From an uncultured Pirellulales bacterium (GTDB lineage: Bacteria; Planctomycetota; Phycisphaerae; Sedimentisphaerales; Anaerobacaceae), in NCBI GenBank assembly GCA_964612465.1, contig CAZTDF010000001.1:2660-66659 (forward strand): DNA of 64,000 nucleotides, given 5' to 3'. Position 1 is the stretch's first letter; every line of letters starts with the position of its first letter. Shown in pieces: positions 1 through 64,000 of the stretch. The notes below the pieces were generated by a model that did no database searches, was not told the DNA's origin, and worked only from the letters and a program-made list of their open reading frames with translations. The position numbers were made by a program, and so were the translations under genes.

Positions 1-1185
1 GGATTTGCCCTGTCTGTCAAGAACAAGGTGGCCTTTCCCTTGCGTACGATTTTGAACCTCCTGGGTGCCTTGCGCGAGGGGGATTATTCCATGCGTCTCC
101 GAGGTGCCCGCCGGGACGATGCGATGGGTGAGCTGGCCTGGGAAGTTAATCGTTTAGTCCAGTTCTTACAGCGACAGAGGTTCGACAAAGTCGAATCGAC
201 AGCTCTGCTGAGAAAGATTCTTGCCGAGATCGACGTGGCCCTTTTCGGATTTGATTCAAGGGGCATCTTGCGGTGGATCAATGACAGCGGACGACGATTG
301 CTCAAGCTGAACAATGAGAAGATCATAGGTTGTCACGCCAAGAAATTCGGGCTCGATCTTTGCCTGAGAGGAGCATCACCGCGTATTGTTGATCTTTCAC
401 TTCCGGGAGGCGTGGGACGGTGGGAGCTGCGTCGCGCGACCTACCGGGAGAAAGGTCTGTCACATCAATTGGTTTTTCTGTCCGATATGACCCGTACCCT
501 CCACGAAGAGCAACGCCAGGCATGGAGACGCCTGATTCAAATTCTGCGTCACGAGATTAACAACAGCCTGACGCCCATACAATCCGTGGCTCAGAGTCTG
601 CAAACGCGTCTGAAGCAAAAACCCCGCTCTCAAAACTGGGAGGATGATGTGCGTGAGGGCTTGAAGATCATCGCCGAACGATCCGAGGTATTAGGAGGTT
701 TCATTGCTTCCTATTCCAGATTGACGCGCCTGCCTGATCCGACTTTTGCTGAGATGAACGTTGAGACATGGATACGGCATGTCATCGGTTTGGAGACCCG
801 CTTGTTAGTGGAGATTACGCACGGCCCTGAGCTGTCGATTCAAGCCGACCGCAGCCAGCTCGACCAACTTCTCATCAATATCGTATCCAACGCCGTGGAG
901 GCCAGCCAGGAAACCAAGCGGCAGGCGGACGAACACGTGACGATTACTTGGGGGATCGCCGGATCATTTCTTGAGGTTTGTATCGATGACGATGGCCCCG
1001 GACTCGATACGACTAAGGACCCTTTTGTGCCGTTTTTTACAACGAAATCCCAAGGTTCCGGCATTGGTTTAGCCCTAAGCCGCCAGATTGCCGAGGCTCA
1101 TGGGGGCTATCTGTTGCTCACCAATCATCCGGATCGGCCTGGTTGCCGGGCGCTATTGAGACTGCCCATTGATCGCCGCCCATAG
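1..1185 (+). CDS. Sensor histidine kinase (HAMP-PAS-HisKA-HATPase_c), 5' end cut by the window edge
   Basis: Frame 1 is open from nt 1, with no stop before the GTG at 28. HAMP-like AFPLRTILNLLGALREGDYSMRL; H-box ILRHEINNSLTPIQS; N-box LLINIVSNAVEA; G1 DDDGPGL; G2 GSGIGLALS. Confidence 0.85.
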   Translation, partial: GFALSVKNKVAFPLRTILNLLGALREGDYSMRLRGARRDDAMGELAWEVNRLVQFLQRQRFDKVESTALLRKILAEIDVALFGFDSRGILRWINDSGRRLLKLNNEKIIGCHAKKFGLDLCLRGASPRIVDLSLPGGVGRWELRRATYREKGLSHQLVFLSDMTRTLHEEQRQAWRRLIQILRHEINNSLTPIQSVAQSLQTRLKQKPRSQNWEDDVREGLKIIAERSEVLGGFIASYSRLTRLPDPTFAEMNVETWIRHVIGLETRLLVEITHGPELSIQADRSQLDQLLINIVSNAVEASQETKRQADEHVTITWGIAGSFLEVCIDDDGPGLDTTKDPFVPFFTTKSQGSGIGLALSRQIAEAHGGYLLLTNHPDRPGCRALLRLPIDRRP

Positions 1186-1337
1186 CACGTTCCCTAATTG
1201 GTGAATCCAAAAGAATCTGTCCGATATCGAGCGCGTTTTTTCTAAAATCGGACACTTCATCAAGCATGCGTGGTTGCAAATGCACTTTTTTGACGCCAAG
1301 ATAGCCGATTCTGCAATAAATCGTTCTGGCACGCGAC

Positions 1338-2618
1338 TTGTATATAAGACTCGACATGGATATACCAAGAAAATCTCGAAAAGTCAGGCGTATCGTAATC
1401 CGCATTATTGTTGTGATAATCACGGTCGCAGTCATTACTGTGATTACTCTGGGTCTGTCGCGATTAGAGCCGGCGGCACCATCTGTCGAGCGTCAAACAC
1501 TTCTGATTGACGGTGTTAAGCGAGGTGATATTATCCTTGAAGTCCGTGGTGTCGGCACGCTCATATCGGAAGATATGCTCGTCGTGCCCTCACGAGTTAG
1601 CGGTCGTGCATTGCGCATTTTGATTCAGGCCGGAGCTCCTGTCGAGCCTAATACTGTTATCTTTGAGCTTGGCAATCCCCAGTTGGAATTGAATTGGAAG
1701 GATGCTCAGACCCAACTCAACTCGGCTCAGGCGCAATTTGAGGCTTCAAAGGCCCAACTCCTGAATCAGGAATATACATACAAAGCTGGTATTGCAGCAA
1801 CCGAAGCTCTCGTTAGTAATGCCAGACTCACGTTTGAAGTGGACAAAAAGCAACATGAGGATGGCTTAATTTCCGACCTTCGACTGAAGTTATCAAAAAG
1901 TAACGTTGATCTACTGGAAAACCAGTTAGATGTCGAGAAGAAACAATTTGACGTATGGCTTAACCAGACCAAACCGGCACAGTTGGTGCTGGACAAAGCT
2001 TCGCTCGAGCGGGCGCGGTCTCAGTATAATCTCGCAGAAGAAGACTACATGTCATTGAAGGTGCGTGCAGGAGCAACTGGTGTTCTCGCTCCGATTCAGG
2101 TTCCCATTGAACTGGGTCAGCAGATCGGAGCAGGTCAGATTGTGGCTCGGATCACAAATCCACATCAGCTCATTGCGCGTCTTCAAATCCCTCAAGGTCA
2201 GGCTCGGGATGTACGGATTGGATTGCCCGCAGAGATCGACACCTATAACGGAGTTGTATCAGGCCGTGTTTCGCGTATCGAGCCGACTGTCATGGAAGGT
2301 AATGTGACCGTAGACATATCGCTGGATGGGGAGTTACCCAAAGGATCCCGGCCGGATTTATCGGTGGTCGGGACGATAGAAATCGAACAGCTCATCGACA
2401 TATTATACGTAGGCCGCCCCGTGCTCGCCTCGGCAGACAGCAAGGTCGAGCTATTTAAGCTTATCGAAGACGACCGGTTCGCCGTGCGCGTCCCCGTACA
2501 GTTCGGCAAAACCTCGGTCAGTACTATCGAAGTGCTCAACGGTCTGGTTGTTGGCGATCAGATCATCCTCTCTGATGTATCGCAGTGGGATACGGTGGAT
2601 AAAATACGTTTGAAGTAA
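1338..2618 (+). CDS. Periplasmic adaptor (membrane fusion protein, HlyD/MacA type) of a tripartite efflux pump
   Basis: N-terminal TM helix IVIRIIVVIITVAVITVITLGL. Long coiled-coil segment (QLELNWKDAQTQLNSAQAQFEASKAQLL ... LDVEKKQFDVWL). Beta-rich C-terminal half. Lies 2 nt upstream of the ABC ATPase ORF. The start could also be the ATG at 1356. Confidence 0.75.
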   Translation: MYIRLDMDIPRKSRKVRRIVIRIIVVIITVAVITVITLGLSRLEPAAPSVERQTLLIDGVKRGDIILEVRGVGTLISEDMLVVPSRVSGRALRILIQAGAPVEPNTVIFELGNPQLELNWKDAQTQLNSAQAQFEASKAQLLNQEYTYKAGIAATEALVSNARLTFEVDKKQHEDGLISDLRLKLSKSNVDLLENQLDVEKKQFDVWLNQTKPAQLVLDKASLERARSQYNLAEEDYMSLKVRAGATGVLAPIQVPIELGQQIGAGQIVARITNPHQLIARLQIPQGQARDVRIGLPAEIDTYNGVVSGRVSRIEPTVMEGNVTVDISLDGELPKGSRPDLSVVGTIEIEQLIDILYVGRPVLASADSKVELFKLIEDDRFAVRVPVQFGKTSVSTIEVLNGLVVGDQIILSDVSQWDTVDKIRLK

Positions 2619-2698
2619 TTGTGTGTTCACAGTTATTAGTCCACAGAAAAAAGAAAGTTATGATTACAAACAGTAATCTGGAATCCGGAGAACAAATA

Positions 2699-3412
2699 AT
2701 GAAAGACTCTAATGATGCACTTATCAAGATTGAAGATCTCCACAAGGTTTTTGTCACGGAAGAAGTGGAAACCCATGCCCTTTCTGGGGTGTACCTGAAG
2801 ATCCAAAAAGGTGAGTACGTTTCTATCGCCGGGCCCTCTGGCTGCGGCAAGTCCACGCTGCTGTCAATCATGGGCCTGCTGGATTCACCCACAAAGGGGG
2901 ACTACTGGCTCAACGGCTCTCCAGCGGCAGAGCTGTCGGCCTCGCAGCGAGCGCGTATCCGGAACAGAGAGGTGGGATTCATTTTTCAGAGCTTTAACCT
3001 TATCGGAGACCTGACCGTGCACGAGAACGTGGAGCTGCCCTTGACCTATCGGCGTATGCCCAAGGCCGAACGACAGCAGCGTGTACATACTGCCCTGGAA
3101 CGTGTTGCCATGGCCCACCGTATGAAGCACTACCCCAGTCAGCTTTCCGGGGGTCAACAGCAGCGTGTGGCTGTTGCACGCGCCTTGGCCGGCACCCCGG
3201 CGATTCTGCTGGCCGATGAGCCGACAGGGAATCTCGACTCGGCTAATGGCAAGGCTGTGATGGATCTGTTGGCGGAGCTTCACAGCGAGGGCGCCACAAT
3301 CTGCATGGTTACCCATGATGAACGCTACGCCCACTACGCCCATCGGGCGGTGCATTTGTTTGACGGCCGAATCGTAGATGAAGAGCAAGCGTCAAAAGAG
3401 CAGATAACATAA
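2699..3412 (+). CDS. ABC transporter ATP-binding protein, MacB/LolD type (ATPase 1)
   Basis: Walker A GPSGCGKST, signature LSGGQQQRV, Walker [14 protein letters not shown]-loop MVTHD. Start chosen at ATG 2699, which has GGAG 8 nt upstream. The ORF is open from 2621, and ATG 2660 is also possible. Confidence 0.85.
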   Translation: MKDSNDALIKIEDLHKVFVTEEVETHALSGVYLKIQKGEYVSIAGPSGCGKSTLLSIMGLLDSPTKGDYWLNGSPAAELSASQRARIRNREVGFIFQSFNLIGDLTVHENVELPLTYRRMPKAERQQRVHTALERVAMAHRMKHYPSQLSGGQQQRVAVARALAGTPAILLADEPTGNLDSANGKAVMDLLAELHSEGATICMVTHDERYAHYAHRAVHLFDGRIVDEEQASKEQIT

Positions 3413-3500
3413 AAGTAGATCACAGTTGGATGAAGAGACCCGAAAATTCTGTTGTGATTAGTGATCTTCAATCGGTGAGTTATAAACACGAAGAAATACC

Positions 3501-6029
3501 ATGACGACCTTAATCAACGACTTAAAATATGCGTTTCGTATGCTGGCTAAGCGTCCCGGTTTCACGGCCATTGCCCTGATCACATTGGCGATCGGCATCG
3601 GGGCCAACACGATTATGTTCAGTGTGGTCAATACTCTGCTGTTTCGACCGCTGCACGTCAAAGACCCCGACCGATTGGTGCGCTGTGAGTTTGATAAGTT
3701 CCGTCTCGTCATTTATGCGGGCTATGTCGACCTGCGTGACAATAATCCGGTGTTCAGTGATCTCATCTCCCACAATTATGCCAGAAGAACCTGTACCCTG
3801 GTAAGAGACGGCAGTGCAAGGCATGTGGATCCGCTGTACGTCACGGCCAACTACTTCGACGTCCTGGGGGGTGCACCCCTCTATGGGCGGACTTTCTTGC
3901 CTGAGGAGGAAGTCGCCGGTAGCGAGCCGGTGGTGGTCCTGAGCTACCGAACTTGGCAGCGCCTGGGGGCTGAGCCCGAGATCGTGGGCCAATATGTGCG
4001 TCTCACTGGTAAGCTTTTTAGAATCATTGGCGTTGTACCAAAGACGTTCACAGGCGCATCCGTCATCGGCCCCGACCTCTGGTTGCCTCTGGGCACGTAC
4101 GGTCTTGTGGGCAGATACTATAAAGAGAAGCCGGAGAAGCCGGATGACCGATGGCACTATGCGCCATCGGTCTTAGTGGGACGACTCAAACCTGGCGTGA
4201 GCATATCGGAGGCGCAAGCATGGCTACAATCTATGCTCCCACGCCTGAAGCAGATTGATCCCTGGATGTTTAAAGAGAAGGTCTCGTTTCGCCTCCGCCC
4301 GTTGCCCAGACTCAGCGCCGGTGCTGGCGACAATGACAGGCCCACATTGGGTCGTATCAGCCTGGGTTTGATGGGAATCTCCGGGATCATCCTGCTCATT
4401 GCCTGCCTGAACCTGGCGAGTATGATTGTCGTTCAAGGAGAGGGGCGCCATCGAGAGATCGCCATCCGTGCGGCCATCGGGGGGGGGCGTCTGAGGATCA
4501 TGCGGCAGTTACTTATCGAATCGCTTCTCTTGGCCGTATTCGGAGGTATCCTGGCTGTGGCCGTAGCCCTCTGGGGCATCAGGATTCTCAAGCTGTGGGC
4601 GGCGATGGGTCAGCTTCCCATGCAGTTGGGGGAGGCCATCGCCTCTGGAATCACGCTTGATGTGCGCGTCTTGGGAGCCACATTGAGTTTCTGCCTGATT
4701 GCCACCGTACTCTTCGGCCTGAAACCGGCCCTGCGCCTATCAGGACGCGATCTCTGTGGTGACCTGAAAGAATCCGGTCGAGGTGTACTTCAAGCCACGC
4801 GAACAAGGCGATGGTTCGTACCACGCGGCCTGTCGGTGCTCTGTCAAATGGCCCTGTCTGTTGCGCTCGTCATGTGCGCGACACTCTTGGCTCGAACCGC
4901 GCTGAGGGCCACCCGGACCGAACCAAGTTTTGGCCTGGACGGTAAGCTGATCGTCAGCCTGGAGGCATTCGCAGGAGGGTACAACATTGTTCAAGCAAAG
5001 CAAGCCTGCGAGACCTTGGCCGAGCGATTGCAGGATGTCCCCGAGATTCAGGCAGTTGGCCTGTCTTATAAATCGCCTGTGGACCTGGGGTGGTGGCCTT
5101 GGAGTAAGGAAAGAGTCATCGAGTATGCGCCGGGCCGCGCAGACGAAACGTCAGGCAGCCTATTGACGAAGGCACTTCACGAGTACGAGGTGAACGGCGA
5201 TTACTTCAAGGCGATGGGAATTCGGCTCTTACAAGGCCGGCCCTTTCGCCATCTCGACAGTGCCCCCGATGCAGAGGAAGTCGTGATCATCGATGAGCTT
5301 CTGGCCCGCAAACTCCGGCCGGATGGCAGTGCCCTTGGTTGTCTCATCCAGTATGGCGATGACGGGTTATCGTCGCCCCGCCGAGTGGTCGGAATCGTAC
5401 CGAACCTACAGAGCGTTTGGGGCAATGGGGAAGTTCAACCCCATGTCTATAGCCCACTCAAAGCCCACCATGTACCTGAATCCATCCATCTGCACGCCAG
5501 AAGTACGGCATCGGGAGCCGAGGCCGCCCTCGTGCGAAGCATCGGCGCGCGCATTCGAAAGATCGATCCTCGTCTACCGGTCCTCTCGGTAGCGTCTCTG
5601 GCGGACCAACATCGCAATCATCCCACCGTATTGTTCACGAGAGTCGTTGCCCGACTTGCAGTGATGTTTGGGGCCATGGCCCTGTTCCTGGCCGGTATGG
5701 GCCTTTATGCTGTCAAGAGCCATAGGGTCGCCTCGCGCACCCCTGAGATTGGCATCCGCATGTCGTTGGGCGCCACTCGGCGGGACGTCCTGACCCTGGT
5801 ACTGCGTCAGGGCTCAATATCGACGTTCGTAGGGCTGCTGGTCGGCACGCTACTGGCGATCGTCATGACGCGGGTGATTCGCAGCGTGCTCCACGGCATC
5901 AGTACCATTGATCTTGTGAGCATCGTTGTCACCGTGGCTATGCTCACAGCTACTTCACTGCTGGCCAGTTGCCTCCCGGCGCGTCGGGCTGCGAAGATCG
6001 ATCCGATGGAAGCATTGCGGTATGAATGA
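3501..6029 (+). CDS. Duplicated FtsX/MacB-type ABC permease, ADOP-like paralog 1 (subgroup A)
   Basis: N-term [41 protein letters not shown]. Two FtsX modules ([27 protein letters not shown]; [15 protein letters not shown]), each after a large periplasmic domain. C-term [23 protein letters not shown]-like RBS region before the ATG. Confidence 0.9.
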
Positions 6030-6067
6030 TGAGTAATGATTGTTGAATAAAAACCAAAGGGAATACC

Positions 6068-8536
6068 ATGACAGCCCTTATCAATGACATCAAATATGCC
6101 CTTCGAATGTTAACCAAGAAACCCGGCTTCACGGCCATTGCCCTGATCACCCTGGCGATTGGTATTGGGGCCAATACCATCATGTTCAGCATCTCCGATC
6201 TGTTGTTGCTGGCTCATCCGGGAAAAGTGAAAGCACCTGAGCAGTTGGTGTATTGCGGATTTCAAGACCCGGAAGCACTTGGGTTTCGTTACTCCGAGTA
6301 TCTCACTATCCGTGACAGCGGTCTGGTCTTTAGCGATCTCTTAGCTCAAAGTTTTTGTCCACCTGGGGGAACACTGGTTCATAGAGGATCGGTCCAGCAA
6401 GTTGAGGGATCATATGTTTCAGCGAACTACTTTTCCGTTCTGGGAGTGACGCCGATCCGAGGACGCGGTTTTATGCCGGAGGAAGAGCAGGGTGGCGCTC
6501 GTGTCGTGGTGTTAAGCTGGCTCTGCTGGCAGCGTTTGGGGAGCAATCCTGAGCTTGTTGGGCAATTTGTGAGAGTTGATGGTATTCGTTGTGAGGTCGT
6601 CGGTATCATGCCAAAAGGATTTACCGGTGTCACGTTCAACGGCCCTGACCTATGGCTACCGCTGGGAAGCTACCGGTCTGTCTCTAAAGTGGCTCGACAG
6701 TGGCCGAGACACCAACTGTGGTTTGACCTCGTCGGTCGACTCAAAACTGATTTGACGCTGCCGGTCGCCCAGGGACAGCTCCAGTCGTTGTTTTCGGATT
6801 TCAAACCTGAAGGCCTTGAGCAAGACAGCCGGCCGCCTTTTTTCAAGCTCCGCAAGCCAAGCCGGTTCTGGTTGTTCCTTGAGTATGATGAAGAGGACTA
6901 TTTACGCAAGCCCTTGTTCAATGCCATACTCTTAGCAACGTCCGCTATTATACTGGTAATCGCCTGCCTGAATCTGGCGAATATGTTGATTGTGCAAGGG
7001 GCAGCGCGTCAGCATGAGATAGCTGTACGCCTGGCCCTTGGCGGGGGACGCTGGCGCATCATTCGGCAGTTGTTCACTGAATCGTTGCTCTTGGCCCTGC
7101 TGGGCGGCATGTTAGGTGTGCTATTGGCTTTTGGAAGTATGAAAATCCTTAATACCTGGATAACAACCACTCCGGATTATTACGCAAGAGGTCTGCAGGC
7201 AGGTTTGAATAGTCGTGTCCTGGCGGTCACACTGGGCCTGTGCCTGATCGCCACGCTGCTCTTCGGATTGAGACCTGCGTTATGGTTGTCAAAGCGTGAC
7301 CTTGCCGGCGAGATGAAGGCTTGTGCCGGTAGTGTCCTGGGATCCCTGCGGAGAAAGCGAGATGCACTCGCTGTGATGGGGCAGATCGCCCTGGCTGTGA
7401 CGCTTGTGCTCAGTGCGGTGCTACTGACGCGAAGTGCCCTGCAAATCGCACAGACGGATCCGCGTTTTCCTTTAGATGATAAGTTGATTGTGAAAATCGA
7501 TCCGCTGGCGGCCGGGTACGACCCGGCCCGTAGTGTTCAGGTATGCGAGACTTTGACAGATCATCTGGCATCCCTGCCGGAGGTAAAAGCATTGGGGGCA
7601 TCAATCCGATTGTTCTACGGGGGTGGCGGGCCGATATCGATTAGCGAGAGTTTTCAGAGCGGATGGTGGAGGCCTTTCACCCGGAAAGCTATGCTGGTCA
7701 CGGTCAGTCGGGATTATTTTACGGCCATGGAGATCCCGCTTTTACAGGGGCGATTCTTTACCCCGATGGACCGAGTCCCGAATGCGGAAAAAGTCACGAT
7801 TATCGATGACAGCCTGGCGCGCCGGCTCCGGCCGGACGGTAATGTGCTCGGCTGTTCTATCCGATGGGGTATGTACAGCGAACATTCAGCGCCTTATCGT
7901 GTCGTGGGCATTGTCGCCAACCTGCCGGGCGTAGGAGATCGAGAGGTCTATCCCCAGATATATACATCTGCGGGATCGGAAGAGCTGTCTCCCTGTCTTT
8001 ACGTACATGTCGCCAACAGGGGATCGGTGGATGCCCTGCGGCGGCGCATAGTGGAGGAGATTCGCAGTATTGATGCACGCGTTCCGGTCCTACCGGTGGT
8101 GACTTTGGCCCGGAGACGCGATGGGGATGCAGCCGTATGGCGAGCGAGATTCTGCGCCCGCTTGGGATTGGTAGCTGGGGCTGCAGCGTTGTTTCTATCA
8201 GCACTGGGCATCTTTGCGATCAAGGGCTACATGGTCGCCTCACGCACCTCCGAGATTGGCATTCGCATGGCACTGGGGGCCACGCACGGAAGTATTATGG
8301 GAATGGTCCTGCGGGAGGGCGGCATTGTGACGGTGGTGGGATTGTTGGTTGGGATGGGGCTGGGCCTTGGTGTGGCCAAAGTGTCAGTTCATCTGCTTTA
8401 CGGTGTCAGTCCGATCGACCCGGTCAGCATAGTTGTCACTGTGGCACTACTCGGAAGCGTTTCGCTGTTGGCCAGCTACGTTCCTGCCCGTCGGGCAGCA
8501 AAGATCGATCCGATGGAGGCGTTAAGATACGAATGA
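6068..8536 (+). CDS. Duplicated FtsX/MacB-type ABC permease, ADOP-like paralog 2 (subgroup A)
   Basis: N-term [41 protein letters not shown]. Modules HEIAVRLALGGGRWRIIRQLFTESLLL and EIGIRMALGATHGSI. C-term [17 protein letters not shown]. Confidence 0.9.
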   Translation: MTALINDIKYALRMLTKKPGFTAIALITLAIGIGANTIMFSISDLLLLAHPGKVKAPEQLVYCGFQDPEALGFRYSEYLTIRDSGLVFSDLLAQSFCPPGGTLVHRGSVQQVEGSYVSANYFSVLGVTPIRGRGFMPEEEQGGARVVVLSWLCWQRLGSNPELVGQFVRVDGIRCEVVGIMPKGFTGVTFNGPDLWLPLGSYRSVSKVARQWPRHQLWFDLVGRLKTDLTLPVAQGQLQSLFSDFKPEGLEQDSRPPFFKLRKPSRFWLFLEYDEEDYLRKPLFNAILLATSAIILVIACLNLANMLIVQGAARQHEIAVRLALGGGRWRIIRQLFTESLLLALLGGMLGVLLAFGSMKILNTWITTTPDYYARGLQAGLNSRVLAVTLGLCLIATLLFGLRPALWLSKRDLAGEMKACAGSVLGSLRRKRDALAVMGQIALAVTLVLSAVLLTRSALQIAQTDPRFPLDDKLIVKIDPLAAGYDPARSVQVCETLTDHLASLPEVKALGASIRLFYGGGGPISISESFQSGWWRPFTRKAMLVTVSRDYFTAMEIPLLQGRFFTPMDRVPNAEKVTIIDDSLARRLRPDGNVLGCSIRWGMYSEHSAPYRVVGIVANLPGVGDREVYPQIYTSAGSEELSPCLYVHVANRGSVDALRRRIVEEIRSIDARVPVLPVVTLARRRDGDAAVWRARFCARLGLVAGAAALFLSALGIFAIKGYMVASRTSEIGIRMALGATHGSIMGMVLREGGIVTVVGLLVGMGLGLGVAKVSVHLLYGVSPIDPVSIVVTVALLGSVSLLASYVPARRAAKIDPMEALRYE

Positions 8537-8566
8537 AAATCAATAATTGATGAGTTAAGGACGGCA

Positions 8567-10984
8567 ATGAAGACTTTATGGCAAGATATTCGTTACGGCG
8601 TTCGGATGTTAACCAAACGGCCCGGATTTACTGTTACAGCGGCCCTTGTATTGGCCCTGGGGATAGGTGCTAACACCGCCCTGTTTAGCGTGGTTCACAG
8701 TGTTTTGTTAAGTCCGCTGCCGTTTAAGGATGCCGAACGCATCGTTCTGGTGCAGACGCTCTGGCGTTCCTCTGGTGGAAGGGGAAGCGTTTCCGGGCCG
8801 GACTATATCGACTGGGACGAGCGCAACAGAGTAATGGAAGGATTGAGTGCCTTCGACACCTGCCGGTTAAGTCTTACCGGAGCAGGCGAGCCATTGGCCT
8901 TACAGGGTTTTCGTACAACAGTCAATTTTTTCGATGTTTTAAGGCCTAAACAAATGGCTCTGGGGCGCAGTTTCCGTCCGGATGAATCACAAACGGGGAA
9001 CCACTACGTCACAGTATTGAGTCATAATCTCTGGCGTGACCGCTTTGATTCGGATCCGAATATCATCGGTAAGCCGATCACCCTGGATAGCGCTCCCTAT
9101 ACAGTTGTCGGCGTAGCAGGACCCGCGATGGGCTTTATTGAAGAGATGGTTCGCATCTATGTCCCCCTACAGCGGGAGGAATTGATCAAGGGACACCGCG
9201 GCAGCCATTACCTCAACGTGTTAGGACGTATCAAACCTGATGTCTCGTTTGCCCAGGCCCAGGCCCAGATGGACCAGGTCGCTATGCAGGTTGAAAGAGA
9301 GAATCCTAACTCGAATGTCAATAAGGGAGTGCGCATCGAACCTCTTCACGAGATGTTAATCGACAGTGTACGCACGGCCTTTCTCGTTTTGTATGGAGCT
9401 GTAACGGTCCTGCTTCTGGTTGCCTGTGTGAATGTTTCCAATTTGCTTGTTGCAAAAGCATCGGCACGCAGTCGGGAGATTGCCATACGTCAGGCTTTAG
9501 GTGCAGGCCGGGTGCGGCTAATGCGGCAATTGCTAACCGAAAGCATCTTACTTGGTATACTCGGCGGCATCCTCGGACTCATCTTGGCCTTCTGGAGTCT
9601 GGATATGCTTCAATTGATAGCCCCTAAGATTCAACAAACCGGCGGCGGCGGAATCCCCGGATTTGAGGAAATCCGAGTGAGCCTGCCTGTGCTGGGATTC
9701 ACGATTGGCTTGTCCCTTATTGCCGGATTACTCTTCGGTATGGTTCCGGCATGGCAGGGTTCACGTCACGGCCTGAGCAACACATTGAAGGAAACGGGCC
9801 AAAGTGTCTCTCGCGGCCGCACACGTCACCGCACGTTGGGTACGCTTGTCGTTGCACAAATCGCCCTTGCAATGATTCTGCTGACCGGGGCGGGTTTGCT
9901 AATTAAAAGCTTTATCAAACTACAACAGTCTAATCCCGGATTTAAAGCCGATAGGCTTCTGGCTCTGCATGTGGTGCGTCCCGACAACTCAGAAAATCGT
10001 AATCAACGACACCGCGTTGACTATTTCAATAGAGTTATTGAGAAGTTGGCTGCCATGTCGGGTGTGGAAGCTGCCGGAGCGATTGACATGCATCCCATGA
10101 ATCCATCAAACAGTAATAGCTCGTTCAGTATTGTCGGGAAAGAGGGTTCGCCGTCCGCTGAGAACCGTATGGTGTCTTGCGACTACTTTCGCTGTCTAAG
10201 CATACCCCTGATGCAGGGGCGAACCTTTACACCTCAGGATAACGATCAAAGTCAGCGTGTAGTGGTTGTTAATCGAGAACTTGTACGACGTTATCTCCCC
10301 GATCGGGATCCGATTGGACAGGTGATCAACTTTTGGGGAAGTGAAAGAACGATCGTAGGAGTAGTGGGAGACGTTAAAATCAGAACCTTGCGAAGTGACG
10401 ACTACTCGGCTTTTGTCTATATGCCCATCGCACAGCAATGTAGGTACAACATGACCTTTTTCATTTGTACTACTGGTGATCCCATCCAATGGGCCAGCGC
10501 CGCTCGAAAAGTTTTGTGGGATATTGATCAGAGTCAGCCGATTCTTTATGTGGAAACCATGGATCAACTCGTTCTGAATTCCATCTCGGTCGAACGCTTT
10601 TGTGCGATTCTCTTGACTGTAATGGCCGGCGTGGCCCTGATCATGGCTCTTGTGGGGCTCTATGGCGTGATGGCCTTTGCTGTTACGGAACGTCGTAACG
10701 AGATCGGTATCCGTATGGCTCTCGGTGCACAGGGCACAGATATTCTTCGCTTGGTTATCAAGAAGGCCTTTGTTCTGACAATCATCGGTCTGGCGATTGG
10801 TCTGGCGTGTACTTTAGCCGTCTGTCGTCTTATGACCAGCCTGCTCTACAGTATCAGCGTATACGACCCGGCGACGTTTGTGCTGATTCCTGTGTTGCTC
10901 TTCACTGTGGCTATGCTGGCTTGTTATCTCCCGGCACGCAAGGCCGCGCAGTTGGACCCCCTGGAGACGCTCCGCTATGAATGA
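8567..10984 (+). CDS. Duplicated FtsX/MacB-type ABC permease, ADOP-like paralog 3 (subgroup C)
   Basis: N-term [41 protein letters not shown]. Modules REIAIRQALGAGRVRLMRQLLTESILL and EIGIRMALGAQGTDI. C-term PARKAAQLDPLETLRYE. Confidence 0.9.
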   Translation: MKTLWQDIRYGVRMLTKRPGFTVTAALVLALGIGANTALFSVVHSVLLSPLPFKDAERIVLVQTLWRSSGGRGSVSGPDYIDWDERNRVMEGLSAFDTCRLSLTGAGEPLALQGFRTTVNFFDVLRPKQMALGRSFRPDESQTGNHYVTVLSHNLWRDRFDSDPNIIGKPITLDSAPYTVVGVAGPAMGFIEEMVRIYVPLQREELIKGHRGSHYLNVLGRIKPDVSFAQAQAQMDQVAMQVERENPNSNVNKGVRIEPLHEMLIDSVRTAFLVLYGAVTVLLLVACVNVSNLLVAKASARSREIAIRQALGAGRVRLMRQLLTESILLGILGGILGLILAFWSLDMLQLIAPKIQQTGGGGIPGFEEIRVSLPVLGFTIGLSLIAGLLFGMVPAWQGSRHGLSNTLKETGQSVSRGRTRHRTLGTLVVAQIALAMILLTGAGLLIKSFIKLQQSNPGFKADRLLALHVVRPDNSENRNQRHRVDYFNRVIEKLAAMSGVEAAGAIDMHPMNPSNSNSSFSIVGKEGSPSAENRMVSCDYFRCLSIPLMQGRTFTPQDNDQSQRVVVVNRELVRRYLPDRDPIGQVINFWGSERTIVGVVGDVKIRTLRSDDYSAFVYMPIAQQCRYNMTFFICTTGDPIQWASAARKVLWDIDQSQPILYVETMDQLVLNSISVERFCAILLTVMAGVALIMALVGLYGVMAFAVTERRNEIGIRMALGAQGTDILRLVIKKAFVLTIIGLAIGLACTLAVCRLMTSLLYSISVYDPATFVLIPVLLFTVAMLACYLPARKAAQLDPLETLRYE

Positions 10985-11026
10985 TTATCAAAGAATATGG
11001 AACACATAAGATCGAAGGAATGATAA

Positions 11027-13507
11027 ATGAAGACAATATGGCACGATATGCGTTATGGGCTTCGCCAATTGCGTAAGAGCCCCGGTTTCACTGCGGTCGC
11101 GGTGCTGTCACTGGCCCTGGGCATTGGAGCTAACACGGCGATCTTCAGTATGATCAACGGGATTCTGTACAAGTCTTTGCCGGTTCGCAATCCGCATGAG
11201 TTGCGTGTGATTAACTGGACAAGTCGTAAGTGGCCTCAGATGCGTCATCCTGCAGGGGGCTTCGAACACACCAAGTCTAATGAGTTCTACAGCGGTTCCT
11301 TCCCGTATCCTGCATACCTCGACTTCGCCGAACAGGCACGAGGATTCTCCGATATTTTTGCCTTTTCCCGTACTGATAGTCCCAAGACGATCAATGCAGG
11401 CGGCGTTGCGACTTTGGCAAACGGGCAGATGGTGTCGGGCAACTTTTTCAAGAGCTATGGTGCACGTGTCTTGATTGGAAGACCTATTACGCCCGAGGAT
11501 GACCTTCCTGACGCTCCGCCGGTGGCCGTCCTCACCTATCCTTTTTGGCAACGCGTCTATGGTCTCGATCCTCACGTTTTAGGCCGGACTCTCACAGTAG
11601 GCAAAACAGGTTTTACCATCATTGGTGTACTGCCTCGTCGTTATATAGGTCCACTGGCCAGTGTAATGCACACCGATTTCTATGTGCCTATGATGGCCCG
11701 GCCGCGACTGACAGGCGAAGAAGATGGGTGGTTGAACTCCGATAACGCATGGTGGGTTCAGATGATGGGGCGATTGGCTCCGGGGGCCAATGATGCTCAG
11801 GTGCAGGCATCATTGGAACTTCTTTTCAGTCATGTTGTCAATCGCTCTGAAGCGGAGTTAAACCGGCCCGGGATCTTCTTGCAAAAAGGTCAGCAAGGGG
11901 TATTGGGTGAACGTCGACGAATGGCTGAATCCTTATGGTTTCTGCAGATCGTGGTGGGTCTGGTCCTGTTAATCGCCTGCACGAATCTGGCAGGTCTGCT
12001 TCTGGCCAGGGGGGCAGCCCGTCAACATGAGATGGCCGTGCGTGCGGCGATAGGCGCCGGGCGGTGGCGTCTCATACGCCAGTCACTCACGGAGAGCATG
12101 ATCCTGTCACTGGCGGGTGTTTGTCTCGGGTTGGTATTCTCCGTATGGATAAGAGCGGCACTGACCGGCTTTGTTATCGATCCGTCGAGCAATAGACACT
12201 TCAACCTACAGGTTGATGCGAATGTTTTGATGTTTGCGCTGGCCGTTAGCGTGGTCACTGCCTTATTGTCCGGTCTTTTTCCTGCATTGCGTACTGGCAA
12301 CACCGACCCATCTGCAGGGCTTAAAGACGGCGGGAGCCGCGGCGCCCCCCGGCTTCGCCTGGGGAAAGTGTTGGTCACTGCGCAGGTGGGTTTGTCCATC
12401 GTTCTGGTCCTGTTCGGCGGGCTTCTATGTCGAACCCTGATCAATCTCTATCGAACGGATACGGGATTCGACACGGAGAATCTCTTGTTGGTTCCAATCT
12501 CTCCTGGACAGTCCCTATCCCCACCGAAAGATCGTGAAGGTTTCTTTAATTCCGTGCGTCAGAAGATCACAGGCATCCCTGGCGTCCGGTCGGTTGCCCT
12601 TTCAAATTGGACATTGCTGGAAGGAAGGGGAAAAAGCCCTGACATATCGATCCCCGGCCGTCCCGAGGAAAAGCCGCGCGAGTCCCTTTCACTGTTTGTG
12701 AGTGACGGATACTTTGCGACAATGGGGATCGACCTGCTGCAAGGGCGAGACTTCCGTGCTGCGGATACACGAGGCTCCCAGGATGTCGCCATCGTCAATG
12801 AGGAATTCGTACGTTTGTTTTTCCCGGATGAGAATCCCCTGGGCCAGTTCATAACGGTCGGAAGTGTACAATATCAAATCGTGGGTTTATGCAGTAACCA
12901 CGGATGTCAGAACTTGCGTTTAGACATTTCACCGATTCTTTATAGACCTCATTCACAACATTCACTGTCCAATATGACTTACGCGATACGCACTGTGCTT
13001 CCACCGATGTTTCTGATACCTGTTGTGCGCAAGGCCGTGGCCGATATAGACCGCAACCTGCCGCTGGAGGGGATGACCACACAAAAACTCGCTATCAAGG
13101 AGTCTCTTCGTCTGGAACGCCTCATGACATCGCTTTGTGGAAGTCTTGCCCTACTGGCCCTGGCGCTGTCCTGCATCGGTCTGTATGGGATCATGGCCTA
13201 CAATGTCGCGCGCCGAACCGGCGAAATGGGCATTCGCAAGGCTTTGGGTGCGCAGCCCTCAGATGTGGCCTGGCCGATCCTCCGAGAGGCCCTGATACTC
13301 ACGGCCATAGGTATAGCCATCGGCTTACCTGTCGCCTTGGCTTTGGTCCGCGGGATGCGTAGTGTTTTCTACGGCATCGAACCTCATGATCCTATCACGA
13401 TAATCGGGACCGTCGTGATTATGGTCACGGTCGCGGCCATGGCCGCATGGATACCTGCCCGCCGGGCGGCAAAGGTCGATCCCATGGAGGCGCTGCGGTA
13501 TGAGTGA
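11027..13507 (+). CDS. Duplicated FtsX/MacB-type ABC permease, ADOP-like paralog 4 (subgroup B)
   Basis: N-term [41 protein letters not shown]. Modules HEMAVRAAIGAGRWRLIRQSLTESMIL and EMGIRKALGAQPSDV. C-term [17 protein letters not shown]. Confidence 0.9.
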   Translation: MKTIWHDMRYGLRQLRKSPGFTAVAVLSLALGIGANTAIFSMINGILYKSLPVRNPHELRVINWTSRKWPQMRHPAGGFEHTKSNEFYSGSFPYPAYLDFAEQARGFSDIFAFSRTDSPKTINAGGVATLANGQMVSGNFFKSYGARVLIGRPITPEDDLPDAPPVAVLTYPFWQRVYGLDPHVLGRTLTVGKTGFTIIGVLPRRYIGPLASVMHTDFYVPMMARPRLTGEEDGWLNSDNAWWVQMMGRLAPGANDAQVQASLELLFSHVVNRSEAELNRPGIFLQKGQQGVLGERRRMAESLWFLQIVVGLVLLIACTNLAGLLLARGAARQHEMAVRAAIGAGRWRLIRQSLTESMILSLAGVCLGLVFSVWIRAALTGFVIDPSSNRHFNLQVDANVLMFALAVSVVTALLSGLFPALRTGNTDPSAGLKDGGSRGAPRLRLGKVLVTAQVGLSIVLVLFGGLLCRTLINLYRTDTGFDTENLLLVPISPGQSLSPPKDREGFFNSVRQKITGIPGVRSVALSNWTLLEGRGKSPDISIPGRPEEKPRESLSLFVSDGYFATMGIDLLQGRDFRAADTRGSQDVAIVNEEFVRLFFPDENPLGQFITVGSVQYQIVGLCSNHGCQNLRLDISPILYRPHSQHSLSNMTYAIRTVLPPMFLIPVVRKAVADIDRNLPLEGMTTQKLAIKESLRLERLMTSLCGSLALLALALSCIGLYGIMAYNVARRTGEMGIRKALGAQPSDVAWPILREALILTAIGIAIGLPVALALVRGMRSVFYGIEPHDPITIIGTVVIMVTVAAMAAWIPARRAAKVDPMEALRYE

Positions 13508-13542
13508 GAAAAACAGAATAAAGAATACAGAAGGAATGACAT

Positions 13543-16014
13543 ATGAAGACAATATGGCATGACGTGCGTTATGGGTTTCGTCAGTTGCGTAAGAGCCCCG
13601 GTTTTACTGCCGTGGCAGTAGTATCGCTGGCATTGGGAATCGGTGCAAATACAGCGATCTTTAGTCTGATCAATGGTGTGCTACTCAAGTCCCTGCCTGT
13701 GCGCGATCCGCAAGAATTACGCGTGATCAACTGGGCCTGCTTTGGGTATGAACTCTCCAGCTTTTCAGGAAGTACAAATCGGAGCAAATCCGGCCAGTCC
13801 TCTTCAGGGTCTTTCCCATATCCGACCTATTGCGATTTCCGAGACCAGTCTGCAGGATTCTCGGAAGTCTTTGCTTTTTCTGAACTTGGTAATATGACCG
13901 CTATCGCGAACGGTATGGCTTTTACTGCTGACGGCCTTATGGTCTCCGGTAACTTCTTCAAAGGATATGGGGCACAGACTTTGATCGGACGGCCTATTCT
14001 ACCCAGGGACGACCAGCCTGATTCAGAGCCCGTTGCCGTGATTACCTATAGAGCATGGGAGCGGCGTTTTGGACTTAATCCGAACGTCCTCGGCCAGACC
14101 GTCATCCTGAACAAGTCGGGCTTCAGTGTTGTCGGCGTTCTACCTCGCCGATATGCCGGGCCGCTGGCCGGTGATCAAGCCGACTTCTATGTCCCAATGG
14201 CAGCCCAACCACAACTCAAATCCGGGTACCCACTGGCATCGCGAAATCATTGGTGGCTTGAAATCATGGGACGTTTGTCCCCGGAGGCGAGTGATGCGCA
14301 GGCCCGAGCTTCGCTTGAGGTTCTTTTGGACCAGACTTTAGCCGTCTCAAACTCGAAATTCAAGGAGCCGAGTATCCTCCTGGAGGATGGCAGTCGCGGC
14401 CCTCTGATGCAACGTAAATGGGCTGCTCAGCCTCTTTTGGTATTGCAGGGCGTTGTTGGGCTGGTTTTGCTGATTGCTTGTGCGAACATGGCGGGAATGC
14501 TATTGTCTCGCGGCGCCGCCCGGCAACATGAAATGACGGTCCGCGCAGCTATCGGCGCCGGGCGCTGGCGACTGATCCGGCAATCATTGGTCGAGAGCCT
14601 GGTCCTGTCGCTGGTAGCCGCCGCTTGCGGACTTATCATTTCATCGTGGCTCAAGATCACTATCATGAATTTCGTCACTGGTTCTCTTGGTGAGATCCAT
14701 TTTAATATGGCGCTTGATACGAGGGTTTTGCTTTTTACCCTGGGAGCTGCCGTGGCCACGACTTTGCTGTTCGGATTCCTGCCGGCCCTTCGTGTTTCCA
14801 GGGTGAATCCAGCCACAGGTTTGCAGAACGCTCGTTTGCAGGGAGCATCACGTGTACGACTGGGCAAGGTTCTGGTTGTAACGCAGGTAGCACTGTCCTT
14901 GTTGTTAGTCGCTGGCACAGGTTTACTCGTTCGTTCGCTTGTGAATCTGAAGAATATCGATCCGGGTTTCGATACGGAGAACTTGTTGGTCTTTCGCCTC
15001 AACGCCGGCGATGCCGGATACAACGGAACAGAACGCATAGACTACTACGAAACTGCGAGTCGCTCCATCGCAGCTATCCCCGGCGTGAGCGATGTAGCGT
15101 ATTCAAGTACCAGCCTCTTGGCTGGACGAGTCTCATCCTCCGGTTTTTCCCTGCCCGGGCGCCCGACCAATCCGGATGAAAACTTGCAGGCTAATGAGCT
15201 TACAGTTAGTGAGGCTTTCTTTAGCACTATGAAAATCCCTTTGCTGCGCGGCCGTACATTTGCCGGGACGGACACGCAGACTTCGACTAAGGTGATGATA
15301 ATCAACGATGCTTTTGTCCATACTTTCTTTTCAGATGAGAATCCTATTGGCCACTATGTCAAGATGGGGGAAAACGAGTATCAGATTATTGGTGTCTGCG
15401 GGAATACAAAATATAACAGCGTCCGAAGTGATATCGCACCCACCATGTATCATTCGTATCGACAAGCTCCGTCGGGTAGCGTATCTTTTGAAGTGCGAAC
15501 GGTCCTACCCGAATTATCCCTGGTACCTGCGGTACGTAAGGTCGTTTCCAGTCTCGATGAAAGCATCCCCATTCAGGAGCTGACAACGCAGACCGACTTG
15601 TTCAACCGCTCGATTATCATGGAAAGGCTCTCCACGACTTTGTGTGGTTCTCTTGCTATGCTGGCGGTAGTGCTGGCCTGCATCGGTCTGTACGGCCTGC
15701 TGGCCTACCACGTTGCGCAGCGCATGGGTGAGATTGGTATTCGCATGGCCTTGGGTGCCCGGCCGCAAGACGTGGCCCGGCCGATCCTCCGTCAGGCCGT
15801 GCTGTTGGCGACGTTGGGTGTAGCCGTTGCCATGCCTGTCACGCTGGCCCTGTCCCGGGCGATGCGAAGTGTCGTTTACGGCATTAAATCGCACGATCCT
15901 CTTACCATGATCGGTGCCGCCGTGCTCATGATTGCCGTTGCGGCCCTGGCGGCCTGGATTCCCGCCCGAAGGGCGGCGAAGATCGATCCGATGGAGGCTC
16001 TACGGTATGAATAA
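13543..16014 (+). CDS. Duplicated FtsX/MacB-type ABC permease, ADOP-like paralog 5 (subgroup B, closest to paralog 4)
   Basis: N-term [41 protein letters not shown]. Modules HEMTVRAAIGAGRWRLIRQSLVESLVL and EIGIRMALGARPQDV. C-term [17 protein letters not shown]. Confidence 0.9.
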   Translation: MKTIWHDVRYGFRQLRKSPGFTAVAVVSLALGIGANTAIFSLINGVLLKSLPVRDPQELRVINWACFGYELSSFSGSTNRSKSGQSSSGSFPYPTYCDFRDQSAGFSEVFAFSELGNMTAIANGMAFTADGLMVSGNFFKGYGAQTLIGRPILPRDDQPDSEPVAVITYRAWERRFGLNPNVLGQTVILNKSGFSVVGVLPRRYAGPLAGDQADFYVPMAAQPQLKSGYPLASRNHWWLEIMGRLSPEASDAQARASLEVLLDQTLAVSNSKFKEPSILLEDGSRGPLMQRKWAAQPLLVLQGVVGLVLLIACANMAGMLLSRGAARQHEMTVRAAIGAGRWRLIRQSLVESLVLSLVAAACGLIISSWLKITIMNFVTGSLGEIHFNMALDTRVLLFTLGAAVATTLLFGFLPALRVSRVNPATGLQNARLQGASRVRLGKVLVVTQVALSLLLVAGTGLLVRSLVNLKNIDPGFDTENLLVFRLNAGDAGYNGTERIDYYETASRSIAAIPGVSDVAYSSTSLLAGRVSSSGFSLPGRPTNPDENLQANELTVSEAFFSTMKIPLLRGRTFAGTDTQTSTKVMIINDAFVHTFFSDENPIGHYVKMGENEYQIIGVCGNTKYNSVRSDIAPTMYHSYRQAPSGSVSFEVRTVLPELSLVPAVRKVVSSLDESIPIQELTTQTDLFNRSIIMERLSTTLCGSLAMLAVVLACIGLYGLLAYHVAQRMGEIGIRMALGARPQDVARPILRQAVLLATLGVAVAMPVTLALSRAMRSVVYGIKSHDPLTMIGAAVLMIAVAALAAWIPARRAAKIDPMEALRYE

Positions 16015-16104
16015 GGTGGAGCGGACACAATCCAATGTTTTGAAGTCAAAGAGCCTTAATGTGCTTTACGAATCCTTCAAAGAACTAAGAAAAGGAATCA
16101 CAAG

Positions 16105-18531
16105 ATGATGATACTTGTCAACGACATCAAATTCGGTATTCGCCAGCTACTAAAGTCTCCCGGCATTACGGCGATTGCAGTGCTGACGCTGGCTATTGGC
16201 ATCGGGGCGAATATCACGATATTCAGCTTCTTTAACGCTTATTTACTGCGCCCCTTACCGTATAAGGAGGCTGATCACCTGGTGACCATCCAGGAGCAGG
16301 ATAGAAAGACAGGTGACAGGAGAGGGAATATCTCGTATGCCAACTATCTGGACTGGACCGAACACAACCAATGCTTTGAGGCGTTGGGTTGTTATGGTTT
16401 TGGTAGCTATACCCTTAAGGTCCAGGATGCGTCTGAACGCTTCACCTGTATACAAGCCACCGGCAACCTGCTAACCATGCTCGGTGTGGAACCCATAGCC
16501 GGTCGACTATTCGGGCCGGATGACGATCAGCCGCAGGCAGAAAGGACCGTCATTCTAAGTGATGCAATGTGGCAACGCTGCTTTGGGGGTAAGACCGATG
16601 TGCTTGGCAAATCCATTACACTCAATGAACGTCCTTATACGGTTATCGGCGTGTTACCGGCTTCGTTCGCCTTCCCTCCCATAGGCCAGACGGATCCAGT
16701 GGACCTATGGACTCCCATGGCACCCATGACAGTGATTCCTGGAAATGAGTGGATTGCGGAACGAGGTAACTATGCGGGAACCACAGGTATCGGGAGACTC
16801 AAACCGGGAGTGTCCCTAATGCAGGCTCAGGCCGAAATGGATCTGGTGGCACGGCAATTGGAGCAAGCCTATCCTGCCAATAAAGACAAGGGCATCTTCG
16901 TGGGATCATTCCATCATCGTCTCGTCCAGAACGTTAAGCCTGTGATGTTGCTGTTGATGGGTGCGGTTGCCTGTGTCCTCTTGATTGTATGCGTAAATAT
17001 CGCCAACCTGCTGCTGGCTCGTACAGGTGCACGGGCTCAGGAATTCGCGGTACGTAGTGCCTTGGGGGCGGATCGCTATCAGCTCTTTCGTCAGTTATTC
17101 TGCGAGAGTCTGTTGTTGGCCGGATTGGGGGGCATAGGAGGGCTCATATTGGCCTGCTGGGGTATGAATCTTGTCAAGGGCTTATTGTCGGATCCTCCAG
17201 GCGGCAAATTTGTCGATGCAACTATGGTTCTATTTATACTGGGCGCCACTATGGGCACCGCTTTGATCTTCGGTTTATTGCCGGCGCTGCGGTCATCCCG
17301 TGTGAGCTTAAGCGGCATGCGCCGTGTGACTACCGGGCCGCGCAGCAATCGATTGCGCGATGCCCTGGTGGTCTCCGAGATGGGCCTGGCCCTGATTTTA
17401 CTGGTCGGGGCCGGCTTATTGCTCCGCAGTTTTATTCATTATATAGGGAGTGATCCCGGTTTCAATACTGAGAGTACCCTGGTCATGAGTCTTGACTTGC
17501 CCAAAAGAATCGGTCAAGAACCTCAACAGAAACAGGACTTTTATCGAGAACTCGTACGACAGGTCCAGCCCATCACCGGTGTTGAGCACGTGGGCGCGGC
17601 CTCGAACATCCTGGGGCATTGGGGCCAGACTTACTATGTTGAAGGCAGCCCTATACCAGAGCCCGGTAAGAGCAGTGGGGCCAACATAGGTAATGTCACG
17701 CCAGGATTTTTCCAGTCTATGGGGATTCCACTTTTGGAGGGGCGTTTTTTCACAGAGCATGATCATCGAGACGCGGTCCGGGTGGCTATCGTGGACGAGA
17801 AACTGGCACGCAAATGGTGGCCCGATGAAAGTCCCATTGGAAAACGTCTGCAACGCAATTCGCGACCTGACCCTAATGATCCTTGGTATCAGGTAGTCGG
17901 CATGGTGGCTCACACCAAAAACGACGGTGTCGATCAGGACGCAGGGGAATACCTGTATTTTAGCGCTTATCAGTCCGTTCAGACCTTCTGGGACAGCATT
18001 ACACTCATCGTACGTAGCGACGGTGATCCCATGCGTCTGGTAGGTGGGATTAAACAGGCTCTTGCTGTTGTTGACTCCGAGGTATCCACCAGCAACATCC
18101 GCACCTTGCAGAGGATTGTAGGCAAGCAATCCTATATGCGACGTCTCATCACGACCGTCTTGGGCCTATTCGCAGTCACAGCCCTGGTGCTTTCCAGCCT
18201 GGGTATTTATGGTGTGATGGCCTATTCAATGTCCCAACGGACGCATGAAATCGGCATCCGCATGGCTCTCGGGGCCCACGTTGGTGATGTCCTGCGACTC
18301 GTCCTCACCCATGGAATAAAACTGACACTCTTGGGTATTGGTCTGGGACTTTTAGGCACCTTAGTGTTGAGTAGGCTGGTCGATAGCTTTCTCTTTGGTG
18401 TTACCGCGCGGGACCCGATCACATTCCTTGTGGTCACTGGCATCTTAACCGGAGCGGCCCTGTTGGCCTGTTATCTGCCAGCACGGCGAGCAGCAAGGAT
18501 CGATCCGATGGAGGCGTTGAGGTATGAGTGA
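16105..18531 (+). CDS. Duplicated FtsX/MacB-type ABC permease, ADOP-like paralog 6 (subgroup C)
   Basis: N-term [41 protein letters not shown]. Modules QEFAVRSALGADRYQLFRQLFCESLLL and EIGIRMALGAHVGDV. C-term [17 protein letters not shown]. Confidence 0.9.
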   Translation: MMILVNDIKFGIRQLLKSPGITAIAVLTLAIGIGANITIFSFFNAYLLRPLPYKEADHLVTIQEQDRKTGDRRGNISYANYLDWTEHNQCFEALGCYGFGSYTLKVQDASERFTCIQATGNLLTMLGVEPIAGRLFGPDDDQPQAERTVILSDAMWQRCFGGKTDVLGKSITLNERPYTVIGVLPASFAFPPIGQTDPVDLWTPMAPMTVIPGNEWIAERGNYAGTTGIGRLKPGVSLMQAQAEMDLVARQLEQAYPANKDKGIFVGSFHHRLVQNVKPVMLLLMGAVACVLLIVCVNIANLLLARTGARAQEFAVRSALGADRYQLFRQLFCESLLLAGLGGIGGLILACWGMNLVKGLLSDPPGGKFVDATMVLFILGATMGTALIFGLLPALRSSRVSLSGMRRVTTGPRSNRLRDALVVSEMGLALILLVGAGLLLRSFIHYIGSDPGFNTESTLVMSLDLPKRIGQEPQQKQDFYRELVRQVQPITGVEHVGAASNILGHWGQTYYVEGSPIPEPGKSSGANIGNVTPGFFQSMGIPLLEGRFFTEHDHRDAVRVAIVDEKLARKWWPDESPIGKRLQRNSRPDPNDPWYQVVGMVAHTKNDGVDQDAGEYLYFSAYQSVQTFWDSITLIVRSDGDPMRLVGGIKQALAVVDSEVSTSNIRTLQRIVGKQSYMRRLITTVLGLFAVTALVLSSLGIYGVMAYSMSQRTHEIGIRMALGAHVGDVLRLVLTHGIKLTLLGIGLGLLGTLVLSRLVDSFLFGVTARDPITFLVVTGILTGAALLACYLPARRAARIDPMEALRYE

Positions 18532-18622
18532 AACGTGTAGCGATTTATTAGTTGTTGGTTATTCGTTGTTCATTGGAATTGCTTAGAACTATGAACTACG
18601 AACTAAAAATTGGAGTTATAAG

Positions 18623-21061
18623 ATGACAACCCTAATCAATGACATCAAATATGCTTTACGACAACTGGGAAAAAATCCTAGCTTTATGATGGTGGCTGTT
18701 CTAACACTGGCCATCGGTATAGGGGCAAATACAGCGGTCTTTTGTCTATTGAACTCAGTGTTATTGCGTCCCTTACCTGTACGGAATCCAGATGAATTAC
18801 GCGGAATTAATTGGATTGGAGATTTCTGCCCCGGACATATTCATGGGCGTGTCACAGGTGCATCCAACGGAGAACAGATATCTAATACCTTCACCTACCC
18901 GGCTTTTTGCGAATTTCGTGACCGCGGTGCGAGTTTGGCGGAGGTCTTTGCATATTTGGGATTCAATCCGTTTGGAGTTCCTACAGTCCGGATTCGCGGC
19001 CAGTCTTATACCATGGATGGCATGATAGTCTCGGGCAATTTCTTCCAGGGATTGGGCCTGAAACCTTTATTAGGCCACACAATTATGCCGGAACATGACC
19101 GACCTGGAGTCACACCGGTTGCCGTCATTTCCTTCCACGCCTGGCAAAAGTATTTCGGCGGGGATCCGAATGTCATCGGCCAAACAATTGTTTTGAAACA
19201 GACCAATGCCACGGTGATCGGCGTGCTTGACAAAGGTTTTCTCGGAGTGGAAAAGGGCCGAAGGTGCGATATTTACGTCCCCTTGGCATTGCAACCTCAA
19301 ATAGAGGGTATCTGCGCGCTGGAATCTACTGACCACTGGTGGGTTGAAGTGATGGCCCGTTTGAAACCGTCAGTCGATGAGTTTCAGGTCAGTCGCTTGC
19401 TTGGGGGGGTGTTTGTGCAAACGACCAGTGAAACAGTTGCCAACGCGTCTGAGAAGAACCTTCGCATTGTCCTGACCGACGGCAGCGGCGGCCTGATTGG
19501 TGCTTTAGCACCGCGCAGACTTATGATGGCTAAGCCCCTCTACCTTCTATTCGGATTAGTGGGGATTGTCCTGCTGGTGACCTGTGTTAATCTGGCGGGA
19601 CTCCTTCTGGCTCGGGGTGCGATGCGCCATCATGAATTTGCCGTGCGTGCGGCCTTAGGCGCCCGACGCAGTCGGTTGATACAACAGTTGCTTACAGAGA
19701 GTATAGTGCTGTCAGTGTTCGGTGCAGGTTGCGGATTTCTGCTGGCCTCCTGGATAAAACCAGTTCTGGCCCGTGTTCTTTGGTCTTCGGATACTGTCAT
19801 CAACTTACAGAGCGATCTCTATGTGTGTGGATTTATATTGGCAGTCCTGGTGGTCGCCACGGTTTTATTCGGCCTTTTACCTGCCCTGCGCGTTGTGCGT
19901 ACAAATCCAGTGATCCATTTCAAGAACAGAACGATACTTGGGGAACCACGCTTGCGTTTAAGCAGAATGCTAATCTCTACCCAGGTGGGGCTTTCACTAC
20001 TATTGCTGGTGGGCGCCTGTTTGTTCACCAGGACGTTAATCAATATCCGGCGTATCGAGACCGGTTTCAACATCGAAAATCTGTTGATGTTCCGTGCGGA
20101 AACGGGCGAACGCCAGGCAGAATTTATCGCAGCTATTAGCACCTTGCCCGGCGTGAAGGCCGTAACGTATTCTAATCTTACCTTGTTGGATGGCGGTAGG
20201 AGCAGCACGACAATACCTTTGCCTGGAAGACCTTCCGGAAATCTAAATATTCTAAAATTGGATGTCAGTGAAACGTTTTTGCAAACCATGGGTATACCGT
20301 TGTTGGCCGGGCGTGACTTTCAGACGGTCGATACGCAAGAGTCACAGAGAGCGATTATCGTGAATCGGTCTCTGGTCGAATCCGCTTTCCACGATGAAAG
20401 TCCGATTGGTAAAATCCTGAGAATTAATCAAAAGGATTATACGATTGTGGGAGTTTGCGGAGACACCAAGTACTACGACCTCAAGACGGCCTGCGAACCT
20501 ATTGTTTTCTTTCCCTCCGGCCAGGGAGCAAGTTATGCCGTGCGTACAGCAGGGAATCCGCAACATCTGATCCCGGCCGTGCGCCAGACCTTGGCCAGGA
20601 TCGATCTTGGCGCGGCCTTGTCTGGAATACAAACACTAAAGACCAAAATCGATGAGAATATTATTCAAGAGCGATCTTTTGCCTGGCTTGCCTCGTCTCT
20701 GGCGTTCTTGGCGGTTCTGCAATCCTGTATCGGTCTTTACGGATTGTTGGCCCACAATGTGACGCGTCGTACCGGCGAAATCGGCATTCGGATGGCACTC
20801 GGAGCAACACCGCGGGCCGTTGCATGGCCGATCCTTCGCAGCGCCATGCTGTTGGTGACCGCCGGAGTAATGGTTGGCGTTCCTGCTGTTCTTGCCACCG
20901 TACGAATTGTCCGTAGCTATCTTTTCGGAATCGAACCGTACGATCCGGTCACTCTTATCATTGCTATTATTTTGTTGTTTGCGGTTGCAGTTCTGACAGC
21001 ATGGATTCCAGCTCGCCGGGCGGCGAAGATTGATCCGATGGAGGCGCTGAGATACGAGTAG
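18623..21061 (+). CDS. Duplicated FtsX/MacB-type ABC permease, ADOP-like paralog 7 (subgroup B)
   Basis: N-term [41 protein letters not shown]. Modules HEFAVRAALGARRSRLIQQLLTESIVL and EIGIRMALGATPRAV. C-term [17 protein letters not shown]. Confidence 0.9.
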   Translation: MTTLINDIKYALRQLGKNPSFMMVAVLTLAIGIGANTAVFCLLNSVLLRPLPVRNPDELRGINWIGDFCPGHIHGRVTGASNGEQISNTFTYPAFCEFRDRGASLAEVFAYLGFNPFGVPTVRIRGQSYTMDGMIVSGNFFQGLGLKPLLGHTIMPEHDRPGVTPVAVISFHAWQKYFGGDPNVIGQTIVLKQTNATVIGVLDKGFLGVEKGRRCDIYVPLALQPQIEGICALESTDHWWVEVMARLKPSVDEFQVSRLLGGVFVQTTSETVANASEKNLRIVLTDGSGGLIGALAPRRLMMAKPLYLLFGLVGIVLLVTCVNLAGLLLARGAMRHHEFAVRAALGARRSRLIQQLLTESIVLSVFGAGCGFLLASWIKPVLARVLWSSDTVINLQSDLYVCGFILAVLVVATVLFGLLPALRVVRTNPVIHFKNRTILGEPRLRLSRMLISTQVGLSLLLLVGACLFTRTLINIRRIETGFNIENLLMFRAETGERQAEFIAAISTLPGVKAVTYSNLTLLDGGRSSTTIPLPGRPSGNLNILKLDVSETFLQTMGIPLLAGRDFQTVDTQESQRAIIVNRSLVESAFHDESPIGKILRINQKDYTIVGVCGDTKYYDLKTACEPIVFFPSGQGASYAVRTAGNPQHLIPAVRQTLARIDLGAALSGIQTLKTKIDENIIQERSFAWLASSLAFLAVLQSCIGLYGLLAHNVTRRTGEIGIRMALGATPRAVAWPILRSAMLLVTAGVMVGVPAVLATVRIVRSYLFGIEPYDPVTLIIAIILLFAVAVLTAWIPARRAAKIDPMEALRYE

Positions 21062-21107
21062 TTCCGAAAGAATACAGAATGGAAGAAATAAGATATTTAA
21101 GGAATTA

Positions 21108-23639
21108 ATGATGACGACGATATGGCATGACATGCGATATGGCGTTCGGATACTGGTTAAGAAACCCGGATTCACGATTGTGATAGTCCTGACACTCGCT
21201 TTGGGCATTGGAGCCAACACAACCATCTTTAGTTTTCTGGATCGTGTCATACTTCGGCCGCTTTCTGTGGAGAAACCGCGAGAACTGGTCAAGCTGGAAT
21301 ATCAATTTCAATATCAACATGGTAATCATTCCGGTGTGGGTAAGGATAATAAATTCACTTATCCACTCTACGTGAGTTATCGTGATCAGTCTGAAGTGTT
21401 TTCCGGACTGATAGCTTATACATCTGGCAAGCTGTCATCCGGTGTGCGGGTGGGTGATTCGGTCGAGCACGTTGCATCGTTGGCTGTCTCCAGTAACTAT
21501 TTTTCCGTTCTCGGGATTAAACCTGTGATTGGGCGTTTCTTTCTTCCGGAGCAGGAAACCGGACACGGCGCGCATTCTGCTGCCGTGATCAGTCACAGGC
21601 TTTGGCGTCGTTTATTCCACGGCGATCCGGCGGCCCTGGGTAAAACTATTTCTATCAGTAACCATATCTTCATGGTCGTTGGTGTGACGCCCCCCGAGTT
21701 CACCGGAACCGTGGCGATGATGAATCCAGGAGTGTATATCACCCTTGGTGCGCAAGGGCAGATGGACAATTTCCATTGGGACAATCCAGGTAATTTTTCA
21801 TTCTTTTGTCTCGGGCGTCTTAAACCGGGAGTGAGTCGCGCCCAGGCCGAGGCCAAACTCCTTGTTCTGACAGAGCAGATCAATCAAGTGGATTCTTACA
21901 GAACCGCCTATACGAATTTTATGGTCAAGGATGGAAGCCGGGGCACAAATCCTGTTGCCCACGAAAATTATTATTGGCTGGTCGTCGTTTTGTTTCAGAC
22001 ACCCACGATGCTGGTCCTACTGGTTGCCTGTGCCAATGTGGCGAATATATTACTTGCTCGAGGGATGATGCGCCAGCGAGAGATCGCCATTCGCCGGGCC
22101 ATGGGGGCTAATCGACGTGACATCATACGACAGTTGCTGGTAGAAAGCTCGCTTTTAGCGCTATTGAGTGGTGTATGCGGCGCTCTTTTAGCCCATTGGT
22201 TGACGCTCACACTTCGGTCGGCCCTTCCTTTCATCCAACAGATCGGTTTACCTGTAGGTGTGGATGGACGCGTTCTTTGTCTGACATTGCTGGGATCCTT
22301 GGGCTCCGTGTTTCTTTTTGGCCTGGTACCGGCCTTTCAGGTGTCGCGTCCCAACGTGATGACCGTTTTGAAGGAGGGCGCCGGAACGGTCACTTTCTTC
22401 GCCCGGCGCTTTAGCTTGCGCAACATTCTGGTCGTCATCCAGGTGGCTGTTTCTGTGATTGTATTGTCATTTGGTGTATTGTGCTTTCTGAGTCTCCGCG
22501 CGCTTCGAGTTGCTGATCCGGGTTACGATCCTAAAAGAGTGTTAGCCGTATCCTTCGACGTCAAAGACGAATTGCCCGTAAACATCGACTTTAGAGAACT
22601 GTTTACACATTTGCAGGAACGAGTGACTTCCCTTCCCGGAGTGCAGACCGTCAGTCTAACATCGAGTGTGCCGTTAACGGCAACTGGACGGACTAGAACG
22701 GGTGCCGGACATATTGAAGGTTACCAGAAGCCTGCGGACCAGAACTATATCCCCTGGGATTACAGGACGGTTGGCCCGGGGTACTTTCGGACGCTGGGTG
22801 TTCCTTTGTTACGGGGACGGGACTTCACACCACAGGACGGTTCAGGGACGTCCAGGGTTATGATTATCAATGAATTAATGGCGCAGCGTTTCTGGCCGGG
22901 CCAGAATCCGATCGGCAAGCACGTTAATGTCGGGGGGGGGCCGCGGGAGGTGATTGGCATTGTCAAGGCGGTCAAGTTCAGTAACATTCGAGCAAAGCCT
23001 GAGCCGTTATCGTTCTGGCCGATCGCACAGCAATTGGATAAAAATAGTAAGCCATCGCTGTCGGCCGACAAATGGGGTCTGCTCATCCGTACCCAGGGCA
23101 ATCATCAGTCACTGGTGTCCTTATTACAGGGGGAATTGGAGTCTGCGGGTTTGACGCCGGCAACTTACAAGATAGGTACCCTTGCCGAGCGTGCCAATGA
23201 GTTGCACACAGGACAACGTGTCATCACCGCGCTCTTGAGTGTGATTGGAGCAGTGGGGCTCTTGTTTGTGGCGACCGGGATTGCCGGTGTCATGGCTTTC
23301 GAGGTCAGTCGACGGACTCGGGAGATTGGTGTACGCATGGCGTTGGGGGCCCAATGGAAGGACGTACTGAGATTAGTGTTGCGCAAAGGAGCCATCCTGA
23401 CGGGTATTGGATTAGGGCTTGGCCTGGGATTGAGTTGTATCCCTTGTTATATCTTGACCCGCTTAGTGCCGGATATCCGTTTTGTTGACGAGTACGCCCT
23501 TTACGGCGTGCACATGTGGGACCCATTGACTTACTTCTGTGTCGTGCTCCTTGTATCATTAGTCATGCTCGCGGCCTGCTATATCCCGGCCCGGCGGGCC
23601 GCCAAAATCGATCCGATGGTGGCGCTGCGTTATGAGTAA
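21108..23639 (+). CDS. Duplicated FtsX/MacB-type ABC permease, ADOP-like paralog 8 (divergent)
   Basis: N-term [42 protein letters not shown]. Modules REIAIRRAMGANRRDIIRQLLVESSLL and EIGVRMALGAQWKDV. C-term [17 protein letters not shown]. Confidence 0.9.
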   Translation: MMTTIWHDMRYGVRILVKKPGFTIVIVLTLALGIGANTTIFSFLDRVILRPLSVEKPRELVKLEYQFQYQHGNHSGVGKDNKFTYPLYVSYRDQSEVFSGLIAYTSGKLSSGVRVGDSVEHVASLAVSSNYFSVLGIKPVIGRFFLPEQETGHGAHSAAVISHRLWRRLFHGDPAALGKTISISNHIFMVVGVTPPEFTGTVAMMNPGVYITLGAQGQMDNFHWDNPGNFSFFCLGRLKPGVSRAQAEAKLLVLTEQINQVDSYRTAYTNFMVKDGSRGTNPVAHENYYWLVVVLFQTPTMLVLLVACANVANILLARGMMRQREIAIRRAMGANRRDIIRQLLVESSLLALLSGVCGALLAHWLTLTLRSALPFIQQIGLPVGVDGRVLCLTLLGSLGSVFLFGLVPAFQVSRPNVMTVLKEGAGTVTFFARRFSLRNILVVIQVAVSVIVLSFGVLCFLSLRALRVADPGYDPKRVLAVSFDVKDELPVNIDFRELFTHLQERVTSLPGVQTVSLTSSVPLTATGRTRTGAGHIEGYQKPADQNYIPWDYRTVGPGYFRTLGVPLLRGRDFTPQDGSGTSRVMIINELMAQRFWPGQNPIGKHVNVGGGPREVIGIVKAVKFSNIRAKPEPLSFWPIAQQLDKNSKPSLSADKWGLLIRTQGNHQSLVSLLQGELESAGLTPATYKIGTLAERANELHTGQRVITALLSVIGAVGLLFVATGIAGVMAFEVSRRTREIGVRMALGAQWKDVLRLVLRKGAILTGIGLGLGLGLSCIPCYILTRLVPDIRFVDEYALYGVHMWDPLTYFCVVLLVSLVMLAACYIPARRAAKIDPMVALRYE

Positions 23640-23679
23640 TTGAAAACGAATACAGAAAACAGAATACGGAAGCAAAATT

Positions 23680-24377
23680 ATGATTAAACTTAACCACATT
23701 CAAAAACGTTACAACACACGTGCAGGATTTGTCTATGTGCTGCAACAGATCAACCTGACCATCGAAAAAGGAGAATTCGTCACCATCATGGGCCCATCCG
23801 GGGCAGGTAAAACAACGTTGCTGAACATCATCGGCATGTTGGACGGTGAGTGGGAGGGCGAGTATTATCTTGATGAGAATCCTGTGCACGAACTCAAGCC
23901 AAAGAACCGCCTAGCTCTGAACCGGCAATATATCGGCTTTGTCTTTCAGAACTTCAATCTGCTGGATAGTCTTACTGTATACGAGAATCTGGAGGCCCCG
24001 CTGTCCTATCGCAATGTCAAGGGCTCCGAGCGAGCGAGCATCGTCTGCGATACACTGGATCGTTTCAGCATTGTGGGCAAGAAAGACCTTTTCCCCAGCC
24101 AGCTCTCCGGCGGCCAGCAGCAGCTTGTGGGTGTAGCGCGGGCCGTAGTAGCCAGCCCCAAGCTGATCCTTGCGGACGAGCCTACAGGCAATCTGCATTC
24201 GAGTCAGGGCAAGGACGTAATGGCCCTGCTCAAGAAGCTCAATCGCGAGGGCACCACGATAATCCAGGTGACGCACAATGAAGGTTATGCCGCCTACGGC
24301 AATCGCATAATCAAACTCAAAGACGGCTGGCAGGACGGCGAGGTCGTAATCGAACAATCGGTCAAGAAGGAGAATCT

Positions 24378-24381
<4 letters not shown>
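23680..24381 (+). CDS. ABC transporter ATP-binding protein, MacB/LolD type (ATPase 2)
   Basis: Walker [10 protein letters not shown], signature LSGGQQQLV, Walker [14 protein letters not shown]-loop QVTHN. The stop TGA (24379-24381) overlaps the ATG (24378) of the next permease in an ATGA overlap. Confidence 0.9.
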
Positions 24382-26852
<2,471 letters not shown>

Positions 26853-26901
26853 TTGAGCGAGAATACAGAATACAGGAGACAGAATTCAAAAGGAACAACA
26901 A

Positions 26902-29430
26902 ATGAAGACGATATGGCATGACATACGTTATGGTCTCCGAATGTTGAGGAAGAAACCGGGATTCACGGCGATTGCCCTGATTACCCTTGCTATCGGCATC
27001 GGGGCCAACACGATCATGTTCAGCGTTGTCAATGCACTGGTCTTTCGGCCGGTACAGGTCAAGGAGCCCGAGAAGCTGGTATGCTGCAAGATTCGCAACT
27101 TCGGGCTCGGAATAACACCCTATTCCGCTTATCAGATGATTCGTAACGACAGTCAGGTATTCAGCGATCTGATGGTCCAGGACGATGGTTTGGGATATGT
27201 CACTTTGGCGCATGGGCAGAAAGCCAGGCAAGTCTGCGGGATGTTTGTTTCGGCCAACTACTTTTCCTTCCTGGGCGTTACACCCGAATTCGGACGGGGT
27301 TTTCTGCCTGAGGAGGAGCGTCAGAACGCACCATCTGTTGCGATCCTGAGTTTCCGTGCCTGGCAGCGACTGGGCGGTGATCCGGAGATGGTGGGTCAAC
27401 ATCTCCGCGTCAACGGCGTATCCTGCGAGGTCGTTGGGGTAGCGCCGGAGGGATTCACCGGAGTCACGCACCTCGGCCCGGACCTTTGGCTGCCTCTGGG
27501 GAGCTATCTGCGCGTGGTTCGCCTGTCCCGGGGTATAAACAGGCCCGGCAAAGAAGCGAGTGACTGGGGTTATCCCGGTGTCATACCCGTGGGACGACTC
27601 AAGCCGGGTCTGAGCATGTCGGCGGCCCAGGCACAGTTGCAGGCACTTACCCCCCGGCTCAAGGAGCAATATCTGAGACAATGGAAGGGGAATTGCTCGC
27701 TTTACCTTCACCGTCCGCCCAGGTTCGCCATAATCAATGACGACCGTGAGGGGGCTGCAATGGCCGCTTTCAGTCTGATACTTATAGGGGTTTCTGTTGC
27801 CGTCCTGCTTATCGCGTGTCTTAACCTTGCGGGCATGATGATTGTTCAGGGGACCAGGCGCCATCGCGAGATCGCCGTTCGTTTAGCTCTCGGTGGAAGT
27901 CGTATTCTAATCATAAGGCAGCTGCTAATTGAGTCGATGCTGTACGCACTGCTCGGAGGAGCCTTCGGCCTTTTGCTGGCCTTCTGGGGCACGAGGGCTA
28001 TAAATACATGGATAGCAGCTGTACAAGGGCCTCTTGATGCCGGTGCTGCATTAAGAGTCGGTATAAATATGCCTGTACTGGCAGTTACCCTGGGATTCTG
28101 CTTGATTGCCACCATTCTCTTCGGCCTCAGGCCGGCTCTGGGGCTGTCGCGTCGAGATATCATTGGTGAACTGAAAGAATCGGGCAGTGTTATGCTCCGG
28201 CCCTTTAAAAGAAAACGGGGCCGTTTATCCTTGTTTTGTCAGATCTCGCTGGCTGTTGTGCTTGTGATGGGTGCGGTACTCTTTACGCGTGGTGCGCTAA
28301 AAGCCCTTCGACCTAGTTCCGATTTCAGCTTTAAAGGCAAGCTGCTCGTTAAGCTCGATACGTTCGCCGCAGGTTATGACCTGGCGCAAAGCAGGCAGGT
28401 TTATGAAACACTGGTTGAGCGATTGCGGTCGCTTCCGGGAATACGAACTGTCAGCCTGTCGGCCTCATCCCCCTTTGCCGAGGGCGGCGGCTATGGCGGG
28501 GTTGTTCGCGAATACGTACCGGGCATAGAAAACGACAAAAGCCGAGAAAGTGGAGCGTCTCCGCGTCCCGTTAAAGGCGCACCCCATGTACACACAGTAG
28601 GGGCCGATTACTTCGAGGCAGTGGGAATGCCTCTATTACAAGGCCGGCCCCTGCAACGTCTCGACAGCGTCCCTGATGCGGAAAAGGTCGTGATCATCGA
28701 CGAACAGATCGCTCGACGACTCCGGCCGAACGGCAACGCCCTCGGGTGTCTGATTACATATGGTATGGAGACATCACCATTTCGTGTGGTAGGGATCGTA
28801 CCAACATTGCGAATTGCCACTGACGATGAAGTCCCATCCCCCCAAATCTACTTACCGATGGCGGCCGACAGTCGGCCTACCTTCATTCATATTCGCGCCG
28901 CAGAGACCCTGCCTGAAAATGAAGTCGATCTGCAGGAAAACATTCGCATATTAATTCGAGAGATAGATCCTCAGTTACCAATCCTGTTACTGAAAAGTCT
29001 GGCGGACTGTTACTATGATAATCCTTTCGTTTGGATGGCGACAATAGGTGCAAAGCTGGCAGCCATCTTCGGGGCGATGGCCCTGTTCCTGGCGTCGCTG
29101 GGGATTTATGCGGTCAAGGGCTACATGGTGGCTTCGCGCACTCGAGATATCGGCATTCGCAAGGCCCTTGGCGCAACGCAAAGTGACATCATGGGCATGG
29201 TCATCCGGGAGGGAATGGTACTGACAGTGATAGGATTGATCGTTGGATTGTTTCTGGCCTTCGCTATAGGGCGACTGATTAGTAGCCTGCTCTACGGCGT
29301 CAGCCCGGTGGATCCTTTGAGTATCGCCGTGGCCGTGGCATTGCTTGGAATCGCCTCGATGCTGGCCAGCTATATCCCCGCCCGCCGGGCGGCAAAGATC
29401 GACCCGATGGATGCATTGAGATATGAGTGA
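26902..29430 (+). CDS. Duplicated FtsX/MacB-type ABC permease, ADOP-like paralog 10 (subgroup A)
   Basis: N-term [41 protein letters not shown]. Modules REIAVRLALGGSRILIIRQLLIESMLY and DIGIRKALGATQSDI. C-term [17 protein letters not shown]. Confidence 0.9.
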   Translation: MKTIWHDIRYGLRMLRKKPGFTAIALITLAIGIGANTIMFSVVNALVFRPVQVKEPEKLVCCKIRNFGLGITPYSAYQMIRNDSQVFSDLMVQDDGLGYVTLAHGQKARQVCGMFVSANYFSFLGVTPEFGRGFLPEEERQNAPSVAILSFRAWQRLGGDPEMVGQHLRVNGVSCEVVGVAPEGFTGVTHLGPDLWLPLGSYLRVVRLSRGINRPGKEASDWGYPGVIPVGRLKPGLSMSAAQAQLQALTPRLKEQYLRQWKGNCSLYLHRPPRFAIINDDREGAAMAAFSLILIGVSVAVLLIACLNLAGMMIVQGTRRHREIAVRLALGGSRILIIRQLLIESMLYALLGGAFGLLLAFWGTRAINTWIAAVQGPLDAGAALRVGINMPVLAVTLGFCLIATILFGLRPALGLSRRDIIGELKESGSVMLRPFKRKRGRLSLFCQISLAVVLVMGAVLFTRGALKALRPSSDFSFKGKLLVKLDTFAAGYDLAQSRQVYETLVERLRSLPGIRTVSLSASSPFAEGGGYGGVVREYVPGIENDKSRESGASPRPVKGAPHVHTVGADYFEAVGMPLLQGRPLQRLDSVPDAEKVVIIDEQIARRLRPNGNALGCLITYGMETSPFRVVGIVPTLRIATDDEVPSPQIYLPMAADSRPTFIHIRAAETLPENEVDLQENIRILIREIDPQLPILLLKSLADCYYDNPFVWMATIGAKLAAIFGAMALFLASLGIYAVKGYMVASRTRDIGIRKALGATQSDIMGMVIREGMVLTVIGLIVGLFLAFAIGRLISSLLYGVSPVDPLSIAVAVALLGIASMLASYIPARRAAKIDPMDALRYE

Positions 29431-29472
29431 GAAAAACAGAATAAACAACACAGAAGACAGAAGGAATTAGAA

Positions 29473-31989
29473 ATGAGAACTATATGGCAAGACATGCGTT
29501 ACGGACTTCGCCAGTTACGCAAAAAACCGGGATTTACGGCCATCGCTCTGATTACTCTGGCCATCGGCATCGGGGCCAATACGTTGATGTCCAGCATCGC
29601 CGATTGGCTACTGTTTCTTCAGCCCAGACATGTGAAGAACTACGAGCAGTTGGCGTGCTGCGATGTCCGCGCCGCGTCTGATTATACAACTTACATCACC
29701 ATCCGTGACAGCGTCTCGGCCTTCAGCGATGTCATGGCTCAGAGTCGCGACGGTATGGTAGGAGATGTCACTGTGGTTCGTGAGCAGACGGCCTGGCACG
29801 GCAAGGCAACGTACGTTTCGTCGAACTACTTCTCTTTTTTGGGAGTCGCGCCCGTCCTGGGGCGGGGCTTCCTGCCCGGCGAAGACCAGCAAGGCAGCGC
29901 TCCGGTCGTGGTGCTGAGCTATCCCCTCTGGCAGCGGCTGGGGGGCGATCCGAAGCTCGTCGGCGAGTATGTGAACGTCAACGGCGCTGTTTGTCAGGTT
30001 GTCGGTGTGGCGCCGCAGGGGTTCACCGGCACCTCGCTCCTGGGGCCCGGCCTCTGGGTGCCGCTGGGCAACTGGGTGTCGATGGGCAGCATCGGAACGA
30101 TTCGGATGCGGGAACAGACTCGGCCCGCCAACGCCGGGGCCGGTTGGGGCTATCCTTGGGCGCTTCATGCCATCGGACGACTCAAGCCGGGCGTGAGCAT
30201 GTCGGTTGCCCAGACACAATTGCAATTCCTAATCCCGCGTTTTCGAGCAGAGGATCCGGAAGAGTGGCCGGCTGTTGCTTCCTTTTCTCTTCGCCCGCCT
30301 GACCGGCTCTTCCTTGATTCGATCAATCTTCCGTATCTCACCAAATACAGTCTGATCCTGATGGCCGGGTCCGTGGTCACCCTGCTGATCGTCTGCTTGA
30401 ACTTGGCGAGCATGCTGATCGTGCAGGGAGCCTCGCGCCACCGTGAGATCGCCATCCGATTGGCCGTCGGCGGAGGCCGCCTGCGGATTATTCGGCAGTT
30501 GCTCGTCGAGTCTGCGCTGTTGGCGCTGCTGGGAGGAGTTCTCGGTGTTCTGCTGGCGGTCTGCGGGATGCGGATTCTCAATGTATGGTTCGCCGGCGCC
30601 AATTGGGAAGTGATGAGAGCTATCCGAGTTGGCCTGGACATTCGCATTCTGATGGGCACACTGGGTTTCTGCCTGATCGCTACGTTGCTGTTCGGTCTAA
30701 GACCTGCTCTGAGGCTGTCCCGGCGTGATCTTGCCGAGGAGATGAAGGGATCCGCCAGTGGCGTGCTGGGGTCCGTCCACCGCAAGCGAGGCGGTCTTTC
30801 GGTAGCGGGCCAGATCACGCTGGCCGTAGTCCTGGTCCTCGTCGCTGCCCTGCTGTTGCGCAGTGCCCTGGAGACAGCGCGGCCGGACCCACGGTTCCAC
30901 CTGGAGGACACGCTGGTCGTTCGGATCGATCCGGAATCGTCCGGCTATGACAAGGTCCGGAGCATGCAGGCATGCGAGACCCTGGCTGATCATCTGGCGT
31001 CCCTGCCGCCAGTCGAGGCGCTGGGGACAGCACCCAACCTGTTCTACGGGGGTGGCGGGGAGCAAACGATACGCGAATACCGGCCGGGGGAAGAAGGCGA
31101 GCCCTGGAAGCATCGCGCACGACACGCCAACATGCTCGCCATAGGCCGGGACTACTTGCCGGCGCTGGAGGTCCCGCTGCTGCAGGGGCGCCTCTTCGAC
31201 CGGCGAGACAGTGTCCCCGACGCGGAGAAGGTCGCGATCATCAATGAAACCCTGGCGCACAGGCTTCGTCCCGACGGCAGTGCTCTCGGCTGTCTGGTCC
31301 AATGGGGCGTGCCTGAACTTGGTGGCTACTGGTGTCCCGATGTCTACCGGGTGGTCGGGGTCGTCACCGGCCTGCCGGGCATACAGGACCGGGAAGCGAG
31401 TTTCCAGATGTACGTACCCGCCGCCGGACCGGATGACTTACCTTCTTACTTCTACCTGCACGTCAGAGATCGTGAAGCGGTCGAGACTCTACGGTCGCAG
31501 ATGGTCGAGGAGATCCACCGGGTCGATCCGCGTATCCCGGTTCTGTCGGTGACGACTCTGGCAGAGATACACGATACTGATTTCAGAGTATGGTATGCGA
31601 GATTCCACGCTCGTCTGGCACTGACGGCCGGGGTGGTGGCTTTGTTTCTGGCGGCGCTGGGCATCTATGCCATCAAGGGCTATATGGTCACTTCGCGCAC
31701 GTCGGAGATCGGTATCCGTATGGCCATGGGGGCTACGCGCAGGAGCATCATGGCCATGATCCTGCGAGACGGACTGGTGCTGACGGTGGTCGCACTACTG
31801 GTAGGCTTGCTGCTGGGTTTGGCTGTCGCGCGGGTAGGGGCCAGCCTACTCTACGGCGTCAGCCCGGTCGATCCGGTCAGCATCGTAGCAACCGTGGCCC
31901 TGCTCGGCGGCGTTTCCCTCCTGGCCGGCTACTTCCCGGCCCGCCGGGCGGCAAAGATCGATCCAATGAAGGCACTTAAATATGAATAA
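29473..31989 (+). CDS. Duplicated FtsX/MacB-type ABC permease, ADOP-like paralog 11 (subgroup A)
   Basis: N-term [41 protein letters not shown]. Modules REIAIRLAVGGGRLRIIRQLLVESALL and EIGIRMAMGATRRSI. C-term [17 protein letters not shown]. Confidence 0.9.
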   Translation: MRTIWQDMRYGLRQLRKKPGFTAIALITLAIGIGANTLMSSIADWLLFLQPRHVKNYEQLACCDVRAASDYTTYITIRDSVSAFSDVMAQSRDGMVGDVTVVREQTAWHGKATYVSSNYFSFLGVAPVLGRGFLPGEDQQGSAPVVVLSYPLWQRLGGDPKLVGEYVNVNGAVCQVVGVAPQGFTGTSLLGPGLWVPLGNWVSMGSIGTIRMREQTRPANAGAGWGYPWALHAIGRLKPGVSMSVAQTQLQFLIPRFRAEDPEEWPAVASFSLRPPDRLFLDSINLPYLTKYSLILMAGSVVTLLIVCLNLASMLIVQGASRHREIAIRLAVGGGRLRIIRQLLVESALLALLGGVLGVLLAVCGMRILNVWFAGANWEVMRAIRVGLDIRILMGTLGFCLIATLLFGLRPALRLSRRDLAEEMKGSASGVLGSVHRKRGGLSVAGQITLAVVLVLVAALLLRSALETARPDPRFHLEDTLVVRIDPESSGYDKVRSMQACETLADHLASLPPVEALGTAPNLFYGGGGEQTIREYRPGEEGEPWKHRARHANMLAIGRDYLPALEVPLLQGRLFDRRDSVPDAEKVAIINETLAHRLRPDGSALGCLVQWGVPELGGYWCPDVYRVVGVVTGLPGIQDREASFQMYVPAAGPDDLPSYFYLHVRDREAVETLRSQMVEEIHRVDPRIPVLSVTTLAEIHDTDFRVWYARFHARLALTAGVVALFLAALGIYAIKGYMVTSRTSEIGIRMAMGATRRSIMAMILRDGLVLTVVALLVGLLLGLAVARVGASLLYGVSPVDPVSIVATVALLGGVSLLAGYFPARRAAKIDPMKALKYE

Positions 31990-32000
31990 GGAACCATGAA

Positions 32001-33680
32001 ATGCAAAAAAGAAGACTATGTAAACATATGACAAAGCCTGAGGAACACAAGTGTTGCATTTGTCAATGGCTTGTATCCGCCTTAGCTTTGCTGGCGCTGG
32101 CGGGTTGTCCCGCTCCAACTTTGAAAGAGAATCCAAAGGTCGAGACTTTGACCATGGGACTTGATACGATTGATACTGTCCAACCGAAGGACCTTTCGGA
32201 TTCGCCACCGGTTTCCGTTGAACAGGCCACTGCAGAAGTCACCGAGCAGATCGGCGAGCCCAATGAGTTGATCCCTGTGATTGAGCTGACGCTCGAACAA
32301 GTACGCGCTGCTACTCTGGCCAACAACCTGGATCTCAAGATCGATCTAATCGATCCTGCTATTGCACAGCGAGCAGTTGACATTGAACGCGCCAAGTTCG
32401 AAACGACCTTCTATGGCTCTGCGGTATATAGCACCTCAGAGACAAAAGAAGGGATATCATCCACAAGCAATGAATATGATATGGGTATAGAAAGCCCTCT
32501 GCACACCGGCGGTTCGATCGCGGTAGGTTTGCCTTTCGGAGAGTTTGACTCCGACGATTCCGACAGTATGGCCGATGCTGCGATTAGTGTCTCTTTCATC
32601 CAATCTCTGCTCAAGGGGGGGGGGACTCGCATCAATACCCATTCAATTCGCATCGCCGGTTATCAAAAACACGCTGTCGATGCCCAGACCAAACAGACTA
32701 CTATTTATCTGCTGGCGGCTGCTGACATCGCCTACTGGCGTCTCTATATGGCTTGCCGAGAACTTGATATCCGTCGTGAGCAATACAAGCTGGCCCAGGA
32801 TCAACTCAATCATGCTCGTCTTAAAGTGGCCTCGGGCTCATCTCCCAGGATCGAAATTGTGCGCGCCGAGGCAGGCCTGTCCAGTCGGATTGAGGCGCTT
32901 ATCAACGCCGAGACGACGGTTCAAAACCGCCAGCTTGATTTGCAACGCATTATGAACCAGGAGGATATGCCGCTCAATGCGAACATAAAGATCACTCCGA
33001 AGACCGAACCAAATCCACTGGGACTGGACATCGACGAGGAAAAGCTTGTCGGAATCGCGCTCGGAAATCGCATGGAGACCGTCCGGCTTGAATTGCAGTT
33101 GGCTATAGATGAGCTGGACGTCGAATTAGCGCATAATGCAATGCTGCCCGACCTTAAGTTCAATTACAGTTACACCACTCAAACGCAGGCTGGTGATGCT
33201 GGCCATGCCCTTGGAGATTTTGGGGACAAAAATTCTGATTACCATTCCATCGGTCTTTCCGCAAGTATTCCCCTGGGTAACCAGGCTGCCAAAATGCGTG
33301 TGGAGAGGGCGAAACTTCAGCAGCTTCAGGACCAGGCTAGTTACGCCAGGCTCCGTCAGATGATCCAGCAGGAAGTATATAACACGGTCAGGGCATTGCG
33401 AAATAGCTGGCGACGTATTCTGGCCGCTGAAAAGTCTGTTGATGCCGCATACCGTGACTATAAGGTTGAACAATCGCAGTTTCAGCTTGGTCGGAGTAGG
33501 AGTACGGATGTATTATACTCCGCAACGGGTCTGGCGGATGCACAACTGAGCAGGATTCGTGCTCTTACCGAATACGAAATTGCTCAGATTTATCTTGCCC
33601 AGGCGACAGGGACACTGTTGGGATACAGCCGGATAATTTTAGAGCCGACAGATATTCAGGCTCTGAGTGACATTCGCTAA
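32001..33680 (+). CDS. Outer-membrane efflux protein (TolC/NodT-type lipoprotein)
   Basis: Signal peptide with lipobox LLALAGC. Two internally similar alpha/beta halves with long helical segments typical of OEP-family proteins. It is the last gene of the efflux block, 11 nt after permease 11. Confidence 0.8.
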   Translation: MQKRRLCKHMTKPEEHKCCICQWLVSALALLALAGCPAPTLKENPKVETLTMGLDTIDTVQPKDLSDSPPVSVEQATAEVTEQIGEPNELIPVIELTLEQVRAATLANNLDLKIDLIDPAIAQRAVDIERAKFETTFYGSAVYSTSETKEGISSTSNEYDMGIESPLHTGGSIAVGLPFGEFDSDDSDSMADAAISVSFIQSLLKGGGTRINTHSIRIAGYQKHAVDAQTKQTTIYLLAAADIAYWRLYMACRELDIRREQYKLAQDQLNHARLKVASGSSPRIEIVRAEAGLSSRIEALINAETTVQNRQLDLQRIMNQEDMPLNANIKITPKTEPNPLGLDIDEEKLVGIALGNRMETVRLELQLAIDELDVELAHNAMLPDLKFNYSYTTQTQAGDAGHALGDFGDKNSDYHSIGLSASIPLGNQAAKMRVERAKLQQLQDQASYARLRQMIQQEVYNTVRALRNSWRRILAAEKSVDAAYRDYKVEQSQFQLGRSRSTDVLYSATGLADAQLSRIRALTEYEIAQIYLAQATGTLLGYSRIILEPTDIQALSDIR

Positions 33681-33777
33681 GCAGCCTAACGATTTCGCTA
33701 TCATCTATGTTGAATGCCCTATTTAATCCATCCCAAACGAAGCCGATGCGATGTCAAGCATCTTCAGTGATAATTCT

Positions 33778-33827
33778 GGTTCATCCGATTAATGCGTAGG
33801 TTGAGCTATGCATTAATTGGATGAACC
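33778..33827. repeat. Long inverted repeat / hairpin (18-nt arms with 1 mismatch, 14-nt loop) downstream of the TolC-like gene
   Basis: GGTTCATCCGATTAATGC - 14 nt - GCATTAATTGGATGAACC, read directly. There is no T-run after it (TAAAAAG), so it is not a canonical intrinsic terminator. Confidence 0.5.
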
Positions 33828-33979
33828 TAAAAAGTATAAGGAAATTCGAAAGATTACGGCATGACCCAATCCTGTTCGGCACAAGGATTGCTGTGTGATT
33901 TATGGGGGGTAGAAATACCCAAAACTTTTTTTACATATTACCTATTTTAAACTGGCGCGCTGTATGCGCTTGTGTTTAA

Positions 33980-35176
33980 ATGCCTTTCATGAGCAAAAAA
34001 AGGCATAAAATTAAAGAACGCGAACTCCAAGGCTTTAAGTACTTCAAGACCATTTCCAAAATCCTGGAGTCTCTTCATGACGTTGGATGTCAGAGAGATC
34101 TTGCCGGCAACCGAATCCTGCACATGGATCAATATATTTCCTTACTCTTGTTGCATATGTTCAATCCCATCTGTACGTCCCTGCGATCCCTGCAGCAGGC
34201 CAGTGAGCTGAAGAAAGTACAAAAGAAGCTCGGTGTCCCCCGCGCATCCCTGGGTAGTCTGTCAGAGGCAGCGAGGGTCTTCGACAGCCAAAGCATGCTG
34301 GAAATCATCGGACAGCTCGGTGAGCAACTCGAGCCGGTCGCTCAACACGACAAACTCAAAGATTTACCCGGGATCCTCACCGCAGCCGACGGCACCCTTT
34401 TGAAGGGTTTACCCAAGATTGCCTGGGCCCTGTGGATCGACGATAAGCATAAAGCCATCAAGAACCATGTCCACTTTGAAATCCTCAAGGGTGTCCCTGT
34501 CAAGGCCACGATAACAGAGGGCAATGGCAATGAGAAAGATGTCCTGGCCGAGACCCTGGACGCCGGCCGGATCTATGTTCTGGATCGAGGGTATGCCAAA
34601 TACAGCCTTCTGCAAAAGATTCTGGATCACAACAGTTCCTTTGTTTGCCTGATACGAGACAATTACGTCTGTCAGGTCATAGAGGAACGTCCTGTCACCG
34701 CAGACGCCGAAGCGGCCGGCGTTGTACGAGATCGTATTGTTCGATTAGGTTCTAACGCCAAAAGCGACGAAATCCCCGGAGCGGTTCGTGTTGTTGAGGT
34801 GAAATGCCAGCCACATGTCAAACGTATGCACACAGGACGCAGTGGTCCGGAACAGTTAGAGACAATTGTCATAGCAACGGATTTGCTGGATATTGAAGCG
34901 GATGTGATTGCGTTGATCTTCCAATATCGCTGGACGATTGAAATCTTCTTTCGTTTCTACAAACACATTTTAGGCTGTCGTTACCTGCTAAGCTACAATC
35001 AGAACGGCATCGAATTACAGACCTATGCGGTCATCATTGCGTGTATGTTGATATCGCTTTGGATGGGTCGTAAGCCGACCCTGCGAACATATAAAATGCT
35101 CTGTTGGTATTTCACAGGCATGGCCGATGAAGAAGAGTTGTTGTCTCATATTCATCGTCTGCAAAAAATTGGCTAA
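33980..35176 (+). mobile_element. IS4/IS5-superfamily DDE transposase gene (DDE_Tnp_1 type)
   Basis: 398-aa ORF. DDE-region strings YVLDRGYAKYSLL and IATDLLD. C-terminal R-x3-E-x6-K signature in FQYRWTIEIFFRFYKHILG (the YREK-type motif of IS4-like enzymes). Terminal inverted repeats could not be identified by eye. Confidence 0.75.
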
Positions 35177-35274
35177 TTCATACATTGGTTCGTCCTTGGA
35201 GAGAACGAGCGTGGGCTTGGGAATTCGATAAAAGAACGCACTCTCTCGGCTACGACATCACATTGCTCTGATGG

Positions 35275-36354
35275 TCAAGCGGCTAATCTGTGGTACGACT
35301 TCAGCAGGCCACCCAAACGTTCGATGCAGACAATCTCCGCCGTTTCTTCAATAGTGTGTTTGGGCTCAATGATTCTGTCCAGCGATTGATGAATCCGTTC
35401 GTGATGATAATATTCACTATACTGCGCAATCACATATTCAAACTGCTCCACAGATGACAGAATCAAATGATCCAAACGCTCGGATTTTACGGATTTGACA
35501 AAGCGTTCGGTGTAGCAATTCAAATCTGGGCTTCGGGCAGGAAACTTCACCGGTTCTATCCCGGAATTCTTCAGTATCTCATGGAATCCTTCTGTGGTAT
35601 ACAGCGGATCTCGATCATGGATTAAATACCGTTTCCCATGGAGAAAACCATCCTCAAAATCCGTCAGAATCTTCGCCACTTGCTTCATATAGGCCCCATC
35701 CGGCTGAAGCTTGATAGGAGCAAAAAAGACCTTCCGGGTAGCAAGCTCTATAACAAAGAACACTTTACAGCGGACTATTTTGCGGCTCACAAGAAGCTCA
35801 ATGGTAAAGAAGTCACAGGCGGCCAATACGTCCCAATGACTCTTGATATATACATGCCATGTTGATCTGACGGTTAAGTCTGGCTCAAGATCATAACCGT
35901 TTTCGATCAATATATTCTTTACACTGGATTTGCTGATCTTGTCGCCCAGGTAAACGATCTGGTCGGTGATCTTCTGGCATCCCCAACGGGGATTTTCTTC
36001 TTTGAATCGTATCACAAGATTGACAATCTCCTGACCTATTTGTGGTCGACCAGGTGACGTTCGGTTCTGAGACCCATCATACTTCCGGGCAATGAGTTCC
36101 CGAAACCACCGCATGATAGTGTCTGGCGTGAACAACTCTGTACATTGCTCCAGCATCTTTCGGCTGAACCGTTTGGCCTTAGCCGCCAGCCTCATCCGCT
36201 GGCTGTTGTTCAGTCGAATACGTTTATTCTGCTTTTCCTGACGCTCCACAAGGACTCGGACCTGTTCTCGGAGATAGTCAATGGCTTTGTAGAGTTCTTT
36301 ATCGATGCAATAGGCCAGGCAAGTGGTGAGTGTAATCCACATTTTCTGTTTCAT
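35275..36354 (-). mobile_element. IS481/IS3-like DDE transposase gene (HTH plus integrase-core rve domain)
   Basis: 359-aa single ORF. N-terminal HTH-like region, then rve-type catalytic strings WDVLAACDFFTIEL, YLIHDRDPLYT, NCYTERFVKSVKSERL and YYHHERIHQSL. Confidence 0.75.
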
Positions 36355-36719
36355 AGTCCGGATACATTACGAAATCCTCCTTCAACAGGCAATTACTTTC
36401 ATCCGCGACGACCTTATGTCACTTTTGTAGAAGGAGTTATGTGGGTATAATATATGCACCCTATGCCCTTCGGGGTAATTCTGATGAAGAGAGTTAAACA
36501 TTCTTTAAAGCTTCCCGATTCAATTAGGGAGCATTCACACGGGAATGGTTCGGCCGCAAATAGATACGAATATGAGTTTCATCATGGTCGAGTTTGGGAG
36601 AAATTATCTGCGGGGAAAACCGAACTTTCAGCAGGCAGAAGCTTAAGAAATTTTCATGGGGTTTTCTCGGGAATATCACCTCTCAATAAAGGGTTCTCAA
36701 GAGAAGGGTGGCGACTAAA

Positions 36720-36909
36720 AGCTGTTAGTACAACGAAGGCTGTGGCCGGTCCTTTAGTGCCGCGAGCGTTGCCTATAGTATCGATGGCAGTTAGTGCACA
36801 TTCGAATCATGAAATTATAGAACATTCGGGTAACGCAACTGTTATGGTTTATAGAAAGCGATTCATTGAAAGAAAAAAGGAAGATATCCCTATGAAATAT
36901 GCAGGTTAA
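36720..36909 (+). pseudogene. 3' remnant of an EcsC-family gene (paralog of 62398..63279), truncated upstream next to the IS elements
   Basis: The C-terminal about 50 aa of ORF 36454..36909 (LVPRALPIVSMAVSAHSNHEIIEHSGNATVMVYRKRFIERKK) match the C-terminus of the full-length EcsC-like protein (LVPRALPVVSMAVSAHSNHEIIEHSGKAAFMVYRRRFIERKK). The N-terminal 90 aa of the ORF have no counterpart. Confidence 0.6.
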
Positions 36910-38372
36910 GCGAATGAGTCGATTTTCTTTTTGCAGATTTCCTGGGTTAATTCCATAAGCTTTTGGACACATTGCTCAAGATGGGCCATGTCGACTTTTG
37001 TGATATTATATGAGTCTTCGCTATAAATATAAACTTGAGCATTGTTCAGGAGGTTGAAGATTTTGTCCTGTCGCTCGGTTGTACACGGAAAAACAGTAAG
37101 AAAAACAGGTTCGTAACTTGCGACGTACCTGCCAAGCTTTTCAAGGTCACAGCTTTGGGGGTTATAACCGCTAAATACCAGTAGTATCGCTGTATAAAAG
37201 CATTTTATAGACTGGTGAAGTTCAAGGAGGGCTTCGTTGTACCATTTTTTTTCTAAATCATATTGGAAATGAGCATAGAAATGTTTTGCCTTTTCATTCC
37301 ACGCATCGAAATTTTGCTGGGCGATTTGTTTTCTTTTCTTGAGGTTAGTTTTTCGTTTTTTTGCAAATCGGAATCTTCCGGAGTCATAAAGCATTATTCC
37401 TTCTTCTATTATATCGGAGAAGAAGTATTGGTCATTGTTTAGCTGAGCGTTAATATACTGAATATCGTGAAAGATGAGATTTACGGTTGTTTCCGCACGG
37501 TTAAGCTTGCCCTCGACTTTATTCTGCAGTTCCGGGTTATTGGCAGATTCGGCATACTTAGTGACAACCAGGATGTCAAAGTCGGATTTGTATTCGTATG
37601 TGCGATCCTTCTCGTTGCAGACATCTTCAACCCATTTACCACGGGCATAAGAGCCAAACAGGATTACCATCTGAACGTCATCCAGTTCCTTAAGAATAAT
37701 CTCTGTTATGGTAGATAGCTCATTGACCTTGTATTCTGGCAGGTGTGACAAGGATTTCGTCATACTGCTCTTATGGACGACTATCGCAGAAGGATTTTCT
37801 CTTAGACCAGCAGCAGGATTTTTTATCCTGTCATTACCCTGAGCGACATCATGAATAAAATTATCGAGAAAATTTTTCTTTTCAACAGTTGCCCCCATAG
37901 ATTTTCCATCTGGCGTTGCTTCAATCGCGGCAGCGTTGCCGTGAGAACCGAAAAACTTCTCGAAATAGGCGCAACTCAAACAATCTCCCATGCAGCGAAT
38001 GACACCTTTGCCGAATTGTCGCACAACTACGAAGCAGTAATCTATTTCTCTTCCATATATCAGGCAGTTCTTACACTCCCTCTCGCAGTTTGTTTTTTGC
38101 AGATATTCCCAGCAATGTCCTAATGCGCCAGATGTTGCGACCTTCTTCTCTTTGGGAGAACTCTTACGTTGCAGGGTTTCCAGAAAAGATATGGCTTCGG
38201 AGATGGGGATTCTGTGCTTGCCTCCTACGGTTCTGATCGTACTGATTTTGCCCTTGTCGATCCAGCTAAGAATGGTAAAACGCGAGACGCCGCAAAACCT
38301 CGCAAGCTCGGTCGTAGTCAAATACTCTTTCCGCGGACCGGTTCCACTATAAATTGTATTTCTTACTGCCAT
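36906..38372 (-). CDS. Fusion protein: excisionase/MerR-type HTH + 8-Cys domain + minimal nucleotidyltransferase (Pol-beta fold) + HEPN-like domain
   Basis: HTH: TTTELARFCGVSRFTILSWIDKGKISTIRTVGGKHRIPISEAISFL. Cys cluster: CWEYLQKTNCERECKNCLIYGREIDYCFVVVRQFGKGVIRCMGDCLSCAYFEKFF. NTase: ILFGSYARGKW...KSDFDILVV. C-terminal helical HEPN-like: WYNEALLELHQSIKCFYTAILLV. Confidence 0.75.
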   Translation of the reverse strand: MAVRNTIYSGTGPRKEYLTTTELARFCGVSRFTILSWIDKGKISTIRTVGGKHRIPISEAISFLETLQRKSSPKEKKVATSGALGHCWEYLQKTNCERECKNCLIYGREIDYCFVVVRQFGKGVIRCMGDCLSCAYFEKFFGSHGNAAAIEATPDGKSMGATVEKKNFLDNFIHDVAQGNDRIKNPAAGLRENPSAIVVHKSSMTKSLSHLPEYKVNELSTITEIILKELDDVQMVILFGSYARGKWVEDVCNEKDRTYEYKSDFDILVVTKYAESANNPELQNKVEGKLNRAETTVNLIFHDIQYINAQLNNDQYFFSDIIEEGIMLYDSGRFRFAKKRKTNLKKRKQIAQQNFDAWNEKAKHFYAHFQYDLEKKWYNEALLELHQSIKCFYTAILLVFSGYNPQSCDLEKLGRYVASYEPVFLTVFPCTTERQDKIFNLLNNAQVYIYSEDSYNITKVDMAHLEQCVQKLMELTQEICKKKIDSFA

Positions 38373-38636
38373 TTAAAACATCTTTCGTTCAAATCAACAT
38401 ACATTTTCTGTTTTTTCAATCCTGCTAAATCAACCAAAGAAGTAGATATGGTGGAAATAGTAGGTCAAACAAGACGAAGTATCAAGTTATTTCTCCGAAG
38501 ATATGTGAGATGAAAAAATCTTTCAAATGACTCATAAGTAATGTCCTGACAATATCTAAGGGGTCAACAGTACCTTTGTCGAGGTTGCATTTTCTTTAGG
38601 TTGATTGATGTTTTTGTTGAATCTTCTAAAAATAGT

Positions 38637-38665
38637 TTGACAGGTATTGTTGGTGTAATTAAATT
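38637..38665 (+). promoter_or_regulatory. Candidate sigma70-type promoter (TTGACA - 17 nt - TAAATT)
   Basis: Exact -35 TTGACA at 38637-38642, 17-nt spacer, -10 TAAATT at 38660-38665. It lies in a 790-bp non-coding region and points toward the + strand cluster. Confidence 0.4.
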
Positions 38666-39023
38666 GTGCATGTTGTTGATTTGGACAGAGTTGGAAGGTT
38701 GCAACAACGGGTACCGCCAAATGTGTGGTTTATTGCCTTTCGACAAGCTAAAATGAATTACGATGTCAGGCTTGATCGAAAATGGTGCAGGGTATTACTG
38801 TAACCGACGGGGACGGAGTGCGGGATAAGACCGAATGAGTCGAAAAACGAAAACTAGGACGATGCAATTAGACAGGATGTTTTTATGCCGAATAAAAGGC
38901 TTTCGAGAAAATAATGGCTCAGTGATTATCGTTGCGCTATCCATTGATATATGATAACGACCCAATTCTGTAACTTATAGCATAATTGGGCTTGGCCTCA
39001 TAATATCGAGCATGGATAGAATA

Positions 39024-39047
39024 CCAGCAAGGACTGCTGGAGTTTTT
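39024..39047 (+). terminator. Terminator-like hairpin 1 (CCAGCA-AGGAC-TGCTGG followed by AGTTTTT)
   Basis: 6-bp GC-containing stem, 5-nt loop and a short T-run, read directly. Confidence 0.4.
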
Positions 39048-39089
39048 AATACTCCCCGGGGTGTGGCAGGAAAGGTTAGAAAGATATAA

Positions 39090-39130
39090 CCCAGCTGGTT
39101 ATGCAAATGGATAGCCGACTGGGTTTTTTT
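39090..39130 (+). terminator. Rho-independent terminator-like hairpin 2 followed by T7
   Basis: CCCAGCTGG ... CCGACTGGG stem (5+3 bp with an internal mismatch) followed by TTTTTTT at 39124-39130. It ends 35 nt upstream of the first small ORF of the cluster. Confidence 0.5.
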
Positions 39131-39164
39131 AATAGAGAAAAATCAACAGAGAAAGGATTTAGTG

Positions 39165-39320
39165 ATGGCAGTAATAGGGTTGGCTATATTGGGTGTACTT
39201 TTAGGAGCAGCAGGAATGCAGTTTCTTCGTTCAAGTAAGCCGGAACTGGTGGAAAAGGCCGAAGATGGCATAAAGCGATTTTGGAATTCAATGCCTTTTA
39301 CGAAATCGGATGACAAGTAA
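39165..39320 (+). CDS. Small membrane-anchored protein (51 aa), below the ORF-track cut-off
   Basis: ATG 39165 preceded by GAAAGGA. MAVIGLAILGVLLGAAGMQFLRSSKPELVEKAEDGIKRFWNSMPFTKSDDK, stop TAA 39318-39320. Same architecture as the next ORF: an N-terminal Gly-rich TM helix plus a charged helix. Confidence 0.5.
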   Translation: MAVIGLAILGVLLGAAGMQFLRSSKPELVEKAEDGIKRFWNSMPFTKSDDK

Positions 39321-39377
39321 GAAAACAAAAGCCAAATAAAGCAAAACAATTTTGTGTTGACAAGGAAAGGAAATGCC

Positions 39378-39569
39378 ATGCTTAAGAGTTTAGGAATTCT
39401 GATAGGCGGAGTATTCGTCGGTGCTGTAAGTGTAGAAGTTGTTCGCAGGAAGTGTCCGGATGCACTGGACGATCTGTATGTAAAAATCCGTGAAGTAGCC
39501 TCTGAAGTAAAGGAGGCTTTCAAAAATGGTTACGAAAAAGCCGGTCAACCAAAACCGGCTGCCGCTTGA
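39378..39569 (+). CDS. Small membrane-anchored protein (63 aa)
   Basis: ATG 39378 with AAGGAAAGGAAA upstream (the track ORF is open from 39354). MLKSLGILIGGVFVGAVSVEVVRRKCPDALDDLYVKIREVASEVKEAFKNGYEKAGQPKPAAA. Confidence 0.55.
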   Translation: MLKSLGILIGGVFVGAVSVEVVRRKCPDALDDLYVKIREVASEVKEAFKNGYEKAGQPKPAAA

Positions 39570-39683
39570 AGAGCGAGGAATCTATAAAGTTTGAAGAATC
39601 CGGCCTGCAGTTTATTGGCCGTGGTGACTATTGTGGATATTGTTTAAAAGAAAATCTCAGGCTGGAAAAGAAAGGCACCGAGA

Positions 39684-40016
39684 ATGGACAACCATAAATC
39701 AGAGCTTTTGGGAACCGTGGAGACTGTATCTAAATTTGCGGGCACTTTGGCGGGAAAGGTGGTGGTTCGCAGCAGGGAAATCAGCGATTGTGTCAAAAAT
39801 ATGATGACAGAAAAGCTAGAACCCAAACCAAAGCCATCCACCAAGGCAACCGAATCCATAAAGAGCCAGACAAAAAAGAAACTTGCTGAGTTGGAAAAGG
39901 AAAAACCAGCAGCTAAGCAAGACAAGTTGGAAGAAAAACCGGAGAAACTTAAACCGGCGGTTACCAGAGCAAAAAAGACAAGCGTCAAGCCCAAGGGTAA
40001 GATAGACAGGAATTGA
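39684..40016 (+). CDS. Lys-rich hypothetical protein sharing an N-terminal motif with the coiled-coil/HEAT protein
   Basis: MDNHKSELLGTVETVSKFAGTLAGKVVV resembles MDNEKQYLEFVGNASERAGALAGKVAS of ORF 41605. Followed by a low-complexity K/E/P tail. Confidence 0.55.
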   Translation: MDNHKSELLGTVETVSKFAGTLAGKVVVRSREISDCVKNMMTEKLEPKPKPSTKATESIKSQTKKKLAELEKEKPAAKQDKLEEKPEKLKPAVTRAKKTSVKPKGKIDRN

Positions 40017-40111
40017 TTAATAAACCAAGGTTCATCTAAGCTGTTCCTTAAAGACATCATTTTAGGAAAAGAACAATTCGGCCGGTCTCGCCTGAATGGG
40101 CGCATGTAGAT

Positions 40112-41578
40112 ATGACCATATTTGACTATTTAATATTCGCTTTGTATATGGCAGGTGTTTTAACAGTTGGTCTTTATCATTATACTCGTAACAAGAATAT
40201 CGAAGATTATTACGTCGGCAGCCGGTCAATAGGGTCTTCTTATGTTGGGCTTTCAATTGTTGCTACGGATGTCGGAGGGGGCTTTTCCATTGGTTTGGGC
40301 GGCCTTGGTTTTGTGATGGGACTTGCAGGAAGCTGGCTTTTGTTTACCGGTCTGATCGGAGCATGGCTAAGTGCCGTATTTATTATTCCACGAATCAAGA
40401 AAATTGATGCAAAATATAAATTCATGACCTACCCCGATTTCCTTCGGTACAGATATAACGATGAAGTAGCCTTAGTCGCCGCGATAATTTCCGGCATTGC
40501 ATATCTTGGTTTTGCCGGTGTTCAAATGCTCGCCGGTGCCAAGTTGGCTTCCGTGACAATCATCCAGAACAATCCTTTTGGAGTTGAGCCAATAACATTT
40601 GCATTGGTTTTTATGGCGGTTATTACCATAACTTACACGGTTGTCGGCGGCCTTAAGGCGGTCATTTATACCGATGCCGTTCAATGGGTACTGCTGCTTG
40701 GCGGACTGCTCATTACGATCCCTGTAGCGTTGTATAAAATCGGAGGCATGGATGCCCTCAGACAGAAACTGCCGCCGGAATATTTTTCTCTTTCAAACAT
40801 TTCGCCGGCAACATTTATTAATTGGATGCTAACGATTATTCCCGCCTGGCTGATCGGCAATACGATATACCAGCGAATGTATGCTTGCAAAGATGAGTAT
40901 GAGGCCAAACGCGCATGGTATATTGCAGGTTTTCTTGAGTATCCGGTTATTGCATTTGCCGGTGCATTTCTTGGTATGTGTGCCCGTGTTGTCGCTCCTG
41001 GCGCCGAGCCGGAAATGGCAATGCCGATACTTATTCGCGATGTTCTGCCGGCAGGCGTAACTGGGATAGTCATCGTGGCATATTTTTCAGCGATAATGTC
41101 AACAGCGGACAGTTGCCTTATGGCGTCTTCCGGCAACTTCGCGACTGATATTATAGAACGCTATTTTTTTCGCAGAATTTCAACTAAAGCATCGATTCGT
41201 TTGTCGATGTTGATAACTCTTATTATCGGCACTCTTTCGGTTGTTATGGCCGCCCAGTTCACTTCGGTTCTACATGCCGCTCTCTATACATATGCCTTTA
41301 TGGTTTCAGGGCTGTTTGTGCCGACCCTTGGGGCTTATTTCTGGGAGAAGGGCAGTTGCTCCGGTGCTATGGCTGGCATGCTTGCCGGAGGAATAACCAC
41401 AGTTTTGTTGTTAACCAATACCCTTGTTCTTCCGGAAAAACTCGAATCTTTAGGTTTGTATGATGGTTTGTACGGCATAGCCTGTTCCACTGTAGCGTTC
41501 GTCGGCGTGTCATTACTTTTTCCGGATACAACAACTGATTTTGGGGATTTCGCTGTTGCTCAGAGCAACGCAGTATGA
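40112..41578 (+). CDS. Sodium:solute symporter family (SSF) transporter
   Basis: 488 aa and about 13 TM helices. N-terminal SSF-type strings [36 protein letters not shown], plus [17 protein letters not shown]. Confidence 0.8.
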
Positions 41579-41604
41579 TTCATTGTAAATTATAGGTATT
41601 AACG

Positions 41605-43728
41605 ATGGATAATGAAAAACAGTATTTAGAGTTTGTTGGGAATGCATCCGAACGTGCAGGTGCCCTTGCCGGCAAGGTGGCAAGTATTAGCAATAAAATC
41701 GCGAGTCGTGCAACCGGAAGTATCTCAGCGGGAAAAGAAATGCTTGGCTTAGCTGACGAAAAGGTCAAACACAAATCTGAAAAGAAGTCGGACAATACCA
41801 AAACTTCTATACTCAAATCCGACCTTGCCGCAGTCCAACGAAAGTTGACTAACATGGAAAAAACACAATCAAAGCTCGAATCACAGATCAAGAAACTGAA
41901 AACAGAGAATCACTCATTAGTATCCCAGATGGATCAAATGCGAAGTGAACTGAGTGAGACGAAATCCCGCGAAAGTGCGGTAAGGGCACGAGCAGCAGCA
42001 CTGGAATCGGAGCTTGATGATATTAGAAGCCAACTCGAAGAAACACAGAGCAAACCTGCAAAGACAACTGCTGTGGGAGTTGGCCGAAGTAAGCGGGTAG
42101 CCGAGTTGGAATCTGAGCTTGCTGCAACTCAGTGTGAATTGGAAGAGACGCGAAAGAAAGCTGAGCAGGCTCAATCTGAGTTTGCATCGCAACTCGAGGC
42201 TATACAGGTGGAAAACAAATCCTTGAGTTCTGATCTGGAAAAAACTAAAAGTAAAGCAAACCAAGATCAGGCTGACCTCAAGTCTCAAATAAGTAACCTT
42301 CAATCGGAAAATAATTCTTTGAAGTCTGAGCTGGAAAACCAGCGAACTGGGGAAAATAAGATGCTGAATTTAGAAGAGGAATTAAAAACACGGGCAGCCC
42401 AGTTAGAAGCTGACCTTGCCGCAACGCAGAGTGAATTGGCTGAAGCACAAAATCAGGCTGAAAAAGATCAAAATGATATTGCATCGCAACTCAAAGATAT
42501 AAAGGTTGAAAAAGAATCCCTGATTTCGGATTTGGAAAAAACACAGAATAAAGTTAATGAGATAACTTATCGAGAAGAACAAGTGAGCAAACAAGCGGCT
42601 AAGTTAGAATCAGAACTTGCCGCGACACAACAGGAACTGGCCGAAACACAGAATCAGGCTGAATATTCCCAAACTGAACTTATAAAACAACTTCAGAACC
42701 TGCAGGCAGAGAATAAATCTTTGATTTCTGAGCTTAACCAGGCTCGCAAAAAGGCTGACGATGCAGGAATACGAGCCGATTTGATTGAGTCAAAGATAGC
42801 TACATTGGAATCTAATGTCAGCGATGCTCACCTTAAGTCAGAAGAAGAATCAGGTATAGACATCACTTTACCACAAACAGATTATCAGGATGAACCTGCT
42901 GTTGTACCGACTGTGGAAGAAATCAAACCTTTAATTGAATCTGATGTTGTTCAGGACGAGCTCATAAATGCAGACATTGAAAATATTGAAGTGCCGGAAC
43001 CGGAGCCGGAACCGATACTTGAGTCTGATACTGAGATAGATGTTGAAAAAATAGAACCTGAGCTGCTGCCGGAGGTTGAGTTAACAGAGCCAGTGAAAGT
43101 GACAATCGAGGATGTGCAGGCATCTGATTTTAAAAATGAGGCGGAAAGAATAATCTTTACAAAAGCTCTTTCTGATTTTGCCAGCGCCGATACAGCAATC
43201 CGTGTGGATGCAGCTAAAACAATCGGCGGCATTTCTCATGAACTGTCAGCCCGGATCATTGTTGCTCATATAGCCGATGAAAAGTCAGCGGCGGTACGTC
43301 AGGAATGTATCAAGGCATTGTTAACACTTGAAATGGCTGAAGGACTAAGTGCTGTTGAAAGTGCTTTGACAGACGAGACTGCTTCTGTACGTTTAGCTGC
43401 TGTGTGGGGGATATATCGCTTGGCTGGGATCAAGAGTCTGCCGAAACTTTTAGCGATGTTATCTGACGGAGACGTAAGTGTTCGGCGAAGAGCTGTTACA
43501 TGTATCGGCTGGTTAGGCGGACAACTCAAGACCATCGGCGACTCCCGACTTCGTCGAGTTATCTCGGCCTTGATTGAGTGTTTGAACGACTCTGCTGAAT
43601 CAATGAGGAAAGCTACCCTTGATGCCTTACAAGCTGTCACCGGTAAAACTATTTCAATAGGTAAGAGTTCACCCGAGTTTCTGATTGACCAATGGCGTAT
43701 TTGGTGGAAAGAGGAGCTTCTAAGCTAA
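41605..43728 (+). CDS. Large coiled-coil protein with an acidic linker and C-terminal HEAT (PBS-lyase type) repeats
   Basis: About 400 aa of heptad-rich sequence with four copies of the motif LE[SA][ED]L[AD][AD][TI][QR].[EQ]L.E[TA][QR]. Acidic E/P/D linker (VPEPEPEPILESDTEIDVEKIEPELLPEVE). HEAT-like repeats (AIRVDAAKTIGGI, AAVRQECIKALLTL, ASVRLAAVWGIYRL, VSVRRRAVTCIGWLG). Confidence 0.75.
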   Translation: MDNEKQYLEFVGNASERAGALAGKVASISNKIASRATGSISAGKEMLGLADEKVKHKSEKKSDNTKTSILKSDLAAVQRKLTNMEKTQSKLESQIKKLKTENHSLVSQMDQMRSELSETKSRESAVRARAAALESELDDIRSQLEETQSKPAKTTAVGVGRSKRVAELESELAATQCELEETRKKAEQAQSEFASQLEAIQVENKSLSSDLEKTKSKANQDQADLKSQISNLQSENNSLKSELENQRTGENKMLNLEEELKTRAAQLEADLAATQSELAEAQNQAEKDQNDIASQLKDIKVEKESLISDLEKTQNKVNEITYREEQVSKQAAKLESELAATQQELAETQNQAEYSQTELIKQLQNLQAENKSLISELNQARKKADDAGIRADLIESKIATLESNVSDAHLKSEEESGIDITLPQTDYQDEPAVVPTVEEIKPLIESDVVQDELINADIENIEVPEPEPEPILESDTEIDVEKIEPELLPEVELTEPVKVTIEDVQASDFKNEAERIIFTKALSDFASADTAIRVDAAKTIGGISHELSARIIVAHIADEKSAAVRQECIKALLTLEMAEGLSAVESALTDETASVRLAAVWGIYRLAGIKSLPKLLAMLSDGDVSVRRRAVTCIGWLGGQLKTIGDSRLRRVISALIECLNDSAESMRKATLDALQAVTGKTISIGKSSPEFLIDQWRIWWKEELLS

Positions 43729-43734
43729 ACAAAA

Positions 43735-44130
43735 ATGAAGCAACTTGAGAAAAGAAAAAAGACACTTGCCTATCAGGTGCTAAATCTGGAGGGTAAAGCA
43801 TCGCAGATAAACCAGCTATGTGTTGAGTTAGTTAAGTCAATAGGAATCTGCGAAGCTTTTAATGAGTTGTTATCCGACTTATTGGGTTATTTACAATTTA
43901 CCAACACACCGGAGTTTGCCTTTGAGACAGAACTGATGAAGGCTCGCAAGGCCATACATTTTCTACGTAGCCAGACAGAAAACATCCAGGCAAAACTTGG
44001 AAATGCTGCTTCCCTGACAGTTGATATAGGTCTTCATCTTGAATGGTTGCGGGCTGTTAATAAACATCTTTTGGCAATTAAATTTCGCCTTGAAAGTGAG
44101 ATAACAATTTTTAACGTTAGAGAATTTTGA
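43735..44130 (+). CDS. Hypothetical helical protein (131 aa)
   Basis: ORF 6 nt after the previous stop and 4 nt before etfB. No recognisable motif. Confidence 0.5.
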   Translation: MKQLEKRKKTLAYQVLNLEGKASQINQLCVELVKSIGICEAFNELLSDLLGYLQFTNTPEFAFETELMKARKAIHFLRSQTENIQAKLGNAASLTVDIGLHLEWLRAVNKHLLAIKFRLESEITIFNVREF

Positions 44131-44134
44131 GTAG

Positions 44135-44923
44135 ATGATGGATATAATTGTTTGTATTAAACAGGTTCCCGACACCCTTGAGGTAAATATTAACAGGGAT
44201 ACCAATACACTTATTCGCGAAGGCGTAGATAGTGTCATAAATCCTTTTGATTTATATGCTCTCGAAGAGGGTCTGCGTCTCAAGGAACAATATGGCGGAA
44301 TGGTGACAGTTTTATCTATGGGGCCGCCTCAGGCAGTTGAGACTTTACGGCAGGCTTTGAGCTTAGGAGCGGATAATGCTGTTTTGCTTAGCGATATCGG
44401 TTTTGCGGGTTCCGACACACTGGCTACTTCTTATACATTGGCCAAAGCGGTGAAAAAGATAGGCCGCTTCGATTTGGTTTTTTGCGGCAGACAAGCCGTC
44501 GATGGCGATACCGCACACGTTGGGCCTTCACTGGCGGAAAAATTGGGTGTTGGTCATGTCTGTTGTGTTATGAAGATAAGTGAAGTGGGTGATGGCAATA
44601 TGACTGTGGAGCGTATGACCGAAGAAGGTATTGAACGGATAAAGCTTTCACTTCCGGCACTGATTACGGTTTCCAAAGGGATTAACGAGCCGCGGTTTCC
44701 CTCATTGAAATGGAAAGTAAATGCAGCAAGGTCCGAGATTGAAGTCTGGTTTGCTCAGGATATCGGTGCGGACGAAAACAAAATTGGGTTGAAAGGCTCT
44801 CCCACAAGAGTTGTCAAAATGACTACCTCTCAACATAACAGACAAGGTCAGATTCTGGAAGGTTCGACTGCCGAACAGGTAACGGATTTGGTGTCTAAAC
44901 TCCATCAGGCAGAAATATTGTGA
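44135..44923 (+). CDS. etfB: Electron transfer flavoprotein beta subunit (EtfB/FixA)
   Basis: MMDIIVCIKQVPDT... N-terminus. LVFCGRQAVDGDTAHVGP and GINEPRFPSLK strings typical of EtfB. Confidence 0.85.
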   Translation: MMDIIVCIKQVPDTLEVNINRDTNTLIREGVDSVINPFDLYALEEGLRLKEQYGGMVTVLSMGPPQAVETLRQALSLGADNAVLLSDIGFAGSDTLATSYTLAKAVKKIGRFDLVFCGRQAVDGDTAHVGPSLAEKLGVGHVCCVMKISEVGDGNMTVERMTEEGIERIKLSLPALITVSKGINEPRFPSLKWKVNAARSEIEVWFAQDIGADENKIGLKGSPTRVVKMTTSQHNRQGQILEGSTAEQVTDLVSKLHQAEIL

Positions 44924-44934
44924 AGGAGCACAAG

Positions 44935-46194
44935 ATGGGTATACGTATTATTGAGGAGAACTGTAAGGGCTGCAAACTTTGTGTTGCTGCGTGTCCTTTC
45001 GGTGCCATTACCATTACAGAAAAGCTGGCCCGGATTGATATAGCTAAATGCAATCTTTGCGGAGCATGTGTAGATGCCTGTAAAAAGTTCGCAGCTATTG
45101 AGTTGATTCGCGAAGAGACACCGATTATTGACAAGACTCGATATCGAGGTGTTTGGGTATTTGCCGAGCAGAGAGAAGGTCAAATCGCCAATGTTACGCT
45201 TGAGCTTCTCTGTGAGGGCAGGAAATTAGCCGACAAGTTAGGTGAACCTCTTTGTGCGATTTTGTTAGGAGAGGCGGTTGCAAAGGTTGCTCGCGATTTG
45301 GTCTGTTTCGGTGCCGACAAGGTTTATCTGGCTCAGTCGCCGCAATTGGCGGTGTTTATCGAAGAGGCCTTTACAGAAGTAATAACCGGACTGATTAAAG
45401 AGCATAAGCCAAACATTGTTTTACTTGGCGCGACAGCTATCGGGCGTTCATTAGCTCCGAGAGTAGCCAGCCGACTGGAGACCGGATTAACCGCGGACTG
45501 TACAGGCCTTGAGATAGACACTAAAACTAAAAATCTGTTGCAGACAAGGCCGGCCTTTGGCGGCAATCTGATGGCTACTATAGTTTGCCCGAACCACCGT
45601 CCGCAGATGGCAAGTGTGCGTCCGAAAGTTTTCAAACCTGCCCAGCGAGATCAGATGCGTATCGGGAAAATCATCGGATATAATTATAAAGATTATTGCT
45701 TAACTCAAAGAGCCCAACTGCTTGCGGTGGTTAAAGGGGTTGCCGAAGCAGTTAATATAGCTGAAGCTGATGTTATAGTTGCTGGCGGTCGAGGTCTGGG
45801 ATGTGCCGAAAACTTCAAAATTATTGAACGATTGGCGGATGTACTGGACGGTGCAGCAGGAGCTTCCCGTGCGGTTGTAGATGCAGGATGGGTTCCTTAC
45901 GCTCGTCAGATAGGACAAACGGGCAAGACAGTGCGTCCAAAGCTTTATATTGCCTGTGGTATCAGCGGTGCCATTCAGCACCTTGTTGGGATGCAGTCTT
46001 CGGAAACAATCGTAGCTATTAACAAAGACCCAAAGGCGCTGATTTTCAATGTGGCTGACTACTGTATTGTCGGGGATGCACTTGAAGTAGTTCCGGCTTT
46101 AATCAGAGAAGTAGAAAAGATACAACCCCGGGAGCAAGCCGAGCCTGTTGTAACGGATAGCAAATTGGAACATCAGTTTGCTTTGGGCGGTTAA
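44935..46194 (+). CDS. etfA: Electron transfer flavoprotein alpha subunit (EtfA/FixB) with an N-terminal 2x[4Fe-4S] ferredoxin domain
   Basis: Ferredoxin motifs CKGCKLCVAACP and CNLCGACVDAC. The EtfA core has VVAGGRGLG and LYIACGISGAIQHLVGM. ATG 44935 has AAGGAG 6 nt upstream; the track ORF opens at GTG 44920. Confidence 0.85.
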   Translation: MGIRIIEENCKGCKLCVAACPFGAITITEKLARIDIAKCNLCGACVDACKKFAAIELIREETPIIDKTRYRGVWVFAEQREGQIANVTLELLCEGRKLADKLGEPLCAILLGEAVAKVARDLVCFGADKVYLAQSPQLAVFIEEAFTEVITGLIKEHKPNIVLLGATAIGRSLAPRVASRLETGLTADCTGLEIDTKTKNLLQTRPAFGGNLMATIVCPNHRPQMASVRPKVFKPAQRDQMRIGKIIGYNYKDYCLTQRAQLLAVVKGVAEAVNIAEADVIVAGGRGLGCAENFKIIERLADVLDGAAGASRAVVDAGWVPYARQIGQTGKTVRPKLYIACGISGAIQHLVGMQSSETIVAINKDPKALIFNVADYCIVGDALEVVPALIREVEKIQPREQAEPVVTDSKLEHQFALGG

Positions 46195-46237
46195 GTAATC
46201 TGCGTATAAATTTTATTGTAGGAGGATTATTTCTGCC

Positions 46238-46852
46238 GTGCTAAAAGAAACCATAACTAAAAATAAGATCGAGTTGCGGAAGGATTGTCTGACAACGACT
46301 GAACTTGCAAAACTCTGCGGTGTTTCTCGTTTTACTATTATCAATTGGGTTAACCGAGGCAAAATTAGAACAATGAAAACTGTCGGAGGCCATTGCAGGA
46401 TTCCGGTATCCGAAGCAATCGCTTTTTATGAGACTTTTCATGAAGAAAAGACTGGCTTTATATCTGAATCATTGTGCCATTGCTGGGAATATCCACAAAA
46501 GGCCAAGTGCAATAAAGAGTGTAAAGACTGCCTGCTATATAAAAGCCGGATTAATTACTGCTTCGTGGTGGTACGCGAATTTGGCAAAGAAGTGGTCCAT
46601 TGTAAAGGTGATTGTTTGAATTGTGATTATTTTGAAGAGTTTTTCAGTTCTTACAGCAAAATCGAGCAGCTAAACGAGACGGAAGATGGCGAAAGTAAAA
46701 AAAGAGCCAAAGACAAGAAAAGCTTTCTGTATAGTGTCGTATACGGTGTTGGGCGCGGCGTCCAGGAAGTAAAGGAAAGAGTCACGGATATTAAAGAGGT
46801 GTTTGGAGGCAGAGGCTCTCGAACCAAACAGATGGAAGATAGCGATGTCTAA
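46238..46852 (+). CDS. HTH (excisionase/MerR type) + 8-Cys domain transcription factor; short paralog of 36906..38372
   Basis: TTTELAKLCGVSRFTIINWVNRGKIRTMKTVGGHCRIPVSEAIAFY, then CHCWEYPQKAKCNKECKDCLLYKSRINYCFVVVREFGKEVVHCKGDCLNCDYFEEFF. Collinear with the N-terminal 150 aa of the NTase-HEPN fusion. Confidence 0.75.
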   Translation: MLKETITKNKIELRKDCLTTTELAKLCGVSRFTIINWVNRGKIRTMKTVGGHCRIPVSEAIAFYETFHEEKTGFISESLCHCWEYPQKAKCNKECKDCLLYKSRINYCFVVVREFGKEVVHCKGDCLNCDYFEEFFSSYSKIEQLNETEDGESKKRAKDKKSFLYSVVYGVGRGVQEVKERVTDIKEVFGGRGSRTKQMEDSDV

Positions 46853-48158
46853 GTGTGAAGTGGTTATTGTTGGGGCGGGGCCGGCGGGAATTGCCTGTGG
46901 GTATGTCCTTGCCAAAGCAGGTGTGGATGTTGTCATTCTCGAAAGGGGACAGTATCCCGGTGCTAAAAATATGTTTGGTGGGACATTTTTTGCCGACCAG
47001 ATGTGCGAATTGATTCCTGAATTTTATACCGAAGCACCGGTCGAAAGATTTATAGCCAAAAAGCGCTATGCATTGCTGATAAATAATTCAGAAGTTTCTT
47101 TGAATATCGACGCAGAAGAACATAAAAAGTCGCCCTACAATCATTCATTTATCGTCAGACGTTCTGTTTTTGATAAATGGTTTGCTAAAAAGGCAGAAGA
47201 ACAGGGAGCTACAATTATCTGCGGCACCGCGGTAACAGATTTTGTATGGGACGGCAAAAGAATTGTCGGTGTAACTGCCGGTACTGCCGATGACCAGGAC
47301 AATGTCTTGTTAGCCGATGTGGTGGTCTGTGCTGAGGGGGCCAATTCCATGCTCTCGGAAAAGACGGGGCTTCGCAACAGGTTATCGATGCGTGCTCGAT
47401 GTATTTCTGTTAAGGAAGTGATAGAACTGGGGAAAGACGTAATTGACGAAAGATTCGGATTAACAGCCAGAGAAGGTGCGGCATACGAGTATTTTGCCGA
47501 TGCCACACCTGGTATGTTAGGTGATGGTTTTATCTATACTAACATGAATTCGTTGTCGGTAGGTGTCGGCGTTATTATCAGTGAGTTATATGGACGCAAA
47601 AACCCTCCTTCGCCAAACCAGCTGCTGGACAGATTTAAGAGTCATCCGTGTATTTGGCCTTTAATAAAGGGCGGCAAAACGCTGGAATATTCAGCTCACA
47701 TGATTCCGATGGACGGCTATAAAAATCTACCGAGCTTTTATACCGATGGTCTTATGCTGGTCGGCGATGCTGCTGGATTTGTTAATAACAGCATATGCCA
47801 CGAGGGTGTGAACATGGCTATGGCTTCAGGGATGATGGCTGCTGAGACAATATTGGAAAACAGGGGCCAAAGGCGATACGATACCAAGGCACTTCGGCAG
47901 TACGAACGACGACTGAAGAATTCTTTTGTCCTTCAAAATATGAAAAGCAGCAGGGATTTCATCGACATACTGCGTACGCACAAAGAGCTGCTCAACGACT
48001 ATCCACACCTTATAAAAGAGGTGATAACGAAATATTTTGAGGTGAGTGATGTCCCCAAAAGTGCCGTTAAGCGAGATATTGTTCGTATGATACGCGGCCG
48101 AGTAAGTTTAGTTAAAGCTGCCAAGACAGTCATGGCATTGGTGAAGGGCGGAATCTGA
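46845..48158 (+). CDS. fixC: FixC/EtfC-type FAD-dependent ETF:quinone oxidoreductase-like protein
   Basis: Rossmann motif VVIVGAGPAGIACGYVLAKAG immediately after ATG 46845. This start overlaps the regulator stop by 8 nt; the track start at 46803 was rejected. LVGDAAGFVN near the C-terminus. Confidence 0.85.
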   Translation: MSKCEVVIVGAGPAGIACGYVLAKAGVDVVILERGQYPGAKNMFGGTFFADQMCELIPEFYTEAPVERFIAKKRYALLINNSEVSLNIDAEEHKKSPYNHSFIVRRSVFDKWFAKKAEEQGATIICGTAVTDFVWDGKRIVGVTAGTADDQDNVLLADVVVCAEGANSMLSEKTGLRNRLSMRARCISVKEVIELGKDVIDERFGLTAREGAAYEYFADATPGMLGDGFIYTNMNSLSVGVGVIISELYGRKNPPSPNQLLDRFKSHPCIWPLIKGGKTLEYSAHMIPMDGYKNLPSFYTDGLMLVGDAAGFVNNSICHEGVNMAMASGMMAAETILENRGQRRYDTKALRQYERRLKNSFVLQNMKSSRDFIDILRTHKELLNDYPHLIKEVITKYFEVSDVPKSAVKRDIVRMIRGRVSLVKAAKTVMALVKGGI

Positions 48159-48159
48159 T

Positions 48160-48453
48160 ATGGCGACGGCAGAAAAAAACCAACTTAGTCTGAATGATAA
48201 GCTTTTTACTGTTCGCAGAAAGCCGCTCAAAGAATCACATATCAGGCTCGATAAACAGTTGTGTAAAAAGTGTCTCAATAGAATATGCACATATATATGC
48301 CCGGCAGAGGTTTATATTTGGAGTGAATCCAAAAACGAAATTGATATAAGATATGAAAACTGTCTCGAATGCGGCGCCTGTCGCGTAGCGTGTGACAGCA
48401 TAGAATGGGCAAATCCTGTATGGGGAACAGGGATTGCATATAAGAACAGTTAA
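48160..48453 (+). CDS. fixX: FixX/EtfX ferredoxin-like protein
   Basis: 97 aa. CKKCLNRICTYICPAEV and CLECGACRVACD. Starts 1 nt after fixC. Confidence 0.85.
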   Translation: MATAEKNQLSLNDKLFTVRRKPLKESHIRLDKQLCKKCLNRICTYICPAEVYIWSESKNEIDIRYENCLECGACRVACDSIEWANPVWGTGIAYKNS

Positions 48454-48486
48454 TATAAAAACAAAAAGAGGTTAGGTGAAATTGAT

Positions 48487-49179
48487 ATGCTGACAGGACT
48501 TTATACTATATCCGGCTTTGCGGTTGTTTTTTTTGTTGTTTACGGCTTATACGCTCATATCAAGGTTAATCGGCTATATGAAAGATATTCGAAGGAACCT
48601 GTTAAAAAAGGGATTACAGGCAGTCGTCTTGCCAGGACTATGCTCAATTCCGCTGGTTTCAACGAGGTCGTTATCGAAGAGGTTGGGGGTGCTCTCAGTG
48701 ACCATTATGACCCACGCCAAAATGTTGTCAGGCTTTCCCGGCATGTTGCGAGAAACTCCTCTATTGCTGCGATAGGAATCGCCGCACATGAAGCGTCGCA
48801 CGCAATACAGCACGGCAACAACTATCCGCCGGCAAAGTTCAGAAATAATATCGCCCCAATTGTGGAAAAGGCAGGATACTTCATATTGCCGCTTTTGTTT
48901 TTAGGGATAGTGTTGTCCAGGGTCGCCCTGGCATCGTTTTTTATAAACATAGCGTTGCTTTTATTCCTTGCCATAGTCGTTTTTTACCTTGTTACTCTGC
49001 CTGTAGAATTGGAAGCCTCAGCCAGAGCTATGCGATATATCAAAGAGAACAATGTAGCCGACGAGAAGGAGCTTGAAGGTGTCAAAAAGGTGCTCAATGC
49101 CGCAGCACTTACCTACATAATTGCGACGGCCCTTGCCATAGTGCAGTTCCTCAGCCTCCTGGGGATGAAAAGGAAATGA
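48487..49179 (+). CDS. Membrane zinc metallopeptidase (YugP / Zn_peptidase_2-like)
   Basis: HExxH motif in AAHEASHAIQH. N-terminal TM helix and two C-terminal TM helices. 230 aa. Confidence 0.75.
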   Translation: MLTGLYTISGFAVVFFVVYGLYAHIKVNRLYERYSKEPVKKGITGSRLARTMLNSAGFNEVVIEEVGGALSDHYDPRQNVVRLSRHVARNSSIAAIGIAAHEASHAIQHGNNYPPAKFRNNIAPIVEKAGYFILPLLFLGIVLSRVALASFFINIALLLFLAIVVFYLVTLPVELEASARAMRYIKENNVADEKELEGVKKVLNAAALTYIIATALAIVQFLSLLGMKRK

Positions 49180-49269
49180 TAAAACAATGAATCAAGATCA
49201 AAGTCTATCATTCCCGCGAACGCAGGAATCTATTATATTTCAATAAAGTTTAAAGAAAGGAGTTATCGT

Positions 49270-49401
49270 ATGACACTCGGACAATTATTACTTTTAGTGC
49301 TGATCGTTGCAGTATTCTGGATCGCAAGCAAACTGAAAAAACATGACCAAAAAATCGATAAACTGGAAGGCAAGCTTGAAGGCAAGAACGAAAATGAATA
49401 G
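49270..49401 (+). CDS. Small single-TM protein (43 aa), below the ORF-track cut-off
   Basis: Strong RBS AAGGAG 7 nt upstream of ATG 49270. MTLGQLLLLVLIVAVFWIASKLKKHDQKIDKLEGKLEGKNENE, stop TAG 49399-49401. Confidence 0.5.
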   Translation: MTLGQLLLLVLIVAVFWIASKLKKHDQKIDKLEGKLEGKNENE

Positions 49402-49412
49402 GGGTAAAAGCC

Positions 49413-50408
49413 TTGAGGGTTGATAAAAAACAGGTCGGTAAAAGTTCGAAGCGATACTACTGGTTGGCTTTTGTTATCGGCGGGATGACGGCTGCTTTAA
49501 TGGGTTGTTTAGTATATTCGTACGTAACCAAAGGTAACCACAGTCTTTTGAGTAGTGCTGTCGGTAATCCCAAGGCGGATGAAGCGAACGTTCGGACTGA
49601 CCCGACGGAGGAGAAGTCTGTTTCGCCATCCGCTTTTCTCGGAGTAGAGATTATGTCTGTGAATGCGGTTATTGCTGAGCAGTTTGGCCTGTCGAATCCG
49701 TGCGGTGTTCTTGTAAACAGCGTTGTTGACGGCTCACCAGCTCAAGAGTCGGGACTTCGAAGAAGTGATGTTATTCTATCCCTGAATAGCATTGCAGTTG
49801 AGGACGTAAACAGCTTCAGAAGTATTATGAGCACTCTAAATCCCGGTGACAATGTGAAAATTGTGTACATAAGAAACAGGCAAAAAGATACAGTCTATGC
49901 CACATTAGCCGACTCATCCGCCGTTCTGAATGTCGCGAAAGATACAAGTGGTTCTGACTGGGGTGTATTGCTGTCTGTTCTCAATTCGGATTTGCGCAGT
50001 TCGCTGCGTATTCCGGCCAATATCGATGGGATTGTGATTCTGTCGGTAACACCAGGTGGCCTGGCGGATCAGGCTGGTTTGCTGCCCGGCGATGTGATTA
50101 CCGGGATTAACAATACGCCAATTGCAGATATGGGCGACTTCTTCGGTGCATTGTCGTCAGACAAAGACGACAAAGTACTTCTGGATGTTTACAGTCAGGG
50201 CACATTACGTTATGTGGCGTTGGATTCATCCGGTGTCGTCACAGCGGTTGCCAGTACACAGACAAGTCTGCTGGACAGAATACTTTCGGCATTTACTGAC
50301 AACGATAACGTCATACTTACCGAACATACAAATGAAGAGGATGATTATGAAAAGCCGGTATGCAAACGGCTCGAGGAATCAGGGGAACGTTATGAAGATG
50401 AAGACTGA
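49413..50408 (+). CDS. Membrane-anchored double-PDZ protein (the PDZ half of a split HtrA; MamP/MamE-C-terminal-like but without heme motifs)
   Basis: TTG start, TM helix YYWLAFVIGGMTAALMGCLVY. PDZ1: GVLVNSVVDGSPAQESGLRRSDVILSLN. PDZ2: GIVILSVTPGGLADQAGLLPGDVITGIN. No CXXCH. Confidence 0.75.
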   Translation: MRVDKKQVGKSSKRYYWLAFVIGGMTAALMGCLVYSYVTKGNHSLLSSAVGNPKADEANVRTDPTEEKSVSPSAFLGVEIMSVNAVIAEQFGLSNPCGVLVNSVVDGSPAQESGLRRSDVILSLNSIAVEDVNSFRSIMSTLNPGDNVKIVYIRNRQKDTVYATLADSSAVLNVAKDTSGSDWGVLLSVLNSDLRSSLRIPANIDGIVILSVTPGGLADQAGLLPGDVITGINNTPIADMGDFFGALSSDKDDKVLLDVYSQGTLRYVALDSSGVVTAVASTQTSLLDRILSAFTDNDNVILTEHTNEEDDYEKPVCKRLEESGERYEDED

Positions 50409-50423
50409 TAAAAAGGTGTGCAG

Positions 50424-51359
50424 ATGAATTTCAAAAAATGGCTTTCGGAAAATATCTTGTGGGTGCTCGTAGCACTTGTCGTAGTTAACTTTCTCATAGT
50501 GTACTGGGGTACTATCAATCTGGGAATCTATGGCACGCGCAGCTCCCTCCTGAGGTGGGACCTGCTGCAGCGCAAGAAACCGCTCTTACAGGAGCAGACC
50601 ACAGCAGCAAATGTAGAAGTTGATACGCTTACAATGCCGGGTCAGCGTCCGAGTACGGTTGCAAGTAATAATCTTGTATTAACATGTGCGGATGATGATT
50701 TGGCCTCTGCCTTTGCGTCTGTCAGGCCTGCGGTTGTCAATATAACTGCGGACAAGGTAACACAGAGAAGAGGCGGGCCGGCTTTGGCAAGTTCAGTTGC
50801 TTTCGATGACCCGTCCATACAATTCGTTGAAGAGGCATCTCTTGGGTCAGGAATTATCGTTGACCACAGGGGTTATATCGTGACCAATGCTCATGTAGTA
50901 GCCAATGCCACAAGTATCAAGGTTGTAACCTTCAGTTCGGCAAGAGTGGTTTATCCAGCCGTAATCATTCGCAAAGACCTGGAAAATGATATTGCCATTT
51001 TGAAGATCGAACTCGACTCGTCTATGCCTACTGTGATTCTCGGAGACTCCGATATGATAAAAGTGGCTGATATAGTTCTGACCGTAGGCTCGCCTTTCGG
51101 GTTAGAGCAAACCGTTACGGCAGGGATTATAAGCGATGATTCAAGAAACCTTGTCATAGACGGCCAAACCTATGATGATATGATTCAGACAGATGCGGCT
51201 ATTAACAGGGGCAATTCCGGCGGACCGCTTATCAACGTAAAAGGCGAGGTCATAGGCATAAACACAGCCATCTACGCTCCTACCGGCGTATTCACAGGTG
51301 TTGGATTTGCGATTCCTATTAACAAGGTAAAACCAATTGTCAAAGAAACAATCAGGTAA
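50424..51359 (+). CDS. Trypsin-like (HtrA/DegP-type) serine protease domain protein with an intact triad and no PDZ (MamE-N-terminal-like)
   Basis: TM anchor ILWVLVALVVVNFLIVYW. His in YIVTNAHVV, Asp in ENDIAILKI, Ser in NRGNSGGPLIN. GTG 50418 is an alternative start. Confidence 0.85.
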   Translation: MNFKKWLSENILWVLVALVVVNFLIVYWGTINLGIYGTRSSLLRWDLLQRKKPLLQEQTTAANVEVDTLTMPGQRPSTVASNNLVLTCADDDLASAFASVRPAVVNITADKVTQRRGGPALASSVAFDDPSIQFVEEASLGSGIIVDHRGYIVTNAHVVANATSIKVVTFSSARVVYPAVIIRKDLENDIAILKIELDSSMPTVILGDSDMIKVADIVLTVGSPFGLEQTVTAGIISDDSRNLVIDGQTYDDMIQTDAAINRGNSGGPLINVKGEVIGINTAIYAPTGVFTGVGFAIPINKVKPIVKETIR

Positions 51360-51364
51360 AAAAT

Positions 51365-51571
51365 ATGTGGCGAACGATAATAGTTGTAATTGTTGTATTG
51401 ATTATTTTCCTGTTTATTGGCGACAATATGCACACAACACGGGTAAATATGCCTTTCACAAACGGCTTTGAGATAAGAACGGTTTTTCTTTTGGCCTTGA
51501 GCTTTATTGTCGGTTACGGCACGGCGTCCCTCGTAGGTTTTATAAAAAACTCCAAAAATAACAAAAAGTGA
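51365..51571 (+). CDS. Small 2-TM protein with a basic tail (LapA/DUF1049-type; MamL-like by architecture)
   Basis: MWRTIIVVIVVLIIFLFIGDNMHTTRVNMPF...FLLALSFIVGYGTASLVGFIKNSKNNKK. Two TM helices and a Lys-rich C-terminus. Lies between the protease and CDF genes. Confidence 0.55.
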   Translation: MWRTIIVVIVVLIIFLFIGDNMHTTRVNMPFTNGFEIRTVFLLALSFIVGYGTASLVGFIKNSKNNKK

Positions 51572-51582
51572 ATTAATTGCAA

Positions 51583-52455
51583 ATGAGCACAATTAAATTA
51601 TATCCAAATCCTGACGATTCAGTTCAACCATTTCTGGCAGGGCTGCTGGCTAATCTGGCGATTGCCATTCTGAAGTTTGGAATAGCCTTACTGGGCGGCA
51701 GCAGGCTGGTTTTGATGGACGGCCTTTTCTCCTTTATGGCGGCAGTGGCTTTTTTGATTCCATGGCAAGCACAGGTTATAGAAAAAAAGCCTCACGATGA
51801 GAGATACCCGTATGGCTTAGGCAAGGTACTGTTTATAAGTATGGCAGTGATCGGCTTTCTTGGTCTGGTTATTTCTGTTCATATGATTTACTACAGCCTG
51901 GTGGTCATGGCTGGACTACAAATGCATGGTTTATACACCCTGGCGATAATGGTCACGATTATATCTGTAATAACCAACGAGGTTCTTTATCGATATCTTG
52001 CGGAGAAAACCAAAAGTTGCTCAAGTACAGTGTTGGCCATGTCCGGGCGTTACAATCGCATCGGTGCGTGGATTTCGTCTTTTGTCCTGTTATTTTTAAT
52101 TCTTTCTTATCTCGGTGGTGCGTATCTTGAGAGGATTGGTGTCGCAATCATTTCAATCGTTGTGTTTTTTATCAGCCTTCGAATGCTTTTTGTGGGCTTT
52201 AGCGGGATTATGGACAAGGTTCCATCACCCAAAATCCTGGAGCGAATAAGGGTATGCACGCAAAAGGTAAGCGAGGAAAAAGAGATTATAAACGTAAAGG
52301 CCAGGTACGTTGGAACACTGCTGCATATTGATATGTGGATAAGAGTAGATGATGAGCTCAGTATGGAGCAGGCCGATAGAATTGCCCGCCGCGTCAAAGT
52401 ACAGTTAATGGAGAAAATTCCTTTCGCAAGAGAAGTGAATGTTATTATCGCATGA
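51583..52455 (+). CDS. Cation diffusion facilitator (CDF) family protein with a degenerate transport site (MamM-like position)
   Basis: CDF landmarks KKPHDERYPYGLGKV and a C-terminal domain (NVKARYVGTLLHIDMWIRVD). TM2 reads LVLMDGLFSFMAAV and TM5 reads LAMSGRYNRIGAW, so the usual HxxxD/[HD]xxxD pairs are missing. TTG 51577 is an alternative start. Confidence 0.7.
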   Translation: MSTIKLYPNPDDSVQPFLAGLLANLAIAILKFGIALLGGSRLVLMDGLFSFMAAVAFLIPWQAQVIEKKPHDERYPYGLGKVLFISMAVIGFLGLVISVHMIYYSLVVMAGLQMHGLYTLAIMVTIISVITNEVLYRYLAEKTKSCSSTVLAMSGRYNRIGAWISSFVLLFLILSYLGGAYLERIGVAIISIVVFFISLRMLFVGFSGIMDKVPSPKILERIRVCTQKVSEEKEIINVKARYVGTLLHIDMWIRVDDELSMEQADRIARRVKVQLMEKIPFAREVNVIIA

Positions 52456-52934
52456 TAACGACTAAGAAAAAAGTTTTTATTTTAGTAGTTGTTTTGGCTT
52501 TAGCTGTCTTATTAATAGCTGGAAGATTGGTAGTATGCGCCAGGACTGCAGGGGTGGCCCAATCTGCTGACAGTTTTGTTTTTAACTTGCCCAATGAGGC
52601 CGGTTTCTACAATATTACCGTCGTTGAATTGAAGACCAGGATAGACAACAAATCCGATAAGAATTTTATAGTCGTCGATATCAGAGATAACGCATCTTAT
52701 GCCCAGGGTCATATACCCGGGGCGATAAACATACCTTTAAATGAACTGGGCTACCGCGTATTCAGTCTGGATAAAACAAAGGACATAATCGTGTATTGCT
52801 TTACCGGCGTAACAAGCCAGGTTGCATGCCAGATACTTGTAAATGCCGGGTTTAAAGATGTGTATAACGTGATAGGCGGAATAAAAGCGTGGAATTATGC
52901 TGTTGAAACAAGCGATGGCAGAGTAGATATTTAA
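52452..52934 (+). CDS. Membrane-anchored rhodanese-domain protein (sulfurtransferase-like)
   Basis: N-terminal TM helix VFILVVVLALAVLLIA. Rhodanese strings VVDIRDNASYAQGHIPGAINIP and active-site loop IIVYCFTGVTSQVA. ATGA overlap with the preceding CDF gene. Confidence 0.8.
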   Translation: MITTKKKVFILVVVLALAVLLIAGRLVVCARTAGVAQSADSFVFNLPNEAGFYNITVVELKTRIDNKSDKNFIVVDIRDNASYAQGHIPGAINIPLNELGYRVFSLDKTKDIIVYCFTGVTSQVACQILVNAGFKDVYNVIGGIKAWNYAVETSDGRVDI

Positions 52935-52970
52935 GAAAAATGAAGAAAAATTTAGTAGAAAGGAGCAAAA

Positions 52971-53168
52971 ATGTTGCACATTGTTGTAGGAATCATCGCA
53001 ATCGTGATTGGACTGTGGGGGATAATGGGCAACTGGTATATGTTCAAAGATATACTGGTTACTATCGTGCCGCTGGCAGTGCTTTTATTTGGAATAGTGG
53101 CAGTATTAGCCGGTATTCGCAAAATGAAAGCAAACTTGGCTGCCAAAGAGAAAAGTGAGGAGGCATAA
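52971..53168 (+). CDS. Small 2-TM protein, MamI-like
   Basis: Strong RBS AAAGGAG 5 nt upstream. MLHIVVGIIAIVIGLWGIMGNWYMFKDILVTIVPLAVLLFGIVAVLAGIRKMK.... The length, hairpin topology and IGLWG...W...VP...G pattern match my recollection of MamI. Sits directly upstream of the MamA-like gene. Confidence 0.55.
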   Translation: MLHIVVGIIAIVIGLWGIMGNWYMFKDILVTIVPLAVLLFGIVAVLAGIRKMKANLAAKEKSEEA

Positions 53169-53171
53169 AAG

Positions 53172-53834
53172 ATGACAAAGAAGAGCGAAACGAAAGAGCC
53201 CAAAAAGGATCAGGCGGTGCCGCTGACCCTTCGGACGCAGAGTTTTTTCGGCAAACTCAGAGGGTGCCTTGATGGTCTTGTTAATGGCTACTGTAATTTA
53301 ACACATATTGAAGCTGTTGAGGCAAAGGAGCTGGTCTTCAAAAAAGCTGCTGCATTGATGGAGCGTGGTCAGTACGGAAAGGCCATTGACCACTACAACA
53401 AATTGATTGGCATGGGTAAAGAAGAAGCGAATATTTATTACAACCTCGGTATCTGTTGTGAGCGGGAAGGTATGGATGAGGAGGCACAGGAGGCTTATAA
53501 GAAGGCATCTGAGATGGACAAATCCCATACGGATGCTGTCTATAGATTAGGACTGTTGGCCATAAAAAACGATGATTCTGAGGCGGCAGTTAAATATCTC
53601 AGTTCTCTTGCCCGCAAGGATAAAACGTCGTTCGACATTATGTATAACCTCGGTGTTGCCTATGACAAGCTCAAGAATTATGAAAAAGCGATAGAGAGCC
53701 TTATCAAGGCGACAAAAATTGAACCAAACTACTCCAAGGTTCACAAACGACTTGGTTACACCTATGAGGCAATGGGTAAGCGTGAAGAAGCTATGGAATG
53801 TTTCAAAAAGGCTATGGAGCTTGAAGAGATTTAG
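53172..53834 (+). CDS. mamA: TPR protein, MamA-like (220 aa)
   Basis: Five or more TPR units. The C-terminal stretch YNLGVAYDKLKNYEKAIESLIKATKIEPNYSKVHKRLGYTYEAMGKREEAMECFKKAMELEE aligns closely with the remembered Magnetospirillum MamA C-terminus (FRLGVALDNLGRFDEAIDSFKIALGLRPNEGKVHRAIAFSYEQMGRHEEALPHFKKANELDE). Its size equals MamA (about 217 aa). Confidence 0.7.
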   Translation: MTKKSETKEPKKDQAVPLTLRTQSFFGKLRGCLDGLVNGYCNLTHIEAVEAKELVFKKAAALMERGQYGKAIDHYNKLIGMGKEEANIYYNLGICCEREGMDEEAQEAYKKASEMDKSHTDAVYRLGLLAIKNDDSEAAVKYLSSLARKDKTSFDIMYNLGVAYDKLKNYEKAIESLIKATKIEPNYSKVHKRLGYTYEAMGKREEAMECFKKAMELEEI

Positions 53835-53845
53835 AAAGGTTCTTT

Positions 53846-54616
53846 ATGGCGATTCCCTTTAGAAAATCAGCCAGCGAAAAACGTCAGGAAAAGGTGCGAG
53901 TGGTCTTAGGTTCAGAGCATTTTCAGAAGAAGCGGTGGCTGCATTTATTTGGCAGGTTTATTGCTGACTATTACATGCCCATTACCATAACGGTACTGAC
54001 GGTAGCTTGTATATATGCTCATATATACTTTTACAACACATTTACCATGATGAAACAGCAGATAGACAATCGGTTAGCGCAGATAGAAGCCGGGCTTCAG
54101 ATGAGAGAAAATATTGTTACCGGCCTGACGGACGTGGTGAAAGGGTTCGTAGCCCATGAAGAGGACATATTCACATCCGCGATAGAGACAAGGAAAGATT
54201 CCATGACCGTCTCAAATGATTTGAAGAAACTGATCGAGGGCGCAAAGCAATTTGCCGGAAACGAATTTTCGCCGACTGGCTTAACAAGGCTTATGGCTGT
54301 GGCGGAGAATTACCCGCAATTAGTCTCAAGCCAGCCGTACAAAGAGCTCGTTGTTCAAATTGCGAAAGTGGAAAGCCAGATTTATGACAAAAGGCTCGAG
54401 TACAGTGACGTCATGAACATTTATAACACCCAACTGGCCACTTTTCCCGGCAATATTTTCGGGAAGATTCTGCGTTTCCAAAAACAGCCGTACTATAGCT
54501 GGGAAAATGAGGCTGAATGGGTGTTTGAAGCAAATTCACAGTTAGCTAAACCACCAGCAAATGTGGAGTCCGAGGGCATTGGCAAGAAATTAGAAGTTGA
54601 GGCTGATTCTAAATAA
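53846..54616 (+). CDS. mamQ: LemA-family membrane protein, MamQ-like
   Basis: N-terminal TM helix YYMPITITVLTVACIYAHIYF, then LemA-type helices (QIDNRLAQIEAGLQMRENIVTGLTDVVKGFVAHEEDIFTSAIETR). Located between the MamA-like and MamB-like genes, as in mamA-mamQ-(R)-mamB synteny. Confidence 0.7.
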   Translation: MAIPFRKSASEKRQEKVRVVLGSEHFQKKRWLHLFGRFIADYYMPITITVLTVACIYAHIYFYNTFTMMKQQIDNRLAQIEAGLQMRENIVTGLTDVVKGFVAHEEDIFTSAIETRKDSMTVSNDLKKLIEGAKQFAGNEFSPTGLTRLMAVAENYPQLVSSQPYKELVVQIAKVESQIYDKRLEYSDVMNIYNTQLATFPGNIFGKILRFQKQPYYSWENEAEWVFEANSQLAKPPANVESEGIGKKLEVEADSK

Positions 54617-54762
54617 AGGCAGCCTGAGTAAACAAAATAGAAAGTGATGTACCCTTGAAGGGTAATAAAATCCCGCGAGCGGAATTGTAAATTGTTGTAA
54701 AGTACCTTATCCGCGAACGAATGGGGGAATTCAATTTGGAGCACCATATAAAGGTCTGATCT

Positions 54763-55653
54763 GTGGCGATAGTGTGTAAACAATGTAATTGGTGTGTCAA
54801 GCATGTTGGCGGTTTGAATCTGTTTGGCAATATTCTTCTGCTTGCCATAAAGCTTTTAGGTGGAATATTCGGCAGAAGCCAGGCATTGATTGCCGATGCC
54901 TTGCATTCTCTAGGTGATGTTGTTGTGGCACTTATGTTACTGGTTAGCTTGAAGGTATCTTCTGTTCCACCGGATGAGGATCATCACTGGGGCCATGGCA
55001 ATATTGAGTATATCACCTCGGTCATAATAGGTGTATTGCTTATCTGTGCGGCCATTATGATTTCCATATCCGCGATATTTACTATCGTCACAGGAAGGAT
55101 GGATGATCCGGGCATTCTGGCGGTATGGGCGGCTTTGATATCTATTATTGTCAACGGAATTTTATGCAAACAGGGTATTTGTGTCGGCGAACAAATAAAT
55201 TCGCCCGTGATGATAGCAAACGCCCGGGAGAAAAGGTCAGATGCTTACACTTCTCTTGCCGCTCTGATAGGTGTTTTCGGTGCAAAGATGGGGTTTATAT
55301 TCTTAGATCCTGTTGCTGCTATTGTTGTTGGTTTTATGATTGCCAAATTCGGATTAGATACGCTTCTTGAAGGGGTCAAAGGCATATCCGACCGGTCTTT
55401 TGACAAAGAGACCCTTGCCAGCGTGAAAAGACTGGTCTTAAAGAAGGAAAGTATAAAAGATATAGGCCGATTAAGAGCCAGGCAAATCGGCCAGAAAAAT
55501 TGGATCGATCTTGAAGCGATTTTCGCTCCTGAAGTGAAAGTCTCGGAAGTAAGAACTACAATCGCAAGTCTTAGAAAAGACATAATGGAGCGATTCGAGG
55601 GGATAGCTGACGTGGTGATCATATCCCGTGCGTCAAAGCCGGAACTAAAGTAA
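54763..55653 (+). CDS. mamB: CDF transporter, MamB-like, copy 1
   Basis: GTG start. N-terminal CKQCNWC. TM2 ALIADALHSLGDVV. Loop PPDEDHHWGHGNIEYITS. TM5 CVGEQINSPVMIANAREKRSDAYTS. These are collinear with the remembered MamB strings ALVADSLHSGADVV, KPADERYPFGYGNIQYISS and CVGNENNSPAIIANAWDNRSDAISS. Confidence 0.75.
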   Translation: MAIVCKQCNWCVKHVGGLNLFGNILLLAIKLLGGIFGRSQALIADALHSLGDVVVALMLLVSLKVSSVPPDEDHHWGHGNIEYITSVIIGVLLICAAIMISISAIFTIVTGRMDDPGILAVWAALISIIVNGILCKQGICVGEQINSPVMIANAREKRSDAYTSLAALIGVFGAKMGFIFLDPVAAIVVGFMIAKFGLDTLLEGVKGISDRSFDKETLASVKRLVLKKESIKDIGRLRARQIGQKNWIDLEAIFAPEVKVSEVRTTIASLRKDIMERFEGIADVVIISRASKPELK

Positions 55654-55692
55654 ATACAGTTATCATACTTATCACATAACGAATTTAAAACT

Positions 55693-56595
55693 ATGGCAGT
55701 TGTTTGTAAAAGATGTTACTGGTGTGCCAAGCATGTCGGAGGGCTAAACTTTTGGGGCAATCTCGCCCTTCTGGTCGTAAAGCTGTTGGGCGGCATATTC
55801 GGCAGAAGCCAGGCTCTAATCGCCGATGCTGTTCATTCTCTAAGCGACGTTATCGTATCGATATTGCTTATAATCAGCTTAAAGGTCTCTTCGACGCCGC
55901 CGGACGAAGATCATCCATGGGGCCATGGTAATGTAGAATTTATCGTATCAGCCATATTTGGGGTGTTGCTTGTTTGTGCGGCTGTGGCTATTACCGCAGT
56001 GTCGATTACCTCGATTATTCAGGGAAATGTATACAATACAAGTATTTTGGCTGTGTGGGCGGCGGTCATATCCGTTGTCGCTAATGATATAATGTTCAGA
56101 CATTCCTTTTGTGTAGGCCAGAAGGTGAATTCTCCTGCAATGATAGCAAATGCCTTGGAGAACAGGGCCGATGTGTGGTCGTCGCTGGCAGTATTAGCAG
56201 GTGTTTTTGGTGCAAGGATTGGGTTTCCGGTTCTTGACCCCATTGCTGCCGTTATTGTAGGTTTTATGATTGCTAAAAATGGGATAGAAACATTGGTTTT
56301 AGGAATTAAAGGCATGACTGACCGGTCTTTTGACAAGGGAATGCTTGCCCAGGTAAAAAAAATAGTCCTGGAAGAAGTCGCCATAAAAGATGTAAGCAGG
56401 CTGCGTTCCAGACAGATCGGACAAAAAAACTGGATAGACATTGAGGCAATGTTTGATCCACAGATAAAAGTTTCAGAGGTAAAAAAGATAATCGAGAGAA
56501 TTAAGAAAAACATAATGGAAAAATTCGAAAAGATCGGGGATGTGGTAATTGTGTCCCGTGTATCAGAACCCCAGTTAAAGTTAAAGGAAATATAA
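55693..56595 (+). CDS. mamB: CDF transporter, MamB-like, copy 2 (tandem paralog)
   Basis: N-terminal CKRCYWC. ALIADAVHSLSDVI. PPDEDHPWGHGNVEFIVS. CVGQKVNSPAMIANALENRADVWSS. Roughly two-thirds identical to copy 1 by eye. Confidence 0.75.
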   Translation: MAVVCKRCYWCAKHVGGLNFWGNLALLVVKLLGGIFGRSQALIADAVHSLSDVIVSILLIISLKVSSTPPDEDHPWGHGNVEFIVSAIFGVLLVCAAVAITAVSITSIIQGNVYNTSILAVWAAVISVVANDIMFRHSFCVGQKVNSPAMIANALENRADVWSSLAVLAGVFGARIGFPVLDPIAAVIVGFMIAKNGIETLVLGIKGMTDRSFDKGMLAQVKKIVLEEVAIKDVSRLRSRQIGQKNWIDIEAMFDPQIKVSEVKKIIERIKKNIMEKFEKIGDVVIVSRVSEPQLKLKEI

Positions 56596-56597
56596 CT

Positions 56598-59500
56598 ATG
56601 ATATGGGCAAAGAATAAGGATAAAAAGAAAAAGTTAAAAACAATAACTGATGACATGACGCCCAGAGAAAAAGAACAGGTGCTGGAATATAAGAAGCGGG
56701 TAATCAGGCGATGGGCCATAGTGGTAGGGCTTCTGGCTCTTGCAACCTTTGGCTTCCTTTTTATGACGCTGCTTGACCATGTGATTAAAGGTACCCCTGA
56801 CGGTGGGCTTGAGATAAACTACAATAAGCTGGATGCAAAGCTCGCCTGGCTCGGTGCTGAGATTCGGGATTTAGACGCTACTATCAGTAGTGCACTTGGT
56901 TTAACCTCAAGCGAGGGGGTCCTCGTAAACAATGTAACATCAGGTTCACCGGCAGATCAGGTGGGTTTGCAGAGAGGCGACGTTATTATTTCCCTTGATG
57001 GAAGCAAGGTAGTCGATACCTTACAGATACAGGACCGGCTTCGGAAACTTAAACCTGGAGATACTGTCAAGCTTGTTTTAGATAAAGTAAATGGCGGCAA
57101 GAAAAATGTTTATGTTACACTTGGCGTCAAACCGGACGATGATGCTGCAACAACTGATACAAAGATTAAAAAAGTAGCAGGAACCACCGATACTGCTGTT
57201 AATCCGGTATTGTCCACGCATTGGGGAATATCGGTGTCGCCGCTGACAGATGATGCAAGGGTTGCATTCAAAATACCCGAGAAAGTTCAAGGCGTTCTTG
57301 TTGTTGCAGTCGTGCGGGGCAGTCTTGCCGATTCGCAGGGCATTAAGGTTGGAGATGTTATTGTAAGTATCAACCAGGTTTCTACGCCTAACCTGCAGGT
57401 TTTTTATCAGGCTCTCAAAGATGTTGAGAGTGTTTTGATGGATGTTTATTCATCTTCTGACGATAAAAGATTCTTTGTAACGTTTCCTGACGAAGGTGAT
57501 TCACCGCCACAAGTTGTGATGATGAGTTTTGATGAAAAAGTGGCCGAAACCCATCGTATTATCATTCCTTCTGACATGGCAGGCTTGAACGGTCAGGTTT
57601 ATTCCCGGTTTGCATCTGCTCCATATTTTATTCTGTATGATTTCAATACAAATCAGCCGACCGTAATCACTAATCCGTATGCATTACAGGTTCGCGGTGC
57701 GGGGATACCCTTAGCGCAAATGCTGATAGAACAAAAAATTGATGCCGTAATAGTAGGCGGAATAGGTCCGCAGGTATTTGATATCTTTTATCTTGCCAAA
57801 GTTAAAATCTATGGACCAGTTACAGGCAGTGTGCGAACCGCGATAACTAATTATCAGTTAGGCAAATTGCCTGAATTAAAGGAAGCTAACCTTGCCGGAT
57901 ACGGCAATTCATCGACAGCCACAATTCCGACAGGCGGCTCACCTAGGACAGAGACGGATGATACCGCTGATGATGAAGAAAGTGATGGTCTGTCCGGTCA
58001 GCCTTCGGTTATTCCACCTAAAGGCAAACCCCTCGAACTTACTGCCCAGGGCGATGCCCGTGCAAGCAGGCCGGAAACCTGCGTCTGCCCCAGATGTGGC
58101 ACAGAAGTAACTCATCCGGCAAGTACTGCCTGTGCTGATATGGTATGTCCCATTTGCGGTTCTCAGCTTATGACAGCATCGCCTGGAACTGATTCAATTA
58201 CCGGCACGGATATGACAACCCAGCTTCCAGCGACACAGATACCAACCCAGTTGAGACCTATTTCCTTAGCGGCAGGCAGTACAGTAGCACCGACAAGCCC
58301 ACCCAGCAGAATAGCAGCGATACCAACAGCCGCCAATCTATGGGCAATAAGCAATCAGCCCTCAACTACACCGCCTACAACAACACCAGTACAACAAACG
58401 GCGGGTTCTTCAACAACGGTTTGTATATGTCCTCTTGATGGCACAACAGTGACCCATCCGGTTGGTATTCCATGTTCTGCTCTTCAGTGTCCAGTTTGCG
58501 GCGGCAGAATGGTAAGTGCCAGCAGTGCAATCATTGATGGCAGCCAGATATCCAAAACTGCCGGGGTGGTAGTTGGCGGCAAACCCGATGATGTCCCACC
58601 GGTTCAGCAGGTATTTTACATACTTCCTGTTGGCGGCAAACCGGATGACATACCGCCGTCAATGGGTGGCTCGGCACAAACCGTTTCACTTGTTACGATT
58701 GGCGGCAAACCGGACGATGTACCGCCTGTTCAGCAGACATTCTACTTACTGCCAGTAGCCGGCGGACCTCCTGAGGGTATGGGCAGCGCTCCGACTGATA
58801 CCGGCAGTGCTCCGGCTGATGTGGGAGGCTCATCGCAGAGTGCTCGTTCGACAACATGTATATGTCCTGTGGATGGCACAACGGTAACCCATCCGATAGG
58901 TGTTCCCTGTTCGCAGCTTAGCTGTCCTATATGTGGTTCTCGTATGGTTAATGCCGCCCCCGGCGGTGATACTGCCGGCGGTGCAATTCAAACAGGCGGC
59001 AAACCCGATGATGTTCCACCGGTTCAGCAGGCATTTTACTTACTTCCTGTCGGCGGCAAACCGGATGACGTACCGCCTGTCCAGCAGGCCTTTTTCTTAG
59101 TGCCGGTATCGAGCCAGCCTGATGGTGTGCCGCCTTTAGGCCAGAGCACACAGTCGGTAACTCAAGCTCAAAGGACGTCGCTTGTTACGATAGCCGGCGG
59201 ACCTCCGGAGGGTATGGGTATGGGAGGGGCAGCTGATACAGGCACTGCCGTAGATGGGCCGGCACAGGGTGGTGGTCAGTCTGGCTCCGGTGCGGCCCAG
59301 ACTGGTCGCTCAGATTTATGTGTGTGCCCAATGTGTGGCGTAACCGTAACGCATCCAATATCTGTTCCGTGTTCCTCACTTACATGTCCCGTCTGCGGCT
59401 CTCGATTGGTTAACCAAACCCCTGGAGGCACAAGCGGCAATACAGCCGGCAGCAGTTTAGTACCGACAGCGGCAATTACAGTTGCTGCGACATCGAACAT

Positions 59501-59963
59501 AGTTCATGTAGCGGGGAGTTCTAAAAAATTGGTTATCCCATCCACAGGCAGAACTCTTAAATCTAATATTGCGCCGTTACTCGACGATGCTCGTTATTTC
59601 TTAATGTTCGGATTAGGAACATATGAAGCGGTACCCAATCCATATTACAGGGACAAAAGGGCAAGTGGAGATGAAATCGGTCAGTTCATAGTGGCTGAAG
59701 GCGGTTCGATTGTTATTTGCAATAACGTAAGTGCCACAGCACTCAAAGCACTCAAGGACCTGAAAGTCAAGGTATACACCGGCTTTGTGGGCACAGTTCA
59801 GCAGGCTCTTGACATATACAATGATGGCAGGATCAAGGATTCATCGACAGGGAGTGTTCTTGATGATGAAGAAGAACATGGCGGCGGTGGGCCGCCTTCA
59901 TCAAAAACCAAGTCTTCTAAAGAAAAAGACAAAGACAAAGATAATGACACGGAGGTATTTTAG
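56598..59963 (+). CDS. 1121-aa membrane-anchored multidomain protein: TM - PDZ - PDZ - NifX/NifB-type (Nitro_FeMo-Co) domain - four Cys/His knuckle modules interleaved with GGKPDDVPP repeats - second NifX-type domain - acidic/basic tail
   Basis: TM helix WAIVVGLLALATFGFLFMTLL. PDZ: GVLVNNVTSGSPADQVGLQRGDVIISLD and GVLVVAVVRGSLADSQGIKVGDVIVSIN. NifX-like 1: FASAPYFILYDFNTNQPTVITNPY...GAGIPLAQMLIEQKIDAVIVGGIGPQVFDIFYLAKVKIYGPVTGSVRTAITNY. NifX-like 2: LDDARYFLMFGLGTYEAVPNPYY...GDEIGQFIVAEGGSIVICNNVSATALKALKDLKVKVYTGFVGTVQQALDIY. Confidence 0.8.
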   Translation: MIWAKNKDKKKKLKTITDDMTPREKEQVLEYKKRVIRRWAIVVGLLALATFGFLFMTLLDHVIKGTPDGGLEINYNKLDAKLAWLGAEIRDLDATISSALGLTSSEGVLVNNVTSGSPADQVGLQRGDVIISLDGSKVVDTLQIQDRLRKLKPGDTVKLVLDKVNGGKKNVYVTLGVKPDDDAATTDTKIKKVAGTTDTAVNPVLSTHWGISVSPLTDDARVAFKIPEKVQGVLVVAVVRGSLADSQGIKVGDVIVSINQVSTPNLQVFYQALKDVESVLMDVYSSSDDKRFFVTFPDEGDSPPQVVMMSFDEKVAETHRIIIPSDMAGLNGQVYSRFASAPYFILYDFNTNQPTVITNPYALQVRGAGIPLAQMLIEQKIDAVIVGGIGPQVFDIFYLAKVKIYGPVTGSVRTAITNYQLGKLPELKEANLAGYGNSSTATIPTGGSPRTETDDTADDEESDGLSGQPSVIPPKGKPLELTAQGDARASRPETCVCPRCGTEVTHPASTACADMVCPICGSQLMTASPGTDSITGTDMTTQLPATQIPTQLRPISLAAGSTVAPTSPPSRIAAIPTAANLWAISNQPSTTPPTTTPVQQTAGSSTTVCICPLDGTTVTHPVGIPCSALQCPVCGGRMVSASSAIIDGSQISKTAGVVVGGKPDDVPPVQQVFYILPVGGKPDDIPPSMGGSAQTVSLVTIGGKPDDVPPVQQTFYLLPVAGGPPEGMGSAPTDTGSAPADVGGSSQSARSTTCICPVDGTTVTHPIGVPCSQLSCPICGSRMVNAAPGGDTAGGAIQTGGKPDDVPPVQQAFYLLPVGGKPDDVPPVQQAFFLVPVSSQPDGVPPLGQSTQSVTQAQRTSLVTIAGGPPEGMGMGGAADTGTAVDGPAQGGGQSGSGAAQTGRSDLCVCPMCGVTVTHPISVPCSSLTCPVCGSRLVNQTPGGTSGNTAGSSLVPTAAITVAATSNIVHVAGSSKKLVIPSTGRTLKSNIAPLLDDARYFLMFGLGTYEAVPNPYYRDKRASGDEIGQFIVAEGGSIVICNNVSATALKALKDLKVKVYTGFVGTVQQALDIYNDGRIKDSSTGSVLDDEEEHGGGGPPSSKTKSSKEKDKDKDNDTEVF
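58575..59109 (+). repeat. In-frame tandem/interspersed coding repeats encoding GGKPDD[VI]PP[VS]QQ.F[YF][LI][LV]PV (six copies)
   Basis: The DNA unit ggcggcaaacc(c/g)ga(t/c)ga(t/c)gt(a/c/t)cc(a/g)cc(g/t)gt(t/c)cagcag recurs at about 58575, 58632, 58701, 58995, 59052 and, degenerate, at 59110. Read directly. Confidence 0.8.
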
Positions 59964-60871
59964 TGACGGAAAGTAAGCTCGAAAAACTTATAAAAACAAA
60001 GAAACACTCAAAAGCTAATGTGATTATGATCATAATAGTTGTCGGATTTATTATTCTCATAGTGTGCCAATCGGCTTTTATGGGTTTCACAATGAAGGAA
60101 CAAACCAGAACGACTACTGCCCCTCAGGATGGTTCTATCCGAAGCAGCAACATTGCACTGACGGCTTCGAATATACAGCTTGTTGCGTGCACGGATGACG
60201 ACCTTACAGATGCGGTTTCTGCAGTAAAGAGAGCAGTTGTGAATATAGACGTAGCCCCGGCTGATGTTGGTTCTGCGAATAGAAGGGGTGAGCCTGCTTT
60301 GAGTTTTGATATGCCCTCGACAGCAGCCCTGCAAACAAACGAAGAAACTCTTGGTTCAGGTGTTATCGTTGATGCACGTGGGTATATTCTTACCTGCTAC
60401 CACTTAATAAAAGATTGCCCGAACGTTAATGTGAGTGTTTTTAGTTCTGTGCGTCAGATATACAAAGCCCAGGTTGTTGATGTCGATATTACAAATGACC
60501 TTGCAATCCTGAAGATAGAATCGGACAGGCCTTTGCCGGCAGTAAAACTGGCAAACTCCGATCTGGTCAAGATAACCGATGCGATTCTTGCTATCGGTTC
60601 GCCGTTTGGTTTCGAGCACACAGTAACCGCTGGGATAGTCAGCGATAACAAGCGAAGTATCGTCATTGGTAATACTGTTTACAAAGATATGTTACAGACG
60701 GATGCGGCAATAAACCGCGGTAGTGCCGGCGGTGCTTTGATAAATGGTGCCAGCGAAATCATTGGTATTAATACCGCCATCGCGTCTCCATCGGGATATT
60801 TTTCAGGCGTCAGTTTTGCCATACCAATAAACAAGGCCAGGCCGCTGTTGCTGAAGGCAATTGATGGCTGA
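59963..60871 (+). CDS. Trypsin-like (HtrA-fold) pseudoprotease: His and Asp retained, nucleophile Ser replaced by Ala (MamO-like logic)
   Basis: TM anchor VIMIIIVVGFIILIVCQSAF. YILTCYHLI (His) and TNDLAILKI (Asp). DAAINRGSAGGALIN aligns column for column with DAAINRGNSGGPLIN of the active paralog at 50424. GTG start overlaps the upstream stop by 1 nt. Confidence 0.8.
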   Translation: MTESKLEKLIKTKKHSKANVIMIIIVVGFIILIVCQSAFMGFTMKEQTRTTTAPQDGSIRSSNIALTASNIQLVACTDDDLTDAVSAVKRAVVNIDVAPADVGSANRRGEPALSFDMPSTAALQTNEETLGSGVIVDARGYILTCYHLIKDCPNVNVSVFSSVRQIYKAQVVDVDITNDLAILKIESDRPLPAVKLANSDLVKITDAILAIGSPFGFEHTVTAGIVSDNKRSIVIGNTVYKDMLQTDAAINRGSAGGALINGASEIIGINTAIASPSGYFSGVSFAIPINKARPLLLKAIDG

Positions 60872-60882
60872 GAGACAAGTCG

Positions 60883-62070
60883 ATGAAAAAGTTTATACAA
60901 TGGATAGCAGCGAAAGCCATTAAAGATCACCAGAGCGTTAATGATCTGAAGGTCAGGTCACGTTATGGAGCACTTGAAGGCTGGACAAGTATTGTTATCA
61001 ATTTGCTGCTGTTTATTGTTAAGATAGTCCTTGGTCTTTCGATAAGAAGCGTATCTTTGATTGCTGACGCTGTTCATACATTGGCCGATTCCGGCACTTC
61101 AGCGGTAGTTATAATCGGATTTAAAATAGCACGAAAGCCGTCGGATAAAGAACACCCGTTTGGCCATGGGAGAATGGAATCAGTAGCGGCCCTGGTCGTT
61201 TCGGTGTTACTATTTATGGCGGGTTTGGAACTATTGGAAAAGTCGATTCATGCCATTATCAAACCGCAAAGCTCTACAGCTCCGACCGGTGTGATTTTAG
61301 TAATCATCGCAACTATTGTGATAAAGGAACTGATGGCGAGGTTTTCCTATCAGCTTGGCGAGATTATTGATTCGCAGGCTCTTAAGGCAGACGCCCTTCA
61401 TCATCGAAGTGATGTAATCGCTACCGCTCTGGTAGTCGTTGCACTTATCGCAACGCGATTCGGTTATAATAATATTGATGGTATAATGGGCGTTGGTGTT
61501 TCTCTGATTATTTTTTACTCAGCCTTCTTGATTGCCAAAGAAGCGGTCAATCCTTTGCTGGGCGAGGCGCCTTCAAAAGAAAAGATTAAGGAAATAGAAA
61601 AACTGGCAATGACTCACGAAGGAGTTTTGGGCGTTCACGACATAATCTTTCACAAATACGGCCAAACGAGTGTGATCTCTTTGCATATAGAGGTATCGGA
61701 TAAGGATTCTGCTTTCAAGCTTCATGAGCTTGCAGAGCAAGTGGAAGATACAATCACTCAGAAGATTCCTGGAATGGCGGTTGTCCATGTCGATCCGTTA
61801 AACAAGGACCACCCTCAGTATGAGCAAATCACCATGGCTATAAAAGATATTATCTCTGAAGACATAAGAGTAAGTGCTTTTCATGATTTAAGAATCGTCG
61901 GTTGTCGTGCGAATAGATGTAACGTGGTTTTCGACATTGTTTTGGAGCAAGACGCTGATGAGCAGGAAACTCACGACATGATCCATTCTATAGCCGAGAA
62001 GTTCAAAACGAAGTTCCCTGAAATGAAGACAGTTATTAAAGCTGAACCGAAATACGCGTATAATATTTAG
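60883..62070 (+). CDS. CDF transporter with a canonical HxxxD/HxxxD site and an extended (duplicated) C-terminal domain
   Basis: TM2 LIADAVHTLADSG. Loop KPSDKEHPFGHGRMES. TM5 LKADALHHRSDVIAT. 395 aa with two successive CTD-like segments (GVHDIIFHKYGQTSVISLHIEV and AFHDLRIVGCRANRCNVVFDIVL). Confidence 0.85.
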   Translation: MKKFIQWIAAKAIKDHQSVNDLKVRSRYGALEGWTSIVINLLLFIVKIVLGLSIRSVSLIADAVHTLADSGTSAVVIIGFKIARKPSDKEHPFGHGRMESVAALVVSVLLFMAGLELLEKSIHAIIKPQSSTAPTGVILVIIATIVIKELMARFSYQLGEIIDSQALKADALHHRSDVIATALVVVALIATRFGYNNIDGIMGVGVSLIIFYSAFLIAKEAVNPLLGEAPSKEKIKEIEKLAMTHEGVLGVHDIIFHKYGQTSVISLHIEVSDKDSAFKLHELAEQVEDTITQKIPGMAVVHVDPLNKDHPQYEQITMAIKDIISEDIRVSAFHDLRIVGCRANRCNVVFDIVLEQDADEQETHDMIHSIAEKFKTKFPEMKTVIKAEPKYAYNI

Positions 62071-62080
62071 CACTATTATC

Positions 62081-62425
62081 ATGAATCTAATAAAGAAGAA
62101 ACTGGCCGATTTCTTAAACGAGATGAGTAACAAGGGTATAGATAAGATGGATCCGAAGAGTTCTTGCGCTAAATCTTTAAAGGATTTAGATAGAGAGACG
62201 CTCCTAAAAGAGGATATCGAGCGAATTTGCGATGAGATGCGAGTCTTGGAGGCAGGAAAAATCTTGAGATTATCCAACAAACTCATGTGGTCAGGCACAG
62301 CAAATAAGGATGAATTTAGAAAAGAAATAAAATCGATGGCTTCTAAAGTATTGAAACGTGTGGAAAAGAAAGGCGGAAAACTAAATCTTCCACGACAATG
62401 TCGAGATTTGCTGATGAATTTGTAA
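62081..62425 (+). CDS. Hypothetical soluble helical protein (114 aa)
   Basis: ORF 10 nt after the CDF gene. Its 3' end overlaps the EcsC-like gene by 28 nt. No recognisable motif. Confidence 0.45.
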   Translation: MNLIKKKLADFLNEMSNKGIDKMDPKSSCAKSLKDLDRETLLKEDIERICDEMRVLEAGKILRLSNKLMWSGTANKDEFRKEIKSMASKVLKRVEKKGGKLNLPRQCRDLLMNL

Positions 62426-63279
62426 GAGGATTACCAGTGAAGCTAAGTGAATATGAGATCAAAAGCTTGCGAGAAATAAAAAAATGGGAGAAGGACAAAC
62501 ATAAGGGCTTTCATAAGAAAGTCCTCGATGTTGTTTCCAGACCAGTGGATTATGTCCTCGGTAAGATTGGGCAAAGAAAACTCAAAATTTTTGAAGATGC
62601 TGTTGAGAAAACCGTCAATAATCTGCTAACTACTTCAACCTCTACAGTTGATGCCGAAGATCTGATAAAAAGGGCTCATGCTCATGGTGTGATGATAAAA
62701 GACCTGTCGGAACTGAAAGATTGTGATTTGGGATTGTTAGACAATTGTAACCGAAAACATATAAAATTCCACGAGAAGGCGAGTGCTATACAAGGTGCGG
62801 TAGGTGGTCTTGGGGGCATAGTGGTAGCAACAGTGGATCTAACAGCACTTTTGGTCCAGGATTTTCATATGATTCAGGAAATCGCATTTTGCTATGGTTT
62901 CGATCCGAACGATATTATCGAGAAAGAGATAATACTAAGAATAATCGAAATCGGTGTTGGCGGCTCAGAGATAAAATTCAAGGCATTACAGGAAATAGAC
63001 GCCTTAAAAAAAATAAAGACCAAAGTAAGTAAGAAAAAAACAACAAAAAAAGGTGCTTCGGTTCTGGGTTCAAAAGCCTTGGAGGAATACATCGAACAAC
63101 TGACCACAGCTTTGATCGTTCGCCTGGTGCCGCGTGCCCTGCCTGTAGTATCAATGGCGGTAAGTGCTCATTCGAATCACGAAATAATAGAGCATTCGGG
63201 AAAAGCGGCTTTTATGGTTTATCGAAGGCGATTCATTGAAAGGAAAAAGAAAACAATAGAACGACGATATAAGAAATAG
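62398..63279 (+). CDS. EcsC-family protein
   Basis: 293 aa. The central GAVGGLGGIVVATVDLTALLVQDFHMIQEIAFCYGFDPND and the C-terminal LVPRALPVVSMAVSAHSNHEIIEHSGKAAFMVYRRRF are typical of EcsC-family proteins as I recall them. Confidence 0.65.
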   Translation: MSRFADEFVRGLPVKLSEYEIKSLREIKKWEKDKHKGFHKKVLDVVSRPVDYVLGKIGQRKLKIFEDAVEKTVNNLLTTSTSTVDAEDLIKRAHAHGVMIKDLSELKDCDLGLLDNCNRKHIKFHEKASAIQGAVGGLGGIVVATVDLTALLVQDFHMIQEIAFCYGFDPNDIIEKEIILRIIEIGVGGSEIKFKALQEIDALKKIKTKVSKKKTTKKGASVLGSKALEEYIEQLTTALIVRLVPRALPVVSMAVSAHSNHEIIEHSGKAAFMVYRRRFIERKKKTIERRYKK

Positions 63280-63303
63280 ACCAAATAGAAAGGGGAATTA
63301 GCA

Positions 63304-63723
63304 ATGGATGTAACTGATTATTACTGTCCGACAACCGTAACAAGTACGCTTGGTTACTCCATGGGTCGGGCCGTCGGAGCTGCGAGGATAATAACAGTCG
63401 ATGCCATCAATCCTGTTAAAGCCGGTGCCGCCGTAGCTATTTTGTGGGGAAGTATAGCTGCTCTGGTAAATGTAAAAAAATATAAGCAGGGCAAAATAAC
63501 AAAACGGGATGCTGTTGTTGATACAGGAGGCGAAGCGGTAGGCCTGGGACTGGCTGCCGGCCTTGGCTTATTGGCAAGTAATGCAGTAAGAGCTTCGGTC
63601 CTGGTTGCCTCTACCACTTCGCTTGTTCCGTTTACCGTAGGTGTCGCAGTAACATCAGGTATGAAGGTGATGTGGAATTGCAGCACAAAGAAACATCTCA
63701 AATGTCAACCAAAACCATCGTAA
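63304..63723 (+). CDS. Small 2-3 TM protein with a MamC/Mms13-like inter-helix loop
   Basis: AGAAVAILWGSIAALVNVKKYKQGKITKRDAVVDTGGEAVGLGLAAGLGLLASNAV compared with the remembered MamC [55 protein letters not shown]. Shared pattern K..IT...A..DTG.E.VG.GLA. Confidence 0.5.
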   Translation: MDVTDYYCPTTVTSTLGYSMGRAVGAARIITVDAINPVKAGAAVAILWGSIAALVNVKKYKQGKITKRDAVVDTGGEAVGLGLAAGLGLLASNAVRASVLVASTTSLVPFTVGVAVTSGMKVMWNCSTKKHLKCQPKPS

Positions 63724-64000
63724 ATACAAATGTGTGTATTGTCTACCATAGCCTAAAAAAGGTGAGTCTCTGTAAAACACCACGTTTGGTTATACGGGTT
63801 ACTTTTTAATCTCATTTGTAATATCCAGTACGGCAATAATTAGCTTTTATAAATCAGCGACAACAACATTATTGTATGTCGAAGGTGCTTTTATTTGTAA
63901 ACGCAAGATAAAATGGACAAGCATAATTCAAAATAAACAAGTGAGGTAATTACGCCGTGAAAGAGAAAATGGAAAAGAAAAAAAGTAAGTTAAGCGCTCT

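Follow-up and report, generated by a model that had tools for sequence, protein, structure and literature searches.

In model strains, no magnetosome membrane protein is more abundant than MamC (Mms13), and loss of MamC in Magnetospirillum results in a mild phenotype only. It serves as the standard anchor in magnetosome display, and it is the main example of a proposed magnetite-templating protein. Two acidic residues of its loop, Glu66 and Asp70, which lie 8 Å apart, have been proposed to act as a template for magnetite, and binding of iron has also been claimed (PMC6584501). The 21-residue MamC loop is contained in the PDB chimeras 5mm3, 6eqz and 5e7u, in which the MamC/Mms13 loop is joined to MBP. 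In the reviews consulted, mamC is listed only for Pseudomonadota, and the whole mamGFDC operon is reported to be missing in deltaproteobacterial MTB.

Other gene clusters for iron organelles have been described. In multicellular magnetotactic prokaryotes, the gene order of a mamAB-like "greigite" operon has been given (PMC9145555), and Planctomycetes were grouped with putative greigite-type clusters by Uzun et al. (2020), the mineral type being inferred by those authors. Larger fez (ferrosome) clusters were defined in a preprint (bioRxiv 10.1101/2020.01.10.902569), in which membrane and interaction roles were proposed for small GxxxG proteins. In our literature search, no paper was found that links MamC to Planctomycetes, to clusters of the kind described here or to ferrosomes. 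Here, a gene of the MamC superfamily is described from a magnetosome gene cluster in a window of 64,000 nucleotides (the whole stretch of DNA that was analysed), in which a first-pass annotation had pointed out a MamC-like loop with an acidic pair.

Materials and methods

ORFs of the window were scanned with the NCBIfam models and a local copy of Pfam. The local Pfam copy is without the model PF26373, and the PF26373 tag was taken from the precomputed record of an identical protein. A family profile (A1, 37 members) was searched against 1.84 billion (1.84e9) representative proteins, and family alignments were compared by hhalign, with reversed or column-shuffled MamC alignments as controls. 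Related loci were scanned in one genome per GTDB species. Membrane topology was assessed from hydropathy, from charge counts and from an AlphaFold2 model calculated with a 37-sequence alignment.

Results

The MamC-like gene

The features of the locus are collected in Table 1. Translation of the MamC-like ORF gave MDVTDYYCPTTVTSTLGYSMGRAVGAARIITVDAINPVKAGAAVAILWGSIAALVNVKKYKQGKITKRDAVVDTGGEAVGLGLAAGLGLLASNAVRASVLVASTTSLVPFTVGVAVTSGMKVMWNCSTKKHLKCQPKPS. The loop quoted in the first-pass annotation, ALVNVKKYKQGKITKRDAVVDTGGEAVGLGLAAGLG, is present in this translation and is flanked on both sides by Gly/Ala-rich hydrophobic stretches, as had been stated there. Its acidic residues D69, D73 and E77 are encoded by GAT (63508-63510), GAT (63520-63522) and GAA (63532-63534), respectively. 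The MamC-like gene starts 24 nt past the stop codon of the EcsC gene, and because of this short distance the two genes are probably co-transcribed; no terminator-like site was found between them. An antisense ORF (63354-63701, 115 aa) was considered as a rival coding reading and rejected, since conservation, homologs and start-site context all pointed to the plus-strand ORF.

Table 1. Coordinates of the MamC-like gene, its protein segments and its conserved neighbors in the window
Feature	Position	Strand	Remarks
Magnetosome gene cluster holding the MamC-like gene	49413..63723	+	Family scans of ORFs
FieF-like CDF transporter (395 aa), conserved partner	60883..62070	+	Pfam Cation_efflux + ZT_dimer; NCBIfam FieF 181 bits, MamM 161, MamB 143
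114-aa protein, conserved partner	62081..62425	+	No significant Pfam/NCBIfam match
EcsC-family protein (293 aa), immediately upstream, conserved partner	62398..63279	+	Pfam EcsC, E 1.7e-38
Shine-Dalgarno-like AAGGGG	63290..63295	+	8 nt 5' of ATG; read from sequence
MamC-family gene, window subfamily "A"	63304..63723	+	ATG start, 139 aa, stop included
N-terminal domain, subfamily-specific (aa 1-36, M..DYYCPTTVTSTLGY.GR)	63304..63411	+	Not in canonical MamC
First hydrophobic helix (aa 38-56)	63415..63471	+	Ends in superfamily-wide N56; hydropathy; AlphaFold2 helix 37-61, low confidence
Charged helical "MamC loop" (aa 57-77)	63472..63534	+	K/R-rich N-terminal half; acid ladder D69-D73-E77
Second hydrophobic region (aa 78-121, about 43 aa)	63535..63666	+	Ends in conserved G113...K121; hydropathy, AlphaFold2
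Motif K121-x-x-W124-[DN]125 (interface), then basic Cys-containing tail (C126, C134)	63664..63720	+	Motif common to MamC (KY.WD)

Homology to MamC

An HMM comparison with MamC, as had been suggested in the first-pass annotation, returned MamC (NF038051) as the sole NCBIfam match (E 1.5e-7, 31.7 bits; aa 41-109 against positions 13-81 of the model), and the only match to an unrelated family was the sub-threshold one to HupE_UreJ_2 that is treated in the Discussion. The score of 31.7 bits places the protein outside the MamC equivalog (curated cut-off, 100 bits), and because it lies so far under this cut-off, orthology or equal function with MamC is not implied. The identical protein carries an unmarked PF26373 "MamC" tag (E <= 1e-5), by which the window protein belongs to the MamC superfamily, and homology to MamC is already present at the database level through this Pfam family. 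Close homologs (n = 75) are 133-167 aa in length, mostly 137-141 aa, and nearly all of them are tagged PF26373.

The search with profile A1 yielded 72 relatives. The proteins P0135-P0138, found by this profile at a library-wide E of about 1e-4, scored 73, 99, 59 and 56 bits, respectively, on the MamC model, and relatives of P0136 scored above the equivalog cut-off (P0157, 122 bits; P0158, 131 bits; P0156, 104 bits; P0153, 102 bits), all of them being PF26373 members. In hhalign, A1 matched the MamC alignment A2 with a probability of 98.9% (E 3.4e-17, 87 columns), the canonical MamC subset with E 7.4e-14 and the fez subset with E 8.7e-15; the matches to MamC overall had probabilities of 98.1-98.9% over 79-87 collinear columns. 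The reversed or column-shuffled MamC alignments gave E >= 0.02, and therefore the Gly/Ala-rich composition does not account for the match.

The joint alignment is free of gaps at positions 50-96. The common signature consists of N56, Y60, G63, T66, A70, [DN]73-T74, E77, G80, G82 and K121-x-x-W124-[DN]125, among which A70 is near-invariant across the whole superfamily. The window protein has the same collinear architecture, namely a first transmembrane segment ending in N, a charged helix (xA..[DN]T..E..G.G), a Gly/Ala-rich region and K-x-x-W-[DN].

By hhalign, the superfamily falls into four groups. The window family and its distant relatives make up the first (A and B, which match one another with E 3.7e-49); the others are the Ser-rich group C, canonical MamC and the proteins of fez clusters. 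N56 is kept in all four. Canonical MamC and the fez group form the closest pair (E 1.2e-30), and the window family is about equidistant from both (E about 1e-14). The first-pass annotation had left open a homolog or a convergent analog of MamC. As judged by the NCBIfam and PF26373 matches, hhalign with its negative controls and the profile search of the 1.84e9-protein library, the window protein is homologous to MamC, the likeness being neither convergent nor due to chance. It is a member of a distinct, deep-branching MamC subfamily and not an orthologous MamC.

Protein architecture and topology

In the family alignment, D5 and Y6 of the N-terminal domain are invariant, and Y7, P9, T11, T15, Y18, G21 and R22 are conserved in at least 90% of the sequences. 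The hhalign alignment to MamC begins only at about aa 44, so that this domain lies outside the aligned part. According to hydropathy, aa 38-56 are hydrophobic, aa 57-76 are polar and aa 77-121, a region of 43-45 residues, are hydrophobic. The AlphaFold2 model is of low confidence (pLDDT 50, pTM 0.27), and at this low confidence residues 67-98 are helical. The second hydrophobic region may be a single long span or may form a hairpin at about N93-R96. The C-terminal tail of the family is basic and has conserved cysteines in the pattern W-[ND]-C...K-C.

The loop contains, as a family mean, 5.8 K+R versus 3.0 D+E. For the 3-helix model, with a hairpin in the second hydrophobic region, the positive-inside count was 10.9 versus 3.4 K+R, by which both loop and C-terminus would be cytoplasmic. 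For the 2-span model, in which aa 77-121 form one span, the charge counts permit a lumenal loop, as is accepted for MamC. C8 and C126 co-occur, both being present in 56 sequences, neither in 18 and only one in 10, with few independent clades behind these counts. Because of this co-occurrence, there are hints that the N- and C-termini lie in the same compartment, which would give an even number of spans and a loop on the opposite side.

The acidic ladder of the loop

The residues D69, D73 and E77 align with E66, D70 and E74 of MamC, the acids being spaced i/i+4/i+8. The first-pass annotation had taken the D-A-V-V-D pair as the equivalent of Glu66/Asp70, and the alignment bears this out, D69 and D73 standing at i/i+4 on a helix predicted with low confidence. 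The MamC loop cited there agrees with that of the PDB chimeras as far as this can be checked, and the loop of the window protein is identical to that of AMB-1 MamC at 10 of 21 residues.

Among the close family, D69 is retained in 66 of 75 sequences, D73 in 71 of 75 and E77 in all 75. E77, the counterpart of E in the GKETVG of MamC, is also the best-conserved acid of the superfamily (21/23 distant members and 24/27 MamC-like proteins). The distant members and many MamC-like proteins have Q, A or K at position 69 and N at position 73; because these two positions are often non-acidic in distant relatives, the D69/D73 pair is typical of the family and not universal. From helix geometry, and given the low-confidence predicted helix, the carboxylates of D69, D73 and E77 would be located on one helix face.

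Genomic setting

The cluster begins with MamE-Cter (PDZ), MamE-Nter (trypsin), a MamB/M-like CDF, a rhodanese, MamA, MamQ and two MamB-like CDFs, and this first part follows the order quoted in PMC9145555 for the "greigite" mamAB-like operon. It continues with a 1121-aa PDZ + NifX-like protein, a trypsin (MamO/E-like) and a module of the CDF, the 114-aa protein, EcsC and the MamC-like protein. In related loci, the cluster runs on beyond the point where the window ends. The arrangement is not that of a mamGFDC or mamCDF-type operon, since the CDF, 114-aa and EcsC genes lie upstream of the MamC-like gene and a PDZ protein is encoded downstream; no ORF scanned in the cluster was hit by the models for MamD, MamF or MamG. 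Nor does the gene adjoin a P1B-6 ATPase (FezB) with DYSCA and HNxxT as in fez clusters, and no E1-E2 ATPase was matched among the scanned ORFs, including all those of at least 90 aa from 49.4 to 63.7 kb.

The scan gave 14 related loci, their labels, which span at least 5 phyla, being Planctomycetota/Pirellulales, Ca. Aegiribacteria, Anaerolineales, Ca. Hydrogenedentes, Guaymas deltaproteobacterium and a Desulfobacteraceae MAG. MAG_18080_pl_157 and MAG_11118_pl_115, both from Uzun et al. (2020), are among them. The nearest loci are those of Planctomycetota/Pirellulales MAGs, with MamE split into MamE-Cter and MamE-Nter, so the cluster is non-alphaproteobacterial, as the first-pass annotation had supposed. 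We assign the host cluster to the split-MamE type of Planctomycetota and allied MAGs, for which production of greigite is proposed.

In all 14 loci, homologs of the FieF-like CDF and/or EcsC are encoded no more than about 1 kb or one to two genes away from the MamC-like gene, and the 114-aa protein is often present (its homolog is adjacent in L002, L005, L008, L012 and L014). The FieF-like CDF is syntenic in the related loci. An EcsC homolog was found in 13 of the 14 (the exception being the truncated L011), where it adjoins the MamC-like gene or is separated from it by up to about 1 kb or by one to two genes. The CDF/EcsC linkage persists despite the permuted gene order of L008, L013 and L014, and in L014, where the four-gene module is present as well, mam genes are lacking for 10 kb in both directions. 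Distant subfamily members (P0174 and P0178) are encoded at the edge of other MGC types with magnetochrome, TauE-PDZ, LemA, TPR and two CDFs.

MamC-like proteins of ferrosome clusters

MamC-like proteins encoded in fez clusters (Desulfonema ishimotonii DENIS_4510, Seleniivibrio WP_295223434 and several metagenomes) scored 56-76 bits on NF038051. Their genes lie between two P1B-ATPases, one with DYSCA, HNxxT and an R-rich N-terminus and the other with CPC; an HMA protein, a FeoA-domain protein and small GxxxG proteins are encoded in the same clusters. The DYSCA/HNxxT motifs were found beside the relatives in L018, L019 and L021, and the clusters match the definition of larger fez clusters (bioRxiv 10.1101/2020.01.10.902569).

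Discussion

Function of the window protein

The overall explanation that we favor, and consider rather probable, is that the product of the window gene is a small integral membrane protein within the MamC superfamily, that it belongs to the deep-branching subfamily of split-MamE clusters and that it has a role in the handling of iron or mineral. The protein would reside in the magnetosome membrane, where its amphipathic charged helix would present three carboxylates on one face. These may bind Fe2+ or nascent iron mineral, or may pass on iron from the adjacent CDF transporter, and nucleation and crystal size could be tuned in this way, by analogy with what has been proposed for MamC (PMC6584501). 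The acid motif is more likely a generic feature for iron or mineral binding, or of organelle membranes, than a template specific for the magnetite lattice, because relatives of MamC are also encoded in fez clusters and in those for which greigite production is proposed.

A protein of the same family could instead do another job, as an accessory or scaffold subunit of a CDF/EcsC membrane module, with its K/R-rich helix and basic tail in the cytoplasm and no contact with the crystal; docking of the transporter, shaping of the membrane through small-xxx-small helix packing and sensing of iron are examples. The linkage to the FieF-like CDF and EcsC in all 14 loci, which withstands changes of gene order and, in L014, the absence of nearby mam genes, is in its favor, as are the positive-inside count of the 3-helix model, the P1B-ATPases beside the fez relatives, by which the family is transporter-linked in both settings, and the roles given to small GxxxG proteins in the ferrosome preprint. 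Against it, the homologous loop of MamC is generally placed in the lumen and alters magnetite in vitro (PMC6584501), the co-occurrence of C8 and C126, few as the independent clades are, hints at a loop opposite to the termini, and no polar feature of the protein is better conserved than the acid ladder. We regard this accessory role as somewhat doubtful.

A role in iron or mineral handling would be compatible with the protein already having a name in the mad/man nomenclature used for deep-branching magnetotactic bacteria, in which case the link to MamC would only give a new label to a known magnetosome gene. Many mad genes encode uncharacterised small proteins, and distant subfamily members are found in MGCs with HEAT and coiled-coil proteins typical of mad23-26 neighborhoods and with small ORFs. 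Such a prior name is nevertheless improbable, since the source names of about 180 relatives are only "hypothetical" or "membrane protein", the term "MamC-like" was not found in the literature searched, and Mad2 of RS-1 is about 215 aa (from mutation coordinates) and was described without obvious homology.

It is very improbable, and already largely refuted, that the likeness to MamC arises from the composition of Gly/Ala-rich transmembrane helices together with a chance match in the loop, or from convergence, for instance of a HupE/UreJ-like protein: HupE_UreJ_2 (PF13795) was the only match in the local Pfam (E 4.4e-5), the NCBIfam MamC score is low and the matches to the PDB loop chimeras are non-significant on their own (E 0.6-1.6, these entries holding only the 21-aa loop), but the HupE_UreJ_2 match covers the Gly/Ala-rich stretch at 23.6 bits, just below the gathering threshold of 24.5 bits, so that the protein falls outside that family, the real alignments reached E 1e-14 to 1e-17 against the controls given above, conservation is strongest in the polar loop and K-x-x-W-D and not in the Gly/Ala-rich stretches, the alignment to MamC is collinear throughout, detection in the protein library was reciprocal, and Pfam's own MamC model matches the window protein.

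Significance for iron organelles

Two observations emerge, namely that a MamC-family gene is conserved, and retains the acidic positions of MamC, in clusters for which greigite is the presumed product, and that closer relatives of MamC are encoded in ferrosome clusters of bacteria not known to be magnetotactic. They weaken the argument that the spacing of Glu66 and Asp70 is tuned to the magnetite lattice, and they suggest a common protein toolkit for bacterial iron organelles. The fez relatives of canonical MamC may be the more interesting lead. The window protein is a testable natural variant for nucleation of magnetite versus greigite, within the practical limits that the organisms are uncultured and that loss of MamC is only mildly deleterious in model strains.

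A wider view, which we put forward tentatively as possible rather than probable, is that MamC is not a proteobacterial invention specific for magnetite but belongs, as one of several branches, to an ancient family of small membrane proteins common to bacterial iron-mineral organelles. Other branches would be those of the proposed-greigite clusters of Planctomycetota and allied phyla, to which the window gene belongs, of other deep-branching magnetosome clusters and of fez clusters. On this view, the E66/D70 "template" would belong to an ancestral, mineral-independent Fe-binding ladder (D/E-x3-D-x3-E), and MamC would link the evolution of ferrosomes and magnetosomes.

Comparison with known systems

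Group C proteins ("MKEWSNKPS...", Ser-rich, about 140-200 aa) match the window family with E 2.3e-17 by hhalign, and a copy also occurs in Planctomycetota-type clusters, 4.5-9 kb downstream (L003, L004 and L005); the window ends too early to include such a copy. They differ from the window family in a long Ser/Thr-rich N-terminus and in usually non-acidic residues at positions 69 and 77, only D73 being retained. The context of P0100 (L015) had been taken as non-magnetosomal, and this reading was withdrawn, as the group C to which it belongs is also found inside Planctomycetota magnetosome clusters.

The MamC-like proteins of fez clusters have the superfamily signature in common with the window protein, including the equivalent of E77 and K-Y-L-W-D, and their genes likewise adjoin an iron or metal transporter gene in an iron-organelle cluster. 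However, they are far closer to canonical MamC than to the window protein, lack the DYYCP domain and are partnered by a P1B-6 ATPase, not by a CDF, and their hosts are not known as magnetotactic.

With MamC/Mms13 of magnetotactic Pseudomonadota (NF038051; PF26373), the window protein shares the Pfam family, the location of its gene in a magnetosome gene cluster and the order of elements, i.e. a Gly/Ala-rich first transmembrane segment with N at its end, then a charged helical segment, a Gly/Ala-rich region and K-x-x-W-D. Proteins of the window family differ from canonical MamC in an additional conserved domain (DYYCP) of 36 aa at the N-terminus, a second hydrophobic region longer by 7 residues (from hhalign gaps) and a more basic loop, and their tail is basic and Cys-containing, whereas that of the near-canonical MamC P0136 is strongly acidic. 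The genes also differ in their surroundings, the window gene having a CDF, the 114-aa protein and EcsC as neighbors, in a Planctomycetota-like host and a proposed greigite-type cluster.

Paired cysteines of the MamC-like subfamily

In the divergent MamC-superfamily subfamily that includes the 139-aa window protein, Cys8 (in DYYCP) and Cys126 (in W-x-C) were gained or lost jointly, both being present in 56 members, neither in 18 and one only in 10, a co-occurrence pattern that is phylogenetically confounded. To judge from sequence, the two residues may form a common metal site or a disulfide, which would place both termini on one side of the membrane.

Features of the window and of related loci (L-numbers, each with its own coordinates)
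Feature	Location	Strand	Remarks
MacB-like/FtsX permease array	window 3501-31989		twelve tandem paralogous ORFs, 805-843 aa, each with MacB-like periplasmic core and FtsX permease domain
ABC ATPase	window 23680-24381		breaks up permease array
TolC-like outer-membrane protein	window 32001-33680		after permease array
DDE transposase	window 33980-35176
Integrase-like transposase	window 35275-36354	minus
HTH-nucleotidyltransferase-HEPN protein	window 36906-38372	minus
707-aa coiled-coil + HEAT-repeat protein and FixABCX-like set	window 41605-48453		directly upstream of mam genes
Rhodanese (sulfurtransferase)	window 52452-52934		within magnetosome cluster
1121-aa protein	window 56598-59963		within magnetosome cluster; two PDZ domains and NifX/NafY-like "dinitrogenase FeMo-cofactor" domain
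C8	window 63325-63327		in DYYCP
C126	window 63679-63681		in W-x-C
Group C paralog	L003 14463-15062		Planctomycetota-type cluster
Group C paralog	L004 16565-17146		Planctomycetota-type cluster
Group C paralog	L005 18639-19226		Planctomycetota-type cluster
MamC-family gene	L018 8001-8486		fez cluster
MamC-family genes	L019/L020 8001-8327		fez cluster
MamC-family gene	L021 7121-7522		fez cluster
MamC-family gene	L022 2669-3070		fez cluster

Genomic setting of the magnetosome cluster

The rhodanese and the 1121-aa PDZ/NifX-like protein would both be in keeping with an iron-sulfide (greigite) pathway in which sulfur or Fe-S has to be handled; domain searches reported no magnetochrome match in the PDZ proteins of the window. 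The FixABCX-like set may supply redox equivalents for biomineralisation; its members are ETF beta, a Fer4-containing ETF alpha, a ferredoxin and an ETF-QO-like flavoprotein. The neighbouring 707-aa HEAT-repeat protein is resembled by the HEAT/coiled-coil neighbours at the related locus L029.

The permease array, which is preceded by a histidine kinase and an HlyD-type fusion protein, is unusually large. GC content was approximately 50-62% in the array versus 40-46% on the magnetosome-cluster side, and because the drop coincides exactly with both transposases and the HTH-nucleotidyltransferase-HEPN gene, the interval from 33980 to 38372 of the window suggests a genomic-island boundary.

MamC-superfamily genes at other loci

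A second, more divergent MamC-superfamily copy was located 4.5-9 kb downstream in the L003, L004 and L005 clusters. This group C paralog is approximately 190 aa long, begins with MKEWSNKPS, and its N-terminus is long and rich in Ser/Thr; the corresponding position lies beyond the 3' end of the window. At L015 (5230-11204), another group C gene (P0100) stands at the head of ten consecutive ORFs that are small or of unknown kind (147, 69, 147, 60, 64, 60, 80, 105, 530 and 280 aa) and did not match Pfam. Upstream of this run, which may be a magnetosome-related cluster, lie genes for a GerE response regulator and a PAS histidine kinase.

The four-gene module of MamC-like protein, FieF-like CDF, EcsC and 116-aa protein was also found in a Desulfobacteraceae MAG (L014 9929-12976) among ordinary genes (YcaO, GT4, GH130, response regulator, CitMHS and MIP). 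No mam genes were present within 10 kb to either side, so this module may be able to occur without a magnetosome cluster.

MamC-family proteins scoring 56-76 bits on NCBIfam MamC were encoded in the ferrosome (fez) clusters L018-L022, and a literature search found no paper connecting MamC with ferrosomes. The hosts, Desulfonema ishimotonii (DENIS_4510), Seleniivibrio and metagenomes, are not known to be magnetotactic. Two ATPases occur in these clusters: a P1B-6 ATPase of the FezB type, which carries DYSCA and HNxxT and has an N-terminus rich in R, and a second one with CPC. They are accompanied by one HMA and one FeoA protein and by GxxxG proteins. Canonical MamC is nearer to these fez-cluster relatives than to the window protein.
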